Source: Escherichia phage HX01. From it: 64,000 bases of DNA. This document shows, in pieces, positions 1 to 64,000 of this stretch. The stretch lies in the sequence record NC_018855.1; one strand, written 5' to 3'. Positions within the stretch are counted from its first letter, which is position 1. Each line of letters starts with the position of its first letter. The position numbers and the translations under genes are program-made. A model generated the notes under the pieces. The model searched no databases. It was not told where the DNA came from and worked only from the letters and a program-made list of their open reading frames with translations.

Positions 1-1
1 C

Positions 2-313
2 GTAGTTAATTCTTTCGCTTTCGATAAAGTTGTTGCTCTTCTGGAATCCGGCAATATTGTTACTCCTCAAGTCCTTGACGCGTGGGAATTCCGTCTTTAT
101 GAAATCATGCAAAAACACGACCAGAAAATTGGACGTAATTCTATTCGTGAAATTCTAGTACAATATATTCTTTCTGAATTTGACGTTGCTGCATTTGGTG
201 TTGAATCTAAAGCTTATCAGAAACATGAAATCTCTGAAAAGACTATCCGTCGTATGAAAAATCAACGTAAGAAAAAATTCGTTGACCTGAAAATTGTTAA
301 GGCGGTAAAATGA
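2..313 (+). CDS. hypothetical protein, 5' truncated at window edge
   Basis: Frame is open from position 2 with no stop before the track ATG at 107, so the ORF likely starts upstream of the window. Confidence 0.4.
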   Translation, partial: VVNSFAFDKVVALLESGNIVTPQVLDAWEFRLYEIMQKHDQKIGRNSIREILVQYILSEFDVAAFGVESKAYQKHEISEKTIRRMKNQRKKKFVDLKIVKAVK

Positions 314-537
314 GCGTATTAACAGAAACTTTGATTAATGACCTGCGTCTAGCTGGTTACGAAGTTGGTACAAATAGTCTAGGTCTTCCTCAGATTGAAG
401 GGCTTGGATTTATCCTAGAATATGAATTCAAACAATGGTGGTTATATGCTACGGTTGACGATGCGTTGAATATTGATTTCGTTGACCAATTTGATTCGCT
501 GGATGCTGCTCTTGAAGCAGCAAAGGAACTAGAATGA
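310..537 (+). CDS. hypothetical small early protein (75 aa)
   Basis: ORF with ATGA stop/start overlap with upstream ORF; acidic small protein. Confidence 0.5.
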   Translation: MSVLTETLINDLRLAGYEVGTNSLGLPQIEGLGFILEYEFKQWWLYATVDDALNIDFVDQFDSLDAALEAAKELE

Positions 538-803
538 AATTAACTCGAATCAGTATAACTGAAGAAAAGCTGGGCGAATTCTATGTTGACGAATACATGA
601 AAGTCACGTATTTTCCATTCGTTAAAGGTGTTGGTTTTTGGGAAACTCATGTATCTCAATTAAACGAAGGCGACTATAACGAAACACATGAGAACTTTTT
701 AGATTTTCTTTATAATGCCGGTCTTACTGAGCTTTATATCGATATCCATGAGTTCAAACGTTTAATGGAAAAAGTGTTTCAGGCTTATTGTTTGCTCCGA
801 TAG
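534..803 (+). CDS. hypothetical small protein (89 aa)
   Basis: ORF with ATGA overlap coupling to upstream ORF. Confidence 0.5.
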   Translation: MKLTRISITEEKLGEFYVDEYMKVTYFPFVKGVGFWETHVSQLNEGDYNETHENFLDFLYNAGLTELYIDIHEFKRLMEKVFQAYCLLR

Positions 804-810
804 TATCTCG

Positions 811-846
811 TGCTTTAAGATAGGTCTCTAAATATTATGATATAAT
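811..846 (+). promoter_or_regulatory. putative MotA-dependent middle promoter upstream of gene 55
   Basis: TGCTTTA (MotA-box-like) at 811-817, TATTAT at 833-838 and TATAAT at 841-846, about 30 nt upstream of the gene 55 ATG. Confidence 0.3.
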
Positions 847-875
847 AGACCTATGAATTGAGCTAAGAGGTACTT

Positions 876-1433
876 ATGACTGAACAAAAACCTAAAAATA
901 ACTATGTGAATAATAAAGAGCTTCTCGCCGCTATAATCGAGTGGAAAAAGGAGCTCTTAAATAATAAAGACCCAAACAAAATTATTCGTCAGAATGATAC
1001 CATCGGTTTAGCAATTATGCTTATCGCCGAAGGCCTGTCTAAACGTTTCAACTTTTCAGGATATACCCAGTCTTGGAAGCAGGAGATGATTGCAGATGGG
1101 ATTGAAGCCTCTATTAAGGGACTTCATAATTTCGACGAAACTAAGTACAATAACCCACATGCATACATAACTCGAGCTTGTTTTAATGCTTTTGTCCAAC
1201 GTATCAAAAAAGAGCGTAAGGAAGTTGCAAAGAAATATAGTTACTTCGTTCATAATGTCTACGACAGTCATGACGATGATATGGTAGCGTTGGTAGATGA
1301 AACGTTTATTCAAGACATCTACGATAAAATGACGCATTATGAAGAATCCGCTTATAAAGCTCCTGGGGCTGAAAAGAAGGAAGTTGTTAGCGATTCGCCT
1401 AGTTTGGATTTTTTATATGAGGATGACAATTGA
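876..1433 (+). CDS. 55: gp55 late-transcription sigma factor
   Basis: 185 aa; N-terminus and central region ([15 protein letters not shown]..., [37 protein letters not shown]) closely match T4 gp55 as I recall it; ATG with GAGG ribosome-binding site. Confidence 0.9.
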
Positions 1434-1632
1434 CATCTCTAACTACTTAGAAGAACCTTTTGACGAAGCAATCCCTTATTTGGTAAAACTGTTGGGTCGT
1501 GAATTTAAAATTAATTTTGACATCGACCCTTTGAACCCACATGACGTGTCATTTTCGATAAATGGGACTCCGGTTGAGTATGAGTTCTGTATTGAAGAGG
1601 ATGGACGTTTTTATTTTAATTTAATGAGATAA
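1417..1632 (+). CDS. hypothetical protein (about 70 aa)
   Basis: Track ORF 1339-1632 overlaps the gene 55 3' end; in-frame ATGs at 1417 and 1423 give a short overlap. Occupies the slot where T4 has alpha-gt/47.1. Confidence 0.4.
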
Positions 1633-1633
1633 T

Positions 1634-1957
1634 ATGACTACCGAGATTATTGAAAATAAAGAAGCAGAAGATGCAGTAGCTAAAATGCTACAAGAAATCC
1701 AAAAGAAAAATGAAGCTGAAGCACGTAAAAAATCCGAAAAGATTCTTAAAAAGAATCGTTTTGAACTAAACCGTCTTTATGCTCATGCTCAAGAAGCAGC
1801 AATTCAAAACAACTTCGAAGCTTACGAATATGCTATTAAGAAATCTCGGGATATTCTACGACAACCATATAATGACAAGTTAATTAAAATCCAGTGGATT
1901 ACTACTCGTCAGGCTATTGAGGACATCATTAATGGCGCTAGTTCAAACAAAGTTTAA
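1634..1957 (+). CDS. hypothetical protein (107 aa), Lys/Glu-rich
   Basis: ATG ORF 2 nt after the upstream stop. Confidence 0.5.
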   Translation: MTTEIIENKEAEDAVAKMLQEIQKKNEAEARKKSEKILKKNRFELNRLYAHAQEAAIQNNFEAYEYAIKKSRDILRQPYNDKLIKIQWITTRQAIEDIINGASSNKV

Positions 1958-2138
1958 ACGTCTTAATCTGAACGCAGGGTTCACCCTTAAATTGGGAGGT
2001 CCTCTTTGTGTTAAAATTTCTGAAAAGGAATATCACGACGGTTCTATTACAGAAATTTGTCCGCCTATTGTAAAGGCAGACCCAAAACAACTCGTGTGGG
2101 TTGATTCATTTCAAGTTAAGAAATGGTGGAAACGATGA
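1932..2138 (+). CDS. hypothetical protein (68 aa)
   Basis: Track ORF 1917-2138 trimmed to the in-frame ATG at 1932; overlaps the upstream ORF by 26 nt. Confidence 0.35.
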   Translation: MALVQTKFKRLNLNAGFTLKLGGPLCVKISEKEYHDGSITEICPPIVKADPKQLVWVDSFQVKKWWKR

Positions 2139-2177
2139 TAGAAATCGATTTAGGTATTTTCTGAGAGGTGATTATGT

Positions 2178-2354
2178 ATGACGAACACCCAGACTTCTGA
2201 AATAGATTATAATAAAATTCGTTCCTCTAAAGTAGAAATGATGAGACGCTTTAAAGAGTCTCATGATAAAGCTAAAGCAGAAGGAACTATAACATATAAG
2301 CCCATTCGATTTAAAAGTTCAAATGAGCCTCTGTACGGTGTACTATGTGGATAG
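2178..2354 (+). CDS. hypothetical small protein (58 aa)
   Basis: ATG ORF below the track size cutoff, GAGGTG ribosome-binding site upstream, stop directly followed by a terminator hairpin. Confidence 0.3.
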   Translation: MTNTQTSEIDYNKIRSSKVEMMRRFKESHDKAKAEGTITYKPIRFKSSNEPLYGVLCG

Positions 2355-2378
2355 GAACTCTTCGGAGTTCCTTTTTTG
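2355..2378 (+). terminator. rho-independent terminator
   Basis: GGAACTC-ttcg-GAGTTCC hairpin followed by TTTTTT. Confidence 0.65.
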
Positions 2379-2423
2379 CTTTATAAACGGATGATAGAAT
2401 GAATTAACTAATGAGGAAATAAT

Positions 2424-3443
2424 ATGAAAATTTTGCACTTAGGCGACTTCCATATCGGAGTCAAACAAGACGACCCATGGGTTCAAGATATTCAACGTGA
2501 TGGTATTCGTCAAGCAATTGAATACTCTAAGAAACATGGGATTAAAACTTGGATTCAGTACGGTGATTGGTTTGACGTCCGTAAAGCAATAACACATCGT
2601 ACAATGGAATTCAATCGTGAAATTGTTGATATGATTTCTAAAGCAGGCATTCACGTTCATGTCACGATAGGAAACCATGACATGGCGTTTAAGAATACAA
2701 TAACACCTAACACTGTTTCTGAATTGTTAACTCAATTTGAAAACTTTACTATTTACGAGCATCCAACTACTGTTGATTTTGACGGATGTCTGATTGATAT
2801 CGTTCCATGGATGTGCGAAGAAAATACAGGTGAAATCTTAGAGCACATCAAGACTTCTTCTGCCGCGTATTGTGTTGGGCACTGGGAACTGAACGGCTTT
2901 TATTTCTATAAAGGAATGAAGTCTCATGGGCTTGAACCTGATTTCTTAAAGACCTACAAACAAGTCTGGTCCGGCCACTTCCACACAATCTCTGAAGCTG
3001 CTAACGTCAAATATATTGGGACACCATGGACCCTTACTGCAGGTGATGAGAACGACCCACGCGGATTCTGGGTATTTGACACTGATGTTGAACGTATGGA
3101 ATTTATTCCTAATGAAACAACATGGCATCGACGAATCACTTATCCGTTTAAAGGCAAAATCAATTATTCTGATTATACTAATCTAGCCGTACGTGTTATA
3201 GTATCAGAAATTGATTCAGAGTTGACTAAGTTTGAATCTGAACTTGAAAAAGTAGTTCACTCTCTTCGTATGGTTTCTAAAGTTGATAACAGTGTTGAAT
3301 CTGATGACGACCAGGAAATCGAGATTAAATCACTTCAAGATATCATTAAAGAATATATTGACGCGATTCCAGATATCTCAGACGAAGACAGAGAAGCGCT
3401 GGTCAAATATTCCAACGAACTTTATATTGAGGCAACACAATGA
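2424..3443 (+). CDS. 47: gp47 recombination nuclease subunit (Mre11/SbcD-like)
   Basis: 339 aa, same length as T4 gp47; strong similarity along the length (GDFHIGVK, GNHD, GHWELNGFYFYKGMKSHGLEPDFLKTY, GTPWTLTAGDENDPRGFW). Confidence 0.9.
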   Translation: MKILHLGDFHIGVKQDDPWVQDIQRDGIRQAIEYSKKHGIKTWIQYGDWFDVRKAITHRTMEFNREIVDMISKAGIHVHVTIGNHDMAFKNTITPNTVSELLTQFENFTIYEHPTTVDFDGCLIDIVPWMCEENTGEILEHIKTSSAAYCVGHWELNGFYFYKGMKSHGLEPDFLKTYKQVWSGHFHTISEAANVKYIGTPWTLTAGDENDPRGFWVFDTDVERMEFIPNETTWHRRITYPFKGKINYSDYTNLAVRVIVSEIDSELTKFESELEKVVHSLRMVSKVDNSVESDDDQEIEIKSLQDIIKEYIDAIPDISDEDREALVKYSNELYIEATQ

Positions 3444-3697
3444 CTTTAGATGAATTTAACAATGCTGGTCTCAGGCTTGAAGTCGAAATGGGCGTTAAAG
3501 ATGATGATGGATTCGAGAACACTATCAAGTATTGGATTGAGCCATTACGCGTTGAAGGTAATGAAGTTAAAGCAGTTCATGTCTGCACCGACTGGGCTAT
3601 TGAATTTAGCTTTAATATAATGGACAACGATACTCCTGGCTCTATTCTTAAAATGGCTGAAGCGTGTATTGAGGATGCGTATAATGACGAAGACTGA
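3440..3697 (+). CDS. hypothetical protein (85 aa), 46.x-like
   Basis: ORF coupled by ATGA overlap to gene 47; syntenic with T4 46.1/46.2. Confidence 0.5.
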   Translation: MTLDEFNNAGLRLEVEMGVKDDDGFENTIKYWIEPLRVEGNEVKAVHVCTDWAIEFSFNIMDNDTPGSILKMAEACIEDAYNDED

Positions 3698-3923
3698 TTA
3701 TGAAATCCATCGTCATGAATTTAGTATTGGTGACGGTTATATTGGTATCGTTGAATGGACTGAGAATTACGAGGAATCAACTCCTCGTTTCTTTGGAACA
3801 ATGTATGTTACCTGTGAGTACGCACCGGGTGTTGTTATGTATGCAGAACTAGATGAATATTTTGCTGATAGAGATGACATGTTAAAATATGTAGAGGACT
3901 TCATTCGAAGAGAATACATATGA
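3684..3923 (+). CDS. hypothetical protein (79 aa), 46.x-like
   Basis: Track ORF 3669-3923 trimmed to in-frame ATG 3684; ATGA coupling to gene 46 at its 3' end. Confidence 0.45.
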   Translation: MTKTDYEIHRHEFSIGDGYIGIVEWTENYEESTPRFFGTMYVTCEYAPGVVMYAELDEYFADRDDMLKYVEDFIRREYI

Positions 3924-5608
3924 AATCATTTAAATTAAATCGTGTTCGTTATCAAAACATCATGTCGGTAGGTGGGAATCCTATTGACATCCAATTAGAT
4001 AAAGTCCAAAAGACATTAATCACTGGTAAAAATGGTGGTGGTAAATCTACGATGTTAGAAGCCATTACTTTCGGACTTTTCGGTAAACCATTTCGTGATG
4101 TTAAGAAAGGGCAAATCATTAATAGCACGAACAAGAAAGAACTCTTAGTTGAGCTTTGGATGGAATTCGATGGTAAAAAATACTTCATTAAACGTGGCCA
4201 AAAGCCCAATATTTTCGAAATCTCCGTTGACGGTGTTCGTCTTGATGAATCTGCCAGCAGTCGTGACTTCCAAGAAGAATTTGAACGTAGCATCGGAATG
4301 TCATACGCGTCTTTTAAACAAATCGTTGTGCTTGGGACGGCAGGGTATACCCCTTTCATGGCTCTTAGCACCCCTGCTCGTAGAAAACTTGTCGAAGACC
4401 TTTTAGAAGTCGGCACACTCGCTGAAATGGATAAAATCAATAAGTCTCAAGTTCGAGAACTTAATTCCCAGGGACAAGTTCTCGATGCCAAGAAAGACGG
4501 TGTTATCCAACAAATTAAGATTTATAACGAGAATATCGAACGTCAAAAGAAATTATCTGGTGATAATGTAGCGCGTCTACAGAATATGTATGACGACCTA
4601 GCCAAAGAAGCTCGTTCATTAAAAGCAGAAATCGAAGAAGCTAATGAGCGACTACTTAATATCGTTCTTGATGAAGACCCTACTGAGGCATTCAACAAGA
4701 TAGGACAAGAAGCATTCTTGATTAAATCTAAAATTGACTCATATAACAAAGTTATTAAGATGTATCATGATGGTGGTACATGTCCTACTTGTGCATCACA
4801 GTTGCACCAGGGTGATCCTATTGTCTCTAAGATTACCGATAAGCTTCATGAATGTAATCACTCATTCGAGCAACTTACATGTCACAGAGATAATCTGAGT
4901 GTCCTAGTGGACGAATATAGAGCTAATGTTAAGACTAAACAGGACCTTGCATCTGATATTCGTACCAAGAAACAAGCAATGATTGCCACTATTGATAAAG
5001 CTAAGAAAGTTAAAGCTGCAATAGAACAAGCCTCGGCGGAATTTATCGACCATGCTGATGAGATAGCTTTGCTTCAAAAAGAACTTGATAAAATCATTAA
5101 AACAAAATCAGATATCGTTCTTGAAAAATATCATCGTGGTATTATCACAGATATGTTAAAAGATTCTGGTATTAAAGGTGCTATCATTAAAAAATATGTG
5201 CCTCTGTTCAACAAGCAGATTAACCATTATCTTAAAATCATGGAAGCTGATTACGTGTTTTCTATTGACGAAGAATTCAATGAATCTATAAAATCACGTG
5301 GTCGTGAAGATTTTAGTTATGCTTCATTTAGTCAAGGTGAAAAGGCACGTATCGATATCGCATTGTTGTTTACATGGCGAGATATTGCTGAAAAGGTCTC
5401 TGGTGTTAGAATCAATACGTTAATTATGGACGAAGTCATGGATTCCGCGACTGATTCTGAAGGTATTAAAGCTATTTCAACAATTCTTAACTCTCTAACC
5501 GATGCAAACGTGTTTATAATTAGTCACAGAGACCATGACCCACAAGCTTATGGACAGCATCTTCAAATGAGCAAAGTTGGACGATTTACGGTAATGACTG
5601 TTTCATAA
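3920..5608 (+). CDS. 46: gp46 recombination nuclease ATPase subunit (Rad50/SbcC-like)
   Basis: 562 aa versus 560 in T4; Walker A GKNGGGKST, central coiled-coil region, CPTC zinc hook, C-terminal D-loop/Walker B (LIMDEVMDS). Confidence 0.9.
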   Translation: MKSFKLNRVRYQNIMSVGGNPIDIQLDKVQKTLITGKNGGGKSTMLEAITFGLFGKPFRDVKKGQIINSTNKKELLVELWMEFDGKKYFIKRGQKPNIFEISVDGVRLDESASSRDFQEEFERSIGMSYASFKQIVVLGTAGYTPFMALSTPARRKLVEDLLEVGTLAEMDKINKSQVRELNSQGQVLDAKKDGVIQQIKIYNENIERQKKLSGDNVARLQNMYDDLAKEARSLKAEIEEANERLLNIVLDEDPTEAFNKIGQEAFLIKSKIDSYNKVIKMYHDGGTCPTCASQLHQGDPIVSKITDKLHECNHSFEQLTCHRDNLSVLVDEYRANVKTKQDLASDIRTKKQAMIATIDKAKKVKAAIEQASAEFIDHADEIALLQKELDKIIKTKSDIVLEKYHRGIITDMLKDSGIKGAIIKKYVPLFNKQINHYLKIMEADYVFSIDEEFNESIKSRGREDFSYASFSQGEKARIDIALLFTWRDIAEKVSGVRINTLIMDEVMDSATDSEGIKAISTILNSLTDANVFIISHRDHDPQAYGQHLQMSKVGRFTVMTVS

Positions 5609-5662
5609 ACGCTTTAACACGATGTGGTTATAATGACCACATCAAATTAAATGGAGAACAAC

Positions 5663-5851
5663 ATGGAGTATTCAACCGGTCAACATCTTCTCGTTGTCCC
5701 TGAAATTAAAAAATATGTTTTGACCAATACGTTTTCAGGTGAAGAACATATTGTTACTGAACAAATGCTCAAATCTGCTTTTAAAGATGAGTATAATAAA
5801 ATAATGTCTAATCGCAATTCCGCATGGACAGTTACCGACTTCTACGAATAA
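5663..5851 (+). CDS. hypothetical protein (62 aa), gp45.2-like by position
   Basis: Track ORF trimmed to the ATG preceded by a GGAG ribosome-binding site; size and position match T4 45.2. Confidence 0.45.
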   Translation: MEYSTGQHLLVVPEIKKYVLTNTFSGEEHIVTEQMLKSAFKDEYNKIMSNRNSAWTVTDFYE

Positions 5852-5863
5852 GAGAGAAATAAT

Positions 5864-6280
5864 ATGTTTACTACTGCTAAAGGTTTCACTGCTGCTGATC
5901 TGAAAGTTACTTCTATCCGTACTGACGCTAACCCACATAACCATAATCGTGTTCGTAAAGCATGGGTCCTGCATTGTGATGACGCAAGTGCTAAAAAACT
6001 CCAATCTTTGCCACAAGAAACTCGTTTTATGATTTATGGTTTTATTGATAACGATGTATCTGATATGTGGATTCATCTGATGCGTAAGCACTATAAAGAT
6101 TCTATTGAAGCCGGCGGAAAAATCGTTCTTGATAAAGATGGTTCTGAGCGTCTGGAAGATCTCTACTGTGTTGATGCCGACGAACAACTAATTGCAGCTG
6201 GCGAAATTGTTGCTTCTAAAATTCCAGAATATATTGAATCACTGCCTGAAGCTATTAAAAAGCAGATGGTTGCTGCATAA
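5864..6280 (+). CDS. rpbA: RpbA-like RNA polymerase-binding protein (by synteny)
   Basis: 138-aa ORF between the 45.2-like ORF and gene 45, as rpbA is in T4; ATG with GAGAG ribosome-binding site. No sequence memory to confirm. Confidence 0.5.
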   Translation: MFTTAKGFTAADLKVTSIRTDANPHNHNRVRKAWVLHCDDASAKKLQSLPQETRFMIYGFIDNDVSDMWIHLMRKHYKDSIEAGGKIVLDKDGSERLEDLYCVDADEQLIAAGEIVASKIPEYIESLPEAIKKQMVAA

Positions 6281-6322
6281 TAAATTTGTTATAAACTTTG
6301 AATTGTCTTGAAAGGAAATAAA

Positions 6323-7009
6323 ATGAAACTGTCTAAAGATACTATCGCTATTCTGAAAAACTTTGCCTCTATTAACTCCGGCATTCTGCTGAGTCAAGGT
6401 AAATTTATTATGACTCGTGCAGTTAATGGCACAACTTATGCGGAAGCAAATATCTCTGATGAAATTGATTTTGACGTAGCACTTTATGATTTGAATAGCT
6501 TCTTAAGCATTTTGAGTCTAGTGTCTGACGATGCTGAAATTTCAATGCACACCGATGGCAATATTAAAATTGCAGATACACGTTCCACAGTTTATTGGCC
6601 TGCTGCTGACAAGAGCACCATTGTTTTTCCTAATAAGCCAATTCAATTCCCAGTGGCTTCTGTGATTACTGAAATTAAAGCTGAAGACCTTCAACAATTG
6701 CTTCGAGTTTCACGTGGTCTTCAGATTGATACAATTGCTATTACAAATAAAGATGGTAAAATTGTTATCAATGGTTATAATAAAGTTGAAGATTCTGGAC
6801 TAACTCGTCCTAAGTATTCTTTGACTCTTACCGATTATGATGGTTCTAACAATTTTAACTTCGTAATCAATATGGCTAATATGAAAATCCAGCCAGGTAA
6901 CTATAAAGTAATGTTGTGGGGAGCTGGTGATAAAGTTGCAGCCAAGTTTGAAAGCTCTCAAGTAAGTTATGTTATTGCGATGGAAGCCGATTCTACTCAC
7001 GACTTCTAA
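6323..7009 (+). CDS. 45: gp45 sliding clamp
   Basis: Track start 6308 is TTG; the ATG at 6323 gives a 228-aa protein starting MKLSKDTIAILKNFASINSGILL, like T4 gp45, with AAGGA ribosome-binding site. Confidence 0.9.
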   Translation: MKLSKDTIAILKNFASINSGILLSQGKFIMTRAVNGTTYAEANISDEIDFDVALYDLNSFLSILSLVSDDAEISMHTDGNIKIADTRSTVYWPAADKSTIVFPNKPIQFPVASVITEIKAEDLQQLLRVSRGLQIDTIAITNKDGKIVINGYNKVEDSGLTRPKYSLTLTDYDGSNNFNFVINMANMKIQPGNYKVMLWGAGDKVAAKFESSQVSYVIAMEADSTHDF

Positions 7010-7012
7010 GTC

Positions 7013-7039
7013 AAAGCTTTACGTTTAATGTAGTACTAT
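7013..7039 (+). promoter_or_regulatory. putative middle promoter upstream of gene 44
   Basis: AAAGCTTTA (MotA-box-like, one mismatch) followed 12 nt later by TACTAT. Confidence 0.25.
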
Positions 7040-7084
7040 TATGGAGGAGAAATCCTCCAGTTTAATGATAATGAGGAAAATTAC

Positions 7085-8047
7085 ATGATTACTATCAATT
7101 CCAAAGAACACATTCTAGAACAGAAATATCGTCCTTCTTCCATTGACGAATGTATTCTGCCTGCGTATGACCATGAAACATTCAAGTCTTTAGTATCTAA
7201 AGGAAAACTTCCTCATATTATTTTGCACTCTCCTTCTCCTGGTACAGGTAAAACAACCGTAGCAAAAGCATTATGTAATGATATCAATGCCGAAATGATG
7301 TTCGTCAACGGTTCTGATTGTAAGATTGATTTTGTGCGTGGTCCGTTAACTGCATTCGCTCGTTCAGTCTCAATGGAAGGCAAGCCGAAAGTTATCGTTA
7401 TCGATGAATTTGACCGTAGCGGCCTCGCCGAATCACAACGTCACCTTCGTACGTTTATGGAAGAATTCTCTAGTAACTGTTCTATTATTATTACTGCTAA
7501 CAACATCGATGGAATTATTGAACCATTACGTAGTCGTTGTCGAGTTATCGAATTCGGACGTCCAACCGAAGAAGATAAAATCTCGATGATGAAGAAAATG
7601 ATTCATCGTATGGTTGAAATCTGTAAGAATGAAAATATCGAAATCGCTGATATGAAAGTTGTTGCAGCTCTGGTTAAAAAGAACTTCCCGGACTTTCGTC
7701 GTACAATTGGTCAATTAGACCAGTACTCGTCTAAAGGTGTTCTTGATGCAGGTATTCTGTCTATCGTAACTAATGACCGTGGCACAGTCTCTGATGTTAT
7801 CGAAGCAATGAAGAACAAAGATATCAAACAACTTCGTGCATTAGCTCCAAAATATGCCGCAGATTATTCATGGTTCATCGATAAATTAGTTTCAGAATGT
7901 TATGACCAAGTTGCACCTGGTAAAAGTATTATTTCGCTTTATGAAATTGCAGGCGAAAACAATAAGTTTCATGGATTAGCAAGTAATATTGAATTACATG
8001 TTATGTATATGCTTCTTCAATTGACTTGTGAACTGACTTGGAAATAA
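7085..8047 (+). CDS. 44: gp44 clamp-loader ATPase subunit
   Basis: 320 aa; AAA+ motifs ([10 protein letters not shown] Walker A, VIVIDEFD Walker B, SRC motif) and T4 gp44-like N-terminus. Confidence 0.9.
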
Positions 8048-8048
8048 T

Positions 8049-8612
8049 ATGAACTTATTCGATGATGACGTCCAGCTTAACGAGCACCAAATTGCATGGA
8101 AGTCTAATGACGCTGATGCGATTCAAAAATGTGCTGATATGTTTAAAGAAAAACCTGAGAATGAATTCTTTAAAATCATTAATGCTATTAATGAAAAGAA
8201 ATCTATGTCAATTGCTCAGGTCGACTACTCAAAATTTATGGTTGAGAACTCATTATCCCAGTTCCCAGAATGTATGCCAGCTGTTTACATGATGAACTTA
8301 GTCGGTTCTGAATTAAGTGATGAAGCGCACTTCAACTATATGATGGCGGCAATTCCGCGTGGTCGTCGATTCTCTAAATGGGCTAAACTAGTCGAAGACA
8401 CTTCAGAGTTACTAGTTATCAAACTGTTGATGAAACATTACACAATCAACATGAATGATGCTACTGAGTATAAGCGGCTCCTTGAAAAAAATAACAAGTT
8501 GCCAATAGTCCTTAAAGAACTGAAGGCCATGGTCACTGATGAGTTTCTCAAAGAAGTTACAAAAAATGTGAAAGAACAAAAACAATTTAAAAAATTAGCA
8601 TTGGAATGGTAA
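8049..8612 (+). CDS. 62: gp62 clamp-loader subunit
   Basis: 187 aa, same as T4 gp62; immediately downstream of gene 44 with 1-nt spacing. Confidence 0.85.
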
Positions 8613-8614
8613 AA

Positions 8615-8983
8615 ATGATTGAAATTAAATTGAAGAACCCTGAAGATTTTCTGAAAGTCAAAGAGACTTTGACCCGTATGGGCATCGCTAATAACAAGGA
8701 TAAAGTCCTTTACCAGTCTTGTCATATCCTCCAAAAGCAAGGTAAGTACTATATCGTCCACTTTAAAGAAATGCTGCGTATGGACGGACGTCAGGTTGAT
8801 ATTGATGGTGAAGACTATCAGCGACGTGATTCGATTGCTCAGTTGCTTGAAGACTGGGGATTGATTGTTATTGAAGACTCTGCCCGTGAAGATCTGTTTG
8901 GTCTGACTAATAACTTTCGTGTTATCTCTTTTAAACAGAAAGATGACTGGACTTTGAAAGCAAAATATACAATTGGTAATTAA
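8615..8983 (+). CDS. regA: RegA translational repressor
   Basis: Track start 8606 trimmed to ATG 8615, giving 122 aa as in T4 RegA; MIEIKLKNPEDFLKVKETLTRMGIANNKDKVLYQSCHILQK is near-identical to T4 RegA as recalled. Confidence 0.85.
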   Translation: MIEIKLKNPEDFLKVKETLTRMGIANNKDKVLYQSCHILQKQGKYYIVHFKEMLRMDGRQVDIDGEDYQRRDSIAQLLEDWGLIVIEDSAREDLFGLTNNFRVISFKQKDDWTLKAKYTIGN

Positions 8984-9036
8984 AGCAATGGGACTTCGGT
9001 CCCATTTGGAGTATAATAAGTTCATCAACAAACAAA

Positions 9037-9064
9037 AGACAATAACTCGTCTAAAGGAAATTAA
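9037..9064 (+). promoter_or_regulatory. candidate gene 43 autogenous translational operator (RNA hairpin plus ribosome-binding site)
   Basis: AGAC-aataactc-GTCT hairpin (4-bp stem, 8-nt loop) immediately 5' of the AAGGAAA ribosome-binding site and ATG of gene 43; the loop resembles the T4 gene 43 operator loop as I recall it. Confidence 0.4.
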
Positions 9065-11776
9065 ATGAAAGAATTTTACTTAACGGTTGAACAGATTGGT
9101 GATTCAATTTTTGAACGTTACATCGATTCTAACGGCCGTGAACGTACTCGTGAAGTAGAATATAAACCATCACTGTTTGCTCATTGCCCGGAAAGTCAGG
9201 CTACGAAATATTTCGATATCTACGGTAAGCCGTGTACTCGTAAGTTGTTCGCCAATATGCGTGATGCCTCCCAATGGATTAAACGCATGGAAGATATCGG
9301 ACTTGAAGCACTTGGCATGGACGATTTCAAATTGGCGTATTTGTCTGACACTTATAACTATGAAATCAAATACGACCATACAAAAATTCGTGTGGCTAAC
9401 TTCGACATCGAAGTAACATCTCCAGACGGGTTCCCTGAGCCGTCACAAGCAAAACATCCGATTGATGCTATCACTCATTATGACTCAATTGACGACAGGT
9501 TCTACGTATTTGATCTATTGAATTCTCCATACGGTAATGTAGAAGAATGGTCTATTGAAATCGCTGCTAAGCTTCAAGAACAAGGCGGTGATGAAGTTCC
9601 ATCCGAAATTATCGATAAAATCATTTATATGCCGTTCGATAACGAAAAAGAATTGTTGATGGAATATCTCAACTTCTGGCAACAGAAAACTCCTGTCATT
9701 TTGACTGGATGGAACGTTGAGTCATTTGATATTCCGTATGTGTATAACCGAATCAAGAATATTTTTGGCGAATCCACAGCAAAACGGTTGTCACCACATC
9801 GTAAAACTCGTGTTAAAGTTATCGAAAACATGTATGGTTCTCGTGAAATCATTACATTGTTCGGTATCTCTGTTCTTGATTACATTGACCTTTACAAAAA
9901 ATTCTCTTTTACCAATCAACCGTCATATTCTCTGGATTACATTTCAGAATTTGAATTGAACGTTGGTAAACTGAAATATGACGGCCCTATTTCTAAGCTT
10001 CGTGAAAGCAATCACCAACGATATATTTCTTATAACATTATCGACGTGTATCGTGTATTGCAAATTGATGCTAAACGTCAGTTCATTAACTTGAGCTTGG
10101 ACATGGGTTATTATGCTAAGATACAGATTCAATCTGTGTTTAGCCCAATTAAAACATGGGATGCTATTATTTTTAATAGCCTTAAAGAGCAGAACAAGGT
10201 GATTCCACAAGGTCGTTCTCACCCGGTTCAACCTTATCCCGGCGCTTTTGTTAAGGAACCTATTCCAAATCGATACAAATATGTAATGAGTTTCGACCTT
10301 ACATCTCTGTATCCAAGTATTATTCGCCAAGTGAATATTAGCCCAGAAACAATAGCAGGAACGTTTAAAGTAGCTCCATTGCATGATTATATTAACGCTG
10401 TTGCTGAACGTCCTTCTGATGTGTACAGTTGTTCTCCTAACGGCATGATGTATTATAAAGATCGTGATGGTGTAGTTCCAACTGAAATCACTAAGGTCTT
10501 TAATCAACGTAAAGAACATAAAGGTTACATGCTTGCAGCTCAACGTAATGGTGAAATAATTAAAGAGGCATTGCATAATCCTAATCTTTCTGTTGACGAA
10601 CCATTAGATGTTGATTATCGTTTCGACTTCAGTGATGAGATTAAAGAAAAGATTAAAAAGTTGTCTGCTAAATCTCTTAATGAAATGTTGTTTAGAGCTC
10701 AACGTACTGAAGTTGCAGGTATGACTGCCCAAATTAACCGTAAATTGCTTATCAACTCACTTTATGGTGCACTTGGCAACGTTTGGTTCCGTTATTATGA
10801 TTTGCGTAATGCTACTGCAATCACAACATTCGGGCAAATGGCTTTACAGTGGATTGAACGTAAAGTTAATGAATATCTGAATGAAGTTTGTGGCACAGAA
10901 GGTGAAGCTTTCGTTCTTTATGGTGATACAGACTCTATTTACGTATCTGCTGATAAAATTATCGATAAGGTTGGTGAATCTAAATTCCGTGATACCAACC
11001 ATTGGGTAGACTTCTTAGATAAGTTTGCACGTGAACGTATGGAACCAGCTATTGATAGAGGTTTCCGTGAAATGTGTGAATACATGAACAATAAACAACA
11101 CTTAATGTTCATGGACCGAGAAGCTATCGCTGGGCCTCCACTCGGTTCTAAAGGTATTGGTGGATTCTGGACTGGTAAGAAACGTTATGCATTAAACGTG
11201 TGGGATATGGAAGGAACCAGATACGCCGAACCTAAGCTTAAAATCATGGGTCTAGAGACTCAGAAATCTTCGACTCCTAAAGCAGTACAGAAAGCTCTTA
11301 AAGAATGTATTCGTCGTATGCTTCAGGAAGGCGAAGAATCATTACAAGAATATTTTAAAGAGTTTGAAAAAGAATTCCGTCAATTGAATTATATTAGCAT
11401 CGCGTCGGTATCTTCTGCGAATAACATTGCTAAATATGATGTAGGTGGATTCCCTGGTCCTAAATGCCCGTTCCATATTCGTGGAATTCTGACGTATAAC
11501 CGGGCTATCAAAGGTAATATCGATGCACCGCAAGTTGTAGAAGGTGAAAAAGTATATGTTCTGCCTTTACGTGAAGGAAACCCATTCGGTGATAAATGTA
11601 TCGCATGGCCTTCTGGTACTGAAATCACAGATTTAATTAAAGACGACGTACTTCATTGGATGGACTACACTGTTCTCCTTGAGAAGACATTTATTAAACC
11701 ACTTGAAGGATTCACATCAGCAGCGAAACTCGATTACGAGAAGAAAGCATCTCTGTTCGATATGTTCGATTTTTGA
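9065..11776 (+). CDS. 43: gp43 family-B DNA polymerase
   Basis: 903 aa; exonuclease motifs (FDIEV, YNIIDV) and polymerase motifs (DLTSLYPSII, KLLINSLYGALG, YGDTDS); sequence matches what I recall of RB69 gp43. Confidence 0.95.
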   Translation: MKEFYLTVEQIGDSIFERYIDSNGRERTREVEYKPSLFAHCPESQATKYFDIYGKPCTRKLFANMRDASQWIKRMEDIGLEALGMDDFKLAYLSDTYNYEIKYDHTKIRVANFDIEVTSPDGFPEPSQAKHPIDAITHYDSIDDRFYVFDLLNSPYGNVEEWSIEIAAKLQEQGGDEVPSEIIDKIIYMPFDNEKELLMEYLNFWQQKTPVILTGWNVESFDIPYVYNRIKNIFGESTAKRLSPHRKTRVKVIENMYGSREIITLFGISVLDYIDLYKKFSFTNQPSYSLDYISEFELNVGKLKYDGPISKLRESNHQRYISYNIIDVYRVLQIDAKRQFINLSLDMGYYAKIQIQSVFSPIKTWDAIIFNSLKEQNKVIPQGRSHPVQPYPGAFVKEPIPNRYKYVMSFDLTSLYPSIIRQVNISPETIAGTFKVAPLHDYINAVAERPSDVYSCSPNGMMYYKDRDGVVPTEITKVFNQRKEHKGYMLAAQRNGEIIKEALHNPNLSVDEPLDVDYRFDFSDEIKEKIKKLSAKSLNEMLFRAQRTEVAGMTAQINRKLLINSLYGALGNVWFRYYDLRNATAITTFGQMALQWIERKVNEYLNEVCGTEGEAFVLYGDTDSIYVSADKIIDKVGESKFRDTNHWVDFLDKFARERMEPAIDRGFREMCEYMNNKQHLMFMDREAIAGPPLGSKGIGGFWTGKKRYALNVWDMEGTRYAEPKLKIMGLETQKSSTPKAVQKALKECIRRMLQEGEESLQEYFKEFEKEFRQLNYISIASVSSANNIAKYDVGGFPGPKCPFHIRGILTYNRAIKGNIDAPQVVEGEKVYVLPLREGNPFGDKCIAWPSGTEITDLIKDDVLHWMDYTVLLEKTFIKPLEGFTSAAKLDYEKKASLFDMFDF

Positions 11777-11816
11777 TATAATGACATGGACGGTAAACTA
11801 ATTAAATGAGAGAAAT

Positions 11817-12452
11817 ATGAAAACTACTCCTATTACTATCGCTATTGACGCAATCATAAAACAAGCTTCTTCTTTGGTCGCTATGGCCAAAGTAATTAGT
11901 CAAAACCCTGCTCGTTATAATGCTATTCTAGAAACTCTTCGACGCCCAGGACTTAGTAATTATGAAAGCCGAGTAATTATTACAGGTGTTGGTAAGAATG
12001 CTAATATTGCAACTAAAGCTTCTGAGACATTTGCTTCACTCGGTATCCCGAGTATGTACTTGAACACTGGACATTATTCTCACGGTGATGCAGGATTCAT
12101 TGCGCCTAATGATGTGTTGATTCATATTAGTCGTTCTGGTAAAACTGAAGAAATGATAGGCGTGGCTAAGCATCTTAAAATGATTCGTCCGAACGTCAAA
12201 CAGATTCTGTTGCATTGTAACCCGGACATTCCACAAGAATACGAAGCTCTTTTTGATTATACGTTCTGTACAGGCATCGCAGTAGAGGTTGATGAGAATT
12301 CTCTGGCTCCGACCATGTCCACTACATTGTTGTTAGCGCTTATCGATACGTTTGCTATCAACCTTTCGTCTGAACGTGGATTTACCTCTAATGACTTCCT
12401 TAAGTTCCACCCTGGCGGTGCACTAGGTGCCATGTTACGAGGCGAACAATGA
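11817..12452 (+). CDS. SIS-domain sugar-phosphate isomerase, arabinose-5-phosphate isomerase-like (KdsD/GutQ type, no CBS domains)
   Basis: 211 aa with motifs matching the KdsD SIS domain by eye: GVGKNANIATKASETFASLG, HGDAGFI, SRSGKT, APTMSTTLLLAL, FHPGGALG. Confidence 0.7.
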   Translation: MKTTPITIAIDAIIKQASSLVAMAKVISQNPARYNAILETLRRPGLSNYESRVIITGVGKNANIATKASETFASLGIPSMYLNTGHYSHGDAGFIAPNDVLIHISRSGKTEEMIGVAKHLKMIRPNVKQILLHCNPDIPQEYEALFDYTFCTGIAVEVDENSLAPTMSTTLLLALIDTFAINLSSERGFTSNDFLKFHPGGALGAMLRGEQ

Positions 12453-12592
12453 AAGCAATAACAATAGGACTTTTACTATTGATGCTTGTCATGACTATCT
12501 ACTGGAGCTTAACGACTCCAGTAATGATTCCGACTCTTATAATCGGATGGATTATGATTGGACTACAAGCAAAGTATGAATGCTTTAACTAG
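12449..12592 (+). CDS. small hydrophobic membrane protein (47 aa)
   Basis: ATG overlapping the stop of the SIS gene; two hydrophobic segments; sits where T4 has imm, but homology not established. Confidence 0.3.
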   Translation: MKAITIGLLLLMLVMTIYWSLTTPVMIPTLIIGWIMIGLQAKYECFN

Positions 12593-12633
12593 AATAGTGT
12601 ACAATACTCCTACTTACCAATGAGGACCACAAC

Positions 12634-14319
12634 ATGAAAAAAGCTGTTATTCTTGGTGCTGGACTGGCAACTCGTTTGTATCCAATAACGCATCATATTC
12701 CTAAGGTGCTTGTTAACTATAAACAAGACACTATTCTGAGCAATTTGTATACAATTTATTCTGACCTTGGCGCAGATGAAATTATTGTAGTAGTTCATTC
12801 AAAATTTGCTGAAACTGTTCGAGCTTATTGTGAGCAAGAAGGGTTCAATGTGACTATTCGTACAGTTGATGAAGCGTATGGTTCTGCTTATGCTCTTGCT
12901 AAATTGCACAAAGATTTAGACGGCCATAATGTAATTGTTAACTGGTGTGATATTATTCCTGATTTTGGTTCATGGTCTTGGAATGTTAACGCAATCTATG
13001 TTAAAGGTGACGAATGTCGATATAATTTCGACGGTGAAAATATCACTAACGTAGGTTCAACAGGTGGTAATGTTGTAGGAATTTATCAGTTCAAAGACTG
13101 GGAATTCTATATGGGTTCTACCGATGAGGAAATTCATGAATACTGCAAAGGACGTGATTTCGTAGAATTCCTTTACGGCAGTGCATTCAATAAATCAGAG
13201 CTTATGAATCTAATTGATTTAGGTGATATGCCTAAACTTGAAAAGGCTCATGAAGTTCGTGAACTTAATCGTAGTTTTAATGCCGTTGAAATTGGTGAAG
13301 AAACTGTAACTAAATTCGCATTAACCGAACAAGGCCGAGCTCTTCAGAAAGATGAGATTTCATGGTATCTTAAAGTGAAATCAGATTCAGTTCCTCAGTT
13401 AGTTTCTGTTAATGAAAATAACTTTGAAATGGAACGCATTAAAGGTAAGCCGGCATTTGAATATATTAAATCCAAATCGAGTCTTGCTCGTCCACAAATT
13501 GTTGATGCAATTTTAGATGCACTGAAATTCAGCACAGACACTTATTTTGTAAGTCCTGAAACTGTTCGTCGTGATTTCACTAAAGAATTCTATACTAAAG
13601 TTATTGATCGTTGTGAAAGTATTCAACCATTGATTGATTCATTTGGTAAAATCACACATGTGAACTACACTAAGATTGGGCGTCTGAAGCCAATGTTGAA
13701 ACAAGCTTTAGAACACCTTATTCGTTATCATAACCGTTCTCAGGGACAGTACTCTGTTATTCATGGTGACCCGAACTTCAGTAATACTATGATTACTGAT
13801 AATGGTGAAGTCAAGTTTATCGACCCTCGTGGATATTTTGGTGAAACCAAGATTTATGGACCAAAATTGTACGACGAAGCTAAAGTGCTTTATGCTGTTT
13901 CAGGTTATGATGAATTCAACGCTAATCCGACCTGGGGACAGTTTACTATTGACGAAACAACTTGTAATGTGTCTATTAACATCAATCCATTAGTTTACAA
14001 ATATGGAAAGATGAGTTCGTTTAACGAGTATCATCATTTGGCAGTGGCAATTATCTGGATTGCATTAGGTGGTTATTTCAAGAATAATCCACTTAAAGCG
14101 GTAGCCGCATATTATAAAGGTATGGAACTTCTGACTAAGCAATTACGTAACATGGGCCGTGTACTTCAGGACGGCTCTATTAGTTATGACGTAGCAGAAC
14201 CTGTAACGGCTACTCTGATTACAAAAAATCCTGGTAAATGGGTACTAACTGATAAAGAAACTGGTGTTTCCTATCGTCCAATCGGTGGCGATATCACTCA
14301 TCAATGGGAACGAATCTAA
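12634..14319 (+). CDS. bifunctional sugar-1-phosphate nucleotidyltransferase / sugar kinase fusion (putative NDP-sugar salvage enzyme)
   Basis: 561 aa. N-terminus KKAVILGAGLATRL resembles the G-x-G-T-R-L loop of sugar nucleotidyltransferases; C-terminal HGDPNFSN...FIDPRG resembles the catalytic/Mg-binding motifs of APH/choline-kinase-like kinases. GAGGA ribosome-binding site. Confidence 0.6.
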   Translation: MKKAVILGAGLATRLYPITHHIPKVLVNYKQDTILSNLYTIYSDLGADEIIVVVHSKFAETVRAYCEQEGFNVTIRTVDEAYGSAYALAKLHKDLDGHNVIVNWCDIIPDFGSWSWNVNAIYVKGDECRYNFDGENITNVGSTGGNVVGIYQFKDWEFYMGSTDEEIHEYCKGRDFVEFLYGSAFNKSELMNLIDLGDMPKLEKAHEVRELNRSFNAVEIGEETVTKFALTEQGRALQKDEISWYLKVKSDSVPQLVSVNENNFEMERIKGKPAFEYIKSKSSLARPQIVDAILDALKFSTDTYFVSPETVRRDFTKEFYTKVIDRCESIQPLIDSFGKITHVNYTKIGRLKPMLKQALEHLIRYHNRSQGQYSVIHGDPNFSNTMITDNGEVKFIDPRGYFGETKIYGPKLYDEAKVLYAVSGYDEFNANPTWGQFTIDETTCNVSININPLVYKYGKMSSFNEYHHLAVAIIWIALGGYFKNNPLKAVAAYYKGMELLTKQLRNMGRVLQDGSISYDVAEPVTATLITKNPGKWVLTDKETGVSYRPIGGDITHQWERI

Positions 14320-14705
14320 TGCACCGTGTAGAAAACATGCTTAATCTTTGTTTTGATGTCGATGATTGTATAACAGAGTGGAATAACAACCGTGATTACG
14401 TGAACTTCAAACCAGACGTCGAAATGGTGACTGCCATTAATGCCCTGTACGATGCAGGGCATACCATAACGCTTTACACTGCTCGCGGTATGAAGTCAGT
14501 CGGTCCTGGTCGTATAGCAATTGACATTCTCCCAAGTCTGATTCAGAACTTGGCAAACATTGGATTGAAGTACCATAATTTGCTAACACATAAACCAGTA
14601 TATGATTGGATTATCGACGACAAAGCTATGCGTCCTGACGAATTCAAAGCTCTTATGAATAAAGGCGAATTCGAAACATTTAAATCATATAAACCGAATC
14701 TATAA
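14319..14705 (+). CDS. small HAD-like phosphatase (tentative)
   Basis: Track start 14304 trimmed to ATG 14319 (TAATG overlap with upstream stop). FDVDD near the N-terminus, TLYTARG, HKP and DWIIDD resemble HAD motifs I-IV, but motif I is non-canonical. Confidence 0.35.
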   Translation: MHRVENMLNLCFDVDDCITEWNNNRDYVNFKPDVEMVTAINALYDAGHTITLYTARGMKSVGPGRIAIDILPSLIQNLANIGLKYHNLLTHKPVYDWIIDDKAMRPDEFKALMNKGEFETFKSYKPNL

Positions 14706-14762
14706 TAATTTAAGTAAGACCTGCAAAAACCATCGCGTCAATTAACGTGAGATGCAAAAAAA

Positions 14763-15923
14763 ATGAATACTTTTAAAATCGGAACGAATTTTGATTTAGC
14801 TCTTCTTGATAAAATCGTAGAGCTCAATAAAACTTATCCTAATAGCTTGATAAACGAAGTATACGGCTCTACAAGAGAAATGGCTTTTGTAGCAGCCAGA
14901 CCTGATTTTAGGCTTCCTGACGTTGACAAAAAGATGTTAGAAGATTATGTTAAACGTTGTAACGAATTAGGTATTTGCTTTAACTATACACTCAACACGA
15001 TAAATCCTGGTTCAAAAAGAGAACTAGTTGAGTGGAAGAAGAAAGCTATTCAGGATTATGTTCAGTATCTTTGGTCAATAGGCGTATGGCGTATTACTAT
15101 CGCTAACCCTGTTGTTATGGAAATTGTTCGTGAAGTCAATAAAGACATTGAGATTGAAGTTTCAACAATTCTACATGTCGATGCTGTAACTCAAATCAAA
15201 TACTTGCATGACCAATATAATATCAAAAAGGTCTGCTGTGGAATTCATAAGAACCGTTCAGTTTCTTTCCTGAAACGTGCAGCAGAGTTTTGTAATAAGA
15301 ACAATATAATATTTGAAGTTCTTGTAAATGAGTTCTGTTCTAATGCTGGTAAAGGGTACACAACACATTGTAGCTATCGTGACTCTTGCTATATTTTCCA
15401 TAGCACCGATGTTACAGTAGATGATGCCAAATCCTTAAATGGATATCCAATGCAACACTGTATTAAAGCTCGTGATACAGATCCATTTAACTGGTTGAGA
15501 ACTCGTTTTGTTCGTCCTCAAGATTTGAAACTTTATAATGATATTGGTATCACTCAATTTAAAGTTTCGGGACGTACAGGTAGCACAGACTACATTTTGA
15601 AAGTTCTTGAAGCTTATGCTTCTGAAAAGTTTGAAGGCAATTTGTTGGAATTGTGGAAGCCTTTAGAGACCATTTTCACTCTTGAAAATGAGACCGAGTT
15701 TTCACATACAGTAAATATTGAAACCTCTTTGTTAGACGGCTTTTTAGAAAAAAGGTGGTTCAAACATCCAGATTTCGATTGTGCTAATGAAATCTGCGGG
15801 ACGACGTGTACATATTGTGAAAGATATTATAAACGTCAGTTATCTAAAAATGGGTTATCAGAAAACTCTATATCTATTATTGATATAACTAACTCTGATG
15901 ACGCTTTGAGGTACCCAGAATGA
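14763..15923 (+). CDS. uncharacterized enzyme-sized protein with C-terminal Cys cluster (C-x4-C-x3-C-x2-C)
   Basis: 386-aa ORF; C-terminal DFDCANEICGTTCTYCERYY; function not assignable by eye. Confidence 0.5.
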   Translation: MNTFKIGTNFDLALLDKIVELNKTYPNSLINEVYGSTREMAFVAARPDFRLPDVDKKMLEDYVKRCNELGICFNYTLNTINPGSKRELVEWKKKAIQDYVQYLWSIGVWRITIANPVVMEIVREVNKDIEIEVSTILHVDAVTQIKYLHDQYNIKKVCCGIHKNRSVSFLKRAAEFCNKNNIIFEVLVNEFCSNAGKGYTTHCSYRDSCYIFHSTDVTVDDAKSLNGYPMQHCIKARDTDPFNWLRTRFVRPQDLKLYNDIGITQFKVSGRTGSTDYILKVLEAYASEKFEGNLLELWKPLETIFTLENETEFSHTVNIETSLLDGFLEKRWFKHPDFDCANEICGTTCTYCERYYKRQLSKNGLSENSISIIDITNSDDALRYPE

Positions 15924-16005
15924 TTTCTAGAAAAACTTTTAACCACCAACTTAACGAAGAGATTTTGACTATTAAAATTAACAGCAACGAACAAATTCTT
16001 AAAAA

Positions 16006-16024
16006 GGCCCATAAGGGCCTTTTT
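16006..16024 (+). terminator. rho-independent terminator
   Basis: GGCCC-ataa-GGGCC hairpin followed by TTTTT, about 80 nt after the stop of the 386-aa ORF. Confidence 0.55.
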
Positions 16025-16117
16025 GAAACTAAAGCGGCTAAAGTGATTAAAGAACCTGTTCAACTAGAATACTAAGCCGAAGCTCTACGTTATATCAACA
16101 TCGCTAAGAAATTCAAA

Positions 16118-16143
16118 TAAGCTTTATGAATTGAGTATATAAT
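16118..16143 (+). promoter_or_regulatory. putative middle promoter upstream of the gene-42-like ORF
   Basis: TAAGCTTTA (MotA-box-like, one mismatch) with TATAAT 11 nt downstream. Confidence 0.25.
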
Positions 16144-16161
16144 AACTGTATTGAGGTAAAC

Positions 16162-16878
16162 ATGGGAAAACATAACACAATGAAATATATTAAAGCCGCA
16201 GATTTTCAATCCGCATTTAAAGCTGTCAATCGTGAAATTTTAGAAAATCCACAGTTCATTACTGATTCTCGTATTGGACGTTGTAATGAAATTGGGTCTA
16301 TGACAGTAGTTGTTGATACCCCTTCATCATTCAAAATGACCGACCCACGTATTAATCGCATCTCTTATGAATATGCTGAAGATTTCTGGAAATTTATGAT
16401 TTCTGGTGGTACTGATGCAAAAGAAGCATTTAAGGCATATCCTAACGTCGCTAAATTTATTTCTAAACCTAAATCAGACGCTTTGCCTGCAAACTTCAAC
16501 ACTTTCTATGGTCCACGAATTGCGGCCCAGTTACCAACTCTTCTAAAAGAACTTAAAGAAAAACCTAACTCTCGAAGAGTTGTGTTCCAAATTCTAGAAA
16601 GTTCTGATCAGGCTTTGCTTGATTCAGACGAAACACTTGAATATCCATGTACTGACTCAGTGACTTATTATATTCGTGATGGTAAGCTTTATACCCACTG
16701 TCATATGCGTTCTCAGAACTGTGCTGTTGTTATGCAGTTGGATTTTTATCTCCAAGGAAAATTACTTCATTATATCGCTAACGAATGTGGTGTAGAAGTT
16801 GGTGATTATACTCATACCATGGTAAGTGCCCATGTGTTTGAACGTGATTTTGATTATGTTAAAGGATTCCTTGACTAA
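16162..16878 (+). CDS. 42: thymidylate-synthase-fold pyrimidine hydroxymethylase, divergent dCMP hydroxymethylase (gp42-like)
   Basis: 238 aa at the syntenic gene 42 position; shares the NPNSRR, CTDSVTYYIRD and MRSQN blocks with T4 gp42 (NPDSRR, CTNTVQYLIRD, MRSND) but is otherwise quite divergent. Confidence 0.6.
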   Translation: MGKHNTMKYIKAADFQSAFKAVNREILENPQFITDSRIGRCNEIGSMTVVVDTPSSFKMTDPRINRISYEYAEDFWKFMISGGTDAKEAFKAYPNVAKFISKPKSDALPANFNTFYGPRIAAQLPTLLKELKEKPNSRRVVFQILESSDQALLDSDETLEYPCTDSVTYYIRDGKLYTHCHMRSQNCAVVMQLDFYLQGKLLHYIANECGVEVGDYTHTMVSAHVFERDFDYVKGFLD

Positions 16879-17777
16879 TGGCTATTTTCCGCGTACCTAT
16901 TTTGAGTATGCGGTCTTATGAAACTGGACAGTATGCTATCCTTAAGGATGGCAACTTCCAACTTCATTTGCACCGTGCTAATCCGGGTGATGTGATTACA
17001 TATCCACGTAATGCATCTGATATTAAAGAATGTGAACGTCTTTTCCCAGAATTTAAGTTTGTTCCATTATGGTATAAAGATAACGCATATAACACTCGTA
17101 AATATTTCTGGTCTGAAAATGAATTTGTGGTTGATTCATTAATTGATTATTATGATTGTGATTTTCTAATCACAGATATCACTGGATATGACGGCACTTT
17201 TGACGTAGAATTCAATTTCAATATCACTGCAGACCCTAATAAACCACGTTTTTATATTGACGAATTCTTAAAAACCGACATGTTGTCTGTTAATCGTTCA
17301 CTTCAAACTACTGTGTTGAATGAACGTCAAAAAGAAGTGCTGGTTAACGCAGGTGCAGATGGTAATAAGATTATCGTAACGCAGAAAGTTATACGTCCTT
17401 CCATCATGCAGCGTCTTGTAGGTGATTTGGCCCCTATTCATCTAGATGGTATTTTTCATCCATTTCGAATTAGTGACCCGTGTTATCGTTTTGAACAAGT
17501 GGTTGAATGCGCAATTCAATTAGGTCAACCGCTTTATATAACCGATCCAAATAATAGCTTCGACAGAAATAAGTATCCTGAAGAAGCACTGATTCGAATT
17601 TTTAAACCAACTAAAACTGAGTACTATCAAATTCTTAAAGGAAGACCGAAGATTCAATATTTCGAAAATCCTGAAGAAGTATTCCATCCAGGTCTTGGCG
17701 AGTTCATCTACTTTAACGCTTTAATTTCTTCACCGTATAATATACCTAAATATGAAGATGTCGTAATCGAGGAATAA
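16878..17777 (+). CDS. hypothetical protein (299 aa) occupying the beta-gt slot
   Basis: ATGG overlap with the gp42-like stop; no recognisable similarity to T4 beta-glucosyltransferase. Confidence 0.5.
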   Translation: MAIFRVPILSMRSYETGQYAILKDGNFQLHLHRANPGDVITYPRNASDIKECERLFPEFKFVPLWYKDNAYNTRKYFWSENEFVVDSLIDYYDCDFLITDITGYDGTFDVEFNFNITADPNKPRFYIDEFLKTDMLSVNRSLQTTVLNERQKEVLVNAGADGNKIIVTQKVIRPSIMQRLVGDLAPIHLDGIFHPFRISDPCYRFEQVVECAIQLGQPLYITDPNNSFDRNKYPEEALIRIFKPTKTEYYQILKGRPKIQYFENPEEVFHPGLGEFIYFNALISSPYNIPKYEDVVIEE

Positions 17778-17778
17778 A

Positions 17779-18327
17779 ATGGCTAAAATTATTTTAGTAG
17801 ATGGCCCAGATAATGCTGGTAAAACAACTTTCATTAATGACATAATGGAAATTAGTGAAAGATATGTAAAGATTGATTTCCCTAAACGAACAGTTGATGG
17901 ACGTTTCGATGTTAAGTCTCGAAATGAAGTTGGCTGTTTCGAAACGATGTTGAATTATTTAGACCCTACTAAGATTTATCTGTTAGACCGTGGATATATT
18001 AGTAACTGGGTTTATGGACGTATTCGACAAGATGCGGACTCGGTTCTTGACGTTTATGAACAGGATTATGTTCGTCTTTGCCAAAACCATGATGTGTTCA
18101 CAATTATTTTAACACGTAACGAAATGACTGAAAGTTTTGAAGACGACCTTATTACTTTGTCTTCATTCGGTTTTAATACAGTCATTTCATATTTTGAAGA
18201 GTTTGCAATTCATAACGAAATCCAAACGTATCAATTACTTAATCATGATGGTGCTAACAAAGTTATAGGATTTAATGCAAGCGAACGTAATGGTTTGATT
18301 ACAGAAATTATCAAATGGGCTCGTTAA
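17779..18327 (+). CDS. P-loop nucleotide/nucleoside kinase-like protein (thymidylate-kinase-like fold)
   Basis: 182 aa; Walker A ILVDGPDNAGKTT and a DRGY motif resembling the DR(Y/H) of TMK-type kinases. Confidence 0.5.
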   Translation: MAKIILVDGPDNAGKTTFINDIMEISERYVKIDFPKRTVDGRFDVKSRNEVGCFETMLNYLDPTKIYLLDRGYISNWVYGRIRQDADSVLDVYEQDYVRLCQNHDVFTIILTRNEMTESFEDDLITLSSFGFNTVISYFEEFAIHNEIQTYQLLNHDGANKVIGFNASERNGLITEIIKWAR

Positions 18328-18346
18328 GAGCCTGTTTAAAGTTTTA

Positions 18347-18372
18347 AATGCTGTATAACCCTTAGTATATAA
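18347..18372 (+). promoter_or_regulatory. putative MotA-dependent middle promoter for uvsX
   Basis: AAATGCTGTA (MotA-box-like, one mismatch) with TATAAT 11 nt downstream, consistent with uvsX being a middle gene in T4. Confidence 0.35.
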
Positions 18373-18426
18373 TCATTTTATCTTTTAAACATGAGTAAAA
18401 TATAATGATGCCTATGGAAAAATACA

Positions 18427-19599
18427 ATGTCTGATTTAAAATCTCGTCTGATTAAAGCTTCTACTTCTAAAATGACTGCAGACTTGACTAAGTCTAAGCT
18501 GTTTAATAATCGTGATGAAGTCCCTACTCGTATTCCGATGTTGAATATTGCATTAGGTGGTGCACTGAATGCCGGGTTGCAATCAGGCTTAACTATTTTT
18601 GCTGCTCCTTCTAAACACTTTAAAACGTTGTTTGGACTGACCATGGTTGCAGCGTATATGAAGAAATATAAAGATGCAATCTGTTTGTTTTATGACTCAG
18701 AATTCGGTGCTTCGGAATCTTATTTTCGTTCAATGGGTGTTGATTTAGACCGTGTAGTTCATACACCAATTCAGTCAGTCGAACAACTTAAAGTTGATAT
18801 GACTAATCAGCTTGACGCGATTGAACGCGGTGATAAAGTTATTATCTTTATCGATTCAATCGGTAATACTGCATCTAAGAAAGAAACTGAAGATGCATTG
18901 AACGAGAAAGTTGTAGGTGATATGTCTCGTGCTAAGGCACTTAAATCTCTTTTCCGTATTGTGACCCCGTATCTGACTATTAAAGATATTCCGTGTGTTG
19001 CAATTAACCATACCGCAATGGAAATTGGCGGATTGTATCCTAAAGAGATTATGGGCGGTGGTACAGGTATTCTTTATTCTGCTAACACTGTATTCTTTAT
19101 CTCTAAACGTCAGGTTAAAGAAGGTACAGAATTGACCGGTTACGACTTCACGTTGAAAGCAGAAAAATCTCGTACAGTTAAAGAGAAATCTACTTTCCCG
19201 ATCACGGTTAATTTCGATGGTGGTATCGACCCATTCAGTGGCTTGCTAGAAATGGCAACTGAAATCGGTTTTGTGGTTAAGCCTAAAGCTGGTTGGTATG
19301 CTCGTGAATTCCTTGACGAAGAAACAGGTGAAATGATTCGTGAAGAAAAATCATGGCGTGCTAAAGCTACTGATTGTGTAGAATTCTGGGGACCTTTGTT
19401 TAAACACAAACCTTTCCGAGATGCAATTGAAACTAAATATAAACTAGGTGCTATCTCTTCTATTAAAGAAGTTGATGACGCTGTTAACGACCTTATTAAT
19501 TGCAAAGCAACAACTAAAGTTCCGGTTAAAACTTCTGATGCTCCGTCTGCAGCAGATATAGAAAACGACCTTGACGAAATGGAAGATTTCGATGAATAA
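18427..19599 (+). CDS. uvsX: UvsX recombinase (RecA/Rad51 family)
   Basis: 390 aa; N-terminus MSDLKSRLIKASTSK and most of the length near-identical to T4 UvsX as recalled. Confidence 0.95.
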   Translation: MSDLKSRLIKASTSKMTADLTKSKLFNNRDEVPTRIPMLNIALGGALNAGLQSGLTIFAAPSKHFKTLFGLTMVAAYMKKYKDAICLFYDSEFGASESYFRSMGVDLDRVVHTPIQSVEQLKVDMTNQLDAIERGDKVIIFIDSIGNTASKKETEDALNEKVVGDMSRAKALKSLFRIVTPYLTIKDIPCVAINHTAMEIGGLYPKEIMGGGTGILYSANTVFFISKRQVKEGTELTGYDFTLKAEKSRTVKEKSTFPITVNFDGGIDPFSGLLEMATEIGFVVKPKAGWYAREFLDEETGEMIREEKSWRAKATDCVEFWGPLFKHKPFRDAIETKYKLGAISSIKEVDDAVNDLINCKATTKVPVKTSDAPSAADIENDLDEMEDFDE

Positions 19600-19933
19600 T
19601 CTCGATGATTTAAATCTAGAAATCGTTGATGAATCCCCTTCTTTGGAAGGGGAGGACATTCGCAAAGAACGAGTGTTTAATGAATCTCTTAAAATTGTCC
19701 GTTCAGCAATGGAAAATGTCATTCAAGAGATTCTGATTACACTTGAAGACGGTTCCCATCATATAGTCTATATTACAAAACTAGACTGGGTTGATGGTAA
19801 AATCGTAATGGACTTTGCAGTTCTTGACCAGGACAGAAAAGCAGAACTTGCACCACATGTTGAAAAATGTGTTACAATGCAAGTACAACAAGCTTTTAAT
19901 GAACGGACCAAGAAAAAATTTAAATTCTTTTAA
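19571..19933 (+). CDS. 40: gp40-like head assembly protein (by synteny)
   Basis: 120-aa ORF between uvsX and gene 41; alternative start at ATG 19592 overlaps the uvsX stop. Confidence 0.5.
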   Translation: MTKWKISMNNLDDLNLEIVDESPSLEGEDIRKERVFNESLKIVRSAMENVIQEILITLEDGSHHIVYITKLDWVDGKIVMDFAVLDQDRKAELAPHVEKCVTMQVQQAFNERTKKKFKFF

Positions 19934-19942
19934 GGAGTTATC

Positions 19943-21385
19943 GTGGTAGAAATTATTTTGTCTCATCTAGTATATGACCAGGCTTATTTTTCTAAGGTCT
20001 GGCCTTATATGGATTCTGAGTACTTTGAGCGTGGACCGGCAAAAAATGTCTTTAAAATTATAAAGAGCCACGTTAACGAATATAATGCAATGCCGTCTAT
20101 CAATGCATTAAAGGTGGCTTTAGATAACAGTTCTTTAACTGAAGCCGAATATAAAGGAACTTCAGACCTAATTGAAAAATTGGCTGATACTCCTGAAGAC
20201 CATGAATGGTTGGTTAAAGAAACTGAGAAATATGTCCAGCAAAAAGCGATGTATAATGCTACGTCCAAAATCATTGAGATTCAGTCTAATGCTGAACTAC
20301 CTCCAGAACAACGTAACAAGAAAATGCCTGATGTAGGAGCTATTCCTGATATTATGCGTCAAGCACTTTCAATTTCGTTTGATAGTTATGTTGGACACGA
20401 CTGGATGGAAGACTATGAAGCACGCTGGCTTTCTTATCTAAACAAAGCACGTAAGGTCCCGTTCAAATTAAACATTCTGAATAAAATCACTAAAGGTGGT
20501 GCTGAAACCGGTACACTGAATGTTTTAATGGCCGGTGTTAACGTTGGTAAATCTTTAGGCCTTTGTTCACTTGCTGCAGATTATCTTCAAACAGGTCATA
20601 ATGTTCTTTATATTTCTATGGAAATGGCTGAAGAAGTTTGTGCTAAGCGTATAGATGCAAACATGCTTGACGTATCACTCGATGATATTGATGATGGTAA
20701 CGTATCTTATGCTGAATATAAAGCCAAGATGGAAAAATGGCGTTCAAAATCCACATTAGGACGTTTAGTAGTTAAACAGTATCCTACTGGCGGAGCTAAT
20801 GCTAATACATTCCGTGCATTGCTTAATGAATTGAAACTCAAGAAGAACTTTGTGCCATCTGTAATCATGGTTGATTACTTAGGTATTTGTGGGTCTTGTC
20901 GTATCAGAGTTTACACTGAAAATAGTTACACATTAGTTAAAGCTATCGCAGAAGAACTTCGTGCATTAGCAGTAGAATCTGAAACAGTTCTATGGACTGC
21001 AGCTCAAGTAGGACGTGCAGCATGGGATGCTTCGGATATGAACATGAGCGATATTGCAGAATCAGCAGGTTTACCAGCAACGGCAGATTTCATGTTGGCC
21101 GTAATTGAAACCGAAGAACTTGCACAAGCTGAACAACAACTTATCAAACAAATCAAATCACGTTATGGTGATAAGAATAAGTGGAATAAATTCCTGATGG
21201 GTGTACGTAAAGGCAACCAGAAATGGATTGAGATTGAGCAAGAAGGCATGAACACACCTAACACAGTAAATGAAAACGCAGGTGCTCAGATGCGTCAGGC
21301 AGAGGTGAATCGTACGGAACGCGTAGGTAAAGCCAAAGCAACACGTGCTGACCTAGATAGCTTAGCCAATGAGTTAAAATTTTAA
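19943..21385 (+). CDS. 41: gp41 replicative DNA helicase (DnaB family)
   Basis: 480 aa with GTG start and GGAG ribosome-binding site; Walker A GVNVGKS, T4 gp41-like N-terminus. Confidence 0.9.
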   Translation: MVEIILSHLVYDQAYFSKVWPYMDSEYFERGPAKNVFKIIKSHVNEYNAMPSINALKVALDNSSLTEAEYKGTSDLIEKLADTPEDHEWLVKETEKYVQQKAMYNATSKIIEIQSNAELPPEQRNKKMPDVGAIPDIMRQALSISFDSYVGHDWMEDYEARWLSYLNKARKVPFKLNILNKITKGGAETGTLNVLMAGVNVGKSLGLCSLAADYLQTGHNVLYISMEMAEEVCAKRIDANMLDVSLDDIDDGNVSYAEYKAKMEKWRSKSTLGRLVVKQYPTGGANANTFRALLNELKLKKNFVPSVIMVDYLGICGSCRIRVYTENSYTLVKAIAEELRALAVESETVLWTAAQVGRAAWDASDMNMSDIAESAGLPATADFMLAVIETEELAQAEQQLIKQIKSRYGDKNKWNKFLMGVRKGNQKWIEIEQEGMNTPNTVNENAGAQMRQAEVNRTERVGKAKATRADLDSLANELKF

Positions 21386-21390
21386 TAAAA

Positions 21391-21408
21391 AGGAGACTTC
21401 GGTCTCCT
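21391..21408 (+). terminator. hairpin after gene 41 (weak terminator)
   Basis: AGGAGAC-ttcg-GTCTCCT stem-loop, short T tract. Confidence 0.35.
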
Positions 21409-21414
21409 TTCGGG

Positions 21415-21444
21415 GTTTACATCTTCCTCTAGGCGTGATATGAT
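21415..21444 (+). promoter_or_regulatory. early promoter (sigma70-type)
   Basis: GTTTAC at -35, 17-nt spacer, TATGAT at -10. Confidence 0.5.
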
Positions 21445-21473
21445 GTACTTACACAAACCAAGAGGAAAACATT

Positions 21474-21848
21474 ATGAATATGTCTCAAGCAATTTTTACT
21501 GCAATCACCGAAAACACAACTGTTGAAGTAGTTTCTCCGCTGGCAACCTACGTTATTCTTGCACCTAAAACTATTGTATCTCGTATGGAAAACATGGGCA
21601 AACGTATCGTACAAATTGTTGGAGCCGGAAATCAAAAACTTGATTATCTACGAACCATCAAAGCTTATGAACATTTCCAACTCGAAAAAGGTTCTCCTAT
21701 CCAGGTAGAACTCGTAAATGGTGATATCGTTCGAGCAATGTTCCATCATTTCTATGCATTGAATGACCCGTCTAAAGCGGTTCGTTTAATTGCATACGAC
21801 GCAAACCAAAACGAAATCAACGCAGATGTATCTAAATTACGTTTTTAA
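21474..21848 (+). CDS. hypothetical early protein (124 aa)
   Basis: ATG ORF with AGAGGAAAA ribosome-binding site downstream of an early promoter. Confidence 0.55.
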   Translation: MNMSQAIFTAITENTTVEVVSPLATYVILAPKTIVSRMENMGKRIVQIVGAGNQKLDYLRTIKAYEHFQLEKGSPIQVELVNGDIVRAMFHHFYALNDPSKAVRLIAYDANQNEINADVSKLRF

Positions 21849-21877
21849 GTTTACTTCTCCGGTAGTTGTGTTATTAT
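21849..21877 (+). promoter_or_regulatory. early promoter
   Basis: GTTTAC, 17-nt spacer, TATTAT, followed by the recurring AGACCTATCAA motif. Confidence 0.5.
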
Positions 21878-21903
21878 AGACCTATCAACTACTGGAGAAC
21901 AAA

Positions 21904-22221
21904 ATGAAAACCATCGATTGTAAAGCAGAATTTAAGATTTTTTATCACGGTTCAAGTAGTTCAGCTAACATCGAAAACATGCTTTGTCCTCCTGAGGAAA
22001 CAGGAGTTCTGTCTGAAACTGGACGTAAGAAAAACTTGGATCGTGTATTCTTTACTGAAGATATCGGTTTAGCAAAGATTTATGCAGGACGAGCAGCACG
22101 CTCTTATGGAGGTGAACCACGTCTCTATCGAGTAATTTCTCCGGTAGACGTAGTTCAAATGAATAATACTAAAGGTGCTACAGTTTATCACGCTGAATGG
22201 GCATTTTGCGAGGAAATATGA
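21904..22221 (+). CDS. hypothetical early protein (105 aa)
   Basis: ATG ORF with GGAG ribosome-binding site. Confidence 0.55.
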   Translation: MKTIDCKAEFKIFYHGSSSSANIENMLCPPEETGVLSETGRKKNLDRVFFTEDIGLAKIYAGRAARSYGGEPRLYRVISPVDVVQMNNTKGATVYHAEWAFCEEI

Positions 22222-22409
22222 GCAAATTAACTAAAGTTACTTTTACCGGTTGGTTTAAAAGCGGTGAGATGTTCACTAAAGATATCATGTTATCAGGTGA
22301 TCGCGAAGAAATCGAGTGGGTTGCGGTACAACTTGCTGAAGTGAACAAAGCATTAGTTAAAGCATTTGTTAATGACGAGAAAGTTTTTGAAGCTGATTTC
22401 AGAGGATAA
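22218..22409 (+). CDS. dmd: Dmd-like antitoxin (discriminator of mRNA degradation)
   Basis: Track ORF trimmed to ATG 22218 (ATGA overlap, GAGGA ribosome-binding site); the 63-aa product (KVTFTGWFKSGEMFTKDIM...AEVNKALVKAF) resembles T4 Dmd as recalled. Confidence 0.55.
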   Translation: MSKLTKVTFTGWFKSGEMFTKDIMLSGDREEIEWVAVQLAEVNKALVKAFVNDEKVFEADFRG

Positions 22410-22410
22410 T

Positions 22411-22623
22411 ATGTATTCAACCGTGTTTAAACCATCAACATACGAATTTGCATCAACTACACAATGGAAAGCTCTTATTCTGGAAGGATGGGAACTAATG
22501 ATGGACTGTGAAGCATCTGAAAAGTTTCCACACGGCAAAGTGGACTTCGTTAAATTTGCTGTACGTCCGACTAAACGACAGATTCGTCAAGAAAAACGCA
22601 AATTTCGCAAAAGTTTAAAATAG
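22411..22623 (+). CDS. hypothetical protein (70 aa)
   Basis: Track ORF trimmed to ATG 22411 with GAGGA ribosome-binding site, 1 nt after the dmd stop. Confidence 0.45.
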   Translation: MYSTVFKPSTYEFASTTQWKALILEGWELMMDCEASEKFPHGKVDFVKFAVRPTKRQIRQEKRKFRKSLK

Positions 22624-22625
22624 CT

Positions 22626-22655
22626 GTTTACAAGCATCGCATACTGTGTTACTAT
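22626..22655 (+). promoter_or_regulatory. early promoter
   Basis: GTTTAC, 17-nt spacer, TACTAT-like -10. Confidence 0.4.
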
Positions 22656-22683
22656 CTTTCTATCAACTACAGAGGAAATTGAA

Positions 22684-23052
22684 ATGAAAAAATTAATCGC
22701 TTTAGCAATGGTATTTGGATTAACCGGATGTGGTGCCAACGGCTTTATCCCTAATAATGTTGGGCAACTGATTTACAATCCGAATGTTAAACAGTATGAC
22801 CAACCTAAAGTTGAAGTGGAAGACCCGGTTACTGTAGGTAATCGAATGATTCAAGCTGATGCCCATGCTCAACATTATCGTGACTCTGATACTGTAGCAT
22901 TGCCAAAAGAACAACGCGTTAAAGAACATTGTCTACAGGCTACTGAAATCGCATTCATTCGCTATGTTGAAACAACTGGTAAAGAGCCTACCCAGAAACA
23001 AATCGCAAATAACTACGTCCAGTGTATTGAACGTTTAAACAAATTTAATTAA
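22684..23052 (+). CDS. putative lipoprotein (122 aa)
   Basis: N-terminal signal peptide with lipobox LTGC. Confidence 0.55.
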   Translation: MKKLIALAMVFGLTGCGANGFIPNNVGQLIYNPNVKQYDQPKVEVEDPVTVGNRMIQADAHAQHYRDSDTVALPKEQRVKEHCLQATEIAFIRYVETTGKEPTQKQIANNYVQCIERLNKFN

Positions 23053-23055
23053 TTG

Positions 23056-23086
23056 GTTTACGCCAAAGTTAAAACAAGATATTATA
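23056..23086 (+). promoter_or_regulatory. early promoter
   Basis: GTTTAC, 17-nt spacer, TATTAT-like -10. Confidence 0.4.
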
Positions 23087-23113
23087 AACATAACAAATCA
23101 AGAGGAAATTAAC

Positions 23114-23362
23114 ATGGAATTATTCGTAGCTAGTTCAGTAGCGGTTTTAATCGCAGGTATTGGTTCAATCATCATTTACATGTTGCCTTGGGTAATCGCA
23201 CTTATTCGTGGCACAAAAAGCACAACAGCAATCTTTTTTGTATCTTTACTCTTTAACTGGACGATGATTGGTTGGATTGGAACTTTAATTTGGTCTATCG
23301 TTGCCGAAAAGAAATCTGCCCAGCAGCCTCAACAAGTAATTATTATTCGCGAAAAAGAATAA
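23114..23362 (+). CDS. Imm-family superinfection-immunity-like membrane protein (82 aa)
   Basis: Two transmembrane segments and a LPWVIALIRG...LLFNWTMIGWIGTLIW pattern typical of the phage superinfection immunity family as I recall it. Confidence 0.45.
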   Translation: MELFVASSVAVLIAGIGSIIIYMLPWVIALIRGTKSTTAIFFVSLLFNWTMIGWIGTLIWSIVAEKKSAQQPQQVIIIREKE

Positions 23363-23366
23363 ACTT

Positions 23367-23396
23367 GTTTACATTATAGATGGACTATAGTATAGT
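23367..23396 (+). promoter_or_regulatory. early promoter
   Basis: GTTTAC, 17-nt spacer, TATAGT, followed by TAGTCCTATC motif. Confidence 0.5.
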
Positions 23397-23425
23397 AGTC
23401 CTATCAAATCAACTAAGGAGTTAAA

Positions 23426-23719
23426 ATGAAAAAGTTATCATTGGCAGCAATCTTACTTGCAGTATCATGTGCACCAGCTCCAGTTACGGCAGGTTATGAT
23501 AAAGACCTCTGTGAGTGGTCAATGACTGCAAATCAAGAAGATGTTGAACAACAAATCTTCTCTGATATCATGAACATCACTAAACGAGACCGTCCTAATA
23601 TGGTTAATAAAGTTGTTGAACAACTTAAGTCTGGCGGTATCATGCAGTACAACTATGTTTTGTATTGTGACCCTAATTTCGATAACAAAGATATCGTAAC
23701 CGAAATCACAGGTGAATAA
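23426..23719 (+). CDS. sp: Spackle (Sp) periplasmic protein
   Basis: 97 aa, same as T4 Sp; signal peptide, then GYDKDLCEWSMTA...KSGGIMQYNYVLYCD closely matches T4 Sp as recalled. Confidence 0.75.
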   Translation: MKKLSLAAILLAVSCAPAPVTAGYDKDLCEWSMTANQEDVEQQIFSDIMNITKRDRPNMVNKVVEQLKSGGIMQYNYVLYCDPNFDNKDIVTEITGE

Positions 23720-23720
23720 T

Positions 23721-24371
23721 ATGATTTATTATATGCACAAAAATGCGCCATTTAAATATGGTAAATTTCCTAATGCACAATGTTATAATATAACGCCGAA
23801 CGAAAATAATAACGGATATCATATTGGTGTAATTTTTGTAATTGTTAAAGATAACGAAATCGTTGCCTGGGCAGATTTTAAAGGTACAACATATGATGTT
23901 AATCCTGTGCCTTTCACATATTACAATATAATGGATTTGGCATATGATTATAATTGGTTTAATCATGACACGTTGGCTCATATTGAAGGTGTAGGATTTG
24001 ACATCTCTTATTCTAGCTATTCATTATGTCCTATGAGCCGAGCTCACGGTAAAGATGCCTCATATTTTTCATTTCGGAAACGTGTAAACTTCAAACGTAG
24101 TACAGAGTATGTTGGTGGACTCTTTGTTAAAGATAATAAAATAACCCGTATTAGTTATCCTCTAAGTGTAGGTCAAAAAGATGTTGATGTTGATTTAGAC
24201 TTAACCGAAAATAACATTAATCATATTGCTTCTGTATATTTTGATATCGATGAAAAAATTGTAGTGTGTGGATACGAATTACCACCTGAAGAAAAGGCTG
24301 AAGCAATTGAAGTCGAATTAGAAATTTCTGTTGACGACCAAATATTTAATGCATTTATGAATCGAGGTTAA
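23721..24371 (+). CDS. hypothetical protein (216 aa), 61.2-like by position
   Basis: Track GTG start 23712 trimmed to ATG 23721. Confidence 0.5.
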   Translation: MIYYMHKNAPFKYGKFPNAQCYNITPNENNNGYHIGVIFVIVKDNEIVAWADFKGTTYDVNPVPFTYYNIMDLAYDYNWFNHDTLAHIEGVGFDISYSSYSLCPMSRAHGKDASYFSFRKRVNFKRSTEYVGGLFVKDNKITRISYPLSVGQKDVDVDLDLTENNINHIASVYFDIDEKIVVCGYELPPEEKAEAIEVELEISVDDQIFNAFMNRG

Positions 24372-24372
24372 A

Positions 24373-24570
24373 ATGACTACTGCAATTTGCACTGGTTCTA
24401 AAATTAGTGTTTTTACAAGTTTTGAAGATTATGAAGTTGTTTCAAAACACCAATACCATATTAGCGTAAAAGCTAATGATGGTGTAATTTGGAATATTCC
24501 ACAGTATGAAGGCACTACATATGAAGTCACAGATATAAATGGTGACAAAGCAATCTTTGTAATTGATTAA
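24373..24570 (+). CDS. hypothetical protein (65 aa)
   Basis: ATG ORF 1 nt after the upstream stop. Confidence 0.45.
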   Translation: MTTAICTGSKISVFTSFEDYEVVSKHQYHISVKANDGVIWNIPQYEGTTYEVTDINGDKAIFVID

Positions 24571-24589
24571 ATATACTCAGGAGGTACCT

Positions 24590-25057
24590 ATGGGTATTAT
24601 TAACACTGCAATAGATTCTGTTTATGCATATAAGTTTATTCGACTAATGCAAAAACCTTTTACCGAATGGAAAGCGTACGAAGCCAAAATCATCGATGAA
24701 CGTGGAAGTGTTCTTAAACGTCCTTCTACTCCTGAAGAGAAAGCGGCTTATACACCTTTTCATGCTTCAGTTCGTTCAATGAAGCGAATGATGAGCACTG
24801 TTCCCGGTCTTAATGGAATGGCCTCAATGATGTCTGCCTGGAGTGCTGTAGCTTCACGCTATAACATTACGGAAGAACAACAGAAAGAAATATTTAAAGA
24901 ACTCCCTTTATTTGAGGATATGGTTGCTGGTGATTCAGGCGGCAGTCCTCAAGCTATTGCATCAGGAACAACTACAGGTGCAGTCGTAAATAAAGGTCCA
25001 GAACAAATTCCTTCCAAGAAAAGAAAGCGAATTAAAGTAAATATTAATAAGTTGTGA
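24590..25057 (+). CDS. hypothetical protein (155 aa)
   Basis: Track ORF trimmed to the ATG preceded by a strong GGAGGT ribosome-binding site. Confidence 0.5.
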   Translation: MGIINTAIDSVYAYKFIRLMQKPFTEWKAYEAKIIDERGSVLKRPSTPEEKAAYTPFHASVRSMKRMMSTVPGLNGMASMMSAWSAVASRYNITEEQQKEIFKELPLFEDMVAGDSGGSPQAIASGTTTGAVVNKGPEQIPSKKRKRIKVNINKL

Positions 25058-25096
25058 TATGATGGCCTTATTAATTTAAGGCCTCTGGAGAATACT

Positions 25097-26119
25097 ATGG
25101 CTGAATGGATAGATAATGAATTTGCTTATCGTGCGTTTTCTCACCTCCCTCGTTTTAGACAAATCAATAATTCAAGCACATTTAAATTAACATTTCGTTG
25201 TCCAGTTTGTGGCGACTCCCAGACAGATGCAATGAAAGCTCGCGGATGGTATTATGGCGGTACTCCTGGTAATGTACATTGCTATAACTGCCAATACCAC
25301 AATACAATTTCCGGATACTTAAAAGAGTATGATGAAGAGCTTTACCGCGAATATCTAATGGAAGTTCGTAAAGAAAAAGCTAGAATGGAACCAAAGATTG
25401 AAAAGGTTCCTGAACATAAACCAGAACCGGAGAAAAAGACTATAAATTCTTTGCCGTCTTGTTCTCGTCTGGACAAGCTGCCTGAAGAGCATCCTATTGT
25501 GAAATATGTTAAGTCTCGATGCATTCCTAAAGAATCATGGAACAGATTATGGTTCACATTAGAATGGCCCAAATTGGTCAACAAGATTCAACCCGGTACG
25601 TATAAGAAAGAGATTCCGGAACCACGTTTAGTGATTCCTATTTTTAATAAAGACGGGAAGGCTGAATCATTCCAAGGGCGTGCACTTCGTAAAGATGCTC
25701 CTCAGAAATATATCACTATTAAAGCGTTTGAGTCTGCAACAAAAATTTATGGTGTTGAACGTGTTAAGGAAGGAGACGTCTGGGTAATGGAAGGCCCTAT
25801 TGATAGTTTATTCATACCCAACGCAATCGCTATTACAGGCGGCTCAATAGATTTAGATGTGGTACCATTTAAAGAACGTCGGGTATGGGTAATGGATAAT
25901 GAACCTAGGCATCCGGATACTATAGCTCGCATGAAGCGATTAGTTGATGCAGGCGAACGTGTCATGTTCTGGGACCGAGCTCCGTGGAGATCAAAGGATG
26001 TGAATGATATGGTAATGAAAGAAAATGCAACACCACAAGAAATTTTAGAATATATGAAACAGAATATTTCAAGTGGGTTGCATGCTAAAATGAGATTATC
26101 TCGTTATTCGAAGATTTAA
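25097..26119 (+). CDS. 61: gp61 DNA primase
   Basis: 340 aa; N-terminal zinc ribbon (CPVCGDS...CYNC) and TOPRIM-like region; syntenic with T4 gene 61. Confidence 0.85.
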   Translation: MAEWIDNEFAYRAFSHLPRFRQINNSSTFKLTFRCPVCGDSQTDAMKARGWYYGGTPGNVHCYNCQYHNTISGYLKEYDEELYREYLMEVRKEKARMEPKIEKVPEHKPEPEKKTINSLPSCSRLDKLPEEHPIVKYVKSRCIPKESWNRLWFTLEWPKLVNKIQPGTYKKEIPEPRLVIPIFNKDGKAESFQGRALRKDAPQKYITIKAFESATKIYGVERVKEGDVWVMEGPIDSLFIPNAIAITGGSIDLDVVPFKERRVWVMDNEPRHPDTIARMKRLVDAGERVMFWDRAPWRSKDVNDMVMKENATPQEILEYMKQNISSGLHAKMRLSRYSKI

Positions 26120-26313
26120 ACAAGCCCTATAATAGCAAAGGCCAAATCAACTACAGTATCCAATGGAACAGAAGGAACTATAATACCATGGGCAACTAAC
26201 AATGGTGCAATCCCGAAGTTCCATGAAATAATGCCACCTACAACTATTGCAGCGATAGCAGTTTTCTTTTTATTGCCTTTAATAGCGTTGATTAACGATG
26301 GAAGTTTAAACAT
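26116..26313 (-). CDS. small membrane protein (65 aa) on the opposite strand
   Basis: Minus-strand ORF with strong AAGGAG ribosome-binding site 6 nt upstream of its ATG; Gly/Ala/Ile-rich hydrophobic product; convergent with and overlapping the gene 61 stop by 4 nt. Confidence 0.45.
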   Translation of the reverse strand: MFKLPSLINAIKGNKKKTAIAAIVVGGIISWNFGIAPLLVAHGIIVPSVPLDTVVDLAFAIIGLV

Positions 26314-26403
26314 AATATCTCCTTAGTTACCTTATTATTTATTACGCTTTATAAAATTAATGTTAGAATTAACTTCTCTTATACTGAATTGAAAGGAAAA
26401 ATA

Positions 26404-26925
26404 ATGGCACACTTTAACGAATGTTCACAACTTATTTCTGGTGTTGATAAAGCAGAAGAAGCTTATTTTAATGCTCTGATTCACGAAGATAAAGACCCAC
26501 TGCAGGTAATGCTTGATATGCAGAAATCTTTACAGGTTCGTCTGGCAAATGACAAGCCTGAACATAACAAACATCCTGATGAATTAGCCACTGCTGGCGA
26601 TGTTGTTGATTGGCTGCGTAATCAGAAAGATTATATTGATGATGAATTCCGTGAACTGCTGACTTCACTTGGTGGTATGAGCAATGGTGAAAAAGCCGCT
26701 AGCTCTGTATGGAAGCCGTGGAAGGCACAACATGCTGAATATCGAAATCGTCGTATCGATGAACTGTCTCCTGAAGACCAGCTTGAAATTAAATTCGAGA
26801 TGATTGATATCCTCCACTTTGTTCTGAATATGTTCCAAGGTCTGGGTCTTTCCGCTGAAGAAATCTTTAAACTGTATTACCTGAAAAACCAACACAACTT
26901 TGAACGCCAGGATAATGGTTACTGA
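26404..26925 (+). CDS. 56: gp56 dCTPase/dUTPase (dCTP pyrophosphatase)
   Basis: Track TTG start 26389 trimmed to ATG 26404; MAHFNECSQLI...PLQVMLDMQ...ETAGDVVDWLR...DDEFRELLTSLG...EDQLEIKFE closely matches T4 gp56. Confidence 0.9.
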   Translation: MAHFNECSQLISGVDKAEEAYFNALIHEDKDPLQVMLDMQKSLQVRLANDKPEHNKHPDELATAGDVVDWLRNQKDYIDDEFRELLTSLGGMSNGEKAASSVWKPWKAQHAEYRNRRIDELSPEDQLEIKFEMIDILHFVLNMFQGLGLSAEEIFKLYYLKNQHNFERQDNGY

Positions 26926-26931
26926 TTAAGT

Positions 26932-26939
26932 TATAAATA
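26932..26939 (+). promoter_or_regulatory. late promoter (TATAAATA) for soc
   Basis: Exact TATAAATA 32 nt upstream of the soc ATG. Confidence 0.55.
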
Positions 26940-26970
26940 CACCTGTAATTAAACAACAAAGGAGTTAATT

Positions 26971-27207
26971 ATGGGTGGTTACGTTAATATTAAAACCTTT
27001 ACACGTCCGGCTGGTGAAGGCAAAGAAGTTAAAGGTATGGAAGTTTCTGTACCGTTTGAGATTTATTCAAACGAACATCGGATTGCGGATTCTCATTACC
27101 AAATCTTTCCATCAGAAAAGGCAGCATATTCTACTGTAGTTTCTGATGCAGCTGATTGGAAAACTAAGAACGCTGCAATGTTTACCCCTACACCAGTAAG
27201 CGGTTAA
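26971..27207 (+). CDS. soc: Soc small outer capsid protein
   Basis: 78 aa; GYVNIKTF...VSVPFEIYSNEHRIADSHYQIFPSEKAAYSTV resembles T4 Soc as recalled; preceded by a late promoter and AAAGGAG ribosome-binding site. Confidence 0.8.
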   Translation: MGGYVNIKTFTRPAGEGKEVKGMEVSVPFEIYSNEHRIADSHYQIFPSEKAAYSTVVSDAADWKTKNAAMFTPTPVSG

Positions 27208-27217
27208 ATAATTTAAG

Positions 27218-27242
27218 GAATCCTTCGGGATTCCTTTTTTTG
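27218..27242 (+). terminator. rho-independent terminator
   Basis: GGAATCC-ttcg-GGATTCC hairpin followed by TTTTTTT. Confidence 0.7.
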
Positions 27243-27250
27243 TTTCTACA

Positions 27251-27280
27251 GTTTACATCCACTAAAAACTGTGTTAAGAT
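27251..27280 (+). promoter_or_regulatory. early promoter
   Basis: GTTTAC, 17-nt spacer, TAAGAT. Confidence 0.45.
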
Positions 27281-27308
27281 ATTCTTACTTACTCAAGAGG
27301 AGAACAAT

Positions 27309-27536
27309 ATGTTAAATCGCTGGATTAAACCTAATAACACATTAGGTGCTTTGATTGCTCAAGAAGTTTCGTTGAAATATGGTCTTGGATATTATGATGA
27401 TGTAGTCGTACACTCATTCATGATGGATGGTGAAGACATCAAATTTAATGCCGAAATTCGTTGGGACGATGGTGGTGTTCGTTTTGTTCGAGGAACAATT
27501 AATGCTTACAATGCTGAAGAAGTTGTTTGCTGTTAA
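27309..27536 (+). CDS. hypothetical protein (75 aa)
   Basis: Track TTG start 27240 runs through the terminator and promoter; trimmed to ATG 27309 with AGAGGAG ribosome-binding site. Confidence 0.5.
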   Translation: MLNRWIKPNNTLGALIAQEVSLKYGLGYYDDVVVHSFMMDGEDIKFNAEIRWDDGGVRFVRGTINAYNAEEVVCC

Positions 27537-27549
27537 ACCAGGCGAAGGT

Positions 27550-27750
27550 ATGATGCCTATTCCTGATACACACGAAAAAAGTTGGGAATATATCGGCGAC
27601 GGAATGATGGAAGAAGTTGTTCGTCCAAAAACAAAACAGGTTAATGCTTCAAGCTCTTCAAGTTATAATCATTCATACGTATCGTCTTGGCCTGGCGATT
27701 CTGGGTCAAGTTATTCTGATTGTGGTTCAAGCTCAGGGAGCTGTGAATGA
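27550..27750 (+). CDS. hypothetical protein with Ser-rich C-terminus (66 aa)
   Basis: Track ORF 27427-27750 overlaps the upstream gene; trimmed to ATG 27550; alternative start ATG 27511. Confidence 0.35.
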   Translation: MMPIPDTHEKSWEYIGDGMMEEVVRPKTKQVNASSSSSYNHSYVSSWPGDSGSSYSDCGSSSGSCE

Positions 27751-27926
27751 ACAAAATAGTAAAATGGTTTAAAAGCTGGAATGATGGAGTCGAACCAGAA
27801 GATTGGTTGGATGTTCTTGAAGAGAATATGGCTAAAGAATTCCAGAAACACGAAGAGAAGCTCGTCGAAGATGAAGGCGAACGTATCGTAAAACTTTATA
27901 TGGGTGAACCATCGAGGAAATTATAA
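27747..27926 (+). CDS. hypothetical small acidic protein (59 aa)
   Basis: ATG ORF below the track cutoff, ATGA overlap at its 5' end and TAATG overlap at its 3' end with flanking genes. Confidence 0.3.
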   Translation: MNKIVKWFKSWNDGVEPEDWLDVLEENMAKEFQKHEEKLVEDEGERIVKLYMGEPSRKL

Positions 27927-28390
27927 TGGATGCTATGTTATTTAAAATGTATTTGCTTGAAGCCAAGTCGTTTAAACATATACCAGTAGAAGATAAGACT
28001 CCACTAGAAATAGCTATTCTCATTAACAAAAGTCTAAATAATCCGCAATATATCGTAGAAGAATTCTGCAAATTGCAGATTCCTAAAGGTTACAAAATTC
28101 GTGTAGAGCGAGTTGGAGCTATTACTCGTTCTAAAAATTCTCCGTTTAGTCTTGAAGAAGGCATAAAGGATTTAGGTTATGAATCTACTGAAAATGCAGT
28201 TTATGTGAATCCTGAAAAGCGTTTAGACCTGTTTGAAAAGCGAGACCATAAGTACTTTGCCAAAAAATACTTTATTACATCATTAGCAGATTTAATCCAT
28301 TTGCAGCGAGCTATTTGGAAATTTTTTAAGACAAAAGGTGTAGCACTAGAAACATTCTCTGAACCGGCTAGTTTTTATCTTGGTGAATAA
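27926..28390 (+). CDS. hypothetical protein (154 aa)
   Basis: ATG ORF coupled to neighbours. Confidence 0.5.
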   Translation: MDAMLFKMYLLEAKSFKHIPVEDKTPLEIAILINKSLNNPQYIVEEFCKLQIPKGYKIRVERVGAITRSKNSPFSLEEGIKDLGYESTENAVYVNPEKRLDLFEKRDHKYFAKKYFITSLADLIHLQRAIWKFFKTKGVALETFSEPASFYLGE

Positions 28391-28391
28391 T

Positions 28392-28571
28392 ATGGACCTT
28401 ATGAGTATGTTTGACGAGCCTGAAGTTGAGGCTCCTAAAGTGCATCGTAGTGAACTTGTTGATGAACTAGATAGTATTATACAACGACACGGCTTTAGTT
28501 TACCTGTTGAAGCCCTGAAAGACCTTGCATCTTATTATGACGACCCTCCACCATGGAGTCCTTGGAAATGA
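28392..28571 (+). CDS. hypothetical acidic protein (59 aa)
   Basis: Track TTG start trimmed to ATG 28392. Confidence 0.35.
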   Translation: MDLMSMFDEPEVEAPKVHRSELVDELDSIIQRHGFSLPVEALKDLASYYDDPPPWSPWK

Positions 28572-28732
28572 AAGAGAAATTGAAAGAGAAATTCTTACTA
28601 GAAATCAAGGAAAAAGACTTTGAGACATGGTATCGAATGGTGAAAGGGTTGACATTGCTTTTTAAAGCATCCTTATTCATGTTAGAACAACCTGGTCCTG
28701 ATGGACCTTTAGTAGGAAAGCTTAAAAAATAG
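28568..28732 (+). CDS. hypothetical small protein (54 aa)
   Basis: ATG ORF with ATGA overlap; below track cutoff. Confidence 0.25.
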   Translation: MKEKLKEKFLLEIKEKDFETWYRMVKGLTLLFKASLFMLEQPGPDGPLVGKLKK

Positions 28733-28761
28733 TTTACATTCCCTCCTCTCGTGTTATGATA
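28733..28761 (+). promoter_or_regulatory. early promoter
   Basis: GTTTAC, 17-nt spacer, TATGAT. Confidence 0.5.
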
Positions 28762-28787
28762 GGCTTATCTTTAAATGGAGGTCTATC

Positions 28788-29369
28788 ATGACATGTCAAT
28801 CTGAACTTCAAGAACGTGAATACCTAACAAATCTGATTGATAGCAAATTCACCCACCAAGAACAAAACATTCTCTGGGCTTGCACCGATTCTAAGGAAGA
28901 CCCGGATTTCCACTATGAATTAGACCATCTTGTTCGTAAGCATATGACTTCTACAGTACCAGTAGAACTCTACCGTGGTGTAACTCCAGAAGAAGTAGAA
29001 CGTCTTTCCCTTCTTTCTGTTGGATGCCATTGGTCTCCTGGACGAGTAACATCGTTCACAACTGATTTCAGTACAGCTCGTCAATTCTCTGGGAGATGGG
29101 AATATCAGACGTACACTATTCTTAGTCTCAGGAATGCTCCATTCATTTTTGATTACTACCAAAACATGGTTAATATTGTACTCGCCGGAAAGAACCCTAA
29201 GCATGTTATGGAAGAAACACGTGTTGATGTCCTAGATATGATTGAATCTGAACAAGAGTACATGGTTTCAAGTATCTCTAGATTTGAGATTGTGGAAATC
29301 GAAGAGTTAGAGTATGACCCTTTGTCTCGAGTATACAAAATCATTCACTTAAAGATGTTGAATTTTTAG
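28788..29369 (+). CDS. Mod-like ADP-ribosyltransferase (ModA/ModB family paralog 1)
   Basis: 193 aa with R-S-E triad pattern (LYRGV, SFTTDFSTA, ESEQEYMV); syntenic with T4 modA/modB between soc and srd. Confidence 0.6.
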   Translation: MTCQSELQEREYLTNLIDSKFTHQEQNILWACTDSKEDPDFHYELDHLVRKHMTSTVPVELYRGVTPEEVERLSLLSVGCHWSPGRVTSFTTDFSTARQFSGRWEYQTYTILSLRNAPFIFDYYQNMVNIVLAGKNPKHVMEETRVDVLDMIESEQEYMVSSISRFEIVEIEELEYDPLSRVYKIIHLKMLNF

Positions 29370-29398
29370 TTTACAACCACCACAGACGGTGTTATGAT
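29369..29398 (+). promoter_or_regulatory. early promoter
   Basis: GTTTAC, 17-nt spacer, TATGAT. Confidence 0.5.
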
Positions 29399-29428
29399 TA
29401 CTTTATCGAAACGTGAGGAGAAACCTAA

Positions 29429-30037
29429 ATGTTTATGCCGTATAACGAGTGTGAAATTGAAGAAATGGTTCGTCGTGCTCAAAACCCCGAATATCAAGAT
29501 GTATTGCAGTACGAAATTGATAGTCAATTCAGCGACATTGAACAAAGTGTACTGTGGCAGTGTATGGAAAACAAGCCAGACTGTATTCAACAGGAGTTAA
29601 GTTCAATCGTTCGTAGAAATTGGACGTCTTCTGTTCCTGAGACAATGTATCGTGGAATCTCTAAGAAAACTATGGCCACACTCGATGATAAAGGTATTGG
29701 TAGTATTATTAAATTTGACAGAGTAATGAGCTTCAGCCCAGTGTTCGGTGTAGCACGTAACTTTGCTTCGTATAATTTTTACGGAACATTTAATATGTTC
29801 TGCATCAAAGATGCACCATTTGCTTTCAACTTCCGTGAACATATGCTTAACATGATTCTGGCTGCGCCATCTTGTGAGTTCAATGGAGCTTTCCCTGAAG
29901 CGACAAGACGGTCTAATGCTAGACTTATATCTGACGAATGTGAATTTATGCTCCCTATAGGGACTACACTGCGTGTAGATTCTATTATTCAGGATGGACG
30001 TTATACAATCTGGAATCTGTCTATTGTCAGTTACTGA
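29429..30037 (+). CDS. Mod-like ADP-ribosyltransferase (ModA/ModB family paralog 2)
   Basis: 202 aa with MYRGI, SFSPVFGVA and SDECEFM (R-S-ExE pattern); paralogous to the upstream gene. Confidence 0.6.
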   Translation: MFMPYNECEIEEMVRRAQNPEYQDVLQYEIDSQFSDIEQSVLWQCMENKPDCIQQELSSIVRRNWTSSVPETMYRGISKKTMATLDDKGIGSIIKFDRVMSFSPVFGVARNFASYNFYGTFNMFCIKDAPFAFNFREHMLNMILAAPSCEFNGAFPEATRRSNARLISDECEFMLPIGTTLRVDSIIQDGRYTIWNLSIVSY

Positions 30038-30190
30038 CTGAATTGGAATAACCGGATGGAACTCAGAACCATTATAACACATAAAAAATTAAAGCATTTT
30101 ATGAAAAAAGAGTGTACACTACCTGAGGGCATGATATTATAAGCTTATCAGCTAAATGACCTTAACGTCCGTAAGACAGAGGAAAATATT

Positions 30191-30937
30191 ATGTTATCAA
30201 ATAATAAAATTAACAAAATTAATCGTCGTCTTGACCACACCAGAGCTTCTGCGAAGAGACGCTCTAAGGATTTTAACTTAGACTTTAATTACCTTAAAAA
30301 CATTCTTGATCAAAAGGTCTGCGCTTACTCAGGTGAATCTTTCAATAACTCTGTTGAAGGTGAGAAATTATCCTTAGAACGTTTTAATAATGATATCGGC
30401 TACATTAAAGGTAATGTTATCCCAGTTAAGAAAAAATATAACACGGCTCGTTCTGATTTAACATTAGAAGAACTTATTGAGAAACGTGATGCCATTGCAA
30501 GACGTATCGCTAATCCTTCTGTTCGTAAAGTAGAGAAACTTAATCTCGACGAGAAGAAATGGGCCCAAATTAAAAAGGTTTATGGTACTATTTTAAAAAT
30601 CCGAGCAAAACGTGAAAATCGTGTTAAGCATATGGCGAACATGATGAAAAATCAACCTTTATCTAACGAATCTAAACTTAGAATTGTTGCTTTGAAAGCA
30701 CGCATTAACGGCTCACATCAAGCAGAAGGCCATGAACTTACTAAACTCAACGTTCTTCTTAAAGGCTCTGACTGGAAAACTAAAACTAAATTAACTGACG
30801 CTGAATCGCTTTTCGATACATATGATAAAGTTATCCAAGGTCTGCAACGTTTTGAAAAGATTGGTTTCATTGGTAAATTAAAATTGAAACGTGGCTTACC
30901 ACTTAGCGCATCATTATTCCAACTGGTTAAAGGTTAA
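30191..30937 (+). CDS. Srd-like protein (by synteny), basic 248-aa protein
   Basis: ORF between the mod paralogs and dda.1/dda, as srd is in T4; no confident motif-level assignment. Confidence 0.35.
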   Translation: MLSNNKINKINRRLDHTRASAKRRSKDFNLDFNYLKNILDQKVCAYSGESFNNSVEGEKLSLERFNNDIGYIKGNVIPVKKKYNTARSDLTLEELIEKRDAIARRIANPSVRKVEKLNLDEKKWAQIKKVYGTILKIRAKRENRVKHMANMMKNQPLSNESKLRIVALKARINGSHQAEGHELTKLNVLLKGSDWKTKTKLTDAESLFDTYDKVIQGLQRFEKIGFIGKLKLKRGLPLSASLFQLVKG

Positions 30938-30939
30938 TT

Positions 30940-31251
30940 ATGGTTTATGTATATGCAATAGTTTATCGAGATATGGAAGGATTTACTGTCCCGGTTCCAC
31001 TTGATGAGCATCGTCCTGCGGTATTTTTTAGAAAGGATATTGCAGATAAAGTTTTCGATACTTTGAAAACACAGTATAAAACAGATTTAAAAATGGGAGT
31101 TCTAAGAATGGTCGAAACTCCGCGTAAGTTCTGGTTTAATAAGCTTGAAATGAAACACGTTAAACTAGATGCGGAGACGCAAAGATTGTATCAACGAATC
31201 CTGGACACAGGCCGTATTGTTAGTATTCCAATTGCAGGGACTTTACGATGA
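30940..31251 (+). CDS. hypothetical protein (103 aa), dda.1-like by position
   Basis: ORF coupled to dda by ATGA overlap. Confidence 0.45.
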   Translation: MVYVYAIVYRDMEGFTVPVPLDEHRPAVFFRKDIADKVFDTLKTQYKTDLKMGVLRMVETPRKFWFNKLEMKHVKLDAETQRLYQRILDTGRIVSIPIAGTLR

Positions 31252-32561
31252 CATTTGATGATTTGACTGAAGGCCAGAAAAACGCCTTCAACGTTGTTAT
31301 GGAAGCTATTAAAGAAAAGAAACATCATGTAACTATTAATGGACCTGCTGGTACAGGTAAAACAACCCTTACTAGATTCATCGTTGAAGCCCTTATTTCT
31401 TCTGGAGAATCAGGTATTATTTTAGCAGCCCCTACACATGCTGCTAAAAAGGTTCTAAGCAAACTTGCAGGTCAAGAAGCATCGACTATTCATAGCATTC
31501 TTAAAATCAACCCAACTACATACGAAGAAAACGTATTGTTTGAACAGAAAAAGGTTCCCGACTTAGCCTTGTGTCGTGTACTGTTATTTGATGAAGCGTC
31601 AATGTGCGACCGTTCTCTGTTTAAAATAATGTTAGCTAGTATCCCTAAATGGTGCACAGTAATTGGAATCGGCGACCGATGTCAAATTCGACCGGTAGAC
31701 CCAGGCGAATCAACTGCGTATCTAAGTCCTTTCTTCACTCACAAAGACTTCGTGCAATGCAACCTTACAGAAGTTAAACGTAGTAATGCACCAATTATTG
31801 ATGTTGCGACTGATATTCGTAATGGCAAATGGATTTACGATAAAGTAGTTGATGGACACGGTGTTCATGGATATACAGACCTTAAATCGTATATGATGAA
31901 CTATTTTAACGTCGTTAAAACTCCTGAAGACCTTTTCGAAAATCGAATGATGGCATTCACAAATAAGTCGGTGGACAAGTTAAATTCAATTATTCGCCGA
32001 AAACTTCTTGAAACAGAAAAACCATTTATTAAAGACGAAGTCATTGTTCTACAAGAGCCATTTACTAAGACATATAAGCTAGACGGTAAAAATATGACCG
32101 AAATGCTTTTCAATAATGGGCAATTCGTTCGTATTCGAGATGCTGTAGAAACGTCTACATTCGTTAAAGCACGTGGTGTTTCAGGCGAATATATGATACG
32201 ATACTGGAATCTTACAGTAGAAACATATGGTGATGATGAAGAATACGTCCGCGAAGATATAAAGGTTATTTCTTCTGAAGAAGAGCTTTATAAATTCAAT
32301 TTGTTTTTGGCTAAGGCCGCAGAAACATACAAATTCTGGAATAAAGGTGGTAAAGCTCCATGGAGCGAATTCTGGGATGCTAAACGCATGTTCACTAAGG
32401 TGAAGGCACTACCTGTATCAACCTTCCATAAGGCCCAGGGTATGTCTGTTGACACGGCCTTTGTTTATACACCGTGTATCCATTATGCCGATTCAGAATT
32501 AGCTAAACAGTTATTGTATGTCGGCACAACTCGTGGTCGGTTTGACGTCCATTTTATTTGA
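31248..32561 (+). CDS. dda: Dda DNA helicase (SF1B)
   Basis: 437 aa; MTFDDLTEGQKNAFNVVMEAIKEKKHHVTINGPAGTGKTT and later blocks closely match T4 Dda. Confidence 0.9.
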   Translation: MTFDDLTEGQKNAFNVVMEAIKEKKHHVTINGPAGTGKTTLTRFIVEALISSGESGIILAAPTHAAKKVLSKLAGQEASTIHSILKINPTTYEENVLFEQKKVPDLALCRVLLFDEASMCDRSLFKIMLASIPKWCTVIGIGDRCQIRPVDPGESTAYLSPFFTHKDFVQCNLTEVKRSNAPIIDVATDIRNGKWIYDKVVDGHGVHGYTDLKSYMMNYFNVVKTPEDLFENRMMAFTNKSVDKLNSIIRRKLLETEKPFIKDEVIVLQEPFTKTYKLDGKNMTEMLFNNGQFVRIRDAVETSTFVKARGVSGEYMIRYWNLTVETYGDDEEYVREDIKVISSEEELYKFNLFLAKAAETYKFWNKGGKAPWSEFWDAKRMFTKVKALPVSTFHKAQGMSVDTAFVYTPCIHYADSELAKQLLYVGTTRGRFDVHFI

Positions 32562-32570
32562 GAGAAAATT

Positions 32571-33248
32571 ATGAGCACTGATGTTATTATAGATTTTGAA
32601 ACATTCGGCAATACATCAAAAGCGGCTGTTATTGACCTTGCGGTTATTGCATATAATTCCGACCCTGAAGTTGTTGAATCATTTGAAGAACTTGTTCAAC
32701 GAGGTAAGCGAATTAAATTTAATTTAGCTTCTCAGAAAGGGAAGCGAGTTTTCGCTAAATCCACTATGAAATGGTGGAAAGAACAATCGGCTGAAGCGCG
32801 TAAAAACTTGGCTCCGTCTGAAGACGATGTCACTACGCTTGAAGGCATTAAAATCTTTTTAGATTATTGCCGAGCTAATAAAGTTGACCAATGGAAATCA
32901 CAGATGTGGTGTCGTGGTATGAGCTTTGACTTCCCAATCTTGGTCGATTTGATTCGTGACCTCTATCGTGATGAAGGTGTTCTTGAACCAGATATTGATA
33001 CTGATAAATTAGAACCTGTTAAATTCTGGGCTCAACGTGATATTCGTACGGCAATCGAAGCTTACTCGTTGACACGAGGATTAAGTATGTGTCCATTACC
33101 GATGGGTACGCTAAAAGGATTCGTTGCCCATGATAGTATTCATGATTGTGCTAAAGATATTTTGATGTTAAAATATGCTCAGCGTTATGCGCTTGGCCTT
33201 GAAGATGTCCCTGAGAATCCTGATCCGTTAAGTGTAAAACAGCGATAA
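32571..33248 (+). CDS. dexA: DexA exonuclease A (DnaQ-like 3'-5' exonuclease)
   Basis: 225 aa; IIDFETFG, CRGMSFDFPILVDLIRD and FVAHDSIHDCAKDILMLKYA closely match T4 DexA. Confidence 0.85.
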   Translation: MSTDVIIDFETFGNTSKAAVIDLAVIAYNSDPEVVESFEELVQRGKRIKFNLASQKGKRVFAKSTMKWWKEQSAEARKNLAPSEDDVTTLEGIKIFLDYCRANKVDQWKSQMWCRGMSFDFPILVDLIRDLYRDEGVLEPDIDTDKLEPVKFWAQRDIRTAIEAYSLTRGLSMCPLPMGTLKGFVAHDSIHDCAKDILMLKYAQRYALGLEDVPENPDPLSVKQR

Positions 33249-33252
33249 AACA

Positions 33253-33282
33253 GTTTACAACCAAGGATGGTTGGAGTATAAT
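33253..33282 (+). promoter_or_regulatory. early promoter
   Basis: GTTTAC, 17-nt spacer, TATAAT. Confidence 0.55.
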
Positions 33283-33313
33283 CTTTCTATCTTAACCAAA
33301 CAGGAAAAACATT

Positions 33314-33808
33314 ATGAATATCAATACTATGGCTACTTACATCCTGAAAGACGAAAAACAAATCAACTGGTACGGTGCTTCAGTGCGAGCTTATGAAAAG
33401 TTTTGTGAAATTTTAGGTGCCACTCAAGGTAATAGTTTCACTATTGTTAACTTCATCAAACAAGCTGAAGGCCCTTGGTTATTCTTAGAAATTAAAAATT
33501 CACACGGTACAATTTCTACTACCGCCCTTCCAAGCACTGACTTTGAACTGTTGATTGAAGAAGCACCTGTTAAAGATGGTCTCCACTTTGATATGGACAT
33601 CGCTTGTATGTACGGTACTCTGATTAAGCCTATTGAGCCTACTGATTTGTTGTGTAAAGCTGTTTCAATTCGACGTCCGTTCGCAGGACCAGTGAGTGGA
33701 TGGGTAACTGATCAGTGGATTGAAGACGGTGTTGAACTTCTGAACGTAGTTCATGCGGGTGATTTTAGTGTAGTTCCACGTAGTGCAGTAGTTAATATCC
33801 TTAATTAA
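33314..33808 (+). CDS. hypothetical protein, member 1 of a tandem paralog triplet
   Basis: 164 aa; C-terminus GWVTDQWIEDGVELLNVVHAGDFSVVP is shared with the next two ORFs. Confidence 0.55.
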   Translation: MNINTMATYILKDEKQINWYGASVRAYEKFCEILGATQGNSFTIVNFIKQAEGPWLFLEIKNSHGTISTTALPSTDFELLIEEAPVKDGLHFDMDIACMYGTLIKPIEPTDLLCKAVSIRRPFAGPVSGWVTDQWIEDGVELLNVVHAGDFSVVPRSAVVNILN

Positions 33809-33810
33809 TG

Positions 33811-33840
33811 TTGTACATCCAAGGATGGATGGAGTATAAT
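33811..33840 (+). promoter_or_regulatory. early promoter (variant -35 TTGTAC)
   Basis: TTGTAC, 18-nt spacer, TATAAT; the AAGGATGG(A/T)TGGAGTATAAT block is shared with the promoter at 33253. Confidence 0.45.
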
Positions 33841-33872
33841 GAATTCAATTTAAACAAAGAGAGAGAGAAATT

Positions 33873-34337
33873 ATGATTACTATTGGTGAAATCCTTCGTG
33901 TATCTCCTGCTTCTCGTTCTAAAGCTGCAGGTCGTCTGGTTGAAGTAGCAGGGCTTCGTACTAACGGCATGGGACGTGTTAAAGAAGTTAAAGTTCGAAT
34001 CATCCCCAGTTTTGGCGGACAAGATGCCCAGTATGCTTACGTAAGTCCTAAATTCCTGGAAAAACATATACGAGTCCAATTTGCTTCAAGCGATATCGTT
34101 GAGCCTACTACACAGTTCAAATGGGCCCTTTGCAAAGGCGTTGAATTTATAACCGATAAAGAATTTGATTACATCGACGAATACGGATATCCAAGCAAAA
34201 CTGATATTATGTGTGGCTTCATTAGTGACCAATGGGTTGAAGATGGTGAAAAGTTATACAATATCGTATTCTTAGGTGACTTCCGAGTTGTTAAAGAATC
34301 TGAAATCACTCGCTATGTGTCTCCTCGTAAAGCTTAA
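33873..34337 (+). CDS. hypothetical protein, member 2 of tandem paralog triplet
   Basis: 154 aa; shares N-terminal SPASRSKAAGRLVEV and C-terminal GFISDQWVEDGEKLYNIVFLGDF blocks with the flanking paralogs. Confidence 0.55.
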   Translation: MITIGEILRVSPASRSKAAGRLVEVAGLRTNGMGRVKEVKVRIIPSFGGQDAQYAYVSPKFLEKHIRVQFASSDIVEPTTQFKWALCKGVEFITDKEFDYIDEYGYPSKTDIMCGFISDQWVEDGEKLYNIVFLGDFRVVKESEITRYVSPRKA

Positions 34338-34346
34338 GGAATTATT

Positions 34347-34766
34347 ATGAATATTGTAAATCTTTCTACAGGTGATTACGTATATGTATCTGTTGCTTCT
34401 CGCTCTAAAGTTGCCGGGAAGTTGGTTGAAGTTCTTTCTGTGAGTGATCCGGTTTTTGGACGTAACGAAGTTAAAGTTCGTGACGCCGATGGTAATATTG
34501 GTTACGTTAAAAGCCAATTCATTGAACCAGAAGAAAAGGCGTTCAAATGGGGACTATGCAGATCAGTTTCTGTTGAAAAAGACCACGAATTCACTATTGC
34601 TGCGGCAACCGATGGAACGCCATGGAAAACTAAGCAAATCGCCGGATTTATTAGCGACCGTTGGGTAGAAGATGGTGTTAAGCTTTATAACATCGTTTTC
34701 GCTGGTCAGTTCATGGTAGTTCCTGAATTCCAAATTAAAAAATATAGCCCAGCTGCTTTCGCATAA
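34347..34766 (+). CDS. hypothetical protein, member 3 of tandem paralog triplet
   Basis: 139 aa; VASRSKVAGKLVEV and GFISDRWVEDGVKLYNIVFAGQF blocks. Confidence 0.55.
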   Translation: MNIVNLSTGDYVYVSVASRSKVAGKLVEVLSVSDPVFGRNEVKVRDADGNIGYVKSQFIEPEEKAFKWGLCRSVSVEKDHEFTIAAATDGTPWKTKQIAGFISDRWVEDGVKLYNIVFAGQFMVVPEFQIKKYSPAAFA

Positions 34767-34770
34767 AGTT

Positions 34771-34799
34771 GTTTACTTCTCCTCTGGTTTTGATATTAT
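34771..34799 (+). promoter_or_regulatory. early promoter
   Basis: GTTTAC, 17-nt spacer, TATTAT. Confidence 0.5.
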
Positions 34800-34825
34800 A
34801 GCCATATTAACCAGAGGAGAATAAT

Positions 34826-35350
34826 ATGTTAGTTTACCGCGTAGAACGTAGTTTTTGTACTCAACGTGAATCATTACCAGGAATTGCTATTGAAGACGGT
34901 AAAGCCGTCAGAATTTGGGAAACCTCTTGGAATAAAGAACCTCGCTCACCATACGGTTGGTCAGGCACCGACAACTCTGAAGAAACATGGGAGTTCCTTG
35001 ATAAACATGGAATACTCTCAGGTAACTTCTACCATCATGGCGACAACTATAATGTCCCTAATCGTCCTACAGTAAATGAAGACAAACTCCTTGAACAAAA
35101 TATCTTAAGATACTATAGAATTGAGCACACATTTGAATTGAGTGAAGATTGGGCTCAAGGGTTCTATTTTGGATTTGAAAGTGTTGACGCGGTTTATGCA
35201 TGGTTTGATGACCAGGTGGATGTTGAACTCCTGAAAGCTAAAGGATACTACATCGCCGTCTATGAAGCACCTGATTTCATCCTCGGAAGTTGTCAATTAA
35301 TGTTTAGACGTTCATTGGCAGAACAAGTTGATTTTATTTTGCTAAAATGA
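34826..35350 (+). CDS. hypothetical protein (174 aa)
   Basis: ATG ORF with AGAGGAG ribosome-binding site. Confidence 0.5.
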   Translation: MLVYRVERSFCTQRESLPGIAIEDGKAVRIWETSWNKEPRSPYGWSGTDNSEETWEFLDKHGILSGNFYHHGDNYNVPNRPTVNEDKLLEQNILRYYRIEHTFELSEDWAQGFYFGFESVDAVYAWFDDQVDVELLKAKGYYIAVYEAPDFILGSCQLMFRRSLAEQVDFILLK

Positions 35351-35407
35351 TGTACAACAACTATGGTCTATGATACTATAGACCTATCAAAACAAGAGGA
35401 GAATATT

Positions 35408-35635
35408 ATGAAACGTCAAATCATTAAAAACGTAACTACTGATTCAAACATCGATGAGTTTGAAGATGTTCTGTTTAATCCTGATTTAGTTGTTGTACAG
35501 AAAAGCTGGACCGAATTTTTATGCTACACCGAAGTGGTTTACGTTTACGAAAAACTCGGTGATGAAATGCCTATCTATGGTATCTTCCGTGAAATCACTG
35601 AAAACGGTACAACTTATTGGAAGGAAACTTACTAA
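35408..35635 (+). CDS. hypothetical protein (75 aa)
   Basis: Track start 35363 lies inside the promoter; trimmed to ATG 35408 with GAGGAG ribosome-binding site. Confidence 0.45.
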
Positions 35636-36045
35636 TGGCTAATAAATTTGAAGTTAATAAATGGTATCAGTTCATAGATAAACGTGCCCAAGAAGAGTTT
35701 ATTAAAGACCACACTGATAATGGGATTTATGCACGACGTCTTGGCATGGAGCCATTTAAAGTATTAGATGTTGACCATCTTGGACGTCCTACTAAACTTG
35801 TGACATCTACTGGCATGGTTGGATACGCAACAGGCGGTGATATCCTTGATGAAAACTTTATCTGGCTCTCCACAAATGAAGCAGAGTTCTTTGACGAAGT
35901 TGAAAATCCATATCAAGCGTCCGAAGAGCAAGATTCTGGTGAACTTGACGAATTGTCTGAATTTCCTGTGATGACGATTACTATCGAAAATAATGATCAG
36001 GCATGGTCTTTGTATCAAATGTTGAAAACACATTTTAAGGAATAA
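35635..36045 (+). CDS. hypothetical acidic protein (136 aa)
   Basis: Track TTG start trimmed to ATG 35635 (TAATG overlap). Confidence 0.5.
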
Positions 36046-36047
36046 TA

Positions 36048-36227
36048 ATGCCATTATACGACTATAAATGTCAATCTGAAGATTGTGGCCATGAATATGA
36101 AAAAATTAAAAGAATTTCTGAACGAGAAAACGATGTTTGCCCTGAATGTCATCGTTTGTCTACTCGTCGGGTTTCTGCTCCTAAACATGTGAACGGTGGT
36201 TTTTACGACTTACTTAAGAAGGGTTAA
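36048..36227 (+). CDS. small zinc-ribbon protein (59 aa), FmdB-like pattern
   Basis: MPLYDYKC..CGHEYE...VCPECH: two CxxC pairs, typical of small zinc-ribbon proteins; below track cutoff. Confidence 0.4.
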   Translation: MPLYDYKCQSEDCGHEYEKIKRISERENDVCPECHRLSTRRVSAPKHVNGGFYDLLKKG

Positions 36228-36229
36228 TT

Positions 36230-36655
36230 ATGGCTTTTAAAGGTTTTGAAGTTGGTAAGAAATATCGTATTATCAAAGGACAGGAAGATAATTTCTTGAG
36301 AATTCTTAATACGACTGGTAAACGTCTTAATACTAATCTGCATACTACTTTGTTGTCCAAAGATTTTATTGTAGAAGAGATGATTGGTTACGGCGTTTCG
36401 GTTATTGCCGTAGAAGCCGTAGGCGATTATGGCCGAACTATTCATAGTATGCAAGGTGATATTCTGCTTTATGGTGCAGAATTTAAATTCTTTGAAGAAG
36501 TTCCGGAACCAGATACATCTGTCGATTTCAAAAAAGGCTCTGTAGAATTTGTTGATGGTTCGGTGATCGTATCAGGTGATGTGGTCATTACAGTTAAAAG
36601 TGAACAAGGGCGTTTGGCTGCAATTGATGCACTTCAGAAAATTAAATTTAAATAA
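36230..36655 (+). CDS. hypothetical protein (141 aa)
   Basis: ATG ORF followed by a terminator. Confidence 0.5.
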   Translation: MAFKGFEVGKKYRIIKGQEDNFLRILNTTGKRLNTNLHTTLLSKDFIVEEMIGYGVSVIAVEAVGDYGRTIHSMQGDILLYGAEFKFFEEVPEPDTSVDFKKGSVEFVDGSVIVSGDVVITVKSEQGRLAAIDALQKIKFK

Positions 36656-36672
36656 GGGCTTCGGCCCTTTTT
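36656..36672 (+). terminator. rho-independent terminator
   Basis: GGGC-ttcg-GCCC hairpin followed by TTTTT, directly after the stop. Confidence 0.6.
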
Positions 36673-36702
36673 GCTTTAGATTTCGGATGATAGAATACCT
36701 TT

Positions 36703-37386
36703 ATGAAATACATAACATACTTAACAATATACACAGGCGATAAGTTGCCACCGTTTTATATAGGGTCTACTTATCTTGATAAACATACAAACAATTACTA
36801 TCATGGTACGGTAAAGTCGAAAAAATATAAACAAATTTATGATAAAGAGATAAAAGATAATCCTCATTTATTTGATTCATGTATTATTGGCGAATTTGAT
36901 ACACGGGAAGAAGCGACGTTTTGTGAGTTGTATTACCAGAAATTGCATAATGTGGTTAAATCTGAAAAATTTTTCAACATGTCTTATGCCACAGTTGATG
37001 GGTGCTTTGGTATGGATGTTTCAAAAGAGTTAAATCCATTTTATGGACATAATCACTCTGAAGAAACTATTGAACTACAATCCGTTATCAAGAAAGGCGA
37101 TCTTAATCCGATGTATGGAATTAAGCGCCCGGAACATTCTAAAGCAATGAGTGGCAAAAACAATCCATTTTATAATAAGAAACATACAAAGGAAGCGCTT
37201 ATAAAGTGTGGGCTTAAAAATCGTAAAAGTCCTGTATGGGAATATGAATCTGCTTTATATAAATTATGGTTAGAATTGGATAAACCAAAGGTTGGGAAAT
37301 TTGCTAAAGAAAGCATTAAACGTGGATTTCCGGAAGGTTCATACAAAAATATAGTCATGCAATTTGAGAGAAAATCTAATGATTGA
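36703..37386 (+). mobile_element. GIY-YIG homing endonuclease (Seg-like)
   Basis: 227 aa; N-terminal YITYLTIYTGDKLPPFYIGSTY (GIY-YIG motif) and C-terminal NPFYG / NPMYG / NNPFYNKKHT repeats (NUMOD3-like); stop overlaps the start of gene 39. Confidence 0.65.
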
Positions 37387-39199
37387 TAATAAAATTGAAA
37401 TGCTATCCGATAAAGAGCATTGTTTGAAGCGTCCTGGCATGTATATTGGAAGTGTTGCCAATGAAGAACAAGAACGTTTCCTATTCGGTGAATTTAAAAA
37501 GGTTAAATATGTTGCAGGTGTTCTCAAATTAATTGATGAAATTATTGACAACTCGGTAGACGAAGCTATTCGAACCAATTTCAAATACGCTAATAAAATT
37601 TCCGTTAGTATTGATTTAAATTCTAATAAAGTGACTGTTGAAGATAATGGTCGAGGTATTCCTCAAGAAACAGTTATTACTCCTGAAGGAGAAGAAATTC
37701 CAGGACCAGTTGCGGCGTGGACACGTACAAAAGCCGGTGGCAACTTTGGTGACGACAAAGAACGTGTTACGGGTGGACAAAACGGTGTCGGTTCTTCATT
37801 AACAAATATTTTTTCTGTCTCTTTTGTTGGCACTACTTCAGATTGTAAAAACGAATTGACAGTTAATTGTTCTAATAATGCTGATAATATTTCTTGGAAA
37901 TCTAAGCCGTCTAAAAACAACGGGACTAAGGTCGAGTTTATTCCTGATTTCTCTCATTTTGAAATGAATCAATTTGAAAAAATATACCAAGATATTACTA
38001 TAGACCGGCTCCAAACATTGGCAGTCGTTTATCCTGGCATTGAATTTAAATTTAATGGCAAAAAGATTCAAGGTAACTTTAAGAAGTTTGCTAAACAATT
38101 TGATGAAGAGGCCATCATTCAAGAACAAGACGGATGCTCTATTGCCATTGGTCGGTCACCAGATGGCTTCCGACATTTAACTTATGTTAATAACATCCAT
38201 ACCAAAAACGGCGGTCATCACATTGAATGTGTGATGGACGACATTTGCGAAGAATTAATTCCGGCTATTAAACGCAAATATAAAATCGACGTGACTAAAG
38301 CGCGCATCAAGGAATGTCTCACTCTCTTAATGTTCGTTCGTGGAATGAAGAACCTTCGTTTTGATTCCCAAACCAAAGAGCGTTTAACAAGTCCTTATGG
38401 CGAAATTCGGACGCATATTAAATTAGATACCAAAAAATTGGCAAAAAATATTTTGAATTCTGAAGCAGTTTTGATGCCTATAATTGAAGCAGCATTAGCT
38501 CGTAAATTGGCAGCAGAAAAGGCCGCAGAAACTAAAGCAGCTAAAAAGGCAACTAAAGCTAAGGTTCATAAGCATATTAAAGCTAACCAATGTGGTAAAG
38601 ATGCAGATACGACATTGTTTTTAACAGAAGGTGATTCGGCAATTGGTTATCTCATTGATGTTCGTGACCGTGAACTACACGGCGGATTCCCATTACGTGG
38701 TAAGGTGATGAATAGCTGGGGTATGTCATATGCTGATATGATGAAGAACAAAGAGCTCTTCGATATCTGTGCTATCACAGGTCTTATTCTTGGTGAAAAG
38801 GCAGAGAATACGAACTATCGTAATATTGCAATTATGACCGATGCCGATCATGATGGTCTTGGAAGTATTTATCCGGCTTTGCTTGCTTTCTTTAGTAATT
38901 GGCCTGAATTGTTTGAACAAGGACGTATTCGCTTTGTTAAAACGCCTGTAATTATTGCACAAATTGGCAAAACTCAAAAATGGTTTTATACTGTAGCTGA
39001 GTATGAAGAAGCTAAAGATACACTGCCTAAGCATAGTATTCGATACATCAAGGGATTGGGCTCCCTTGAAAAGTCAGAATATCGTGAAATGATTCAGAAC
39101 CCTGTGTACGACGTAGTTAAACTTCCTGAAAATTGGAAAGAACTCTTTGAAATGTTGTTGGGTGATGATTCAGAACTTCGTAAAGAATGGATGTCCTAA
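37379..39199 (+). CDS. 39: DNA topoisomerase II large subunit, fused gene 39 + gene 60 form (GyrB-like ATPase + TOPRIM)
   Basis: Track TTG start trimmed to ATG 37379, giving 606 aa. N-terminal ATPase region (LKRPGMYIGS, DNSVDEA, GGxNGVG) and C-terminal TOPRIM region in one continuous ORF. Confidence 0.85.
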   Translation: MIDNKIEMLSDKEHCLKRPGMYIGSVANEEQERFLFGEFKKVKYVAGVLKLIDEIIDNSVDEAIRTNFKYANKISVSIDLNSNKVTVEDNGRGIPQETVITPEGEEIPGPVAAWTRTKAGGNFGDDKERVTGGQNGVGSSLTNIFSVSFVGTTSDCKNELTVNCSNNADNISWKSKPSKNNGTKVEFIPDFSHFEMNQFEKIYQDITIDRLQTLAVVYPGIEFKFNGKKIQGNFKKFAKQFDEEAIIQEQDGCSIAIGRSPDGFRHLTYVNNIHTKNGGHHIECVMDDICEELIPAIKRKYKIDVTKARIKECLTLLMFVRGMKNLRFDSQTKERLTSPYGEIRTHIKLDTKKLAKNILNSEAVLMPIIEAALARKLAAEKAAETKAAKKATKAKVHKHIKANQCGKDADTTLFLTEGDSAIGYLIDVRDRELHGGFPLRGKVMNSWGMSYADMMKNKELFDICAITGLILGEKAENTNYRNIAIMTDADHDGLGSIYPALLAFFSNWPELFEQGRIRFVKTPVIIAQIGKTQKWFYTVAEYEEAKDTLPKHSIRYIKGLGSLEKSEYREMIQNPVYDVVKLPENWKELFEMLLGDDSELRKEWMS

Positions 39200-39226
39200 G
39201 CTCCTTCTGGAGCTTCATTTTAATTT
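39199..39226 (+). terminator. hairpin after gene 39 (weak terminator or attenuator)
   Basis: AGCTCC-ttct-GGAGCT hairpin followed by a T/A-rich tract. Confidence 0.35.
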
Positions 39227-39241
39227 TAATAAGGCTTAATT

Positions 39242-40342
39242 ATGAAAGTTATGTTTATCCCATCTCGTGCAGTCCCATTTAATCCTGACCGTGTACAAGG
39301 TGGTCTTGAAGCAGTACATTTAAATGTGTTGAAATATCTTGTGTCCATCGGTGCTGATATTGATTATATCGGCTTTGATAATGACACGTTTGGTGACTGG
39401 AAAGTTACACACCATCCTGTTGGTCATCTGACTAAATTTAGTCTAGGTATGAGTTATACTATGGCTCGTAAGATTGTTGAACTAGCCGGCATCCATGAAT
39501 ACGATTTTGTTGTTACTATGGAACCGACTAAACTAACCGTTCAGGCAATTAAAGACGCAGGTCTCTCTAAAGTTCATAAGAATTTTATGGCAACACCATT
39601 TGAACCGGTATCTCGTGGCATTGTTCAAATTTGGGACCAGACTATTCAAATTCATAAGAATGGTGGTAAGAGTTATGCTCCTACTAAAGCCTTCCGTGAA
39701 TTTGAACGCAAATATTGTTATATGACTTCAGGTCTGACTGACAAAATTGATTATGATTATTGGCGAGCAAATCCGTTGTTTGAAGCCGAAGATTATCCGG
39801 TTATTTGTTTGAATGAGAAACCTGAAGTTCTTCCGGCGACTGATCTGATTATTAGTGCACAACGTTATGACACTAAAATGCGTCGTACTGATGTTGCTCT
39901 TGAAGCGATTAAAGCACTAGGCGAAAATGGTGTAGGATACTGTCCAAGCAAATGGGCACCACCAGCTAAATATCCTGTTATTATTGATGCTCCACACAGT
40001 GAAATCATGGAACGTCTTAAAACAGCTAAAGCGCTTATTAATACGTGTCCTGACACAGGTACGGTAGAGAATAGTTCTATTGAAGCCATCTCTAAAGGTG
40101 TCCCTGTAATCCAGTTAGTTTTTAAGGATTATCCTCATGCGACATTCGAATACGACCCAGATACTGTGCGTGTAGAAATTGATTCCTCTACTCCTAAGAA
40201 AGAAGTAGTTGCGCTTTACACAAAAGCTGTATTAGAATTCACTGACACATACGAAGCTCGAGTTAAACGTGCTGAAGCAGTATGGAAGAAGTATAACCGA
40301 GATGCAGTTGTTGCGATGTGGGATAAAATCTTCACAGCGTAA
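39242..40342 (+). CDS. putative GT-B-fold glycosyltransferase, candidate DNA (hmC) glycosyltransferase
   Basis: 366 aa; C-terminal region GTVENSSIEAISKGVPVIQL resembles the E-x7-E donor-binding motif of GT4/GT-B enzymes. Inserted between gene 39 and rIIA.1/rIIA, where T4 has no glycosyltransferase. Confidence 0.5.
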   Translation: MKVMFIPSRAVPFNPDRVQGGLEAVHLNVLKYLVSIGADIDYIGFDNDTFGDWKVTHHPVGHLTKFSLGMSYTMARKIVELAGIHEYDFVVTMEPTKLTVQAIKDAGLSKVHKNFMATPFEPVSRGIVQIWDQTIQIHKNGGKSYAPTKAFREFERKYCYMTSGLTDKIDYDYWRANPLFEAEDYPVICLNEKPEVLPATDLIISAQRYDTKMRRTDVALEAIKALGENGVGYCPSKWAPPAKYPVIIDAPHSEIMERLKTAKALINTCPDTGTVENSSIEAISKGVPVIQLVFKDYPHATFEYDPDTVRVEIDSSTPKKEVVALYTKAVLEFTDTYEARVKRAEAVWKKYNRDAVVAMWDKIFTA

Positions 40343-40434
40343 ATCCTGAATCGCCTGAGGCACTATTACACATAAGATGATAAATTATATGGTCTTTAGT
40401 AATAGTGCCCTAGGAATCTACTGAAGAGAATATT

Positions 40435-40635
40435 ATGAGAACATATAACGTGGACTTGGAACTTTTTGATAAAGCAGTGCTCCGGGAATTCCGGCTTATC
40501 CAAAGATTTTTTGATATCGAATCAGCTGAAGCCTTTAAAGAACGCTTTAAGGAAATTCGATATAAAATACAAACCGATACAGCTACTAAAGAAGAACTTC
40601 TTGAAGTAGCAGAAATTTTTAAACGTAACTTGTGA
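40435..40635 (+). CDS. hypothetical protein (66 aa), rIIA.1-like by position
   Basis: ATG ORF immediately upstream of rIIA. Confidence 0.45.
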   Translation: MRTYNVDLELFDKAVLREFRLIQRFFDIESAEAFKERFKEIRYKIQTDTATKEELLEVAEIFKRNL

Positions 40636-40647
40636 TGAGAGAAAAAT

Positions 40648-42861
40648 ATGATTATTGAAACGGCTAAAGAAACGATTATTGGTTCAGGCGGTAAGAGCAC
40701 AGCATTTACTATTCAAGGCAATAGCAAAGTTTATAAGATTTTGTCTAATGACCTTTATACAAACAAAGAATTGGCTTGTGTACGTGAATTAATCACAAAC
40801 TGTATTGATGGGCAAATTCTTAATGGTTGCACTGATAAGTTTATTGTTCAGGCTCCAGGTCGTTTAGACCCACGTTTTGTAGTTCGTGATTTTGGACCTG
40901 GTATGAGTGATTTCACTATTCGTGGTAATGACGAAGAGCCAGGAATTTATAACTCATATTTTGCTTCAACTAAAACATCGAGTAACGATTTCATTGGTGG
41001 ATTCGGACTCGGCTCTAAAGCTCCATTAGCATATACTGATACGTTTAACCTTACGTCTTATCATAATGGTGAAGTTCGTGGTTACGTAATCTACCAAGAT
41101 GACACAGGTCCACAGATTAAGCCGACCTTTGTAGATAAGATGGGTCCTGATGACCGTACGGGTGTAGAAGTAGTTGTACCGGTTAACCCGGAAGATTTTG
41201 AAAAGTTTGCATCCGAAATTGCATATGTTATGCGTCCTCTAGGTGATATTGCAGAAGTTCGTGGTGTTAAAGATATTAAATACTTCCCAGAATTTGATGA
41301 TGTATATTTGGCCAAGGAAGCTCCATGGGGTGAACGTGGTAATATCATGGCTGTTTATGGCGGTATTGTATATCCAATCGGAAGTGTTATTAAAGAACAA
41401 ACATGGATGATGACACGATGCACTACAGCTTATATTAAATTCCCAATGGGTGAACTAGATGTTGCTCCGTCTCGCGAAGCATTGTCATTTGATAAACGTA
41501 CAGTAGCAAATATCCATAAACGCGTTGCAGAAATCGATGCTAAATTGTTCGCTGAAGATTCTAAGAAATGGATTGATTGTAAATACCCACGACATGTGTT
41601 CCGCGAAATTGATTCTCTTGGCTATACCGCTCGTAAATACATGGAAAAGGCCGGGTCTAATATTGAATCACTGAAATACTCTAAAGAACAACTAACTTAT
41701 TCTGAGTTGTACAAACGTTTTAAAATGGGACCTGAGTGGTGTAATCTTGGTGTCGTATACGATATCGTTGAATCCCCTCGTCTTCGTCGTATTCGTGAAA
41801 GTGGTAGCTCATCATCAACCATTTCAATTAACAGCCTGATTGGCATTAACATTAAAAACGTTGAAATTGTTATTGACGATGTTAAGGGACGCGTTCCATT
41901 AATGCGAGCTCTTAATTCAATTGAAATGTCTAAAGACGAGGTTAAATTATCCGGTAAAGTTCCACGCGGTTTTGGTAAAAGCGTACTATTCGTTGACCCT
42001 ACAGACGAAGATGCAATGAAACTTCTGGAACGCCTTAAAGTTATCTTTGATGGCGATAGCATTAACATGTACAAGACTTCAGAGCTTTTACAAATCGTTA
42101 AGCCATGGATTGAAGTCAGGAAACGGACTAATGAGCCTCGTCCTAAATCCCCAAGTGCTCATCGGTTCTTTAAGAATGAAAAGGATGTTTGGGTATCAGA
42201 AGATCTCTTTATTCCAGCGAGTGAAGCTGATGAAATCCAAGGTTATGCTATAGTTCGTAATCGTTCTAATGCTGAATGTCTTGACGCAGATAAAGGTTGG
42301 TTAAACTATGACTCTAATTTCTTGACTCGTATTGCTGATTTGTCAGGTATTAAAGAGTTCACTGTAGTTCGCCCACAGATTGCTAAGAAAGTTCGTAAAC
42401 TTGGTGAAGTAGAATGCTTGTTCGAAAAATCAATTAATGACTATATTACGCTAATTGATAAAGTGGATTATGATGAGTATGTGTCACCAAGTCGTAGAGC
42501 ACAGCCTTATTTGAATCATATTACTCGTAATGAAGAGCTTAACTTCCTTAGTAAGTATTTTAGCTCTAAGAACAAAGAAATCAGTAAAGACTTTGCAAAA
42601 CTCTCAACAGTAAATAATCGTTGGGGATGGAATCGATTCGCAGGTGCTACTAATACAGACCTGAATAAGAAGTTAGAATTGTGTGCTAAAATTTTCGATA
42701 AGCTTAAAGATAATGCTTACGATAATGATGATAAAATGGTTATTGAATTCGAAACCAATTATCATATTGTGTCAGAATACATGGGACGACGTGGTACTCT
42801 TTCCAAAGAACAGGTCGCTCAAATCGTTAAATTCATGAAGGCCGTGGAAGCGGCCAAATAA
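40648..42861 (+). CDS. rIIA: RIIA protein (rapid-lysis / lysis inhibition; GHKL-type ATPase-like N-terminal domain)
   Basis: 737 aa; MIIETAKETIIGSGGKSTAFT...YKILSNDLYTNKELACVRELITNCID matches the T4 RIIA N-terminus; size close to T4's 725 aa. Confidence 0.9.
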   Translation: MIIETAKETIIGSGGKSTAFTIQGNSKVYKILSNDLYTNKELACVRELITNCIDGQILNGCTDKFIVQAPGRLDPRFVVRDFGPGMSDFTIRGNDEEPGIYNSYFASTKTSSNDFIGGFGLGSKAPLAYTDTFNLTSYHNGEVRGYVIYQDDTGPQIKPTFVDKMGPDDRTGVEVVVPVNPEDFEKFASEIAYVMRPLGDIAEVRGVKDIKYFPEFDDVYLAKEAPWGERGNIMAVYGGIVYPIGSVIKEQTWMMTRCTTAYIKFPMGELDVAPSREALSFDKRTVANIHKRVAEIDAKLFAEDSKKWIDCKYPRHVFREIDSLGYTARKYMEKAGSNIESLKYSKEQLTYSELYKRFKMGPEWCNLGVVYDIVESPRLRRIRESGSSSSTISINSLIGINIKNVEIVIDDVKGRVPLMRALNSIEMSKDEVKLSGKVPRGFGKSVLFVDPTDEDAMKLLERLKVIFDGDSINMYKTSELLQIVKPWIEVRKRTNEPRPKSPSAHRFFKNEKDVWVSEDLFIPASEADEIQGYAIVRNRSNAECLDADKGWLNYDSNFLTRIADLSGIKEFTVVRPQIAKKVRKLGEVECLFEKSINDYITLIDKVDYDEYVSPSRRAQPYLNHITRNEELNFLSKYFSSKNKEISKDFAKLSTVNNRWGWNRFAGATNTDLNKKLELCAKIFDKLKDNAYDNDDKMVIEFETNYHIVSEYMGRRGTLSKEQVAQIVKFMKAVEAAK

Positions 42862-42870
42862 GGAAACATT

Positions 42871-43818
42871 ATGTACAATATTAAATGCTTGTCCCAAGAA
42901 GAACAGTTAGAAGCTTATGGCCTGGTTGAATCAGGCAAATGGACTCGTAAAGAAATTGCCGATTACTTCGACATTTCAACAGATACTCTTCGTAAGATTG
43001 TTAAGAATTTTAAAGCAGAAGGCGTTGTCCCTGAAGCAAACGATGCCTCTTATGTAATCGAAGAAGTTCCAGAAAATGATGAACCTATTATCGGCGGACA
43101 TCGTCCTGAAATCGTATGGAACGCGTCATCTAAATTTATTTCAATTATTGAAGGACGCGTAGCATACAATGCGACTCCATCAAGTCATGCAAATTTTGAA
43201 GAAATTAAAGCTAATCTGGTCGCAGGAAACCTTAATAAAGCTGTCGAACTTATTAACATCAAGAAAGCTATTAGTAAGTTTGTTGACGGTAATGTTGTTA
43301 TTGAAGGTGGTAGTTTATTTTATCAAGGTATAGAGATTCGTTCTGGTCTGGTTAATCGTATTATTGATTCTATGGAAAAAGGCGAAGACTTTAAATTCTA
43401 TCTACCGTTCCTTGAAAACCTGTTAGAAAACCCAAGCGAAAAAGCTGTACAACGTTTATTCGACTTCTTGGTTGCAAATGATATTGAAATCACTGAAGAT
43501 GGGCATTTCTACGCGTGGAAAGTAGTTCGTAAAGATTATTTAGATTGCTATAGCGGTACATTTGATAACTCACCAGGTAAAGTTGTTTCAATGCCTCGTA
43601 CTCGTGTTAACGATGATGATACACAAACCTGCTCCCGTGGTCTACATGTTTGCGCTAAATCGTATATTCGTTACTTTGGTTCTAGCTCAGATAAAGTTGT
43701 TAAGGTTAAAGTTCATCCACGTGATGTTGTGTCCATCCCAGTTGACTATGGCGATGCTAAGATGCGTACTTGTCGTTATGAAGTAATTTCAGACGTTACT
43801 GAATTATTTGCAGAATAA
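42871..43818 (+). CDS. rIIB: RIIB protein
   Basis: 315 aa versus 312 in T4; immediately downstream of rIIA. Confidence 0.8.
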   Translation: MYNIKCLSQEEQLEAYGLVESGKWTRKEIADYFDISTDTLRKIVKNFKAEGVVPEANDASYVIEEVPENDEPIIGGHRPEIVWNASSKFISIIEGRVAYNATPSSHANFEEIKANLVAGNLNKAVELINIKKAISKFVDGNVVIEGGSLFYQGIEIRSGLVNRIIDSMEKGEDFKFYLPFLENLLENPSEKAVQRLFDFLVANDIEITEDGHFYAWKVVRKDYLDCYSGTFDNSPGKVVSMPRTRVNDDDTQTCSRGLHVCAKSYIRYFGSSSDKVVKVKVHPRDVVSIPVDYGDAKMRTCRYEVISDVTELFAE

Positions 43819-43823
43819 TAATT

Positions 43824-43846
43824 GGGGACTTCGGTCCCCTTTTTTT
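43824..43846 (+). terminator. rho-independent terminator
   Basis: GGGGAC-ttcg-GTCCCC hairpin followed by TTTTTTT. Confidence 0.75.
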
Positions 43847-43860
43847 CTTTAGGGGTAATT

Positions 43861-44148
43861 ATGATTCATCCATTTGACGTATCAGAATCCAAAATTGCTA
43901 ATCTTCGTGGTCATCATAAGTGTAAATCAGTTTATTGTGCTAAATTGGTAAAACATCCTGGCGATGCACACTACGGCTGGTTAGAATGCGACGAAGTTGT
44001 TATTGAAATTCCGCCTGTAGATGCAGAATATCTTGAAGAAGGAGACCGCATTTATTTTGGCGAACTACACATCAGAGGTATCTATGGTAAAGACGAACTT
44101 GGGGCTGTTGAGACTGAAGAATCTTCCGACATTTATCCTGTCGAATGA
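43861..44148 (+). CDS. hypothetical protein (95 aa)
   Basis: Track start 43822 lies inside the terminator; trimmed to ATG 43861. Confidence 0.45.
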   Translation: MIHPFDVSESKIANLRGHHKCKSVYCAKLVKHPGDAHYGWLECDEVVIEIPPVDAEYLEEGDRIYFGELHIRGIYGKDELGAVETEESSDIYPVE

Positions 44149-44164
44149 GTTTTTGACTAGTGAA

Positions 44165-44641
44165 ATGAAGGTGAAGATTGCTGACACTGCTCGGTATTCC
44201 CTGAGCCAAAATCCTGATCAAAACAAAGAAGATGTAGTTCGACGTTGTAAGGTTGCGATCTTTGCAGAGTATGTAGTAGCAAATTGGCTAGACGGATATG
44301 TTAATAAAGGTATTGAAGACGTAGAAGACCCGTACACGTATGCATGGGACGTGTTAGCCCATCCCAAGTATTGTGGAATTCGTGTAGAAGTCAAGACACA
44401 CCAGATAGATTCTAAATGGATTTCTGTTACCACAGGATACAGTGGTGATTATCCAGGTGGCAACGGAATCAACATAGGGCCCTTCTTGAACCATCGAGTC
44501 GCAGATTGCATTATTATATTAGATGTCAAAGAAACCTCACCTGACGTCTTCTCTTATTCTATAAAGTTCGTGGGAGACCATGAAGACCTAAAGAAAATCG
44601 TCCGCAAGAGCAACTACAACGGGTGGTATCTTCATCTTTAA
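44165..44641 (+). CDS. hypothetical protein (158 aa; possibly longer N-terminus)
   Basis: Track ORF 44021-44641 overlaps the upstream ORF by 128 nt; in-frame ATGs at 44084 (AGAGG ribosome-binding site, 186 aa) and 44165. Contains a D...EVK pattern. Lies in the slot where T4 has denB. Confidence 0.4.
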   Translation: MKVKIADTARYSLSQNPDQNKEDVVRRCKVAIFAEYVVANWLDGYVNKGIEDVEDPYTYAWDVLAHPKYCGIRVEVKTHQIDSKWISVTTGYSGDYPGGNGINIGPFLNHRVADCIIILDVKETSPDVFSYSIKFVGDHEDLKKIVRKSNYNGWYLHL

Positions 44642-44653
44642 TTTCATAAAAGT

Positions 44654-44683
44654 GTTTACAACTAAGTAGGTCTATGATATAGT
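44654..44683 (+). promoter_or_regulatory. early promoter
   Basis: GTTTAC, 17-nt spacer, TATAGT, TAGTCCTATC motif downstream. Confidence 0.5.
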
Positions 44684-44709
44684 AGTCCTATCTAAAAGAG
44701 GATAACATC

Positions 44710-44973
44710 ATGAAATTTAAATTTTTCTACGCAAAACATAAAGTGACCGGTGAGTTTGTTTCAATGTACAACACCGCAGATGACGAAGGGATGATTTATA
44801 CTCATTTAGGTCTATCTCATTGGGACTCAGACGTGCCTTATATGTCATCTGAAGCCGAAATAACTCGTTTAGTTAATGGACATATGAACGACCATTTTAG
44901 TGTTATTCTTTCTAAAGACCTTAAAGAGGTTATCAACAAAGGATATATGGAACTCGCGGAAGTTGAGATATGA
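44710..44973 (+). CDS. hypothetical protein (87 aa)
   Basis: ATG ORF with AGAGGA ribosome-binding site. Confidence 0.5.
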   Translation: MKFKFFYAKHKVTGEFVSMYNTADDEGMIYTHLGLSHWDSDVPYMSSEAEITRLVNGHMNDHFSVILSKDLKEVINKGYMELAEVEI

Positions 44974-45165
44974 GCTCTAAAATGTGGATAGGAATATGGT
45001 TGCTTAGTATCCCTATGATTTGTATAGTATTTTCAATTGTATTGAGGTACTTATGAAAAATGCACTTATTATTGTACTAAGAACAATTTGTGATACGGGT
45101 TTTTACATCGCATGTTCGTTCACTGGAACATGGTTGGCTTTAACATATTTTAATGTAATTTAATT

Positions 45166-45195
45166 GTTTACAACAAGGTAGGATTATGGTATAGT
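45166..45195 (+). promoter_or_regulatory. early promoter
   Basis: GTTTAC, 17-nt spacer, TATAGT. Confidence 0.5.
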
Positions 45196-45223
45196 AGTCC
45201 TACTGAAACATGAGGAACACAAA

Positions 45224-45424
45224 ATGGCTAAGCTTTTTAAAGATGTTGAAATTGGTGAAAAATTTGTTCTGAATAATGGTCAGCAGCTTATTCGTGTAGC
45301 TTCTATCGCCGGACAAACTCATAACTGTATCGCCCCAACGTGTTGGACTCGATTCTTTATTGAAGATGACACTGAATGTTTAACTGTTGAAGAGCTTTTT
45401 GAACGTTCTGATATAGCCGAATAA
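45224..45424 (+). CDS. hypothetical protein (66 aa)
   Basis: ATG ORF with GAGGAA ribosome-binding site. Confidence 0.45.
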   Translation: MAKLFKDVEIGEKFVLNNGQQLIRVASIAGQTHNCIAPTCWTRFFIEDDTECLTVEELFERSDIAE

Positions 45425-45426
45425 AA

Positions 45427-45456
45427 TTGTACAAACTCTTGAGAGCAGAGTATAAT
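45427..45456 (+). promoter_or_regulatory. early promoter (variant -35 TTGTAC)
   Basis: TTGTAC, 18-nt spacer, TATAAT; the -10 is embedded in the GAGAGCA...TGCTCTC inverted repeat. Confidence 0.4.
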
Positions 45457-45500
45457 GCTCTCATGGATTACAAAAACATTAATCAATTGAGGAAATTAGC

Positions 45501-45947
45501 ATGTCCAAATATTTAACTCGTAAAGACCTTCTGGCAGTTGGCGGTGAAGTTGTTGCAGTAGTTCGTAATGGTGAATACGGTTCTGAAGTTTCTAAAGAGT
45601 TTCGTTCTCGTGAAGGTTTTTACTTCTTTGTTAAAGGTTCATCTGACTGGCGTCAAGTAGCAGCACGATTCTTTGTAGGACGTCAACGTTCTAAACAAGG
45701 GTTGGATGCAATTCTTTCTCACATTCGTCAAGGCCGTTCGCAACTAGCCCGTACTATGGGCACTAACAATATTGAATATGATGTAATCTTTGTTGCAGCT
45801 AAGAACATGAAACCACTGACTACTGGTTATGGTAAAGGACAATTGGCTCTGGCATTCACTCGCAATCATACATCAGAATATCAAACACTCACTGAAATGA
45901 ACCGTCTTCTGGCCGATAATTTCAAATTCATTCTGCAGAGTTACTAA
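45501..45947 (+). CDS. ndd: Ndd nucleoid disruption protein
   Basis: 148 aa; [31 protein letters not shown]...[40 protein letters not shown] matches T4 Ndd as recalled. Confidence 0.6.
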
Positions 45948-45954
45948 TTTATAC

Positions 45955-45987
45955 AGGCCTAGCTTAATAGGCCTTTAATTTATTTTT
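45955..45987 (+). terminator. hairpin plus A/T-rich tract after ndd (possible terminator)
   Basis: AGGCCT-agcttaat-AGGCCT stem-loop followed by ttaatttattttt. Confidence 0.35.
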
Positions 45988-45999
45988 GAGGTAATTAAA

Positions 46000-46149
46000 A
46001 TGGTAGCATGGATTATTGCATTGCTGTGTTGGTCGTTTTTATTCGTTAACACTTTAGTTACAGGCGAAACAACAGTATTTCAACAGGCTGTGTCACAAGG
46101 TACCTTAGCGGTCTTAGCTCTTCTTAACGTATTAAAAGGCGAGCAATGA
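46000..46149 (+). CDS. small membrane protein (49 aa), Ac-like by position
   Basis: ATG with GAGGT ribosome-binding site; hydrophobic; below track cutoff. Confidence 0.35.
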   Translation: MVAWIIALLCWSFLFVNTLVTGETTVFQQAVSQGTLAVLALLNVLKGEQ

Positions 46150-46286
46150 TTAAGAAAATCTTAGCAGGAGCCTTCGGGCTCTTGTTGTTGCTTACGGTTC
46201 TGTACTACGGTGTGATGTTTGGGCTAATCCAAGTAGTGCTTTTCATTTCAGATGTTATAATGGTTATTCGTTCATTAATATGGTGA
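46146..46286 (+). CDS. small membrane protein (46 aa)
   Basis: ATGA-coupled to the preceding micro-ORF; strongly hydrophobic. Confidence 0.3.
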   Translation: MIKKILAGAFGLLLLLTVLYYGVMFGLIQVVLFISDVIMVIRSLIW

Positions 46287-46290
46287 AAAT

Positions 46291-47616
46291 ATGCAATTGA
46301 ATTCTCGTAATCTAAAAAGTATTATTGATAACGAAGCCTTAGCATATGCGATGTACACCGTTGAAAACCGTGCAATCCCAAACATGATTGATGGATTTAA
46401 GCCGGTTCAACGTTTTGTGGTTCATCGTGCGTTAGATTTGGCTCGTGGTAATAAAGAAAAATTTCATAAACTTGCGTCAATTGCAGGAGGTGTTGCAGAT
46501 TTAGGTTATCATCATGGCGAATCTTCTGCACAAGATGCAGGTGCATTGATGGCTAACACATGGAACAACAACTATCCGTTGTTAGATGGCCAAGGCAACT
46601 TTGGTTCTCGAACAGTCCAAAAAGCTGCAGCATCTCGTTATATTTTTGCTCGTGTAAGTAAAAATTTCTATAACGTATATAAAGATACTGAATATGCTCC
46701 AGCTCATGAAGATAAAGAACACATTCCGCCAAAATTCTATCTTCCTATTATTCCGACAGTTCTTTTGAATGGCGTCTCTGGTATTGCAACCGGTTACGCA
46801 ACAAATATTCTGCCTCATAGTTTTAAATCAGTCAAAAAGGCTGTATTACAAGCTCTTCAAGGTAAAAATGTCACTAAGCCAAAAGTTGAATTCCCGGAAT
46901 TCCGTGGTGAAGTACATGAAGTTGATGGGCGTTATGAGATTCACGGAACATATAAGTTCACATCTCGCACTCAAATGCAGATAACTGAAATCCCATATAA
47001 ATTCGACCGTGAAACGTATGTGAGTAAGGTTCTTGACCCGTTGGAAGACAAAGGTCTAATCTCATGGGAAGATGATTGTGGTGAACACGGCTTTGGGTTT
47101 AAGGTGAAGTTCCGTAAAGAGTACTCGCTTCCTGATGATGAAGAGCTACGTCATGAAAAAATCATGAAAGATTTTAGTCTCATCGAACGTCGTTCACAAA
47201 ACATCACAGTGATTAATGAAAAGGGTAAATTAGCAGTCTACGATAACGTAGTGGACTTAATCAAAGATTTTGTTGAAGTCCGTAAGACTTACGTTCAGAA
47301 ACGTATTGACAACAAAATCCTTGAATCTGAAAAAGCGTTTAAACTTGCTTTTGCTAAGGCACACTTCATCAAAAAAGTTATTACAGGTGAAATTGTGATT
47401 CAGGGCAAGACTCGTAAAGCTTTGACTGAAGAGCTAGCACAAATCGAAATGTATAAAGAACATGTCGATAAACTGGTAGGTCTTAACATCTTCCATATCA
47501 CTTCCGACGAAGCACGTAAACTAGCAGAAGAAGCTAAAGCTAAGAAAGAAGAAAATGAGTATTGGAAGTCTACCGATGTTGTGACAGAGTACACTAAAGA
47601 CTTGGAGGCACTTTGA
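46291..47616 (+). CDS. 52: gp52 DNA topoisomerase II medium subunit (GyrA-like)
   Basis: 441 aa versus 442 in T4; N-terminus MQLNSRNLKSIIDNEALAYAMYTVENRAIPNMIDGFKPVQR typical of GyrA/ParC-type subunits. Confidence 0.9.
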   Translation: MQLNSRNLKSIIDNEALAYAMYTVENRAIPNMIDGFKPVQRFVVHRALDLARGNKEKFHKLASIAGGVADLGYHHGESSAQDAGALMANTWNNNYPLLDGQGNFGSRTVQKAAASRYIFARVSKNFYNVYKDTEYAPAHEDKEHIPPKFYLPIIPTVLLNGVSGIATGYATNILPHSFKSVKKAVLQALQGKNVTKPKVEFPEFRGEVHEVDGRYEIHGTYKFTSRTQMQITEIPYKFDRETYVSKVLDPLEDKGLISWEDDCGEHGFGFKVKFRKEYSLPDDEELRHEKIMKDFSLIERRSQNITVINEKGKLAVYDNVVDLIKDFVEVRKTYVQKRIDNKILESEKAFKLAFAKAHFIKKVITGEIVIQGKTRKALTEELAQIEMYKEHVDKLVGLNIFHITSDEARKLAEEAKAKKEENEYWKSTDVVTEYTKDLEAL

Positions 47617-47692
47617 GTGCCCTAGCCTTAGGATTTCTCGGTGCAATAGCTGCACTAGTGATTTGGCTGTATTGGTTGGACAAACATGATTA

Positions 47693-47712
47693 GGGAGCTT
47701 CGGCTCCCTTTT
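47693..47712 (+). terminator. rho-independent terminator
   Basis: GGGAGC-ttcg-GCTCCC hairpin followed by TTTT. Confidence 0.6.
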
Positions 47713-47733
47713 GTGCATTTTTCTCACAAAACA

Positions 47734-47762
47734 GTTTACATGTGCTTCAAACATGATATTAT
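47734..47762 (+). promoter_or_regulatory. early promoter with embedded MotA-box-like TGCTTCA
   Basis: GTTTAC, 17-nt spacer containing TGCTTCA, TATTAT; near-identical copy at 48056. Confidence 0.5.
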
Positions 47763-47801
47763 AGACCTATCAAAACAAAACAACCAAATTGGAGAAATAA
47801 A

Positions 47802-48017
47802 ATGTCTAAAATGAAATTAACCCAAAACACAACTACTCGTTTTGGTAAAGTTAAACCTGGTATGAATGCTCCCCGTAAAGCACTTGTTGAAGAATTAAAT
47901 TTCTTAGAAGTTGAAATCAATTCTTTAGTGGTTCGCGGTTCAAATGGACATCGTTTAGAAAAGCTTCGTTCTAAAAAGGCAAAACTTATTGGCCTTATTA
48001 AAGAAATGAGTTTGTAA
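47802..48017 (+). CDS. hypothetical basic protein (71 aa)
   Basis: ATG with GGAGAAATAA ribosome-binding site; shares promoter, leader and first three codons with motA. Confidence 0.5.
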   Translation: MSKMKLTQNTTTRFGKVKPGMNAPRKALVEELNFLEVEINSLVVRGSNGHRLEKLRSKKAKLIGLIKEMSL

Positions 48018-48055
48018 ATTTTACCAGGGCTTTTGGAAAAAGAGCCCAAAATAAA

Positions 48056-48084
48056 GTTTACTTTTGCTTCAAACATGATATTAT
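48056..48084 (+). promoter_or_regulatory. early promoter for motA
   Basis: GTTTAC, 17-nt spacer containing TGCTTCA, TATTAT. Confidence 0.5.
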
Positions 48085-48121
48085 AGACCTATCAAAACAA
48101 ATACTAATTTGGAGAAATAAA

Positions 48122-48754
48122 ATGTCTAAAGTTACTTATATCATCAAAGCTTCTGAAAACGCTCTGAATGAAAAAACTGCTGCAATAATGGTTTATATCA
48201 TTAAGAACAACTTCACCACTGCTGCCAATGTCCGTGAAGCTCTGGAAGCGGAATACAATGCATCGGTTGTTAACTCTAACATTGGTGTATTGATTAAGAA
48301 AGGTTTAGTCGAAAAATCTGGTGATGGACTTATAGCAACAGGCGAAGCAATGGATATTATCCAAAAAGCTGCAGACCTCTTTGCCCAAGAAAATGCTCCA
48401 GAACTTCTTCAGAAACGTAACACTAGAAAAGCACGTGGAGTTACTCCTGAAATGCATGAATTAGCAAACTTTGTTTTTGAAAATATTAAAGATAAAGTTG
48501 AAGTTAAAGAAATTGGTGAAAACCGTAGTAACTTGGAAGTTCGATTTGCAAAACGAGTTCTAGGTATTCGTCAGATCGAAATTCGTCGAAATGGTTCTCT
48601 TAGAATCTTTGCATACAACATGTCAGAAACCGAATCAAAGCTGTTTACTTCTCTTGAAAATGATGTTAAGATTAAGATCGGTGGTAAATATACTTACATT
48701 GACTTCCCTAATGTGTCCAAAGAAATCATTACCCTTGTAACTAACGTACTGTGA
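48122..48754 (+). CDS. motA: MotA middle-transcription activator
   Basis: 210 aa versus 211 in T4; MSKVTYIIKAS...VNSNIGVLIKKGLVEKSGDGLI matches T4 MotA as recalled. Confidence 0.8.
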   Translation: MSKVTYIIKASENALNEKTAAIMVYIIKNNFTTAANVREALEAEYNASVVNSNIGVLIKKGLVEKSGDGLIATGEAMDIIQKAADLFAQENAPELLQKRNTRKARGVTPEMHELANFVFENIKDKVEVKEIGENRSNLEVRFAKRVLGIRQIEIRRNGSLRIFAYNMSETESKLFTSLENDVKIKIGGKYTYIDFPNVSKEIITLVTNVL

Positions 48755-48764
48755 GGAATACATA

Positions 48765-49109
48765 ATGAATAAGCTGAATATTATTAACGAACTTCGTAAA
48801 TGTGCAGAACCTACTCAGGAAGGATGGGATATTTGGTACCACGGGGCTTATCTTGGAACTATAGTTAAAGTTAAAGCTGGGTTATATTTAATTATTCGCG
48901 AAAATTCTGAATTCCCTAATGGAGTAGCTCCTGGCGGTATACGTAAAAACTTTATGGCAGCGATCAGTTCATTTGTTGATGCCGCTTACGAAATCTATAA
49001 AGAAGATTATAAAGAATATCAGCAGTCACAACCGGTTATTCGTTCGATTGGTGTAAATAAACAAGCACAAAAATCTATTTGGCAACGTATTAAGGAATGG
49101 TTTAAATGA
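48765..49109 (+). CDS. hypothetical protein (114 aa)
   Basis: ATG ORF with GAGGAA ribosome-binding site. Confidence 0.5.
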
Positions 49110-49567
49110 AATCATTTAAAGAACGTTTAGAGCTATTAGATTTGGCCTTGTCTCGTGAGACTCCTGAAAGTCTAGCAGAAAAATTACAGTCCTACGGTTA
49201 TAATTATTCTGCTGATGATGTAATGAATGAAGTTCCTGAAATCTGTTGGCAAACGTGCTATTGGAATAATGACCAAAAAGTTCAACGTGTTATAGTATGT
49301 GCAGCTAATAGGTTTAAATTGAAGAGTGGTGGAACTCTGGTTATTCCTGGAGTTCGTCATTACTCTAAAGATATGGCTGAAGTACTTGATATAGTTGGTC
49401 CTCAATTAGTCTCGCAACAAGTTTGTGGTGACGATCAAGGCTTTATCGACCAATACTCTAATTACTGGACTCGTGAAGAAGCAATGGTTATTGCAACGTA
49501 TGCTGGACAGGTACGTATTGAACGTGGCGGAAGCGAGAAAGAACTTTATTCAGAGGACCTTTATTAA
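49106..49567 (+). CDS. hypothetical protein (153 aa)
   Basis: ATGA-coupled ORF. Confidence 0.5.
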
Positions 49568-49848
49568 TGAATATTAAACAACTCCAGAAAGATGCTATTG
49601 AATCACGCATCCAAGATATCAAACGTCTTAATCATATGATGGAAGAAAACTATGGTATGTATGCTAATCAGCCTGGTTGGGACGCTTTAGACCATCCTTA
49701 TTTGGTTAATTTATGTAAAGGTGATACGTTAGCAATTATTCGTGATGGGTTAAAACCTTTCTTACGCGACATGTATATTAAAATGAACGAAGAAATTATT
49801 AGCTCGTTGCAATATCAATTAAGGAAATTAGATGATGAGAATAATTGA
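49567..49848 (+). CDS. hypothetical protein (93 aa)
   Basis: TAATG-coupled ORF. Confidence 0.45.
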   Translation: MNIKQLQKDAIESRIQDIKRLNHMMEENYGMYANQPGWDALDHPYLVNLCKGDTLAIIRDGLKPFLRDMYIKMNEEIISSLQYQLRKLDDENN

Positions 49849-50050
49849 TTCTAAAGCAGATTATTTTAATTCTGTTAATGATAAGAATAAAGCTTTAATT
49901 CGCCACTTTATTACTGAGATGGGATACACTGACTCTAAAGATTTGAAAGAGCACATTATCGAATGTTCTGTGGCTAAAAAGTTTTCTTTTACCGATAAAT
50001 GTTTAAACGAGGTTATAAAGCATTATGAACAATCTTGTAGCAAAACATAA
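49832..50050 (+). CDS. hypothetical protein (72 aa)
   Basis: ATG ORF overlapping the upstream ORF by 17 nt. Confidence 0.4.
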   Translation: MMRIIDSKADYFNSVNDKNKALIRHFITEMGYTDSKDLKEHIIECSVAKKFSFTDKCLNEVIKHYEQSCSKT

Positions 50051-50133
50051 TTTCAATAAGGCTTCTGTTCATAAGGACAAGAAGAAATCAGAACTTCAAT
50101 CTAAACGTAAACAAAAACATAAGGGTAAAGACT

Positions 50134-50433
50134 ATGCTTATTAAAATCAAAGAAAATCCTGCAACTGAACTTGTTATTCGATGCGAAGAACTTGCAGAGC
50201 TTTATCAGGTTAACCGAGAAGTATATCGTAGTGTTGTTGCAGATATGGCAGACGAAGTATGTTCTCGTATTCCTTTTAGTGTTGATTTCAATCACATGAA
50301 GCCTGGTGAAATCACTATCGTCTTTGGTTCTGACTATACTGAAGAACGGGCTCTTAATGCCCTAGAATATGAAATGTCGTTCTTCGACATACAGGACTAT
50401 ATTGATAGTTATAAGGAACGATATGAGTCATAA
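50134..50433 (+). CDS. hypothetical acidic protein (99 aa)
   Basis: ATG ORF in the position where T4 has arn; identity not established. Confidence 0.45.
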   Translation: MLIKIKENPATELVIRCEELAELYQVNREVYRSVVADMADEVCSRIPFSVDFNHMKPGEITIVFGSDYTEERALNALEYEMSFFDIQDYIDSYKERYES

Positions 50434-50584
50434 TCTTCAGAACGTAGTAGAGGCCGAACGTGAGCGTGAGGCTTTAGTCTATAATGAACTATTAGTTCCG
50501 TTCTTGGCCTTACACTCGTACGAACAGGAAGACTACACCAATTACGTTAAAAGCGTAGAAAAAGCCATTTACAATCAACACTGA
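50423..50584 (+). CDS. hypothetical protein (53 aa)
   Basis: Track ORF 50369-50584 trimmed to ATG 50423 with AAGGAA ribosome-binding site. Confidence 0.3.
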   Translation: MSHNLQNVVEAEREREALVYNELLVPFLALHSYEQEDYTNYVKSVEKAIYNQH

Positions 50585-50630
50585 TAATGGTACTATATCC
50601 ATATCAACTAAGTGGAATGAATAAAACGTT

Positions 50631-50903
50631 ATGAATAAAGACATTGAAATCGTACGTGAAATTATTACTATTGCTTCTATTTTGATTAAATTCTCTAGGG
50701 AAGATATTGTTGAAGACCGAGCAAGTTTCATCGGATTCTTGAATGAGATTGGAATTAAAAAAGATGGTCGGCAGCTAAATCAGAATTCGTTCAGAAAACT
50801 AATTACAAATTTAACTGCCGAAGAAAAGAAAACACTGATTAGTGAATTCAACGAAGGTTTTGAAAATATTTATCGTCATTTAGCGATGTATTCTAACAAC
50901 TAA
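50631..50903 (+). CDS. asiA: AsiA anti-sigma-70 factor
   Basis: 90 aa; MNKDIEIVREIITIASILIKFSREDIVEDRASFIGFLNEIG closely matches T4 AsiA. Confidence 0.85.
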   Translation: MNKDIEIVREIITIASILIKFSREDIVEDRASFIGFLNEIGIKKDGRQLNQNSFRKLITNLTAEEKKTLISEFNEGFENIYRHLAMYSNN

Positions 50904-51563
50904 TTATTTGGCCCTTCCTAGTATTCGGACCGCTTGGTTGCATATAGCCGCTAAGCGATCCTCCTCAAGTATATTATTCCCCTTATACCAATACATCGTC
51001 ACAGTTCCAGCATAGATGTTATCCAAATTAAAGTATGGACAACTATACATATAAGAAAGTTCGGCAGTCTTAGATTTTGTAGGCAAAAATGCAAATTCTG
51101 ATTTAGATGAGAAATGACGGCCACTTAAATGAATTATATATTCATTGGCCGTTTTATCCACCGGGAATCCACCAAGGGACTTTTCAGAAATTGTGCTAGG
51201 TAGTTTGCCTTCATAAGCTATAAGGTCGACAAAATAATTTAAGTTTTTAGGTCTGAAAGAATACACAGCACTAAAATCTGCACCAGATGAGATATGAACT
51301 ATTTGCAGTTGTTCTAGAGCCGCAGATTCAAAACGTAAAGCTCGTTCTTTTTGGATTATTTCAGTATAAGTATCATACTTAGCTCTTACGTAATAATCCA
51401 GCAAAATACTTCCTTTGTACCATATTAGTGCCATTAGGAACAAAAGAATAATTACCGCTACTCGTGACATTAAAACCTTTCCAGTAGCGTTATCTTTGAA
51501 AATACGATCTAGCAACCCAAATAGAATATCACTAGGTGAAAATGACACTTTTGGTGTTGCCAT
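50904..51563 (-). CDS. t: holin T
   Basis: 219 aa; MATPKVSFSPSDILFGLLDRIFKDNATGKVL and the C-terminal periplasmic domain closely match T4 holin T; convergent with asiA. Confidence 0.9.
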   Translation of the reverse strand: MATPKVSFSPSDILFGLLDRIFKDNATGKVLMSRVAVIILLFLMALIWYKGSILLDYYVRAKYDTYTEIIQKERALRFESAALEQLQIVHISSGADFSAVYSFRPKNLNYFVDLIAYEGKLPSTISEKSLGGFPVDKTANEYIIHLSGRHFSSKSEFAFLPTKSKTAELSYMYSCPYFNLDNIYAGTVTMYWYKGNNILEEDRLAAICNQAVRILGRAK

Positions 51564-51572
51564 AATACCTCC

Positions 51573-52124
51573 TTACTTAAAGATATTTATAATCGCTTTG
51601 AAAATAGATTTGTTTTCAAGGTCAGGGAATTTAGGGAATTCGCCGCCAAGATGTTCATGTTTTTCTAAAAGGGCAAAGAATTTTTTGAGCTCTTTAAATT
51701 TTCGTTTTTCTTCTCTATTAGCAACCTCTGCGTCAATAAGAGAACTTAAAACACCGAATAATTTATAGAGTTCATGAATTTTCTTGTCACGTTGAACTAC
51801 GCGTTTATATGCTTCATCTTCCTTCCACCCGTCACCGGACCAAATGTCAAATTCACCAGGTTCTTCTGTAGTAACATTTTGAAGAGTACCTGGAGTGTCA
51901 ATAACAATTTTTTGCTTATCATAAGTCCATACTGTTTTTCCACGATGGTCTTCGACATATACCCATTCTTGTTCGCGTTCATCAAATACAACAGCATAGC
52001 CTTCTTTAGGGTCTAAAGGTTTTTTTGGTGTCGAATGAGCCGGAAATCCTACGCCTTTTAATGGTTTATAATTTTCTTCTTTGTAAAATTCTTTAGTGTC
52101 AAAATAATAGTGATAGAGTTTCAT
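51573..52124 (-). CDS. 38: gp38 long-tail-fiber assembly protein (T4-type)
   Basis: 183 aa; MKLYHYYFDTKEFYKEENYKP...FALLEKHEHLGGEFP matches T4 gp38. Confidence 0.85.
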   Translation of the reverse strand: MKLYHYYFDTKEFYKEENYKPLKGVGFPAHSTPKKPLDPKEGYAVVFDEREQEWVYVEDHRGKTVWTYDKQKIVIDTPGTLQNVTTEEPGEFDIWSGDGWKEDEAYKRVVQRDKKIHELYKLFGVLSSLIDAEVANREEKRKFKELKKFFALLEKHEHLGGEFPKFPDLENKSIFKAIINIFK

Positions 52125-52154
52125 ATTATAAAAAGGGACCGAAGTCCCTTCTCC

Positions 52155-55100
52155 TTATGCTAAACGAACGATATAGTTAAAAGCAACGTTTTTAACTGTG
52201 TTTTCTGTATTTCCTGTGGCATTTACAGTTATTGTATGTCCATGGGAACCAATTGCAACAGTATGAGAATGAGCACCAATACCCACAGTATGCGTATGAG
52301 CACCAATACCCACAGTATGAGCATGGTTACCCGTAGCGCTAGTAGTTCCTGACCAACTATGAGTGTGGGCACCATCTGAAGAAGTTTTGGCTATATTCGA
52401 CCCTGCAGTAGCACCATTCACGGTTCCAGTGAATTTAGCGTTGGCGTTTGCACCTACACTATTATATCCGTCATAGAATATGTTATTGGGTATGCCGGCT
52501 TGTATCTGAGGGCCTGAACGCGCGTGTTGGTGCGCACCGGCGGAACTAGTATTACCGCTCACTGTATGGTTATGGTTACCAGTGGTATTACTGGTCTTAG
52601 TACCATAATCAAAGCTTGAAGTCGTTTTGCTACCGTAATCAAAACTAGAAGTGGTCTTAGTACCCAAATCCGTGTTTGATGCACTTGCACTATGGCTATG
52701 TGACTTAACACCGTCTGCTTCTGTACTTAATACAGCACGCCCAGATGGTTTACCCTTGATAGTTTGACCACGCATATCAGGCAGAGAGCCGGAAGGATAC
52801 ACAGCAGCTAACTTAGGATACAAGCCAGCATCAAATGTTTGACCTTCCATTATGGCGTAACCTTCAGGAGGTGTATCAGTAGGCCAAGGAATCGGAGCAC
52901 CAATTGGATAACTTGAGACAATATCCGTCTTAAGGTTATTTATTGTGGTATTCAAGTTAGCAAAATTGCCAGAACCACCGGTGATATTACCATCAGTACC
53001 AATACGAACATTACCAGCGCCTAATTTACCAGGAGAGTAAAAATCACCGTTTTTATTAAATTCCCAACCTAAATCCTTTATAATTGCGCCAGTAGAACCG
53101 CCATCGCCACCTTCGTGATAATGAACTCTAAAGTTACCACCATTAATTAAAGTACCAATAGAATAGCAACTATTATTTTGAACGTATCTTTGTTTCACAA
53201 TAGGAACATAAGTGCTTGTATCTGTTCTATCAATATTCATATAGAAAGGAGCACGAACGTTTTCATTATTTTGTGAAGCAAAAGAACCGGCTCCAGCTGG
53301 GCGAACAGCATCAGTACATTCTGCATCAATGTACGCCGACTGACCTATCTGCATTCTGAAATTAGGAGAAATGCGACTATTACTAGTAACAACAACAAGT
53401 TTGTTATCGTTGTCCACAGTAATCATATTACCACCAGCACCATCATCGCCTAACGTAACAGAATGACGCATTTGCACCATACCATTATTAAGGCTAATAC
53501 TAAGCGGGCGGAGATTACTTATTCCACCACTTTCACCTGCATCTTTAAGTGTAGGTATAATATACAAAGACGCTTCAGAACGACGGAAAATAGCTCCATA
53601 TTCAGCATTGTAAATACGGAAAGCATCTGCGGTATTACCGATTTTAACTTGACCTGTAATAGAACCACCGCCGGATAAAACAAGCCCGTTATCCATAGTA
53701 ACTTGTCCGGATAATGTACTTAATCCATTAACTCTAAGACTTCCATCGGTGATAATGCTCCCTCTTGCATTCAGTTGTCCATTAATTTGTGTTACAACAG
53801 GTCCCACAGTTTCTGAACCGGTTGGAGCCACACGCTGTGAATAAAAATAATATCCTTGTCCGTCAGCTACTTCAAAAACTGTTTCACGATTACGATCGCC
53901 GGATGCGTTAAATGAATTACCCCATGCTTTAACAGTTACATAACTCTTATTCTGACCTGCTCGAGTACCGCCTTCCCACATGATTTGCTTAGTGCCGTCA
54001 ATACCTGAAGCTGCTTTAAAAACTAGAGAAGCATTAGTTCCATCACCATTAAAATATAATCCATTATTAAGCTTTAACGTTTGAACAGAAGCGACGGTAC
54101 CATCAGCACGCAAACTTAATGTATTTGAACTAGTTTTAATATCTAAAATTCCTGGTTCAACAATAAGTCCTTCGGCCATGCCAACAGCCATACGACCTGT
54201 ACCACGGAAATAGTGATACATCTTGGCATTGCTGCTATAACCTATATGAGTCTGACCATCGCCGTTATTATTACCATCAATATCGGTGCGTGCGGTAAAC
54301 ATTGCTTGGTTGTTATTTGGAAAATCCCAGGTAGAACCGGAATCTCGACTATAACCAACCATCAATTTTTTAGTACTGTTAATACCGTTATTAAGAATAG
54401 TGCCGGCAGAAATACCATTCGCAACTAAATCGATAACCCCGTCACGAACCCATTTAATACCAGTATCATTGTCACCAATTGCAATACCTTTACCAAACGA
54501 AACCAATGGATAACGTCCTTGGTCACCAACATCAGCAAGACCTATACCTATCGAATTAGCAACAGACATACGCCCATCTGTGGTATAAGACCATTGATAA
54601 ACTTCAGCATTACGTCCCGTCCAATACGAAATATTCTGTGGTTTACCTGAACGAGCATCAGCAACTTCATGGAAAATAGCAGAAGAAACATGTCCGCGGA
54701 ATTTACGAAGGTAGTTTATACCATTAGTATCCAAATCCGTTTCGGTTGGAGTATACTGCCAAGTCGGTAATGAAACTAAATCATATGCAGTATCAATATT
54801 AGTGTCCCAAGATTTAGTGCTCACATTGATATTTTTGGTAATAACTTTAGGACCAATTAAAGAACCAGCTTTAGTTTCAATATTACTTTGAGTAACTAAA
54901 TATCCATTAGATACTAATAAACTTCCGGAATCAACTTGAAAATTACCGTTTCGATTAAAAGTCCAGTATTTTGAAGTCCCGGTTTCATCAATATAATGGA
55001 ATTTAAAACTACCTTCGTTTACTAATGTACCAGCAGAAAAAGTTCCATCTTTATAGCGTTGTTTAATCAGCGGATGGTATTCTGAAACAGAAGTAGTTGA

Positions 55101-55448
55101 ACTTAAATCTGTAAAGATAGGGGCTTTATTCAAATGTTGGTTGGCCCAACGAGCACCATTTCCAGCGGTTTTAGGTAAAAATTCAATATACTTACCGGCG
55201 TAAACGAACATATTACCATTGAGGTTAAATGTGCCGTTTTGTAAATAATCACCATTTTGAGTTACATTACCGTTAATATCCCCGCCCTTAGCAAAGCCTA
55301 GGCTAATAATATTACCGAGGTCATCTTTAGTAAAAAGAGTTCGATCTTTTAAGTTTATCGCTAATTCGCCTTCGGCTAATTGTGCCGCAGTAGGATTAAC
55401 TCCTGCTACTTTGCTTCTTTTAAATTGTATCTGTTTTAATGTAGCCAT
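52155..55448 (-). CDS. 37: gp37 long tail fiber distal subunit (receptor-binding)
   Basis: 1097 aa; Gly/Asn/Thr-rich fibrous protein with C-terminal His-x-His repeats ([16 protein letters not shown]) like the T4 gp37 tip; syntenic between genes 36 and 38. Confidence 0.85.
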
Positions 55449-55456
55449 AAGTCCTC

Positions 55457-56119
55457 TTAATAATAGCCGAAATCTTGAACAGAATCTTTAATTACAATCT
55501 GGTCGAAACGAGGAACATGATTAGCCTCGGATGCCGGATTCTGTGAGAAAAAGTTTGGTGCTGTTAAAGTACCAGTCATGGTGTCGCCTTTACGCAATAC
55601 ACGGGAATTTGCGTTATCCGTAACAATATTTATTCGTCCATCAACATAGTCCTTTCTAGTAAGGTCATTCGCTGCTACAGGAGCAGTAGCGTTAGAACGA
55701 ACAGGACCGGTTGCATAAAAACCGCCCTTAGTGCTGACATCACCGGTACGAGCGTTAATAACAACAGTTCGTTCTGCTGAACCTTGTGATGATTTAAAAC
55801 CAATACCATTCCATGAAACGATGTCAATATTTGCCATAGCAAAAGTAGCTGCATCACCGTTACCTGGATAAACACCGCACTGTTGACTACTACCTATAGT
55901 AGGAACATGTACGCCTCCATTAAATCGAACGGTCGCGCCGTAAGTACCACCATTAGCTTTAGAAACGAAATCGTTATCAGCCGCTTGTGGTTTATTATAT
56001 TCTGAATAGAGTTTAAACGTTTTATACAGGACGTCATCACCTGCTGGCATTAAAGGGAAATTACCTTGATGCCATATGACAGCACCGCCAGTTGTACTAC
56101 CAGCTTTTAAATCGGCCAT
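55457..56119 (-). CDS. 36: gp36 long tail fiber hinge connector
   Basis: 220 aa (T4 221); position between genes 35 and 37; AAGGAGA ribosome-binding site on minus strand. Confidence 0.8.
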
Positions 56120-56143
56120 AGTTGTCTCCTTATATGTATACCA

Positions 56144-56151
56144 TATTTATA
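56144..56151 (-). promoter_or_regulatory. late promoter (TATAAATA) for gene 36
   Basis: Plus-strand TATTTATA = minus-strand TATAAATA, about 25 nt upstream of the gene 36 ATG. Confidence 0.55.
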
Positions 56152-56152
56152 C

Positions 56153-56176
56153 AAAAATGGGAGACCGAAGTCTCCC
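56153..56176 (-). terminator. rho-independent terminator after gene 35
   Basis: GGGAGAC-cgaa-GTCTCCC palindrome followed on the minus strand by a T tract. Confidence 0.55.
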
Positions 56177-56181
56177 TAAAT

Positions 56182-57309
56182 TTATTCCGATGCTTCTTTA
56201 AATTCTTGTCCAAATACCTTACCAGTATCAGTTGAAGATTGAGTAGGTAATGTCATTATGTCTGGGGCACTTAAAGATTCTGAAACATAATTTACACGAA
56301 TACCATTTACACCAAACTCAGCAGGTTTTGAAACGCTTCCATTACATGATACTTCAGTGAATATAATGTTTCTTAATCCACCTTGCCCGACTGGAGCTGT
56401 ACGATAACAATAAATCGTGAACCCGTCAGCACCAGCAGGAATTTCTATGTAGTCTTCATATATCTTCCATTCACCTGCAGCCCCATCAAAGTTTATATCC
56501 TTAAATGAAATAGGTGAAGTAGAAGGAGATTTAAAGAAACGAATAGAAAGTCGTGTCGTCCCTTGTGCTAACAAATCAGCATCGGCCATTAGTTGGAATT
56601 TCATATAAAGGAAATCTCCAGGCTTCAATTTATACCCAGCGAGAGGTGTAATAAGGGATGTTGTAGGCATCCTTTTAATTTCATTATTAGTACCTCCAAC
56701 GGCAGATAAAAATGTGTCTGTCGATTCATACGTACGACTAGGGAAGCCGGTAGCACCAATATCGTCGATCGTGTCATACACAACATCAAGTGGTGTACTA
56801 TAGTCGGTTGAAGTTTTCTTATTACTATACTTAATATGTTCTAGTGCTATAGCATTCTTACCAGAAATATAAAATGCCGAATAAGAAATGTCCACTATAT
56901 TTAAAACTTGTTGAGCTAATGGAATAGCAGAACTTCCGGCTTTATTAAACCATGTAAGAACTTCAGGCGGAAAGTTTGTTTTAGCGTTAGTAACAAGAGC
57001 AAATATAAAATTTGAAGCATATGTGTCCATGAAAGTAACAAATGCACTTGACGTTGTGTCGTTTTCAGTAGAGAAATTATATGACTTAGATTCAACTACT
57101 GCACCTGTTGTAGGATTTATTACACGAACGTTTAATCCAACGGAAAAAACCTGGGACCCAAGTGGATTATCTTGGAACTTAATATAAGCAGGAGATGTTG
57201 ATAGCGGGCAAGAGCCCGCTATGCTTAATTTAAATCGTACTGAATTGCTTTCCGATAAAAATGGCGTTTGGACGTATCCTTGTCCGAACTTAGCCATAAA
57301 TTTTTCCAT
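56182..57309 (-). CDS. 35: gp35 long tail fiber hinge protein
   Basis: 375 aa (T4 372); syntenic between genes 34 and 36. Confidence 0.8.
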   Translation of the reverse strand: MEKFMAKFGQGYVQTPFLSESNSVRFKLSIAGSCPLSTSPAYIKFQDNPLGSQVFSVGLNVRVINPTTGAVVESKSYNFSTENDTTSSAFVTFMDTYASNFIFALVTNAKTNFPPEVLTWFNKAGSSAIPLAQQVLNIVDISYSAFYISGKNAIALEHIKYSNKKTSTDYSTPLDVVYDTIDDIGATGFPSRTYESTDTFLSAVGGTNNEIKRMPTTSLITPLAGYKLKPGDFLYMKFQLMADADLLAQGTTRLSIRFFKSPSTSPISFKDINFDGAAGEWKIYEDYIEIPAGADGFTIYCYRTAPVGQGGLRNIIFTEVSCNGSVSKPAEFGVNGIRVNYVSESLSAPDIMTLPTQSSTDTGKVFGQEFKEASE

Positions 57310-57317
57310 AATACCTC

Positions 57318-60300
57318 TTATTCAATCCACTCAAATTTAACAGTTTTATTCACAGGGTCTGGAATAATGCGAACATTACCAATCCTTAAGAAATCCCTTA
57401 TTGTCAAGTTTCCGATTGTTGCATTATCAGAAGGTAAAGCGCCAATATCAGAAGGTTGAGGAGGGTTTCCGCCATCAAATACCTGAACAAAACTCGACCA
57501 AGAATTTTTAGTTTTCTGCCATGTACGTGTCCAACGGGTTGTACGTGCTTCTGGAGTTGTTGGATAAGTAATCCAATCTTGGTAAAGTGAATCAAGTGTA
57601 TTACCAAACTGAGTCAATGTACCAGGAGATTTAACTTCTTCGCCACGTTCTAAGTATGGAAGCCCAGTCACTTCATTAGTTTTTTCAACCATTTTAAAAT
57701 AACCCGGGAATTGGTTATAAGTAGCTGAATCATTAATGTCAATTGACCAGAATCCTACAGTATCAGATGTCGGTGCACGGGTGTATAAATCAGCGGTTTT
57801 AGTGCCCTGAGAACGAATTCTCGAGTTAACAGTTAAACCACCTGAATTTATAGTAGCACCTTTGGCAATGATTAAGCTTTCACCAATCGTTACTTGGCCG
57901 GATGCATTATTAATAGCTAAAGGACGTAATCCATTAAATCCGCCAGTCTGATCACCTGATGCAGTAAGCATAAAATAGGTATTAGCAGCATCATTACGAA
58001 TAAAGAATCCGTAATTACCACTAATTGCTCTGAATGCGTTTGCACTATAGGTTATAAATTCACCCTGTGCTGTCACCGAACGTCCAAATGTTGCCGCACC
58101 ATTAGCATTCAATGTTCCGGATGCATTAACATTAATCGGCCGAACTGTACCGTTGATGCTGAAAGTAATATTACCAAGGTTATCCCGTTGTGAATAAAAG
58201 TGGTTAGATGTTTCATCACCAACTTCAAATATCGTAGCACGAGATGTATCAGAACCGCCGGCGAATTGGTTACCCCATACACGGATATTCATCGCCTGAG
58301 CAGGGTTGTTTCCAGTTTGTGGACCTTTTTCAAATATTAAGCGAGTTGAAGCACCTGTATTAGAAATAGTTAATGTACTATTAGCAGATACCGAACCACC
58401 AAACGTAGCCGTACTAGATGATACAAGAGGGGCACTCAGATTCGTTTGTTGGGTTAAGGTTAGTGAACCATTAACCGTCTGTGCAATGTCCCTACGAATG
58501 AACTGAGATGAATCTAGGCCATCTAATAAATTTGCGTCAGCAGCTTTTGCTTTTAATGGCAAGTAATTTGCCAATACACGGTTTAATTCATACGGTGATA
58601 CTGCATAGCTATTTTTCTCGTATAGCTCTAAGTTTTGTGTAGAACCGACTGTATCATTACCAACGAATGTAATAGAACCGGATGAAGTTTTAACGAATCC
58701 GCGAATTGCTGTAGTAGCAGCCCATGTTGGTTCACTCTGCACAATCCATTTTAAATTCTTAGGAGATACAGCAGTGTTCGCTGACGTTCCAGTCACAGTT
58801 TCAGACTGGGTTGCAACCTTGATTACACCTTCAGACGTTTCAGTGGACTTAGTCCCTAAAAGCTTTTTAGGAGTAATAAGAACATCATCTAAAGTTCCTG
58901 CATTAGATTCTGCCTGGGTCGCTACGCGAAGTGTACCACGTTGTGTTTCATTTGCTTTAGAAATATCAAGAGTATAATGGTTCCACAAGGTTCCTTCTTC
59001 AATAAGTCCGGAATCAGAATTAACACTGGTACGGTCAGAAGAATCAAAATGAGTTTTAATTTTCAGTGGAGTCGAGATACGAGTATCATCAGTTCCAGTA
59101 TCAAATTCAACTTGCGTAGCAATTTCGGCTATGCCGGATAATCCTTCCGTCGCTCTCCTATCATTTAACGTCTTAGGCGTTACTGCACGTGTATAATCAG
59201 TCCCAGCATTAGTTTCTGCTTGCGTAGCAATTTCAATTAAACCAATACGTCCATCAGTAGAAGTTTTCTTATGTAGTGTTTCAGGAGTTACTACAGCATG
59301 AGAGTATCCAGACTGAGATTGTCCAGCAATTACTTCACTATCAATAGCTAAAATTACTGCACCTTGTTGGGCGTAAGTTGCTTTATATTGGTCAAGGGCT
59401 TTAGGAGAAATAGTTAAATTATTTACGGTTTTATTATAAACATTAGTGCCTGCAGCCCCACGAGTTTCGGCAGGAGTAGCAGAAGTAGTTGATACATATT
59501 TAACTATACCCGATAGTGTTTCGGAACCCTGACGTGCCTGTAATTTCTTAGGCGTAATAATCGTTGTGTCATCAAGACCAGCATCGGTTTCAGTCTGAGT
59601 AGCAATTTCAGCAAGACCGCGACGAGTTTCAGTTGCTGTACGCTCATTTAGTTTTTTAGGCGTAACAATAGTATCGTCCACAAATGATGCTGTGGAATTC
59701 TGGTTAACTTGTGCTGTTGTAGCAATTTTAGCGATACCACGTCGAGCTTCAGTTGCTGTACGATTTGCCAACGTTTCAGGAGTAATAGCAACTTCTTTAG
59801 CCGGAGTATTCTCTAAATCAACATTTGCTTGCGCTTGAGTAGCAAGAGCAATAACACCTAAACGAGCTCGTGTAGCATCAGTTCCAGCATCAACACGTTC
59901 TACCGTAGGGACATTCTGTTGCACAACCCAATAATGGGTGTCAGAATCGGTATCTTCAATATATGCTAATTCTAATACAGGAACATATGAATTAGTACCA
60001 TTGAATTCCAATTCAGTAACAGAAACCCATTGAGCATCAGGTGGATATTCAGAACGTTTAGGGAACTGAAGCAATGCAACAGAAGAAGCAATTGTATCAC
60101 CAGTAGCTGCTTTAATTTTTACTGTTTGGCCTTTACGCATGTAGTTCATTGAAATTTTAACAGTGTCACCACTCAAAATTCCAGTAGGCAGCGTAAGATT
60201 AATAGTTCCGGTTGTAGCGTTATTTGTGCCAAAAATAAGAACTTCTTCATTTGGACGAATATTTGAATCAGCACGGATAATACGAAGACGCGATTTCTGG

Positions 60301-61193
60301 TCGCCTTCCCATATACGCCATAAACTATTTGAAGCATCAAAAACAAAAAACGCGTCAGAGTCATTTCTGCCTTCGGCAATATGAGTCCCGACTTCACCAA
60401 TAGACGTTGTATCATCAAATGTTTTAACAATTGTATGATACAGTGGGTTTAATTTATCTAAATCGACTAGGGTGATTATATCACCATTGTTAGCATTACG
60501 TGGAAGTGTAATGTTGATTGGTGCTGCACTAGTAAAACGACGAACGATAAAATCATTTGCTTGTGCTTGATATGGTGTCGCAGGTGTAACAGTGATTGAT
60601 TCTTTACCGTAATCAATGATATACATCTGCCACAAACGATTACTAAACACAAACACTAGTTGTGAACGTGGGCGCGTCATTAAAACTGTACGAACTTGTT
60701 CACCTCTAAAGTTTAAAATACTCTGCACAGATGCGTTAATCTGTACTTTAACTGTCCCGGTTCTTCCACCAATATCAGCCAAAACAACAGTATCACCATC
60801 AACTGGTGCACTTGGCAACGTGAAAACCATATCATTGCCGGCACCAGTGTTAACCGAAATCGATTCACCTGAAGAAAGTTGATAAGTCCCAGAAGCGACA
60901 GTTATCCATTGTGCATCAGTACGAACTGCACGCCATTGTAAAAGGTTAAATGCCCCGGAAGGAGACACGATATCATTTATTGCTTGATATAATCGGTTGT
61001 CATAAAGAACAACAAATCCTTTGTTATATCCACGCGTAGAATCATATACTTGAACGGTGTTTTCTTGTACCAGGAAGTCAACGTTTACGCCATCAGTACC
61101 TACTGTACGGTCGGCTAATGCTACGTTAACAATCTTGTCGCCACCGGCGTCCAGACCGTCTTCGGCTCTGAACTTACGTTTGATGTCGGCCAT
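57318..61193 (-). CDS. 34: gp34 long tail fiber proximal subunit
   Basis: 1291 aa (T4 1289); fibrous repeat-rich protein; divergent from rnh as in T4. Confidence 0.9.
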   Translation of the reverse strand: MADIKRKFRAEDGLDAGGDKIVNVALADRTVGTDGVNVDFLVQENTVQVYDSTRGYNKGFVVLYDNRLYQAINDIVSPSGAFNLLQWRAVRTDAQWITVASGTYQLSSGESISVNTGAGNDMVFTLPSAPVDGDTVVLADIGGRTGTVKVQINASVQSILNFRGEQVRTVLMTRPRSQLVFVFSNRLWQMYIIDYGKESITVTPATPYQAQANDFIVRRFTSAAPINITLPRNANNGDIITLVDLDKLNPLYHTIVKTFDDTTSIGEVGTHIAEGRNDSDAFFVFDASNSLWRIWEGDQKSRLRIIRADSNIRPNEEVLIFGTNNATTGTINLTLPTGILSGDTVKISMNYMRKGQTVKIKAATGDTIASSVALLQFPKRSEYPPDAQWVSVTELEFNGTNSYVPVLELAYIEDTDSDTHYWVVQQNVPTVERVDAGTDATRARLGVIALATQAQANVDLENTPAKEVAITPETLANRTATEARRGIAKIATTAQVNQNSTASFVDDTIVTPKKLNERTATETRRGLAEIATQTETDAGLDDTTIITPKKLQARQGSETLSGIVKYVSTTSATPAETRGAAGTNVYNKTVNNLTISPKALDQYKATYAQQGAVILAIDSEVIAGQSQSGYSHAVVTPETLHKKTSTDGRIGLIEIATQAETNAGTDYTRAVTPKTLNDRRATEGLSGIAEIATQVEFDTGTDDTRISTPLKIKTHFDSSDRTSVNSDSGLIEEGTLWNHYTLDISKANETQRGTLRVATQAESNAGTLDDVLITPKKLLGTKSTETSEGVIKVATQSETVTGTSANTAVSPKNLKWIVQSEPTWAATTAIRGFVKTSSGSITFVGNDTVGSTQNLELYEKNSYAVSPYELNRVLANYLPLKAKAADANLLDGLDSSQFIRRDIAQTVNGSLTLTQQTNLSAPLVSSSTATFGGSVSANSTLTISNTGASTRLIFEKGPQTGNNPAQAMNIRVWGNQFAGGSDTSRATIFEVGDETSNHFYSQRDNLGNITFSINGTVRPINVNASGTLNANGAATFGRSVTAQGEFITYSANAFRAISGNYGFFIRNDAANTYFMLTASGDQTGGFNGLRPLAINNASGQVTIGESLIIAKGATINSGGLTVNSRIRSQGTKTADLYTRAPTSDTVGFWSIDINDSATYNQFPGYFKMVEKTNEVTGLPYLERGEEVKSPGTLTQFGNTLDSLYQDWITYPTTPEARTTRWTRTWQKTKNSWSSFVQVFDGGNPPQPSDIGALPSDNATIGNLTIRDFLRIGNVRIIPDPVNKTVKFEWIE

Positions 61194-61223
61194 TCGTTTT
61201 TCCTTTATTGTTTCAATAATACT

Positions 61224-61231
61224 TATTTATA
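61224..61231 (-). promoter_or_regulatory. late promoter (TATAAATA) for gene 34
   Basis: Plus-strand TATTTATA 31 nt upstream of the gene 34 ATG on the minus strand. Confidence 0.6.
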
Positions 61232-61234
61232 CCA

Positions 61235-61264
61235 GTTTACGCTTTCAAATGAGTGTGTTACTAT
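61235..61264 (+). promoter_or_regulatory. early promoter for rnh
   Basis: GTTTAC, 17-nt spacer, TACTAT; back-to-back with the gene 34 late promoter. Confidence 0.45.
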
Positions 61265-61296
61265 AGACAAGTTGACTAACTGAACAAGAGGTTCAT

Positions 61297-62214
61297 ATGG
61301 ATTTAGAAATGATGTTAGATGAAGATTACAAAGAAGGTATTGCACTTGCCGACTTTAGTAACATTGCATTGGCCGCCGCATTAAACAACTTTGAAGACGG
61401 CGATAAAATTACTGTTCCGATGGTTCGCCATGTAATCTTGAATTCAATTCGTAAAAACGTGGTGATGTTCCGTAAGCAAGGCTATACAAAATTTGTATTG
61501 TGTATGGATAATGCTACTTCAGGTTATTGGCGTCGTGACTTTGCTTACTATTACAAGAAAAATCGTAAAACCGATCGTGAAGCTTCAAAGTGGGATTGGG
61601 AAGGATATTTTACTGCACTCCATCAAGTTGTTGATGAGATTAAGAAATACATGCCATACGTTGTAATGGATATTGACAAGTATGAAGCGGATGACCATAT
61701 CGGTGTATTAACTAAATATTTGTCATTAGCTGGACATAAGGTGTGTATTGTTGCATCAGATGGTGACTTTACACAATTACACAAATACCCTAACGTTAAA
61801 CAGTGGTCGCCACCACAGAAAAAATGGGTTAAAATTAAGAACGGTTCTGCTGAAATTGATTGCATGACTAAAATTCTTAAAGGTGACCGTAAAGATGGCG
61901 TTGCATCTGTTCGAGTTCGTGGTGACTTCTGGTTTACTCGAGTTGATGGTGAACGAACTCCGAGCATGAAAACAACGATTATTGAAGCAATTGCCAATGA
62001 CCGTTCTCAAGCCGAAGTATTATTAAGTGCAGAAGAATATAAACGGTATCAAGAAAATTTGGTTCTCATTGATTTTGATTATATCCCTGATAATATTGCT
62101 TCAACCATTATAGAGTATTATAACTCATATAAACCACAACCTAAAGGCAAGATTTATTCATACTTTGTAAAATCTGGTCTTTCTAAATTAACAAGTGTAA
62201 TTAATGAATTCTGA
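61297..62214 (+). CDS. rnh: RNase H (5'-3' exonuclease / flap endonuclease)
   Basis: 305 aa, same as T4; MDLEMMLDEDYKEGIALADFSNIALAAALNNF and most of the length near-identical to T4 RNase H. Confidence 0.9.
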   Translation: MDLEMMLDEDYKEGIALADFSNIALAAALNNFEDGDKITVPMVRHVILNSIRKNVVMFRKQGYTKFVLCMDNATSGYWRRDFAYYYKKNRKTDREASKWDWEGYFTALHQVVDEIKKYMPYVVMDIDKYEADDHIGVLTKYLSLAGHKVCIVASDGDFTQLHKYPNVKQWSPPQKKWVKIKNGSAEIDCMTKILKGDRKDGVASVRVRGDFWFTRVDGERTPSMKTTIIEAIANDRSQAEVLLSAEEYKRYQENLVLIDFDYIPDNIASTIIEYYNSYKPQPKGKIYSYFVKSGLSKLTSVINEF

Positions 62215-62221
62215 GGTAAAC

Positions 62222-62491
62222 ATGGCTAAGAAAGAAGCAGTTGAATTTAATCAAGATGTGCATGGTGAAGAACTGGCTAAACTAGTCAAAGAAGCTTCCG
62301 ATAACAAACTTAAAATTTCTGGTTATAATGAACTGATTAAAGACATTCGTACTCGTGCTAAAGAAGAGCTTGGCGTCGATGGAAAAATGTTTAATCGTTT
62401 GTTAGCTCTTTATCATAAAGACGCACGTGACCAATTTGAAGCTGAAAACGAAGAGGTAGTCGAGCTTTATGACACAGTTTTCACTAAGTGA
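62222..62491 (+). CDS. dsbA: DsbA late-transcription dsDNA-binding protein
   Basis: Track start trimmed to ATG 62222 (GAGGT ribosome-binding site), giving 89 aa as in T4; MAKKEAVEFNQDVHGEELAKLVKEASDNKLKISGYNELIKDIRTRAKEELGVDGKMFNRLLALYHKD matches T4 DsbA. Confidence 0.8.
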   Translation: MAKKEAVEFNQDVHGEELAKLVKEASDNKLKISGYNELIKDIRTRAKEELGVDGKMFNRLLALYHKDARDQFEAENEEVVELYDTVFTK

Positions 62492-62807
62492 TATTAAACC
62501 GGTTGATGAGACCGGTTTATCTGAACAAGAATTAGCAGTAAAACACGATAAAGATGATATCGCTAAATTGCTTGACCGACAAGAAAATGGATTCATTATC
62601 GAATCCATGGTTGAACAATTTGGTATGTCTTATTTAGAAGCAACAACTGCTTTCTTGGAAGAAAATTCTATTCCAGAAACACAATTTGCTAAATTTATTC
62701 CTACAGGAATTGTTGAAAAAATTACAAGCGAAGCAATTGACGAAAATATGCTTCGCCCATCAGTTGCTCGTGGTGAAAAAACTAATACGTTAGATTTCTT
62801 ATTATGA
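62469..62807 (+). CDS. 33: gp33 late-transcription co-activator
   Basis: 112 aa as in T4; syntenic between dsbA and gene 59. Confidence 0.75.
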   Translation: MTQFSLSDIKPVDETGLSEQELAVKHDKDDIAKLLDRQENGFIIESMVEQFGMSYLEATTAFLEENSIPETQFAKFIPTGIVEKITSEAIDENMLRPSVARGEKTNTLDFLL

Positions 62808-63457
62808 TTAAAATACGCATGCCTCCTGATGGAGAACGTTATATTAACGGAAAATCGGTATACAAACTATACTTGATGTGCAAACAACATTTTAATGGTC
62901 GGTATGACGTAATCAAATATAACTGGTGCATGCGTGTTTCGGATAATGCGTATCAAAAACGCCGAGATAAATATTTCTTTGAAAAACTAGCAGAGAAATA
63001 TAAATTGAAGGAACTCACCTTGATATTCATAAGCAACTTAGTTGCTAACCAAGACGCATGGATTGGTGAGATATCAGACGCTGATGCATTAGTTTTCTAT
63101 AGGGAATATATTGGACGTCTCAAACAAGCCAAGGAGACGTTTGCTGAAGATGTACGTAACATCTACTATTTCGGTAAGAAAGTTGAAGTTAGCGCGCTTC
63201 AAGAGATATTTGATTATAATAATAAAGTTCAGTCGAGCTACATATTTAAATTGCTACAAAGCAATATAATTTCATTTGAAACCTTCTTGTTGTTAGATTC
63301 ATTTTTGAATATTATAGATAAGCACGACGAACTCACCGATAACTTAGTCTGGCAAAATTATTCTACCAAATTAAAGGCATATCGAAAAATACTTCAAATC
63401 GATGGAAATGCTGCTAAGAAATTGTTCATAGAAACAATCAAATCATGTAAGTATTAA
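62804..63457 (+). CDS. 59: gp59 helicase loader
   Basis: 217 aa as in T4; immediately upstream of gene 32. Confidence 0.85.
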   Translation: MIKIRMPPDGERYINGKSVYKLYLMCKQHFNGRYDVIKYNWCMRVSDNAYQKRRDKYFFEKLAEKYKLKELTLIFISNLVANQDAWIGEISDADALVFYREYIGRLKQAKETFAEDVRNIYYFGKKVEVSALQEIFDYNNKVQSSYIFKLLQSNIISFETFLLLDSFLNIIDKHDELTDNLVWQNYSTKLKAYRKILQIDGNAAKKLFIETIKSCKY

Positions 63458-63486
63458 GCTTTATTTCTTGTGTGTTAAAATTACTT

Positions 63487-63494
63487 TATAAATA
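63487..63494 (+). promoter_or_regulatory. late promoter (TATAAATA) upstream of gene 32
   Basis: Exact TATAAATA 86 nt upstream of the gene 32 ATG. Confidence 0.45.
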
Positions 63495-63500
63495 AATCAT

Positions 63501-63579
63501 ACCAGCTACGAGGTATAAGTGTCGTAGCAACCAACTGTAAGTAAATAAATTAAATAATCTAAATAAAAGGTAATAATCC
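63501..63579 (+). promoter_or_regulatory. gene 32 autoregulatory translational operator region
   Basis: GCTACG-12 nt-CGTAGC hairpin followed by a long unstructured A/U-rich leader (repeated TAAATA/AAATAA) ending at the ribosome-binding site, as in the T4 gene 32 operator. Confidence 0.4.
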
Positions 63580-64000
63580 ATGTTTAAACGTAAATCTACT
63601 GCTGACCTCGCTGCTCAAATGGCTAAACTGAATGGTAACAAAGGTTTCTCTTCAGAAGATAAAGGCGAATGGAAGCTGAAGCTAGATGCATCCGGTAATG
63701 GTCAAGCGGTAATTCGTTTCTTGCCAGCAAAAACTGATGATGCACTACCATTTGCAATTCTTGTTAACCACGGTTTCAAGAAAAATGGTAAATGGTATAT
63801 TGAAAATTGCTCTTCTACACATGGTGATTACGACTCTTGTCCTGTATGTCAGTACATTAGTAAAAATGACCTGTACAATACCAACAAAGCTGAATATTCT
63901 CAACTGAAACGTAAAACTTCTTATTGGGCTAATATTCTGGTTGTTAAAGACCCTCAAGCTCCAGATAACGAAGGTAAAGTATTTAAATATCGTTTCGGTA
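63580..64000 (+). CDS. 32: gp32 single-stranded DNA-binding protein (3' truncated by window end)
   Basis: Not in the ORF track because it runs off the window; [49 protein letters not shown]...[15 protein letters not shown] is near-identical to T4 gp32. Confidence 0.9.

What the first reader, a model, noticed from the sequence alone, without database searches (positions are those of the whole stretch)
1434..2423. alpha-glucosyltransferase slot is empty and filled by small ORFs plus a strong terminator
T4 has the 400-aa alpha-gt between genes 55 and 47. Here the roughly 1 kb interval holds only ORFs of 58-107 aa, two overlapping in different frames, and a strong terminator at 2355-2378. This is consistent with loss or replacement of glucosylation machinery.
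Basis: partly seen in the sequence, partly recalled or inferred. Interest (0 to 1): 0.4.

Follow-up and report, generated by a model that had tools for sequence, protein, structure and literature searches.

The report
RB69-type locus lacking alpha-glucosyltransferase
In this RB69-like T-even phage, gene 55 is followed by the same four small conserved genes as in T4, then a terminator-plus-promoter module and gene 47; the T4 glucosyltransferase gene is simply absent, as is already known for this phage group, which puts arabinose rather than glucose on its DNA.

Summary
The coordinates, ORF sizes, frame overlap and hairpin are all real. The reading "alpha-gt slot filled by small ORFs" is wrong.

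- **Phage:** the window is a Mosigvirus (RB69 group), 97.5% identical to and collinear with RB69.
- **Small ORFs:** they are orthologs of T4 a-gt.5, a-gt.4, a-gt.3 and a-gt.2 (47, 58, 69 and 91% aa identity). T4 has these four as well as alpha-gt.
- **What is missing:** compared with T4, only mobB, a-gt and 47.1 are absent. The junction is the 69-bp spacer 2355-2423.
- **The spacer:** it holds a C(UUCG)G terminator hairpin fused to a MotA-box middle promoter. This module is homologous to the mapped T4 promoters P47 and PmobB.
- **The cassette:** in Tequatrovirus and Jiaodavirus, a-gt is flanked by two copies of this module. Here there is one.
- **Remnants:** no a-gt, b-gt, mobB or 47.1 remnant exists anywhere in the 64 kb.
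- **Replacement:** the published RB69 arabinosyl-5-hydroxycytosine gene set is present elsewhere in the window at 97-100% identity. Glucosylation is therefore replaced genome-wide, but not at this locus.
- **Loss or never gained:** unresolved. Parsimony on flanking-gene trees mildly favours "never gained".

All of this is already known, so interest is low. One side observation: a 120-bp patch in a-gt.2 is 119/120 identical to Tequatrovirus RB6.

The parts
841..846 (+). -10 element (TATAAT) of the P55-like promoter upstream of gene 55; predicted transcript start near 853
   Evidence: The sequence is identical in arrangement to T4, where the mapped middle promoter P55 starts at 40180, 7 nt after this TATAAT. 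Assigned by homology only.
876..1433 (+). Gene 55, late sigma factor gp55 (185 aa)
   Evidence: 89% aa identity to T4 and RB27 gp55. Annotated as such in relatives.
1417..1632 (+). a-gt.5 ortholog (71 aa; alternative start at 1423). It overlaps the 3' end of gene 55 by 17 nt, as in T4.
   Evidence: 47% aa identity to T4 a-gt.5, E 9e-19. Pfam DUF5491 E 6e-13 and phrog_1169.
1634..1957 (+). a-gt.4 ortholog (107 aa)
   Evidence: 58% aa identity to T4 a-gt.4, E 4e-38. Pfam DUF2654 E 2e-27 and phrog_951. Also present in Krischvirus Phi1.
1932..2138 (+). a-gt.3 ortholog (68 aa); overlaps a-gt.4 by 26 nt in another frame
   Evidence: 69% aa identity to T4 a-gt.3, E 2e-34. phrog_1648 E 1e-33. The overlap is conserved in T4, RB69, RB27, Mineola and MX01.
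2178..2354 (+). a-gt.2 ortholog (58 aa). Positions 2182-2301 are a Tequatrovirus-type mosaic patch.
   Evidence: 91% aa identity to T4 a-gt.2, E 2e-36. Pfam DUF5486 E 4e-38. The patch is 119/120 identical to RB6 but only about 67-78% to RB69.
2353..2377 (+). Intrinsic-terminator-like hairpin AGGAACTC-TTCG-GAGTTCCT plus T run. It ends the 55 to a-gt.2 transcription unit.
   Evidence: The hairpin is conserved downstream of a-gt.2 in RB69, T4, RB27, Mineola and MX01. Several relatives' records annotate a terminator here.
2374..2400 (+). MotA-dependent middle promoter (P47-like): MotA box TTTTGCTTTA 2374-2383, 11-nt spacer, -10 TAGAAT 2395-2400; predicted start near 2406-2407
   Evidence: It matches the consensus (a/t)3TGCTTtA, 12+/-1 bp, TAnnnT (Hinton 2010 PMC2988021). 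It is homologous to the mapped T4 promoters P47 (start 36576) and PmobB (start 38682). The pattern occurs 10 times on the + strand against 0.8 expected. motA and asiA are in the window.
2424..3443 (+). Gene 47 (SbcD/Mre11-like recombination nuclease subunit, 339 aa), preceded by SD GAGGA at 2413-2417
   Evidence: 76% aa identity to T4 and RB27 gp47.
3440..3697 (+). 46.2 ortholog
   Evidence: Pfam T4_Y03C E 1e-43. RB69 annotation.
3684..3923 (+). 46.1 ortholog (DUF5487)
   Evidence: Pfam DUF5487 E 6e-13. RB69 annotation.
3920..5608 (+). Gene 46 (SbcC/Rad50-like subunit)
11817..18327 (+). RB69-type arabinosyl-5-hydroxycytosine gene island between gene 43 and uvsX. Homologs: gp55 11817-12452; gp53:52 12634-14319; gp51 14304-14705; gp50 14763-15923; gp48 16162-16878; gp47:46 16878-17777; gp45 17779-18327. 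This is the real replacement for glucosylation.
   Evidence: 97-100% aa identity to the RB69 proteins. Pfam SIS, NTP_transferase, Peptidase_U32 and Thymidylat_synt. Functions are taken from Lee 2026 and Thomas 2018.
39242..40342 (+). Homolog of RB69 ORF003c (gp3), the putative second arabinosyltransferase
   Evidence: 99.2% aa identity over 366 aa. The role is proposed in Thomas 2018 and Lee 2026.

Best explanation
**What it is.** The interval is the ordinary Mosigvirus (RB69-type) version of the conserved T-even 55-to-47 region.

**How it works.**
- Gene 55 and four tightly packed or overlapping small genes of unknown function (a-gt.5, a-gt.4, a-gt.3, a-gt.2) form one rightward transcription unit.
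- A C(UUCG)G hairpin plus T run at 2353-2377 closes that unit.
- The T run runs directly into a MotA box and -10 element (2374-2400). This restarts middle-mode transcription for genes 47, 46.2, 46.1 and 46.
- The composite terminator/middle-promoter module is a 'PmSL' in the terminology of Comeau et al. 2014.

**Where a-gt goes.** The module marks the exact point where Tequatrovirus and Jiaodavirus carry the a-gt gene. In those genera a-gt (with mobB in T4) is bracketed by two copies of the module. Here there is one copy and no a-gt, mobB or 47.1.

**Why a-gt is absent.** The phage does not glucosylate hydroxymethylcytosine. It carries the complete RB69 gene set for arabinosylated 5-hydroxycytosine elsewhere in the window, so an hmC alpha-glucosyltransferase would probably lack its substrate.

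**Shown:** orthology, gene order, absence of remnants, hairpin and promoter motifs and their conservation, presence of the arabinosylation genes.

**Inferred:** that the hairpin terminates, that the promoter fires, that recombination between the modules created the presence/absence polymorphism, and the chemistry of this phage's DNA.
For: - **Identity of the phage:** 98% identity to about 130 Mosigvirus genomes. The window is collinear with RB69 at 97.5% over 27 kb. RB69 and mar005P1 annotate the same order: 55, a-gt.5.4.3.2, 47.
- **Orthology to the T4 small ORFs:**; families.
- **T4 order:** 55, a-gt.5-.2, mobB, a-gt, 47.1, 47.
- **No remnants:** best E for a-gt 1.1, mobB 0.27, 47.1 1.0; b-gt no hit with E <= 1.
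- **Hairpin statistics and covariation:**
- **Module alignment:** the window copy is shared with both T4 copies, RB27, both Mineola copies, MX01 and a second window copy at 36654-36696.
- **T4 copies are mapped promoters:** they coincide with P47 and PmobB.
- **MotA-type pattern is enriched:** 10 on the + strand against 0.8 expected. motA and asiA are present.
- **PmSL/PeSL concept:**
- **Arabinosylation genes:** 97-100% identity.
- **RB69 lacks a-gt and b-gt:** published.
Against: - No transcript data exist for this phage, so terminator and promoter activity rest on motif and on homology to T4.
- The MotA-box spacer is 11 nt, at the short end of 12+/-1.
- The functions of the four small proteins are unknown. 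PDB sequence searches found nothing below E 0.7.
- The module-mediated recombination step is inferred only from the flanking-repeat geometry.
- The DNA chemistry is extrapolated from RB69.
Confidence: 0.9

Rival explanations
1. **History A, never gained.** The single-module, a-gt-less arrangement is ancestral for Tevenvirinae. The a-gt cassette entered the module separately in the Tequatrovirus and Jiaodavirus lineages, or once with an old lateral transfer through the conserved flanks. Mosigvirus never carried it.
For: - a-gt is absent from the slot in Mosigvirus, Dhakavirus MX01, Gelderlandvirus STML-198 and Krischvirus Phi1.
- The 55-46 span leaves no room for a-gt in Serratia phage X20, Edwardsiella phage PEi20 and Yersinia phage phiR1-RT.
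- gp47 and gp55 NJ trees give ((Mosig,Tequatro),Dhaka),(Gelderland,Jiaoda). That means 2 gains against 1 gain plus 3 losses.
- The slot demonstrably accepts insertions: mobB or HNH genes in Tequatrovirus, a 109-aa ORF between the hairpin and the MotA box in STML-198, and a GIY-YIG-like gene in AV118.
Against: - a-gt divergence between RB27 and Mineola (68%) matches that of the flanking gp47 (71%) and gp55 (77%). This is what long vertical residence would give.
- Parsimony is weak in a locus with frequent indels.
- The trees use two genes and seven taxa, with no support values.
Confidence: 0.5
2. **History B, loss.** An ancestor of Mosigvirus had a-gt between two modules and deleted it by recombination between them, leaving one hybrid module. 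This may have coincided with the switch from hmC to 5-hydroxycytosine/arabinose.
For: - The window module looks hybrid. Its 5' part (hairpin plus TTGCTTTATAAA) matches the T4 left copy. Its 3' part (CGGA..TGATAnAATGA) matches the T4 right copy better, at 11/13 against 9/13 around the -10 (my count).
- a-gt divergence tracks the flanking genes.
- 47.1 is present in Tequatrovirus and in Dhakavirus (76% identity) but absent here. At least one deletion at this junction in the Mosigvirus line is therefore likely.
- a-gt would be useless without hmC.
Against: - It needs three or more independent losses on the flanking-gene trees.
- A hybrid-looking module is equally expected if the single module is ancestral and was split by an insertion.
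- No a-gt remnant survives.
Confidence: 0.4
3. The small ORFs are lineage-specific fillers or replacements that took over the a-gt position (the literal claim in the finding's title).
For: They lie between genes 55 and 47 and are short.
Against: - All four have T4 orthologs in the same order, upstream of a-gt.
- All four belong to established families.
- They co-occur with a-gt in T4, RB27, RB6 and Mineola.
Confidence: 0.02
4. The interval hides a degraded, split or frameshifted a-gt.
For: None. The best tblastn hit in the interval is 44 aa at 30% identity, E 1.4 against the whole window, and it lies inside a-gt.5.
Against: - Every hit is at noise level.
- Only 39 + 69 bp of the interval are non-coding.
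- The coding parts are conserved orthologs of other genes.
Confidence: 0.01

Closest known systems
Phage RB69 (Mosigvirus RB69, NC_004928), region 55 to a-gt.5 to a-gt.2 to 47 (RB69p071-p066)
   Same: Identical gene order, the same single hairpin/promoter module and the same 69-bp a-gt.2-47 spacer. DNA identity is 97-100% outside the a-gt.2 patch.
   Different: Inside a-gt.2, positions 2182-2301 of the window are Tequatrovirus-type (119/120 to RB6) instead of RB69-type. The -10 reads TAGAAT here and TAAAAT in RB69.
Phage T4 region 55 to 47 (NC_000866, 36.4-40.2 kb)
   Same: Gene 55, a-gt.5, a-gt.4, a-gt.3, a-gt.2 and 47 are in the same order and orientation. The a-gt.4/a-gt.3 and 55/a-gt.5 overlaps are the same. 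So is the hairpin plus MotA-box module after a-gt.2.
   Different: T4 additionally has mobB, a-gt and 47.1, and a second copy of the module after a-gt. Its interval is 3152 bp against 990 bp here. T4 lacks the 39-bp a-gt.3/a-gt.2 spacer.
PeSL/PmSL composite terminator-promoter cassettes of T4-like phages (Arbiol et al. 2010, PMC2839356; Comeau et al. 2014, PMC4122927)
   Same: A stem-loop is followed by a promoter, here the Mot-box 'PmSL' flavour: TGCTT plus a -10. It sits intergenically, exactly at an indel between related phages, and repeats flank the variable gene.
   Different: PmSLs were described in vibriophage nt-1, and the T4/PST elements described were early-promoter PeSLs. The papers read here do not mention the a-gt junction (0 occurrences of a-gt). 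Recombination at this site is inferred, not observed.
T4 MotA-dependent middle promoters P47 and PmobB (Palpha-gt.1) (Hinton 2010, PMC2988021, Table 1)
   Same: Homologous sequence context and a consensus MotA box, -10 and spacing. The module sits directly upstream of gene 47.
   Different: It is not mapped experimentally in any Mosigvirus. The spacer is 11 nt. Here the promoter drives 47 directly rather than 47.1 or mobB.
RB69 arabinosyl-5-hydroxycytosine DNA modification pathway (Thomas et al. 2018; Lee et al. 2026)
   Same: All listed RB69 genes (gp3, 28, 45, 46:47, 48, 50, 51, 52:53, 55) are present in the window at 97-100% aa identity.
   Different: They are located 9-38 kb from the finding and are not part of the interval. 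The chemistry has not been measured for this phage.

Membership tests
T4-type DNA alpha-glucosyltransferase (a-gt, GT-B fold) | Detectable sequence similarity to T4 a-gt (400 aa) in the 55-47 interval or elsewhere in the window | tested here: not met
   tblastn of T4 a-gt against the whole window gives best E 1.1. In the interval the best is a 44-aa hit at 30% identity inside a-gt.5. The a-gt homologs found in 657 phage records fall in two identity bands, the >=90% Escherichia/Shigella group and the 60-80% Klebsiella group. No record that matches this window at 95-99% has room for a-gt between 55 and 46.
T4-type DNA alpha-glucosyltransferase (a-gt, GT-B fold) | An ORF of glycosyltransferase size (about 300-400 aa) in the slot | tested here: not met
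   The largest ORF in 1434-2423 is 107 aa.
T4 a-gt.5 / a-gt.4 / a-gt.3 / a-gt.2 small-protein families (DUF5491, DUF2654, phrog_1648, DUF5486) | Significant similarity to the T4 proteins and family profiles, in the same order downstream of gene 55 | tested here: met
   BLASTP E 9e-19, 4e-38, 2e-34 and 2e-36. Profile hits are above the Pfam cut-offs or at PHROG E <= 1e-24. Synteny is shown.
Intrinsic (rho-independent) terminator | G+C-containing stem-loop immediately followed by a T run, at the end of a gene | tested here: met
   8-bp stem (4 GC), UUCG loop and a T run from 2372 to 2377; the stem starts inside the a-gt.2 stop codon. The fold has dG -13.9 and z -3.7. Covariation is shown.
Intrinsic (rho-independent) terminator | Transcripts actually end there | not testable with these tools
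   Needs Term-seq, 3'-RACE or in vitro transcription.
MotA/AsiA-dependent T4-type middle promoter | MotA box (a/t)(a/t)(a/t)TGCTTtA placed 12+/-1 bp upstream of a good sigma-70 -10 (TAnnnT) | tested here: met
   TTTTGCTTTA at 2374-2383, an 11-nt spacer and TAGAAT at 2395-2400. The consensus is from Hinton 2010.
MotA/AsiA-dependent T4-type middle promoter | The phage encodes MotA and AsiA | tested here: met
   Window 48122-48754 is 99% identical to RB69 MotA. Window 50631-50903 is 98% identical to RB69 AsiA.
MotA/AsiA-dependent T4-type middle promoter | Homology to an experimentally mapped middle promoter | tested here: met
   It aligns with the T4 modules, whose -10 elements lie 7 and 6 nt upstream of the mapped starts of P47 (36576) and PmobB (38682).
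MotA/AsiA-dependent T4-type middle promoter | MotA-dependent initiation in vivo | not testable with these tools
   Needs 5'-end mapping in wild-type and motA-mutant infections.
PmSL/PeSL mobile regulatory cassette | Composite stem-loop plus promoter in an intergenic region | tested here: met
PmSL/PeSL mobile regulatory cassette | Repeated copies in the genome, located at indels between related phages | tested here: met
   A second near-identical copy at 36654-36696 precedes a homing-endonuclease ORF that RB69 lacks. Two copies bracket a-gt in T4, RB27 and Mineola.
PmSL/PeSL mobile regulatory cassette | Recombination between copies generates the indels | not testable with these tools
   Inferred from geometry only. 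Needs crosses or population sequencing.
RB69-type arabinosyl-5-hydroxycytosine DNA modification system | Presence of the ThyA-like 5hodCMP synthase, the arabinose-nucleotide synthesis genes and two GT-B arabinosyltransferase candidates | tested here: met
   97-100% aa identity to RB69 gp48, gp55, gp52:53, gp51, gp50, gp45, gp46:47 and gp3. Pfam domains are consistent.
RB69-type arabinosyl-5-hydroxycytosine DNA modification system | Arabinosylated 5hoC in virion DNA | not testable with these tools
   Needs LC-MS of nucleosides. Shown for RB69 itself by Lee 2026.

The most novel reading that the evidence does not exclude
The single hairpin/MotA-box module at 2353-2400 is the empty, or vacated, docking site of a promoter-terminator-bounded a-gt cassette that moves among T-even genera by recombination within the module. 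The 120-bp patch at 2182-2301, 119/120 identical to T2-type phage RB6, would then show that Mosigvirus and a-gt-bearing Tequatrovirus still exchange DNA in nature about 50 bp from that site. This would be despite the reported inability of RB69 to recombine with T4. It would also mean a-gt is kept out by selection, because there is no hmC substrate, rather than by lack of opportunity.
Probability: 0.3. Interest if true: 0.3.

Novelty: already known. Interest (0 to 1): 0.1.

Why it matters
It matters little. The absence of a-gt and b-gt from RB69-type phages, and their replacement by an arabosylation pathway, is published: arabinosylation in 2018, refined to arabinosyl-5-hydroxycytosine in 2026. 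The local gene order is already annotated in RB69 and in more than 100 relatives.

Three points are useful:
- **Annotation hygiene.** The 'a-gt.N' names are positional. These genes say nothing about glucosylation.
- **A clean example.** The a-gt gene is a promoter/terminator-bounded cassette sitting in one well-defined module.
- **A recombination tract.** A short, recent Tequatrovirus-to-Mosigvirus tract lies right next to that module, which bears on how isolated these genera really are.

Tried and rejected
- **Remnant searches.** tblastn of T4 a-gt, mobB, 47.1 and b-gt against the whole window and against 1300-2500 alone, with word size 2 and E up to 1000, gave only noise.
- **Rfam.** No family reached its gathering score anywhere in the 64 kb.
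- **Repeats.** The scan of 1-6000 found nothing beyond short chance matches.
- **PDB sequence searches.** The four small proteins gave nothing below E 0.7.
- **Homologs of a-gt.4.** The search for homologous proteins returned only 5 close relatives. That is too shallow for a useful structure prediction of a short, probably helical protein, so I dropped structure prediction as off-target.
- **Literature.** Searches for 'a-gt.2-5', 'alpha-gt.N' and DUF2654 found no functional study. One paper search failed on a term that was too short.
- **Python access.** The T4 loci L002 and L005-L009 never appeared in the Python sandbox. T4 comparisons were therefore done with the alignment and compare tools or with pasted protein sequences.
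- **Antisense ORFs.** I considered the ORFs on the opposite strand in the interval (1447-1542, 1938-2090, 2172-2264, 2343-2438) and rejected them. They are 30-50 aa and lie inside conserved sense-strand genes.
- **P-alpha-gt.4.** I considered whether the T4 promoter P-alpha-gt.4 (inside a-gt.5) is conserved here. No GCTT box is visible at the equivalent position, so I do not claim it.
Full report
**What the window is**

Megablast of 800-3500 hits 744 phage records. The best matches, at 98%, are Escherichia phages such as PhAPEC2, JN02 and 348Ecol098PP. The closely matching records I opened (mar005P1, AV117, AV118) are classified as Mosigvirus.

The window is collinear with RB69. Window 1-26929 matches RB69 42414-15447 at 97.5%. 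Two further blocks match at 95% and 90%.

**Checking the observation**

Gene 55 occupies 876-1433 and gene 47 occupies 2424-3443, so the interval is 990 bp. It contains four same-strand ORFs:
- 1417-1632 (71 aa; the mechanical ORF starts at 1339, inside gene 55)
- 1634-1957 (107 aa)
- 1932-2138 (68 aa)
- 2178-2354 (58 aa)

The second and third ORFs overlap by 26 nt in different frames.

A hairpin, AGGAACTC-TTCG-GAGTTCCT, lies at 2353-2372 and is followed by a T run. The fold of 2340-2385 containing it has dG -13.9 kcal/mol. Its z-score against dinucleotide shuffles is -3.7, and none of 200 shuffles folds as well.

**What the small ORFs are**

T4 has, in transcription order, 55, a-gt.5, a-gt.4, a-gt.3, a-gt.2, mobB, a-gt, 47.1, 47. 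The four window ORFs are the orthologs of the four T4 small ORFs.

| Window ORF | T4 ortholog | aa identity | BLASTP E | Family |
|---|---|---|---|---|
| 1417-1632 | a-gt.5 | 47% | 9e-19 | DUF5491 |
| 1634-1957 | a-gt.4 | 58% | 4e-38 | DUF2654 |
| 1932-2138 | a-gt.3 | 69% | 2e-34 | phrog_1648 |
| 2178-2354 | a-gt.2 | 91% | 2e-36 | DUF5486 |

RB69 and mar005P1 annotate exactly the same series. The 55/a-gt.5 and a-gt.4/a-gt.3 overlaps are conserved in T4 too, which is typical tight early/middle-gene packing.

So the ORFs do not fill the a-gt slot. They sit beside it in every T-even phage that has a-gt: T4, RB27, RB6 and Mineola. a-gt.5 and a-gt.4 are present even in Krischvirus Phi1. The names are positional. 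Their functions are unknown: there are no PDB relatives by sequence, and I found no literature on them.

**What is missing, and where**

The T4 55-47 interval is 3152 bp. The extra DNA is mobB (795 bp), a-gt (1203 bp), 47.1 (141 bp) and spacers.

tblastn of T4 a-gt, mobB, 47.1 and b-gt against the whole 64 kb gives only noise. The best E-values are 1.1, 0.27 and 1.0, and b-gt gives no hit with E <= 1.

Only 39 bp (2139-2177) and 69 bp (2355-2423) of the interval are non-coding. The junction is the 69-bp spacer.

**Anatomy of the junction**

Straight after the hairpin, the T run continues into TTTTGCTTTA (2374-2383). After 11 nt comes TAGAAT (2395-2400), then a Shine-Dalgarno GAGGA (2413-2417) and the ATG of gene 47.

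This matches the T4 middle-promoter consensus: a MotA box (a/t)(a/t)(a/t)TGCTTtA, 12+/-1 bp, then the -10 element (Hinton 2010, PMC2988021).

The pattern TGCTT[TC]A-N11-13-TAnnnT occurs 10 times on the + strand of the window, against 0.8 expected from shuffles. UUCG-loop hairpins with stems of at least 5 bp occur 9 times, against 1.9 expected. The window also encodes MotA (48122-48754, 99% to RB69) and AsiA (50631-50903, 98%).

T4 has this hairpin/MotA-box module twice:
- after a-gt.2: GGAGCTTCGGCTCC..ATTGCTTTATAAA..TAAAAT
- after a-gt: AGGGCTTCGGCCCT..TAGCTTTATAC..TATAAT

I checked these coordinates against Hinton's Table 1. The mapped start of PmobB (P-alpha-gt.1; 38682) lies 6 nt after the left -10. 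The mapped start of P47 (36576) lies 7 nt after the right -10. The window module is therefore homologous to two experimentally mapped MotA-dependent promoters.

By the same logic, the TATAAT at 841-846 corresponds to T4 P55 (start 40180).

The stem-loop is supported by covariation across nine copies: the window copy, RB69, T4 twice, RB27, Mineola twice, MX01 and a second window copy. In these, 98% of cells are paired, 3 of 6 pairs carry compensatory changes, and pairing collapses when the partner columns are slid.

The most likely working model is as follows:
- P55 drives 55, a-gt.5, a-gt.4, a-gt.3 and a-gt.2.
- The hairpin terminates or stabilises that transcript.
- The P47-like promoter restarts transcription for 47, 46.2, 46.1 and 46.

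Composite stem-loop/promoter elements of exactly this kind have been described as PeSL, and with Mot boxes as PmSL. They were proposed to mediate indels between T4-like phages (Comeau 2014, PMC4122927; Arbiol 2010).

**The slot across genera**

| Genus (phage) | Arrangement at the slot |
|---|---|
| Tequatrovirus (RB27, RB6) | a-gt.2, module, a-gt, module, 47.1, 47 |
| Tequatrovirus (T4) | as above, with mobB added after the first module |
| Tequatrovirus (others) | as above, with an HNH gene added |
| Jiaodavirus (Mineola) | a-gt.2, module, a-gt, module, 47 |
| Dhakavirus (MX01) | a-gt.2, one module, 47.1 (76% to T4), 47; no a-gt |
| Gelderlandvirus (STML-198) | hairpin, an unrelated 109-aa ORF, MotA box/-10, 47 |
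| Krischvirus (Phi1) | 55, a-gt.5, a-gt.4, 47 |
| Mosigvirus (AV118) | GIY-YIG-like 267-aa ORF with an early-promoter PeSL in place of most of a-gt.2 and the module |

Mineola's annotated a-gt start at locus position 2947 lies inside the first module. The homology to T4 a-gt starts at 3001.

Homologs of a-gt occur in 657 phage records. These fall into a >=90% identity group (Escherichia, Shigella, Yersinia and Salmonella phages, Tequatrovirus type) and a 60-80% group (Klebsiella phages, Jiaodavirus type). About 150 records match the window's 55-46 segment at 90-99%. The sampled ones span about 4.73 kb, which leaves no room for a-gt.

**Loss or never gained?**

The evidence points both ways, so I leave the direction open: roughly 0.5 for never gained and 0.4 for lost.

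- **For never gained.** NJ trees of the two flanking genes agree on ((Mosigvirus,Tequatrovirus),Dhakavirus),(Gelderlandvirus,Jiaodavirus), with Krischvirus as outgroup. On that tree, a-gt in Tequatrovirus and Jiaodavirus needs 2 gains, or 1 gain plus 3 losses.
- **For old residence.** a-gt divergence between RB27 and Mineola (68%) equals that of gp47 (71%) and gp55 (77%). This fits long residence or an old transfer.
- **For a deletion here.** The distribution of 47.1 (Tequatrovirus and Dhakavirus, not Mosigvirus) suggests at least one deletion at this junction in the Mosigvirus line.
- **Neutral.** The window module looks like a hybrid of the T4 left copy (hairpin, TTGCTTTATAAA) and the T4 right copy (CGGA..TGATAnAATGA). 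Both directions predict this.

**Is glucosylation replaced?**

Yes, but elsewhere in the genome. Published work shows the following:
- RB69 has no a-gt, b-gt or ba-gt homolog and carries arabinose on its DNA (Thomas 2018, PMC6024577).
- More recent work finds that the base is mono- or di-arabinosylated 5-hydroxycytosine.
- That base is made by a ThyA-like enzyme (gp48). Arabinose-nucleotide genes (gp55, gp52:53, gp51, gp50, gp45) and two GT-B transferase candidates (gp46:47, gp3) complete the pathway (Lee 2026, PMC13326640).

Every one of these proteins is encoded in the window at 97-100% identity, at 11817-18327 and 39242-40342. The gp42-like protein is only 24% identical to T4 dCMP hydroxymethylase (Pfam). 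An hmC alpha-glucosyltransferase would therefore probably have no substrate in this phage. That last step is an inference from RB69 chemistry.

**Side observation: a mosaic patch in a-gt.2**

A sliding-window comparison shows the window is 97-100% identical to RB69 throughout the interval, except in a-gt.2. Positions 2182-2301 are 119/120 identical to Tequatrovirus RB6 and about 93% identical to T4. They are only about 67-78% identical to RB69 and 80-83% to most Mosigvirus genomes.

The Mosigvirus-specific 39-bp spacer on the left and the hairpin/promoter on the right are RB69-type. AV117 has a shorter version of the same patch.

This looks like a recent gene-conversion tract from a T2-type phage that ends about 50 bp before the point where the donor carries a-gt.

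**Verdict**

The locus is the standard, already annotated RB69-type arrangement. The absence of a-gt and its genome-wide replacement are published. The terminator and promoter are the conserved counterparts of known T4 signals. Novelty is 'already known' and interest is low.

Noticed in passing
window 2182-2301 (inside a-gt.2): This 120-bp mosaic patch is 119/120 identical to Tequatrovirus RB6 and about 93% to T4. It is only about 67-78% identical to RB69 and 80-83% to most Mosigvirus genomes, while both flanks are RB69-type. Mosigvirus AV117 carries a shorter version. It looks like recent inter-genus gene conversion ending about 50 bp upstream of the a-gt insertion point.
   Followed up: yes
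window 36654-37386: A second, near-identical hairpin/MotA-box module (AAGGGCTTCGGCCCTT TTTGCTTTA..CGGATGATAGAAT) lies at 36654-36696. It directly precedes a 227-aa NUMOD3/HNH homing-endonuclease ORF (36703-37386) next to gene 39. This stretch does not align with RB69.
   Followed up: partly
window 12634-14319 and 16878-17777: The RB69 record splits these genes into ORF053c+ORF052c and ORF047c+ORF046c. Here each is one uninterrupted ORF, of 561 aa and 299 aa. This agrees with the published view that the RB69 splits are sequencing errors (Thomas 2018; Lee 2026).
   Followed up: partly
window 47617-48121 (between gene 52 and motA): The spacer is about 505 bp, against about 185 bp in RB69. The extra DNA contains an antisense 105-aa ORF (47759-48076, - strand) with no Pfam or PHROG hit. 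About half of the Mosigvirus records (75 of 155) carry the full segment, and part of it matches a second place in those genomes.
   Followed up: partly
L006 (Escherichia phage AV118) 1240-2406: In this Mosigvirus, most of a-gt.2 and the hairpin/MotA-box module are replaced. In their place are a different hairpin, an early-type promoter (TTTAC-N17-TATAAT) and a 267-aa ORF with a weak GIY-YIG match that abuts gene 47. A short a-gt.2 N-terminal remnant is left.
   Followed up: partly
whole window, + strand: C(UUCG)G-type hairpins are enriched (9 with stems of at least 5 bp, against 1.9 expected). So are MotA-box/-10 patterns (10 against 0.8 expected). Several hairpins are followed by promoter-like sequences, for example at 8987, 21389, 27215, 43824 and 47692.
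   Followed up: partly
L004 (Klebsiella phage Mineola) 2932-3003: The annotated a-gt start (locus 2947) lies inside the hairpin/MotA-box module that follows a-gt.2. The similarity to T4 a-gt begins at 3001, so the annotated start is probably 18 codons too far upstream.
   Followed up: no
L002 (T4) 2577-2589, minus strand: The ATG of T4 47.1 overlaps the last two bases of the P47 -10 element. The mapped P47 start (36576) therefore lies downstream of that ATG. P47 transcripts cannot encode full-length 47.1, which would have to be translated from read-through transcripts.
   Followed up: no
L009 (Salmonella phage STML-198) 1530-1950: In this Gelderlandvirus the hairpin and the MotA-box/-10 promoter are separated by an unrelated 109-aa ORF with no Pfam hit. 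This is an insertion inside the module, at the same point where a-gt sits in other genera.
   Followed up: partly

Follow-up and report, generated by a model that had tools for sequence, protein, structure and literature searches.

A 5-hydroxycytosine arabinosylation cassette in Escherichia phage HX01, with a U32-family protein as a possible second hydroxylase

A block of genes at positions 11817-18327 of the analysed 64,000 nucleotides of Escherichia phage HX01 (NC_018855.1; below, the window) very probably (roughly 0.9) encodes the Mosigvirus pathway of the RB69/HY126 type, which turns virion cytosine into mono- and di-arabinofuranosyl-5-hydroxycytosine, a chemistry known from orthologs. The cassette is already characterised in RB69-like phages: the DNA of RB69, HY126 and DLP3 carries arabinosylated 5-hydroxycytosine (5hoC), not arabinosyl-hydroxymethylcytosine (arabinosyl-hmC), and the chemistry and enzymology of the pathway are published (PMC13326640) and repeated in PMC13390438. 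The window is Mosigvirus DNA, 98.7% identical to phage F2 and ~97% to RB69 and HY126. Gene set and order are those of RB69 gp45-gp55 plus gp3 and of the HY126 Afh cluster, with 94-100% protein identity (97-99% to RB69 and HY126 over the block), and three window proteins match solved HY126 structures, namely 9iqc (TS homolog), 9iqw (HAD) and 9iqz (second glycosyltransferase, GT2). Differences from RB69 and HY126 are at strain level only (intact reading frames for the bifunctional enzyme and the first glycosyltransferase, GT1, and a 39-bp deletion in ORF049).

Gene 43 (9065-11776) and uvsX (18427-19599) flank the block. In T4 this interval holds imm.1, imm, 42, beta-gt and segA, so the claim of the sequence-only reading that the cassette replaces imm and beta-gt is correct. 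Base composition does not set the block apart from its flanks (GC 0.32-0.42). The seven open reading frames listed by that reading are all present on the + strand, and profiling the block with Pfam and NCBIfam returned SIS, NTP_transferase and HAD matches, along with weak kinase-family matches. It was also right to see an RB69-type DNA hypermodification system, in which an SIS protein, a bifunctional kinase/nucleotidyltransferase and an HAD protein lead from Ru5P to activated arabinose, as in the published RB69/HY126 route. It overlooked an open reading frame at 15920-16075, an ORF054 homolog at 12482-12592 and a distal glycosyltransferase at 39242-40342.

The base is where that reading has to be changed most, as it took the TS-fold protein for a hydroxymethylase and hmC for the acceptor of the sugar. 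The protein (16162-16878, + strand, 238 aa, RB69 gp48 homolog; Pfam Thymidylat_synt 2e-15) is instead a flavin- and O2-dependent 5-hydroxy-dCMP synthase. It shares 236 of 238 residues (99%) with the HY126 enzyme in PDB 9iqc/9ir2 (E 8e-163) and carries D169N, N177D, L143E and the catalytic Cys. When the RB69 ortholog is expressed alone in E. coli, 5-hydroxy-dC is formed with 18O derived from O2; the flavin of this type of hydroxylase is loosely bound and must be reduced, and NMR and MS show arabinose joined straight to the C5 oxygen by an ether link, which makes 5hoC the acceptor (PMC13326640). The T4-like alternative, in which a dCMP hydroxymethylase supplies hmC for arabinosylation and Ara5P is dephosphorylated, phosphorylated at C1 and converted to NDP-arabinose, is very improbable. 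Arabosyl-hmC was put forward in the original 2018 RB69 report (PMC6024577), the window protein is homologous to gp42, and many GenBank records still carry the label dCMP hydroxymethylase. For the orthologs, however, it is refuted by the NMR/MS and 18O labelling results (PMC13326640), and the older assignment is termed erroneous in PMC13390438. At ThyA position 169 the window protein carries Asn and T4 gp42 Asp, and the ThyA C-terminal extension is absent from the window protein; the order of the HY126 sugar enzymes, given below, also speaks against this alternative.

In the 5hoC pathway the TS-fold enzyme would hydroxylate dCMP at C5 by means of flavin and O2, as demonstrated for the RB69 and HY126 orthologs. 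Kinases would then raise 5-hydroxy-dCMP to the triphosphate, of which a T4-type dNMP kinase has been shown capable, and the polymerase would build the modified nucleotide into DNA. A thymidylate-kinase-like P-loop kinase (17779-18327, + strand, 182 aa, RB69 gp45 homolog, 98.9% identical to RB69p045), which gives weak dTMP-kinase and AAA matches, is presumed to act on the modified dNMP and may contribute to triphosphate formation. Outside the block, a probable gp56-type dCTPase (26389-26925, + strand; Pfam dUTPase_2 1.2e-6) directly follows a gp61-type primase, as in JS98, and would exclude unmodified dCTP from the pool.

The sugar branch would begin with an arabinose-5-phosphate isomerase (11817-12452, + strand, 211 aa; Pfam SIS 1.7e-10), which would turn Ru5P into Ara5P. 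This RB69 gp55 homolog is 98.6% identical to RB69p055 and matches PDB entries 3etn, 5uqi and 2xhz (5e-25 to 7e-19). It consists of an SIS domain only, and because CBS domains are absent its NCBIfam matches to KpsF/GutQ (2e-32) and KdsD (1.3e-30) both fall under the curated cut-offs. The AfhE/RB69 gp52:53 homolog (12634-14319, + strand, 561 aa), 97-99% identical to its HY126 and RB69 counterparts, is a single intact reading frame in the window and is split in the RB69 record. Residues 3-99 match Pfam NTP_transferase (8.5e-10), and residues 308-409 give weak matches to the kinase families APH, Fructosamin_kin and EcKL. Its C-terminal domain would act as an Ara5P 1-kinase yielding Ara-1,5-P2, an HAD-type phosphatase would remove the 5-phosphate to leave Ara-1-P, and the N-terminal domain, as a UDP-arabinose pyrophosphorylase, would complete UDP-Araf. 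The phosphatase (14304-14705, + strand, 133 aa, AfhF/RB69 gp51 homolog) matches HY126 9iqw (E 2e-87), 1xpj (7e-10) and the NCBIfam capsule-biosynthesis phosphatase TIGR01689 (4.6e-13); its annotated start in RB69 is equivalent to 14319. PMC13326640 demonstrates these steps with the HY126 orthologs: the C1 kinase of AfhE acts first and the HAD protein AfhF then works at C5, the reverse of the order first proposed for the window. It is hardly credible that the sugar genes serve the cell surface, for example in making Kdo or capsule precursors (as KdsD/GutQ and capsule phosphatases do): their closest cellular families are indeed KpsF/GutQ isomerases and the EcbF/BcbF 'capsule biosynthesis phosphatase', but they sit among replication genes, by a base hydroxylase and a DNA glycosyltransferase, and arabinose is found on the virion DNA of orthologous phages (PMC13326640, PMC13390438).

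Transfer to DNA would need two enzymes. The 299-aa protein at 16878-17777 (+ strand, RB69 gp46:47 homolog), first listed as having no recognisable function, is a single intact reading frame in the window and is split in the RB69 record. It has no Pfam match, its GT-B fold is confirmed, and it is assigned as DNA arabinosyltransferase 1. The second, a 366-aa homolog of RB69 gp3 in the gene 39-rIIA interval (39242-40342, + strand), is 99.2% identical to RB69p003 and matches PDB 9iqz/9ir0, 'phage HY126 glycosyltransferase' (E 5e-251). Judging from fold and the literature on orthologs, the former would attach an initial arabinose to the DNA at the 5-OH, and the latter would add another. The system shares with the glucosyl-hydroxymethylcytosine system of T4 (42/alpha-gt/beta-gt) both the slot between gene 43 and uvsX and the sequence of a TS-fold enzyme on dCMP, kinases and glycosyltransferases on DNA. 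Unlike T4, it uses flavin/O2 hydroxylation (D169N) in place of folate-dependent hydroxymethylation, phage-made UDP-arabinofuranose in place of host UDP-glucose, and other transferases. In DLP3 and other Lazarusvirus phages of Acinetobacter and in Dhakavirus JS98, the TS-type hydroxylase, GT1, TMK-like kinase, bifunctional enzyme and HAD protein are 37-79% identical. Lazarusviruses have two additional glycosyltransferases (tri-arabinosylation in DLP3), while in JS98 imm is kept and an SIS homolog could not be detected. Both clusters lack chorismate mutase and a U32 gene.

That U32 gene (14763-15923, + strand, 386 aa, RB69 gp50 homolog) had been described as a Cys-cluster protein; Cys-rich it is, and more exactly a U32-family Fe-S protein (Pfam Peptidase_U32 6.3e-11). 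The openly readable literature assigns it no role, though He et al. 2026 (Nat Chem Biol) and Mahler et al. 2025 (Cell Host Microbe) may treat it. We see an even chance that it offers a second, O2-independent route to the same hydroxylated base, in which pyrimidine C5 would be hydroxylated with oxygen from prephenate. The proposal draws on analogy with RlhA (ho5C2501, 23S rRNA), TrhP (ho5U34, tRNA) and UbiU/UbiV (anaerobic ubiquinone), which share the U32 domain and TIM-barrel. RlhA makes 5-hydroxycytidine and TrhP 5-hydroxyuridine, both needing prephenate and not using O2 (PMC5727448, PMC6599085), and prephenate is the oxygen donor for UbiU/V (PMC10990095). The AF2 model (pLDDT 92) is closest to the U32 protein 5d88 in the PDB, and the best E. 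coli match is RlhA (hhalign 82%, E 1e-5). E185, C192, C203 and C209 align with RlhA E161, C169, C176 and C192, and C349 and C352 with C611 and C614 of the RlhA-like C-terminal CxxC, although MAFFT and hhalign disagree on the one-to-one Cys pairing. The Glu and Cys residues that RlhA and TrhP cannot do without are kept, as are the Fe-S ligands of UbiU. Nine Cys are invariant among 61 homologs, and there are two conserved Cys clusters. Identity to these factors is only 16-20%, and the phage-borne protein, one chain of 386 aa, also differs from them by a second cluster, CX4CX3CX2C, which is conserved throughout. Because its neighbours are deoxynucleotide and DNA-glycosylation genes, it is presumed to act on a deoxynucleotide or on DNA, not on RNA or a quinone. 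It counts against the proposal that in vitro reconstitution is reported for no U32 protein and that none is known to take a free nucleotide or DNA as its substrate. If it is true, phage DNA modification would be possible in anoxic hosts.

The tie to prephenate comes from gene neighbourhoods in relatives. In 56 phage records U32 adjoins an AroQ chorismate mutase whose catalytic residues are intact, and in Thanatos-1 the pair is still adjacent after rearrangement. A TS-fold gene is absent within the ~10 kb searched around U32 in 26 non-redundant uncultured-phage loci; DAHP synthase and/or chorismate mutase occurs in seven of these. Cassette homologs near U32 in the 26 loci comprise glycosyltransferases (19), the TMK-like kinase (20, beside glycosyltransferase and U32, and glycosyltransferase-fused in L061), the SIS protein (8) and the bifunctional enzyme (10). 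Host range also speaks for the proposal: among records with the TS-type hydroxylase, U32 is missing from those of 57 Acinetobacter phages and 22 Rhizobium phages.

Two other roles for the U32 protein are unlikely, to a similar degree. It might belong to the sugar branch: Table 1 of PMC13326640 calls RB69 gp50 a 'sugar or heterocycle reductase', the Bas46 record names a 'putative enzyme involved in UDP-arabinose biosynthesis', and the gene has the HAD gene on one side and the base-modifying genes on the other. Yet at least eight TS-less loci (L020-22, L043, L047, L048, L054, L065) have kinase, glycosyltransferase and U32 with neither SIS nor nucleotidyltransferase, Acinetobacter phages and JS98 own arabinose-activating genes and no U32, the chorismate mutase/DAHP synthase linkage fits no sugar route, and the four-step UDP-Araf route is complete without U32 (PMC13326640). 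Alternatively, electrons from its Fe-S clusters could go to the TS-type hydroxylase and reduce its flavin. The two Cys clusters and the weakly held flavin, required in reduced form (PMC13326640), would suit such a redox partner, and U32 and the TS-type gene are side by side in 15 of 15 Straboviridae-type loci surveyed. Against this, U32 has no TS-fold gene nearby in any of the 26 divergent loci, prephenate-pathway genes beside U32 are left unexplained, and TS-type hydroxylases function without U32 in Acinetobacter, Rhizobium and Dhaka phages and on expression in E. coli. The lack of U32 in E. coli Dhakaviruses such as JS98 counts against the prephenate-dependent hydroxylase as well, as do the formation of 5-hydroxy-dC in E. 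coli by the TS-type enzyme on its own and the lack of a chorismate mutase in the window.

In the slot where relatives carry chorismate mutase, the window has a decaying homolog of RB69 ORF049c (15920-16075, + strand, 51 aa), truncated because the 39-bp deletion makes a stop; it is 79 aa long in Bas46 and RB69 and frameshifted in HY126. It is not detectably a chorismate mutase itself: it has no Pfam match, and its hhalign probability against the family of phage chorismate mutases is 0.15%. The other small reading frame, the 36-aa RB69 ORF054c homolog (12482-12592, + strand), was located by tblastn with RB69p054 (94% identity at 12482-12589), and its counterpart in phage LC53 is annotated with a transmembrane segment.

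The block at 11817-18327 holds seven plus-strand ORFs between the gene 43 DNA polymerase (9065-11776) and uvsX (18427-19599), all at the positions that a sequence-only reading of this DNA had given them. Its observation that T4 genes are replaced here is also correct, since T4 has imm.1, imm, 42, beta-gt and segA in the same interval. The window has no imm next to gene 43; the gene is kept there in phage JS98. In DNA the closest relative is Escherichia phage F2 (98.7% identity to the block), and at least 80% of the block is covered in 150 phage records. RB69 is 97.2-97.3% identical in DNA to the whole block, all 11 of its ORFs from p045 to p055 map onto it in the same order at 78-100% protein identity, and the HY126 proteins are 97-99% identical to those of the block. 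By sequence the source phage is classed as a Mosigvirus, and the gene set between gene 43 and uvsX is that of the Mosigvirus arabinosyl-5-hydroxycytosine cluster (RB69 gp45-55, HY126 Afh). Two of the genes, at 12634-14319 and 16878-17777, are split in the RB69 reference record (p052/p053 and p046/p047), which has been ascribed to sequencing error (PMC13326640). In the window both are single intact ORFs, which supports that view. GC content does not differ between block and flanks, and thus gives no sign of recent import. Scans of the block for promoter-like and terminator-like sites gave 26 and 5, where shuffled sequence predicts 26.0 and 3.8.

The cassette is already known. Arabinosyl-5-hydroxy-dC replaces dC in the virion DNA of RB69, NP and DLP3 (PMC13326640, PMC13390438). 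Lee et al. (NAR 2026, PMC13326640) found mono- and poly-arabinosylated cytidines in the DNA of RB69 and the Acinetobacter phage DLP3, with the sugar in both cases ether-linked to C5 via the oxygen of 5-hydroxycytosine (5hoC). A second paper describes the older reading of RB69 DNA, as arabinosyl-hydroxymethylated, as an error (PMC13390438). The sequence-only reading, which proposed a hypermodification cassette of RB69 type with a phage-made arabinose nucleotide, was therefore right in kind, but the base that it named, hydroxymethylcytosine (hmC), is 5hoC in the orthologs (PMC13326640, PMC13390438). RB69 gp48, a thymidylate synthase (TS) homolog, makes 5-hydroxy-dCMP with oxygen from 18O2 and carries flavin; orthologs of the window protein bind flavin and use O2 (PMC13326640). 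As summarised in the same paper, He et al. crystallised the HY126 homolog with flavin and reconstituted it. The HY126 AfhE/AfhF route, again in the summary of PMC13326640, runs from Ara5P to Ara-1,5-P2 (kinase domain), to Ara-1-P (HAD protein) and to UDP-Araf (nucleotidyltransferase domain). Kinase thus precedes phosphatase, the reverse of the order that had been drawn from the sequence. The putative arabinosyltransferases are gp46:47 and gp3 (PMC13326640). Our analysis of the TS homolog, the HAD protein and a 366-aa ORF at 39242-40342, which matches the HY126 glycosyltransferase PDB 9iqz (5e-251), agrees with this pathway. The value of the cassette here is one of correction, as annotators and readers still speak of an hmC system, a 'dCMP hydroxymethylase' and a 'peptidase'.

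Profile searches with Pfam and NCBIfam agree with the folds that had been called. The 211-aa protein has a SIS domain (Pfam 1.7e-10; KpsF/GutQ 2e-32) and matches PDB 2xhz and 3etn, with scores under the curated cut-offs of the KpsF/GutQ type, whose cellular enzymes add tandem CBS domains. Its short length and these scores suggest a SIS-only version, like 3etn and 5uqi. The 561-aa protein (12634-14319) shares 97% identity with its characterised HY126 counterpart. It matches NTP_transferase at its N-terminus (8.5e-10; PDB 1jyk 2e-5) and kinase families at its C-terminus, there only with sub-threshold Pfam scores (E 0.002-0.03), and is predicted to join a nucleotidyltransferase and an APH/choline-kinase-like kinase in one chain, as in the AfhE type. 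The HAD protein (PDB 9iqw 2e-87 and 1xpj 7e-10; the capsule-phosphatase family TIGR01689 4.6e-13, under its cut-off) has its N-terminal Asp nucleophile motif, FDVDDC, at residues 17-22, and with this fold is a predicted HAD-superfamily phosphatase. The 299-aa protein (16878-17777) had been recognised but left without a function, so that the transferase went unassigned; it has the two Rossmann-like domains of a GT-B glycosyltransferase (GT). The P-loop protein at 17779-18327 gives a weak dTMP-kinase or P-loop signal.

The TS homolog (16162-16878; Pfam Thymidylat_synt 2e-15) had been read as a hydroxymethylase. It is identical to PDB 9iqc at 236 of 238 residues. An alignment with E. coli ThyA and T4 gp42 puts Asn at ThyA position 169, Asp at 177 and Glu at 143, and the protein shows the motifs RSQN and LD as well as the catalytic Cys (Cys146) in PC(T). 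T4 gp42 has Asp at the ThyA D169 position (T4 D179) where the window protein has Asn, and a T4-type dCMP hydroxymethylase can be rejected on this ground. The residues are the signature of a 5-hydroxy-dCMP synthase, and the protein is accordingly predicted to be a hydroxylase.

The 'Cys-cluster protein' of the sequence-only reading is indeed present, at 14763-15923, and can now be given a family. It matches Pfam Peptidase_U32 above the gathering score (6.3e-11), and the best Foldseek match of its AF2 model (pLDDT 92) is the U32 structure 5d88; by domain and fold it is a U32 protein. Sequence searches of the PDB with the protein and its family profile gave nothing meaningful, so that 5d88 comes from the fold search alone. 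Several U32 proteins are involved in hydroxylation. RlhA is needed for 5-hydroxycytidine at C2501 of 23S rRNA and requires Fe-S clusters and prephenate (PMC5727448); its residues E161, C169, C176 and C611 are essential (PMC5727448). TrhP makes 5-hydroxyuridine in tRNA in a prephenate-dependent, O2-independent manner, the O2-dependent alternative being TrhO (PMC6599085). UbiU and UbiV carry out anaerobic hydroxylation of ubiquinone precursors with prephenate as oxygen donor (PMC10990095), and the Fe-S ligands of UbiU are C169, C176, C193 and C232 (PMC6747719). Up to 2024 there was no in vitro demonstration that a U32 protein is itself a hydroxylase (PMC10990095). MAFFT places E185, C192, C203 and C209 of the phage protein on RlhA E161, C169, C176 and C192 and on the equivalent residues of TrhP and UbiU (UbiU C169, C176, C193). 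C233 follows a GYP motif, like UbiU C232, and C349 and C352 fall on RlhA C611 and C614. RlhA is also the best E. coli profile match (hhalign, 82%, E 1e-5), with the Cys register one off relative to MAFFT. Among 61 homologs E185, C192, C203, C209 and C233 are invariant, and so are nine Cys in all, including those of a second cluster, C340-X4-C345-X3-C349-X2-C352. The phage protein is thus predicted to have the conserved Glu and the Fe-S-ligand Cys of the U32 hydroxylases. The sole annotation in the readable literature is a table label for RB69 gp50, 'sugar or heterocycle reductase' (PMC13326640), and a search of the full-text-searchable literature for work that links phage arabinosylation to U32, prephenate or chorismate returned nothing relevant.

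Among cultured phages, 220 records carry the U32 gene; identity is 80% or more in every case, and the hosts are Enterobacterales or Shewanella throughout. The TS-type hydroxylase occurs in 376 records, among them those of 57 Acinetobacter and 22 Rhizobium phages; these phages have no U32. Some E. coli phages also have no U32, e.g. Dhakavirus JS98. A SIS isomerase was not detected in the clusters of JS98 and of Klebsiella phage F48 (Marfavirus), which presumably use host KdsD or GutQ for Ara5P. In Enterobacter phage Entb_45 a 79-aa gene that separates U32 from the TS homolog encodes an AroQ chorismate mutase (Pfam CM_2 2.4e-10). Homologs occur in 56 phage records, in most of them at the same site, and in Shewanella phage Thanatos-1, where the cluster order has changed to TS, GT, kinase, U32 and chorismate mutase, the pair of U32 and chorismate mutase is intact. 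The catalytic-site residues (Arg, Arg, Lys, Glu, Ser, Gln) are invariant in the phage enzymes; we take them to be R11, R28, K39, E52, S84 and Q88 in EcCM numbering.

The window itself has no chorismate mutase, as tblastn with three phage chorismate mutases gave chance matches only, so host PheA and TyrA would have to supply prephenate. The corresponding slot holds a 51-aa ORF (15920-16075) without a Pfam match, CM_2 included. It is a cut-down homolog of RB69 ORF049c, in which a 39-bp deletion creates a stop; the ORF has 79 aa in Bas46 and RB69 and is frameshifted twice in HY126. The homolog is decaying (15920-16161). Its intact 79-aa form in Bas46 does not resemble the phage chorismate mutase family at profile level (hhalign probability 0.15%), and we therefore speak of a positional replacement and not of a 'decayed chorismate mutase'. 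A conserved GC-rich hairpin, AAAAGGCCC-ATAA-GGGCCTTTT, lies within it at about 16003-16027.

U32 is not limited to cultured phages, as a large clade in protein databases is 44-58% identical to the window protein. Its contexts were taken from seven contigs and a scan of IMG/VR, and about 10 kb around each U32 gene was surveyed with HMMs built from the window cassette, giving 15 Straboviridae-type loci and 26 divergent loci, non-redundant at 90% identity. Within this distance a TS-fold gene is present in all 15 Straboviridae-type loci and in none of the 26 divergent ones. The GT homolog (15/15 and 19/26), the TMK-like kinase (15/15 and 20/26), the bifunctional nucleotidyltransferase-kinase (15/15 and 10/26) and the SIS isomerase (11/15 and 8/26) are shared by both groups, and so are chorismate mutase and/or DAHP synthase (13/15 and 7/26). 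Typical orders in the divergent loci are kinase-GT-U32, GT-SIS-bifunctional-U32 and U32-chorismate mutase-GT-bifunctional, often with the GT stop overlapping the U32 start. The loci with kinase, GT and U32 resemble the T4 scheme in its minimal form (base modifier, kinase, glycosyltransferase). One uncultured-phage contig has the GT homolog and the TMK-like kinase fused in one ORF (L061:5318-7003), which ties the two functions together. Pfam and NCBIfam confirm stand-alone chorismate mutases, DAHP synthases and fusions of the two. A DAHP synthase adjoins U32 in five phage contigs (L051:8399-9430, L053:7290-8354, L062:11076-12194, L041:9384-10127 and L005:11145-11891, the last at 2.6e-70), in three of them fused to a chorismate mutase domain. 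Literature searches found no shikimate-pathway auxiliary genes inside DNA-modification clusters.

There are thus three types of cluster, with the TS-type hydroxylase only, with U32 only (as judged within about 10 kb of U32) or with both, which is the pattern expected of two non-homologous enzymes with the same job. The repeated capture of shikimate-pathway genes beside U32 is indirect evidence for the use of prephenate. Given also that the TS-type enzyme needs O2 and that the hosts of these phages are facultative anaerobes, we propose on comparative grounds that the U32 protein (RB69 gp50 family) may be a prephenate-dependent, O2-independent hydroxylase that makes a 5-hydroxy-pyrimidine deoxynucleotide or acts on DNA directly, and we give this about an even chance (roughly 0.5). 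Phages of facultative anaerobes would then have two non-homologous hydroxylases, of which the TS type would serve in air and U32 in anoxia. In many large uncultured phages U32 would be the sole hydroxylase, and some of these would encode a chorismate mutase or DAHP synthase of their own as a source of the oxygen donor. The weak points are the lack of a chorismate mutase in the window and the E. coli phages without U32. A role as flavin-reducing partner is disfavoured by the loci that have no TS gene within about 10 kb of U32, and a part in arabinose synthesis by those in which only kinase, GT and U32 are found over that distance.

If the proposed hydroxylase role is true, the protein would be the first of the U32 enzymes to act on a small-molecule nucleotide or on DNA, and no virus before it would have used prephenate as oxygen donor. 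The TS-type enzyme takes its oxygen from O2, yet these phages infect gut bacteria and strip the pool of dCTP, so an O2-independent route would decide whether they can replicate in anoxia, a point of relevance to gut phage therapy. With a soluble phage enzyme that acts on dCMP using prephenate, the U32 mechanism would also become open to direct test.

The clusters without a TS gene point to uncharted glycosylated-base DNA modifications in uncultured large phages. In other loci the neighbours of U32 include dCMP deaminase, dUTPase, NT5C, deoxynucleoside kinase, a TAGT-like glycosyltransferase or UDP-galactopyranose mutase. Two large phage contigs that encode PolIII-alpha, one of them 466 kb, have dCMP deaminase, U32 and then a conserved 250-aa protein without a family match (L002:7447-9939, L006:8279-10601), with thymidylate-kinase-like and UDG genes nearby; this arrangement may reflect a modification of the 5-hydroxy-uracil type. 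An 86-kb contig has two U32 paralogs with NT5C, an NMN transporter and a deoxynucleoside kinase (L003:8001-14360), as well as a radical SAM/SPASM protein and a nucleoside deoxyribosyltransferase-like gene, and a dockerin-bearing glycoside hydrolase near the cluster suggests a Clostridia-type host. In a further locus (L020:5777-14179) kinase, GT and U32 are followed by a TAGT-like (Tet-associated) glycosyltransferase, dUTPase/DCD and UDP-galactopyranose mutase, a set reminiscent of Rhizobium phage RL38J1, for which galactofuranosyl-5hoC chemistry has been described. Elsewhere in the window, a 219-aa ORF at 23712-24371 is a full-length match (5e-122) to the Pfam family of AdfA (Anti-DarT factor A), a phage counter-defence against DarTG.

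Follow-up and report, generated by a model that had tools for sequence, protein, structure and literature searches.

Three characterised U32 systems are tied to O2-independent hydroxylation that requires prephenate, and two of them act at pyrimidine C5 (PMC5727448, PMC6599085, PMC10990095). RlhA (YdcP) is the 5-hydroxycytidine-2501 synthase of E. coli 23S rRNA. It needs prephenate and Fe-S biogenesis, and it depends on the U32-motif cysteines C169 and C176 and on the C-terminal cysteines C580 and C611 (PMC5727448). TrhP (YegQ) provides a prephenate-dependent, O2-independent route to ho5U34 in tRNA, and an unrelated O2-dependent enzyme, TrhO, makes the same product (PMC6599085). The UbiU-UbiV complex contains spectroscopically proven [4Fe-4S] clusters and takes its oxygen from prephenate, as established by 18O labelling; it is the anaerobic counterpart of the flavin monooxygenases in ubiquinone hydroxylation (PMC6747719, PMC10990095). 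The pyrimidine-directed members characterised so far act on RNA polymers, not on free nucleotides (PMC5727448, PMC6599085). The chemistry of the family is itself inferred, because in vitro reconstitution has not been achieved for any U32 enzyme (PMC10990095). The obstacle lies in the substrates: ribosome precursors, tRNA or a membrane lipid complex.

Some T-even phages make a hydroxylated pyrimidine by another route. RB69 gp48, a homolog of thymidylate synthase, was experimentally shown to be a flavin- and O2-dependent 5-hydroxy-dCMP synthase, and 18O2 labelling showed that its oxygen atom comes from O2 (PMC13326640). Hence there is an anaerobic gap in this pathway. Here we describe a U32 gene that may fill it. 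The gene lies in a 64,000-nucleotide window of Escherichia phage HX01 (NC_018855.1), in a DNA-modification cluster that also contains an ortholog of gp48 (Table 1). On balance, its product is probably a prephenate-dependent, O2-independent deoxycytidylate C5-hydroxylase, and its gene neighbours suggest that it lets the phage make the DNA base 5-hydroxycytosine in an oxygen-free host.

Table 1. Features in and around the U32 gene of phage HX01; positions are those of the 64,000-nucleotide window.
Feature	Position	Strand	Basis
SIS-domain arabinose-5-phosphate isomerase, RB69 gp55 ortholog	11817..12452	+	Pfam SIS; PMC13326640 Table 1
Bifunctional nucleotidyltransferase/kinase, AfhE-like, RB69 gp52:53	12634..14319	+	Pfam NTP_transferase and kinase-like matches; PMC13326640
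HAD-type sugar-bisphosphate phosphatase, AfhF-like, RB69 gp51	14304..14705	+	Synteny, annotation; PMC13326640
Candidate sigma-70-like promoter just upstream of the U32 gene	14679..14706	+	TTTAAA-16-TATAAT, 10/12 matches
U32-family Fe-S protein gene, ortholog of RB69 gp50	14763..15923	+	386 aa
Mid-protein four-cysteine motif, C192-x10-C203-x5-C209-x23-C233	15336..15461	+	hhalign, conservation
C-terminal motif, C340-x4-C345-x3-C349-x2-C352 (reported feature)	15780..15818	+	Translation, conservation
51-aa remnant of small gene RB69ORF049c	15920..16075	+	Comparison with RB69
Stable hairpin within the remnant ORF, downstream of the U32 gene	15999..16026	+	dG -17.7 kcal/mol, z -3.1
Thymidylate-synthase homolog, 5-hydroxy-dCMP synthase, RB69 gp48 ortholog	16162..16878	+	98% identity to RB69 gp48
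DNA arabinosyltransferase candidate, RB69 gp46:47	16878..17777	+	Synteny; PMC13326640
P-loop nucleotide kinase, RB69 gp45	17779..18327	+	Weak AAA/P-loop matches; RB69 annotation thymidylate kinase

The U32 open reading frame is real. No other long ORF occupies its span, stop codons crowd the opposite strand, and purifying selection is strong (dN/dS 0.02-0.03 among members of Mosigvirus and 0.07 in comparison with a Yersinia phage). The protein matches PF01136 (Peptidase U32) over residues 94-286 with 42.4 bits against a cutoff of 22.4. This was the only Pfam match in its 386 residues, and neither DUF3656 nor the RlhA architecture of about 650 aa was found; the NCBIfam equivalog model for UbiU, NF047963, scored 19.4 bits against a cutoff of 440. 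Direct hmmsearch with the family profile against E. coli UbiU, UbiV, RlhA and TrhP gave weak fragments only, and the relationship to these four members emerged from profile-profile comparison with hhalign (probability 96.7%, E 4e-10). Sequence searches of the PDB with the protein and with the family profile returned nothing meaningful apart from one spurious BIM1 match. The likeness to a known structure was found by fold comparison only: the modelled protein is a TIM barrel whose best match is the U32 protein Mk0906 of Methanopyrus kandleri (PDB 5d88), and its matches are U32 and CutC barrels. Mk0906 is a 247-aa barrel only, is 12-14% identical and has no counterpart of the C-terminal cysteine region. 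A U32-type Fe-S enzyme was one of the alternatives offered in the initial annotation, which also proposed homology and fold searches; both the profile and the structure comparisons bear this alternative out at the family level.

Most GenBank records name the protein a peptidase, putative protease or collagenase-like protease, and the family was historically MEROPS U32. That it is a genuine peptidase or collagenase is very improbable. No catalytic mechanism is known for U32 peptidase activity (PMC5727448), and nine invariant cysteines, neighbours from nucleotide metabolism and linkage to chorismate mutase have no proteolytic rationale.

Nucleotides 15780-15818 translate to CANEICGTTCTYC, the C-terminal motif of Table 1 that had been singled out at first. 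The protein contains 13 cysteines, and shuffled versions place four of them within 13 residues about 5% of the time. Composition alone is therefore unremarkable, and the real evidence for this motif is its conservation. None of C340, C345, C349 and C352 varies among 121 sequences, the most distant of them 47% identical, in an alignment with a mean column identity of 49%. The subfamily counts about 480 clusters at 50% identity (E <= 1e-30). Of 131 full-length sequences of the wider family (the query and 130 cluster representatives), about 100 retain a Cx3-4Cx2-3Cx2C motif, and the model is confident in this region (pLDDT 94-96). The motif is probably a second metal site, either an auxiliary [4Fe-4S] cluster or zinc.

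Its last three cysteines read CX3CX2C and an aromatic residue precedes the final one, which had suggested a radical SAM enzyme. That reading is effectively refuted. Radical_SAM (PF04055) gives no match, the protein folds as a complete barrel of the U32/CutC type, and the top fold matches include no radical SAM enzyme. The motif comprises four C-terminal cysteines instead of three in the first barrel loop near the N-terminus; the fourth, C340, would occupy the site that SAM must bind. Across the wider family the spacing also drifts to Cx3Cx2Cx2C and similar forms.

The initial annotation overlooked a second four-cysteine motif in the middle of the protein, as well as an invariant C158. C192, C203, C209 and C233 are likewise invariant in 121 homologs, and four cysteines are present in this region in 82 of the 131 wider-family sequences. 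In the hhalign alignment C203, C209 and C233 fall on C169, C176 and C232 of UbiU, all three of them demonstrated ligands of its cluster (PMC6747719). Nothing in the phage protein aligns with C193, the remaining UbiU ligand, and the invariant C192 likely stands in for it. The spacing of the phage motif is CX10CX5CX23C, whereas it is CX6CX15CX3/4C in the family and CX6CX16CX38C in UbiU. This set is probably the [4Fe-4S] site of the catalytic domain.

RlhA has a U32 domain like the phage protein, which matches it in the alignment at C203 and C209 and likewise carries a conserved cluster of cysteines at its C-terminus. However, RlhA is a 653-aa protein with DUF3656 that binds pre-50S particles, its C-terminal cysteines are spaced CX7C...CX2C compared with CX4CX3CX2C, and the phage gene sits in nucleotide and DNA-modification operons. 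TrhP (453 aa, CX6CX15CX3C) differs in its substrate, U34 of tRNA. UbiU and the phage protein have the GYPxxxC context in common. In contrast, UbiU-UbiV is a heterodimer with one cluster per subunit that acts on a lipid aromatic substrate with the carrier UbiT, and the phage protein has both cysteine motifs in one chain.

T-even phages carry tRNA genes. A U32 hydroxylase of this kind could in principle act on a polymer. It might turn C into 5hoC once the phage DNA has been replicated, or hydroxylate tRNA or rRNA of the phage or the host in the manner of TrhP and RlhA. We regard this as unlikely. The extra domains of RlhA (DUF3656) and TrhP are missing, since PF01136 is the only domain found, and the host already owns both enzymes. 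The gene is fixed in a DNA-modification cluster, beside nucleotide kinases, dCMP deaminase or dUTPase/DCD, and cytosine is replaced at the dNTP level in these phages (PMC13326640).

Downstream of the U32 gene is the gene that had been called a hydroxymethylase. It in fact encodes the flavin- and O2-dependent 5-hydroxy-dCMP synthase, to judge by its near identity to RB69 gp48 (PMC13326640). This synthase, known as RB69 gp48, DLP3 gp80 and from HY126, makes the very product proposed for the U32 protein and lies in the same cluster, two genes downstream. It differs in having an unrelated fold and an FMN cofactor and in taking its oxygen from O2. TrhP and TrhO are paired in the same way as is proposed for the U32 protein and the flavin enzyme, but their genes are unlinked in E. 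coli and those of the phage are adjacent. In 152 of 152 Mosigvirus-level records the U32 gene accompanies the synthase gene. Two enterobacterial phages, Dhakavirus dhaeg and Kanagawavirus Q7622, have the synthase without U32, which means that not every phage of a facultative anaerobe requires U32. The ORF that takes the U32 slot in Dhakavirus was considered as an alternative hydroxylase and rejected; it is a P-loop kinase.

Chorismate mutase makes prephenate, the oxygen donor of the U32 hydroxylases. The HX01 window has no chorismate mutase gene. In related T-even phages such a gene directly follows U32 in 16 of the 19 U32-positive loci examined, and in Entb_45 (Pfam CM_2, E 2.4e-10) it overlaps the U32 stop codon. 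Homologs lie by the thymidylate-synthase homolog in 56 T-even phage records from at least 15 host genera, and the phage mutases retain R11, R28, K39 and S84 of PheA. In Q7622, U32 and the mutase of its congeners are both missing, and the HAD gene abuts the synthase gene. This linkage would suit a polymer-directed U32 hydroxylase equally well.

The hosts of these phages differ in their use of oxygen. Identity is 80% or higher for each of the 220 U32 matches, whose named genera are Enterobacterales or Shewanella. The synthase is found in records of Acinetobacter phages (57) and Rhizobium phages (20), and U32 is absent from all 57 of the former. Acinetobacter is a strict aerobe; the flavin synthase thus occurs in phages of strict aerobes and U32 does not. 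The rare matches of U32 in genomes are mostly from obligate-anaerobe lineages, and 51 distant loci are mostly viral or come from genome bins of anaerobe lineages. Beside U32 these loci contain a glycosyltransferase (30), AfhE-like (20), HAD (17), SIS (12), kinase (7) and dCMP deaminase (5) genes, and in 30 of the 51 the adjoining gene is a homolog of the arabinosyltransferase candidate. In eight, most of them on unrelated viral contigs, fusions of DAHP synthase with chorismate mutase or DAHP synthase alone adjoin U32. Within 6-10 kb of U32 none of the 51 has the diverged thymidylate-synthase homolog, which leaves U32 as the sole hydroxylase candidate to supply the glycosyl acceptor. Separate radical SAM/SPASM genes lie close to U32 in some loci.

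These neighbourhoods bear on two further explanations. The gene comes directly after three arabinose-activation genes, and a role in base or sugar modification had been suggested for it; the gene neighbourhoods support the base and do not favour the sugar. Lee et al. tabulate RB69 gp50, as a guess, as a 'sugar or heterocycle reductase' (PMC13326640, Table 1), and the DAHP_synth_1 neighbours might conceivably be sugar enzymes of the Kdo8P type. It is nevertheless improbable that the protein works on the sugar side or as such a reductase modifying the arabinose donor. Acinetobacter phage DLP3 makes arabinofuranosyl-5hoC with SIS, AfhE and HAD alone, without U32 (PMC13326640), no extra sugar chemistry has been reported for RB69 DNA, and no sugar-active member of U32 is known. 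A sugar role would leave both the chorismate mutase linkage and the fusion of mutase domains to DAHP synthases unexplained. A shade less probable still is a redox helper of the flavin synthase, for example one that supplies electrons for FMN reduction and does not itself hydroxylate. Two conserved cysteine clusters would suit electron transfer, and in T-even phages U32 adjoins the flavin enzyme and always co-occurs with it. Against this, the 51 distant loci have U32 without that enzyme nearby, Acinetobacter phages use the enzyme without U32, the link to chorismate mutase goes unexplained, and gp48 and a kinase suffice in E. coli without gp50 (PMC13326640).

We therefore favour direct hydroxylation of a nucleotide. 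The U32 protein would be a TIM-barrel Fe-S enzyme that hydroxylates C5 of a deoxycytidine nucleotide, most likely dCMP, and would thereby open a second, anaerobic route to 5-hydroxy-dCMP beside the O2-requiring flavin enzyme. The mid-protein cysteines would hold the [4Fe-4S] cluster typical of the family; the C-terminal motif would hold a second cluster or zinc and take away the two electrons stripped from the base. Prephenate would come from host PheA/TyrA in HX01 and from the phage chorismate mutase in sister genera. The 5-hydroxy-dCMP would then be phosphorylated by phage kinases, incorporated instead of C and arabinosylated on its 5-OH. Of this picture, the family, the fold, the conserved cysteines, the selection and the gene linkage are demonstrated here; the metal content, the use of prephenate, the substrate and the independence of oxygen are inferred.

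A full-text search for U32 together with arabinosyl or hydroxycytosine and phage found no paper proposing this role among the accessible ones, and the RB69, Thanatos and Durham-collection papers mention no U32, chorismate mutase or prephenate for the gp50-type gene. It is a serious possibility, if not quite an even one, that the subfamily constitutes an unrecognised class of viral nucleobase hydroxylases, the first prephenate-dependent enzymes of DNA-precursor metabolism and the first members of U32 to act on a small soluble nucleotide. If so, the flavin synthase would have U32 as its anaerobic twin in T-even phages of facultative anaerobes, and in many phages of obligate anaerobes U32 would be the only hydroxylase. 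Ubiquinone and tRNA ho5U already have paired aerobic and anaerobic routes of hydroxylation, and this would be a third such case; it would explain the fully C-replaced, arabinosylated genomes of gut phages where O2 is lacking for the published hydroxylase. Glycosylated 5-hydroxypyrimidine DNA would be widespread in the viromes of anoxic habitats, and some phages would import shikimate-pathway genes as fuel for the hydroxylation. Phages with the synthase and without U32 would be the oxygen-restricted ones, a point of relevance to phage therapy in the anoxic gut. A phage enzyme that works as a monomer on dCMP could also open prephenate-dependent hydroxylation to direct tests. Dozens of uncultured phage clusters in which U32 is joined by genes for glycosyltransferase, sugar activation and chorismate mutase are likely sources of new DNA hypermodifications.

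Some smaller features flank the gene. The promoter candidate belongs to a class of sigma-70-like matches for which the region as a whole shows no enrichment. The stop codon of the 51-aa ORF arises from a 39-bp deletion relative to RB69, and related genera have a small ORF and a chorismate mutase in this slot. The ORF was considered as a decayed chorismate mutase and rejected, as it has no Pfam match (CM_2) and does not resemble the phage chorismate mutases; it is RB69ORF049c in truncated form and matches PM2_045 weakly. The stem of the hairpin within it is kept in RB69 and 308Ecol101PP, and the hairpin is possibly a terminator or an RNA-processing element.

The stretch comes from an RB69-like T-even phage of the genus Mosigvirus. 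Its region is 99.3% identical to that of Escherichia phage 308Ecol101PP and matched 174 phage records by megablast. The U32 protein is 99.2% identical to RB69p050, and its gene is under purifying selection (dN/dS is 0.02-0.03 among Mosigvirus members; compared with a Yersinia phage it is 0.07). The protein is almost certainly a member of the U32 family. Pfam assigns it to Peptidase_U32 (42.4 bits; cutoff 22.4), PHROG 5757 "peptidase" aligns along its full length, and profile-profile comparison relates it to E. coli UbiU, UbiV, RlhA, and TrhP (probability 96.7%, E 4e-10). NCBIfam gave a UbiU match below threshold and nothing else. The AlphaFold2 model predicts the structure confidently (pLDDT 93.1, pTM 0.91).

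The initial annotation had singled out a C-terminal Cys cluster, CANEICGTTCTYC (C340-x4-C345-x3-C349-x2-C352), as radical-SAM-like, a zinc site, or part of a U32-type Fe-S enzyme. The cluster is real and the family was the last of these; the radical-SAM reading of CX3CX2C was rejected. All four Cys are invariant across 121 homologs, with identity down to 47%, and Cx3-4Cx2-3Cx2C is kept in about 100 of 131 full-length wider-family sequences (the query and 130 cluster representatives). The motif is significant because it is conserved, as four Cys fall inside 13 residues in about 5% of shuffles of this protein, which has 13 Cys in total. C158, C192, C203, C209, and C233 are likewise invariant in the 121 homologs. 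One of the two conserved four-Cys motifs overlaps the proven [4Fe-4S] ligands of UbiU, C169, C176, C193, and C232 (PMC6747719). In the profile-profile alignment C203 and C209 fall on the GxLCxxxxxxC pair (C169 and C176 in UbiU and in RlhA) and C233 on UbiU C232, in a shared GYPxxxC context, while the fourth UbiU ligand has no counterpart. C192 is its likely substitute, because the C192-C233 region holds exactly four Cys in most wider-family members. The protein very probably binds Fe-S. C-terminal placement of the cluster, thought atypical, is not so for this family, since RlhA, the 5-hydroxycytidine enzyme of 23S rRNA, requires C-terminal Cys besides its U32-motif Cys (PMC5727448).

The DNA base of RB69 is arabinosyl-5-hydroxycytosine, not hydroxymethylcytosine, and gp48, a thymidylate-synthase homolog, makes 5-hydroxy-dCMP in a flavin-dependent reaction in which O2 supplies the oxygen atom (Lee et al., NAR 2026, PMC13326640). 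The neighbor first described as a hydroxymethylase is 98% identical to gp48 and is in fact a 5-hydroxy-dCMP synthase. Upstream of the U32 gene lie genes for arabinose-5-phosphate isomerase, an AfhE-like kinase/uridylyltransferase, and an AfhF-like phosphatase; a glycosyltransferase and then a kinase follow downstream in the cluster. Lee et al. mention RB69p050 in a table entry alone ("sugar or heterocycle reductase") and do not link gp50 to the two pyrimidine hydroxylation pathways known besides this one, which operate on tRNA and, as they note, use no homologs of the synthase (PMC13326640). Acinetobacter phage DLP3 carries the same modified base and its cluster has no U32 gene (PMC13326640); the U32 protein is therefore dispensable in air for base and sugar. 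The AfhE-like and glycosyltransferase genes, split in the RB69 reference record (p052/p053 and p046/p047), are single intact ORFs in the window, in agreement with Lee et al., who regard the splits as sequencing errors (PMC13326640).

In sister genera, the U32 gene is linked to a chorismate mutase gene. Enterobacter phage Entb_45 (Kanagawavirus) has a 79-aa gene that overlaps the U32 stop codon upstream of the synthase homolog and scores above cutoff with CM_2, the Pfam model for type II chorismate mutase (E 2.4e-10). By tblastn this mutase is present in 56 phage records, mostly beside an annotated thymidylate-synthase homolog; the hosts include Klebsiella, Serratia, Yersinia, Enterobacter, Edwardsiella, Erwinia, Pectobacterium, Shewanella, Providencia, Morganella, and Proteus. 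It lies directly 3' of the U32 gene in 16 of 19 U32-positive T-even loci examined, and the other three are Mosigvirus or Marfa-like. The phage mutases retain PheA R11, R28, K39, and S84, which are active-site residues of the E. coli enzyme. Kanagawavirus Q7622 lacks both genes, its phosphatase gene abutting the synthase gene; U32 and mutase therefore behave as a single accessory cassette. In Dhakavirus a P-loop kinase occupies the U32 slot. The product of chorismate mutase is prephenate. RlhA function (PMC5727448) and TrhP function (PMC6599085) require prephenate, and 18O labelling identified it as the oxygen donor of UbiU-UbiV (PMC10990095).

The U32 subfamily comprises 478 clusters (E <= 1e-30; library clustered at 50% identity). 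For comparison, 51 distant loci (39-56% identity) were drawn from IMG/VR, GTDB genomes, and metagenome contigs. Within roughly 6 kb of the U32 gene, a glycosyltransferase related to that of the window is encoded in 30 of the 51, an AfhE-like kinase/nucleotidyltransferase in 20, a HAD phosphatase in 17, a SIS isomerase in 12, a DAHP synthase (fused to chorismate mutase or not) in 8, a P-loop kinase in 7, a dCMP deaminase in 5, and canonical ThyA in 1; the diverged thymidylate-synthase homolog occurs in none over this span. These clusters hold a full gene set for glycosylating a hydroxylated base, apart from a known hydroxylase, and U32 is the candidate for that role. The compact operon of L044 encodes, in order, glycosyltransferase, SIS, AfhE-like, kinase-like, DAHP-synthase/chorismate-mutase, HAD, and U32 proteins. 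Four DAHP synthases beside U32 have a C-terminal CM_2 domain (Pfam, E 1e-9 to 2e-24), a second, independent association of U32 with chorismate mutase. Shikimate-pathway genes have apparently been recruited into phage DNA-modification operons.

The linkage of U32 to chorismate mutase and DNA-glycosylation genes is observed directly. Together with the synthase-free clusters, the mutase linkage argues against a sugar-side role, a redox helper of the flavin enzyme, a true peptidase (a label without mechanistic support), and a radical SAM enzyme, which is rejected. It does not bear against a polymeric substrate (DNA or RNA); from the adjacent kinases, the deaminase/dUTPase neighbors, and the pre-replicative logic of these phages we infer a nucleotide-level substrate. 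On balance, we consider prephenate-dependent, O2-independent C5 hydroxylation of dCMP the probable function. The enzyme would bind a [4Fe-4S] cluster at C192/C203/C209/C233 and either zinc or another cluster at C340-C352. It would oxidize dCMP at C5-C6 by two electrons, and hydroxide would be delivered by prephenate decarboxylation, as proposed for UbiU-UbiV (PMC10990095). The products would be 5-hydroxy-dCMP and phenylpyruvate, after which phage kinase, DNA polymerase, and arabinosyltransferases would act as in air. The window has no chorismate mutase, so prephenate supply would fall to host PheA and TyrA. The gene, its U32 fold, and its cluster were already known; this functional reading was absent from the literature searched, which did not cover He et al. 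2026 and Mahler et al. 2025. In vitro reconstitution has not yet been achieved for any U32 enzyme (PMC10990095).

The synthase occurs in 372 phage records, of which 57 are from Acinetobacter phages and 20 from Rhizobium phages. U32 occurs in 220, sharing 80% identity or more with the window protein in every case, with no hits under that value, and the host genera named are Enterobacterales or Shewanella. U32 is absent from phages of aerobes, to which Acinetobacter and Rhizobium belong; the hosts of U32-positive phages are facultative anaerobes. At Mosigvirus level (>= 95% identity), U32 and synthase each have 152 records. The correlation with oxygen is one-directional, because Dhakavirus and some Kanagawavirus phages of enterobacterial hosts carry the synthase without U32. 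In GTDB, only 14 of 185,579 species genomes have the subfamily, most from gut or anoxic-habitat lineages (Erysipelotrichales, Oscillospiraceae, Gastranaerophilaceae, Romboutsia, Tannerella, Lachnospiraceae, Clostridia, Angelakisella, Phocaeicola). T4 has its own aerobic and anaerobic ribonucleotide reductases, a parallel to the synthase/U32 pairing, and the RB69 annotation includes nrdD and nrdG. TrhO/TrhP (PMC6599085) and UbiI/H/F versus UbiU/V (PMC10990095) are further parallels.

In L015, U32 is found together with a TET-associated-type glycosyltransferase, dUTPase/DCD, and UDP-galactopyranose mutase. In L002 and L014, large phage contigs encoding DNA polymerase III alpha, a dCMP deaminase gene immediately precedes U32, and genes for MazG/dUTPase-like, thymidylate kinase, UDG, and radical SAM/SPASM proteins lie in the vicinity; in these contigs dUMP, not dCMP, may be the substrate. 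A conserved cellular cassette runs GP88-domain protein, (guanylate kinase-)SAM methyltransferase, about 265-aa protein, then U32. The L003 version extends further, to 5'(3')-deoxyribonucleotidase, PnuC-like transporter, deoxynucleoside kinase, and AlaX-like protein, and further on radical SAM/SPASM, a second faint U32, and nucleoside deoxyribosyltransferase. The cassette may serve to make a deoxynucleotide that is hydroxylated and subsequently O-methylated.

The 51-aa ORF after the U32 gene, considered as a mutase, is instead a shortened copy of the unrelated RB69ORF049c (79 aa in RB69), in which a 39-bp deletion makes a stop codon. In 308Ecol101PP one extra A causes a frameshift, and the two disruptions are independent events. 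In its intact form the protein is similar to PM2_045 from Pectobacterium phage PM2 (common LFETKA...YxADAFxHS). 3' of a hairpin inside the remnant, just 5' of the synthase homolog, lies AAGCTTTA-11 nt-TATAAT, which resembles a T4 MotA-dependent middle promoter. Given these two elements, the U32 and synthase genes may be separate transcription units.

Coordinates of features in the window and in compared loci
Feature	Locus	Position	Detail
AfhE-like gene	window	12634-14319	561 aa
U32 ORF	window	14763-15923 (+)	386 aa; confirmed as real
RB69ORF049c remnant	window	15920-16075	compare L077 6257-6496 (minus strand), L001 9158-9319
Hairpin	window	15999-16026	12-bp stem; dG -17.7 kcal/mol
Promoter-like element	window	16119-16143
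Synthase gene	window	16162-16878 (+)
Glycosyltransferase gene	window	16878-17777	299 aa
U32 + mutase, Entb_45 vs Q7622	L010 vs L005	6637-7693 vs 5560-8092	cleanly missing in Q7622
P-loop kinase, Dhakavirus	L009	6468-7004
DAHP synthase adjoining U32, viral contigs (often with fused C-terminal chorismate mutase)	L044	4321-5376
	L041	4411-5433
	L045	4332-5387
	L055	7079-8197
	L013	8145-8891
	L030	7080-7826
Cellular U32 cassette	L075	2996-7089	Phocaeicola faecalis isolate
	L003	7135-11098
	L004
Stretch with dCMP deaminase gene directly 5' of U32	L002	9447-11086	466-kb contig
	L014	6504-8083
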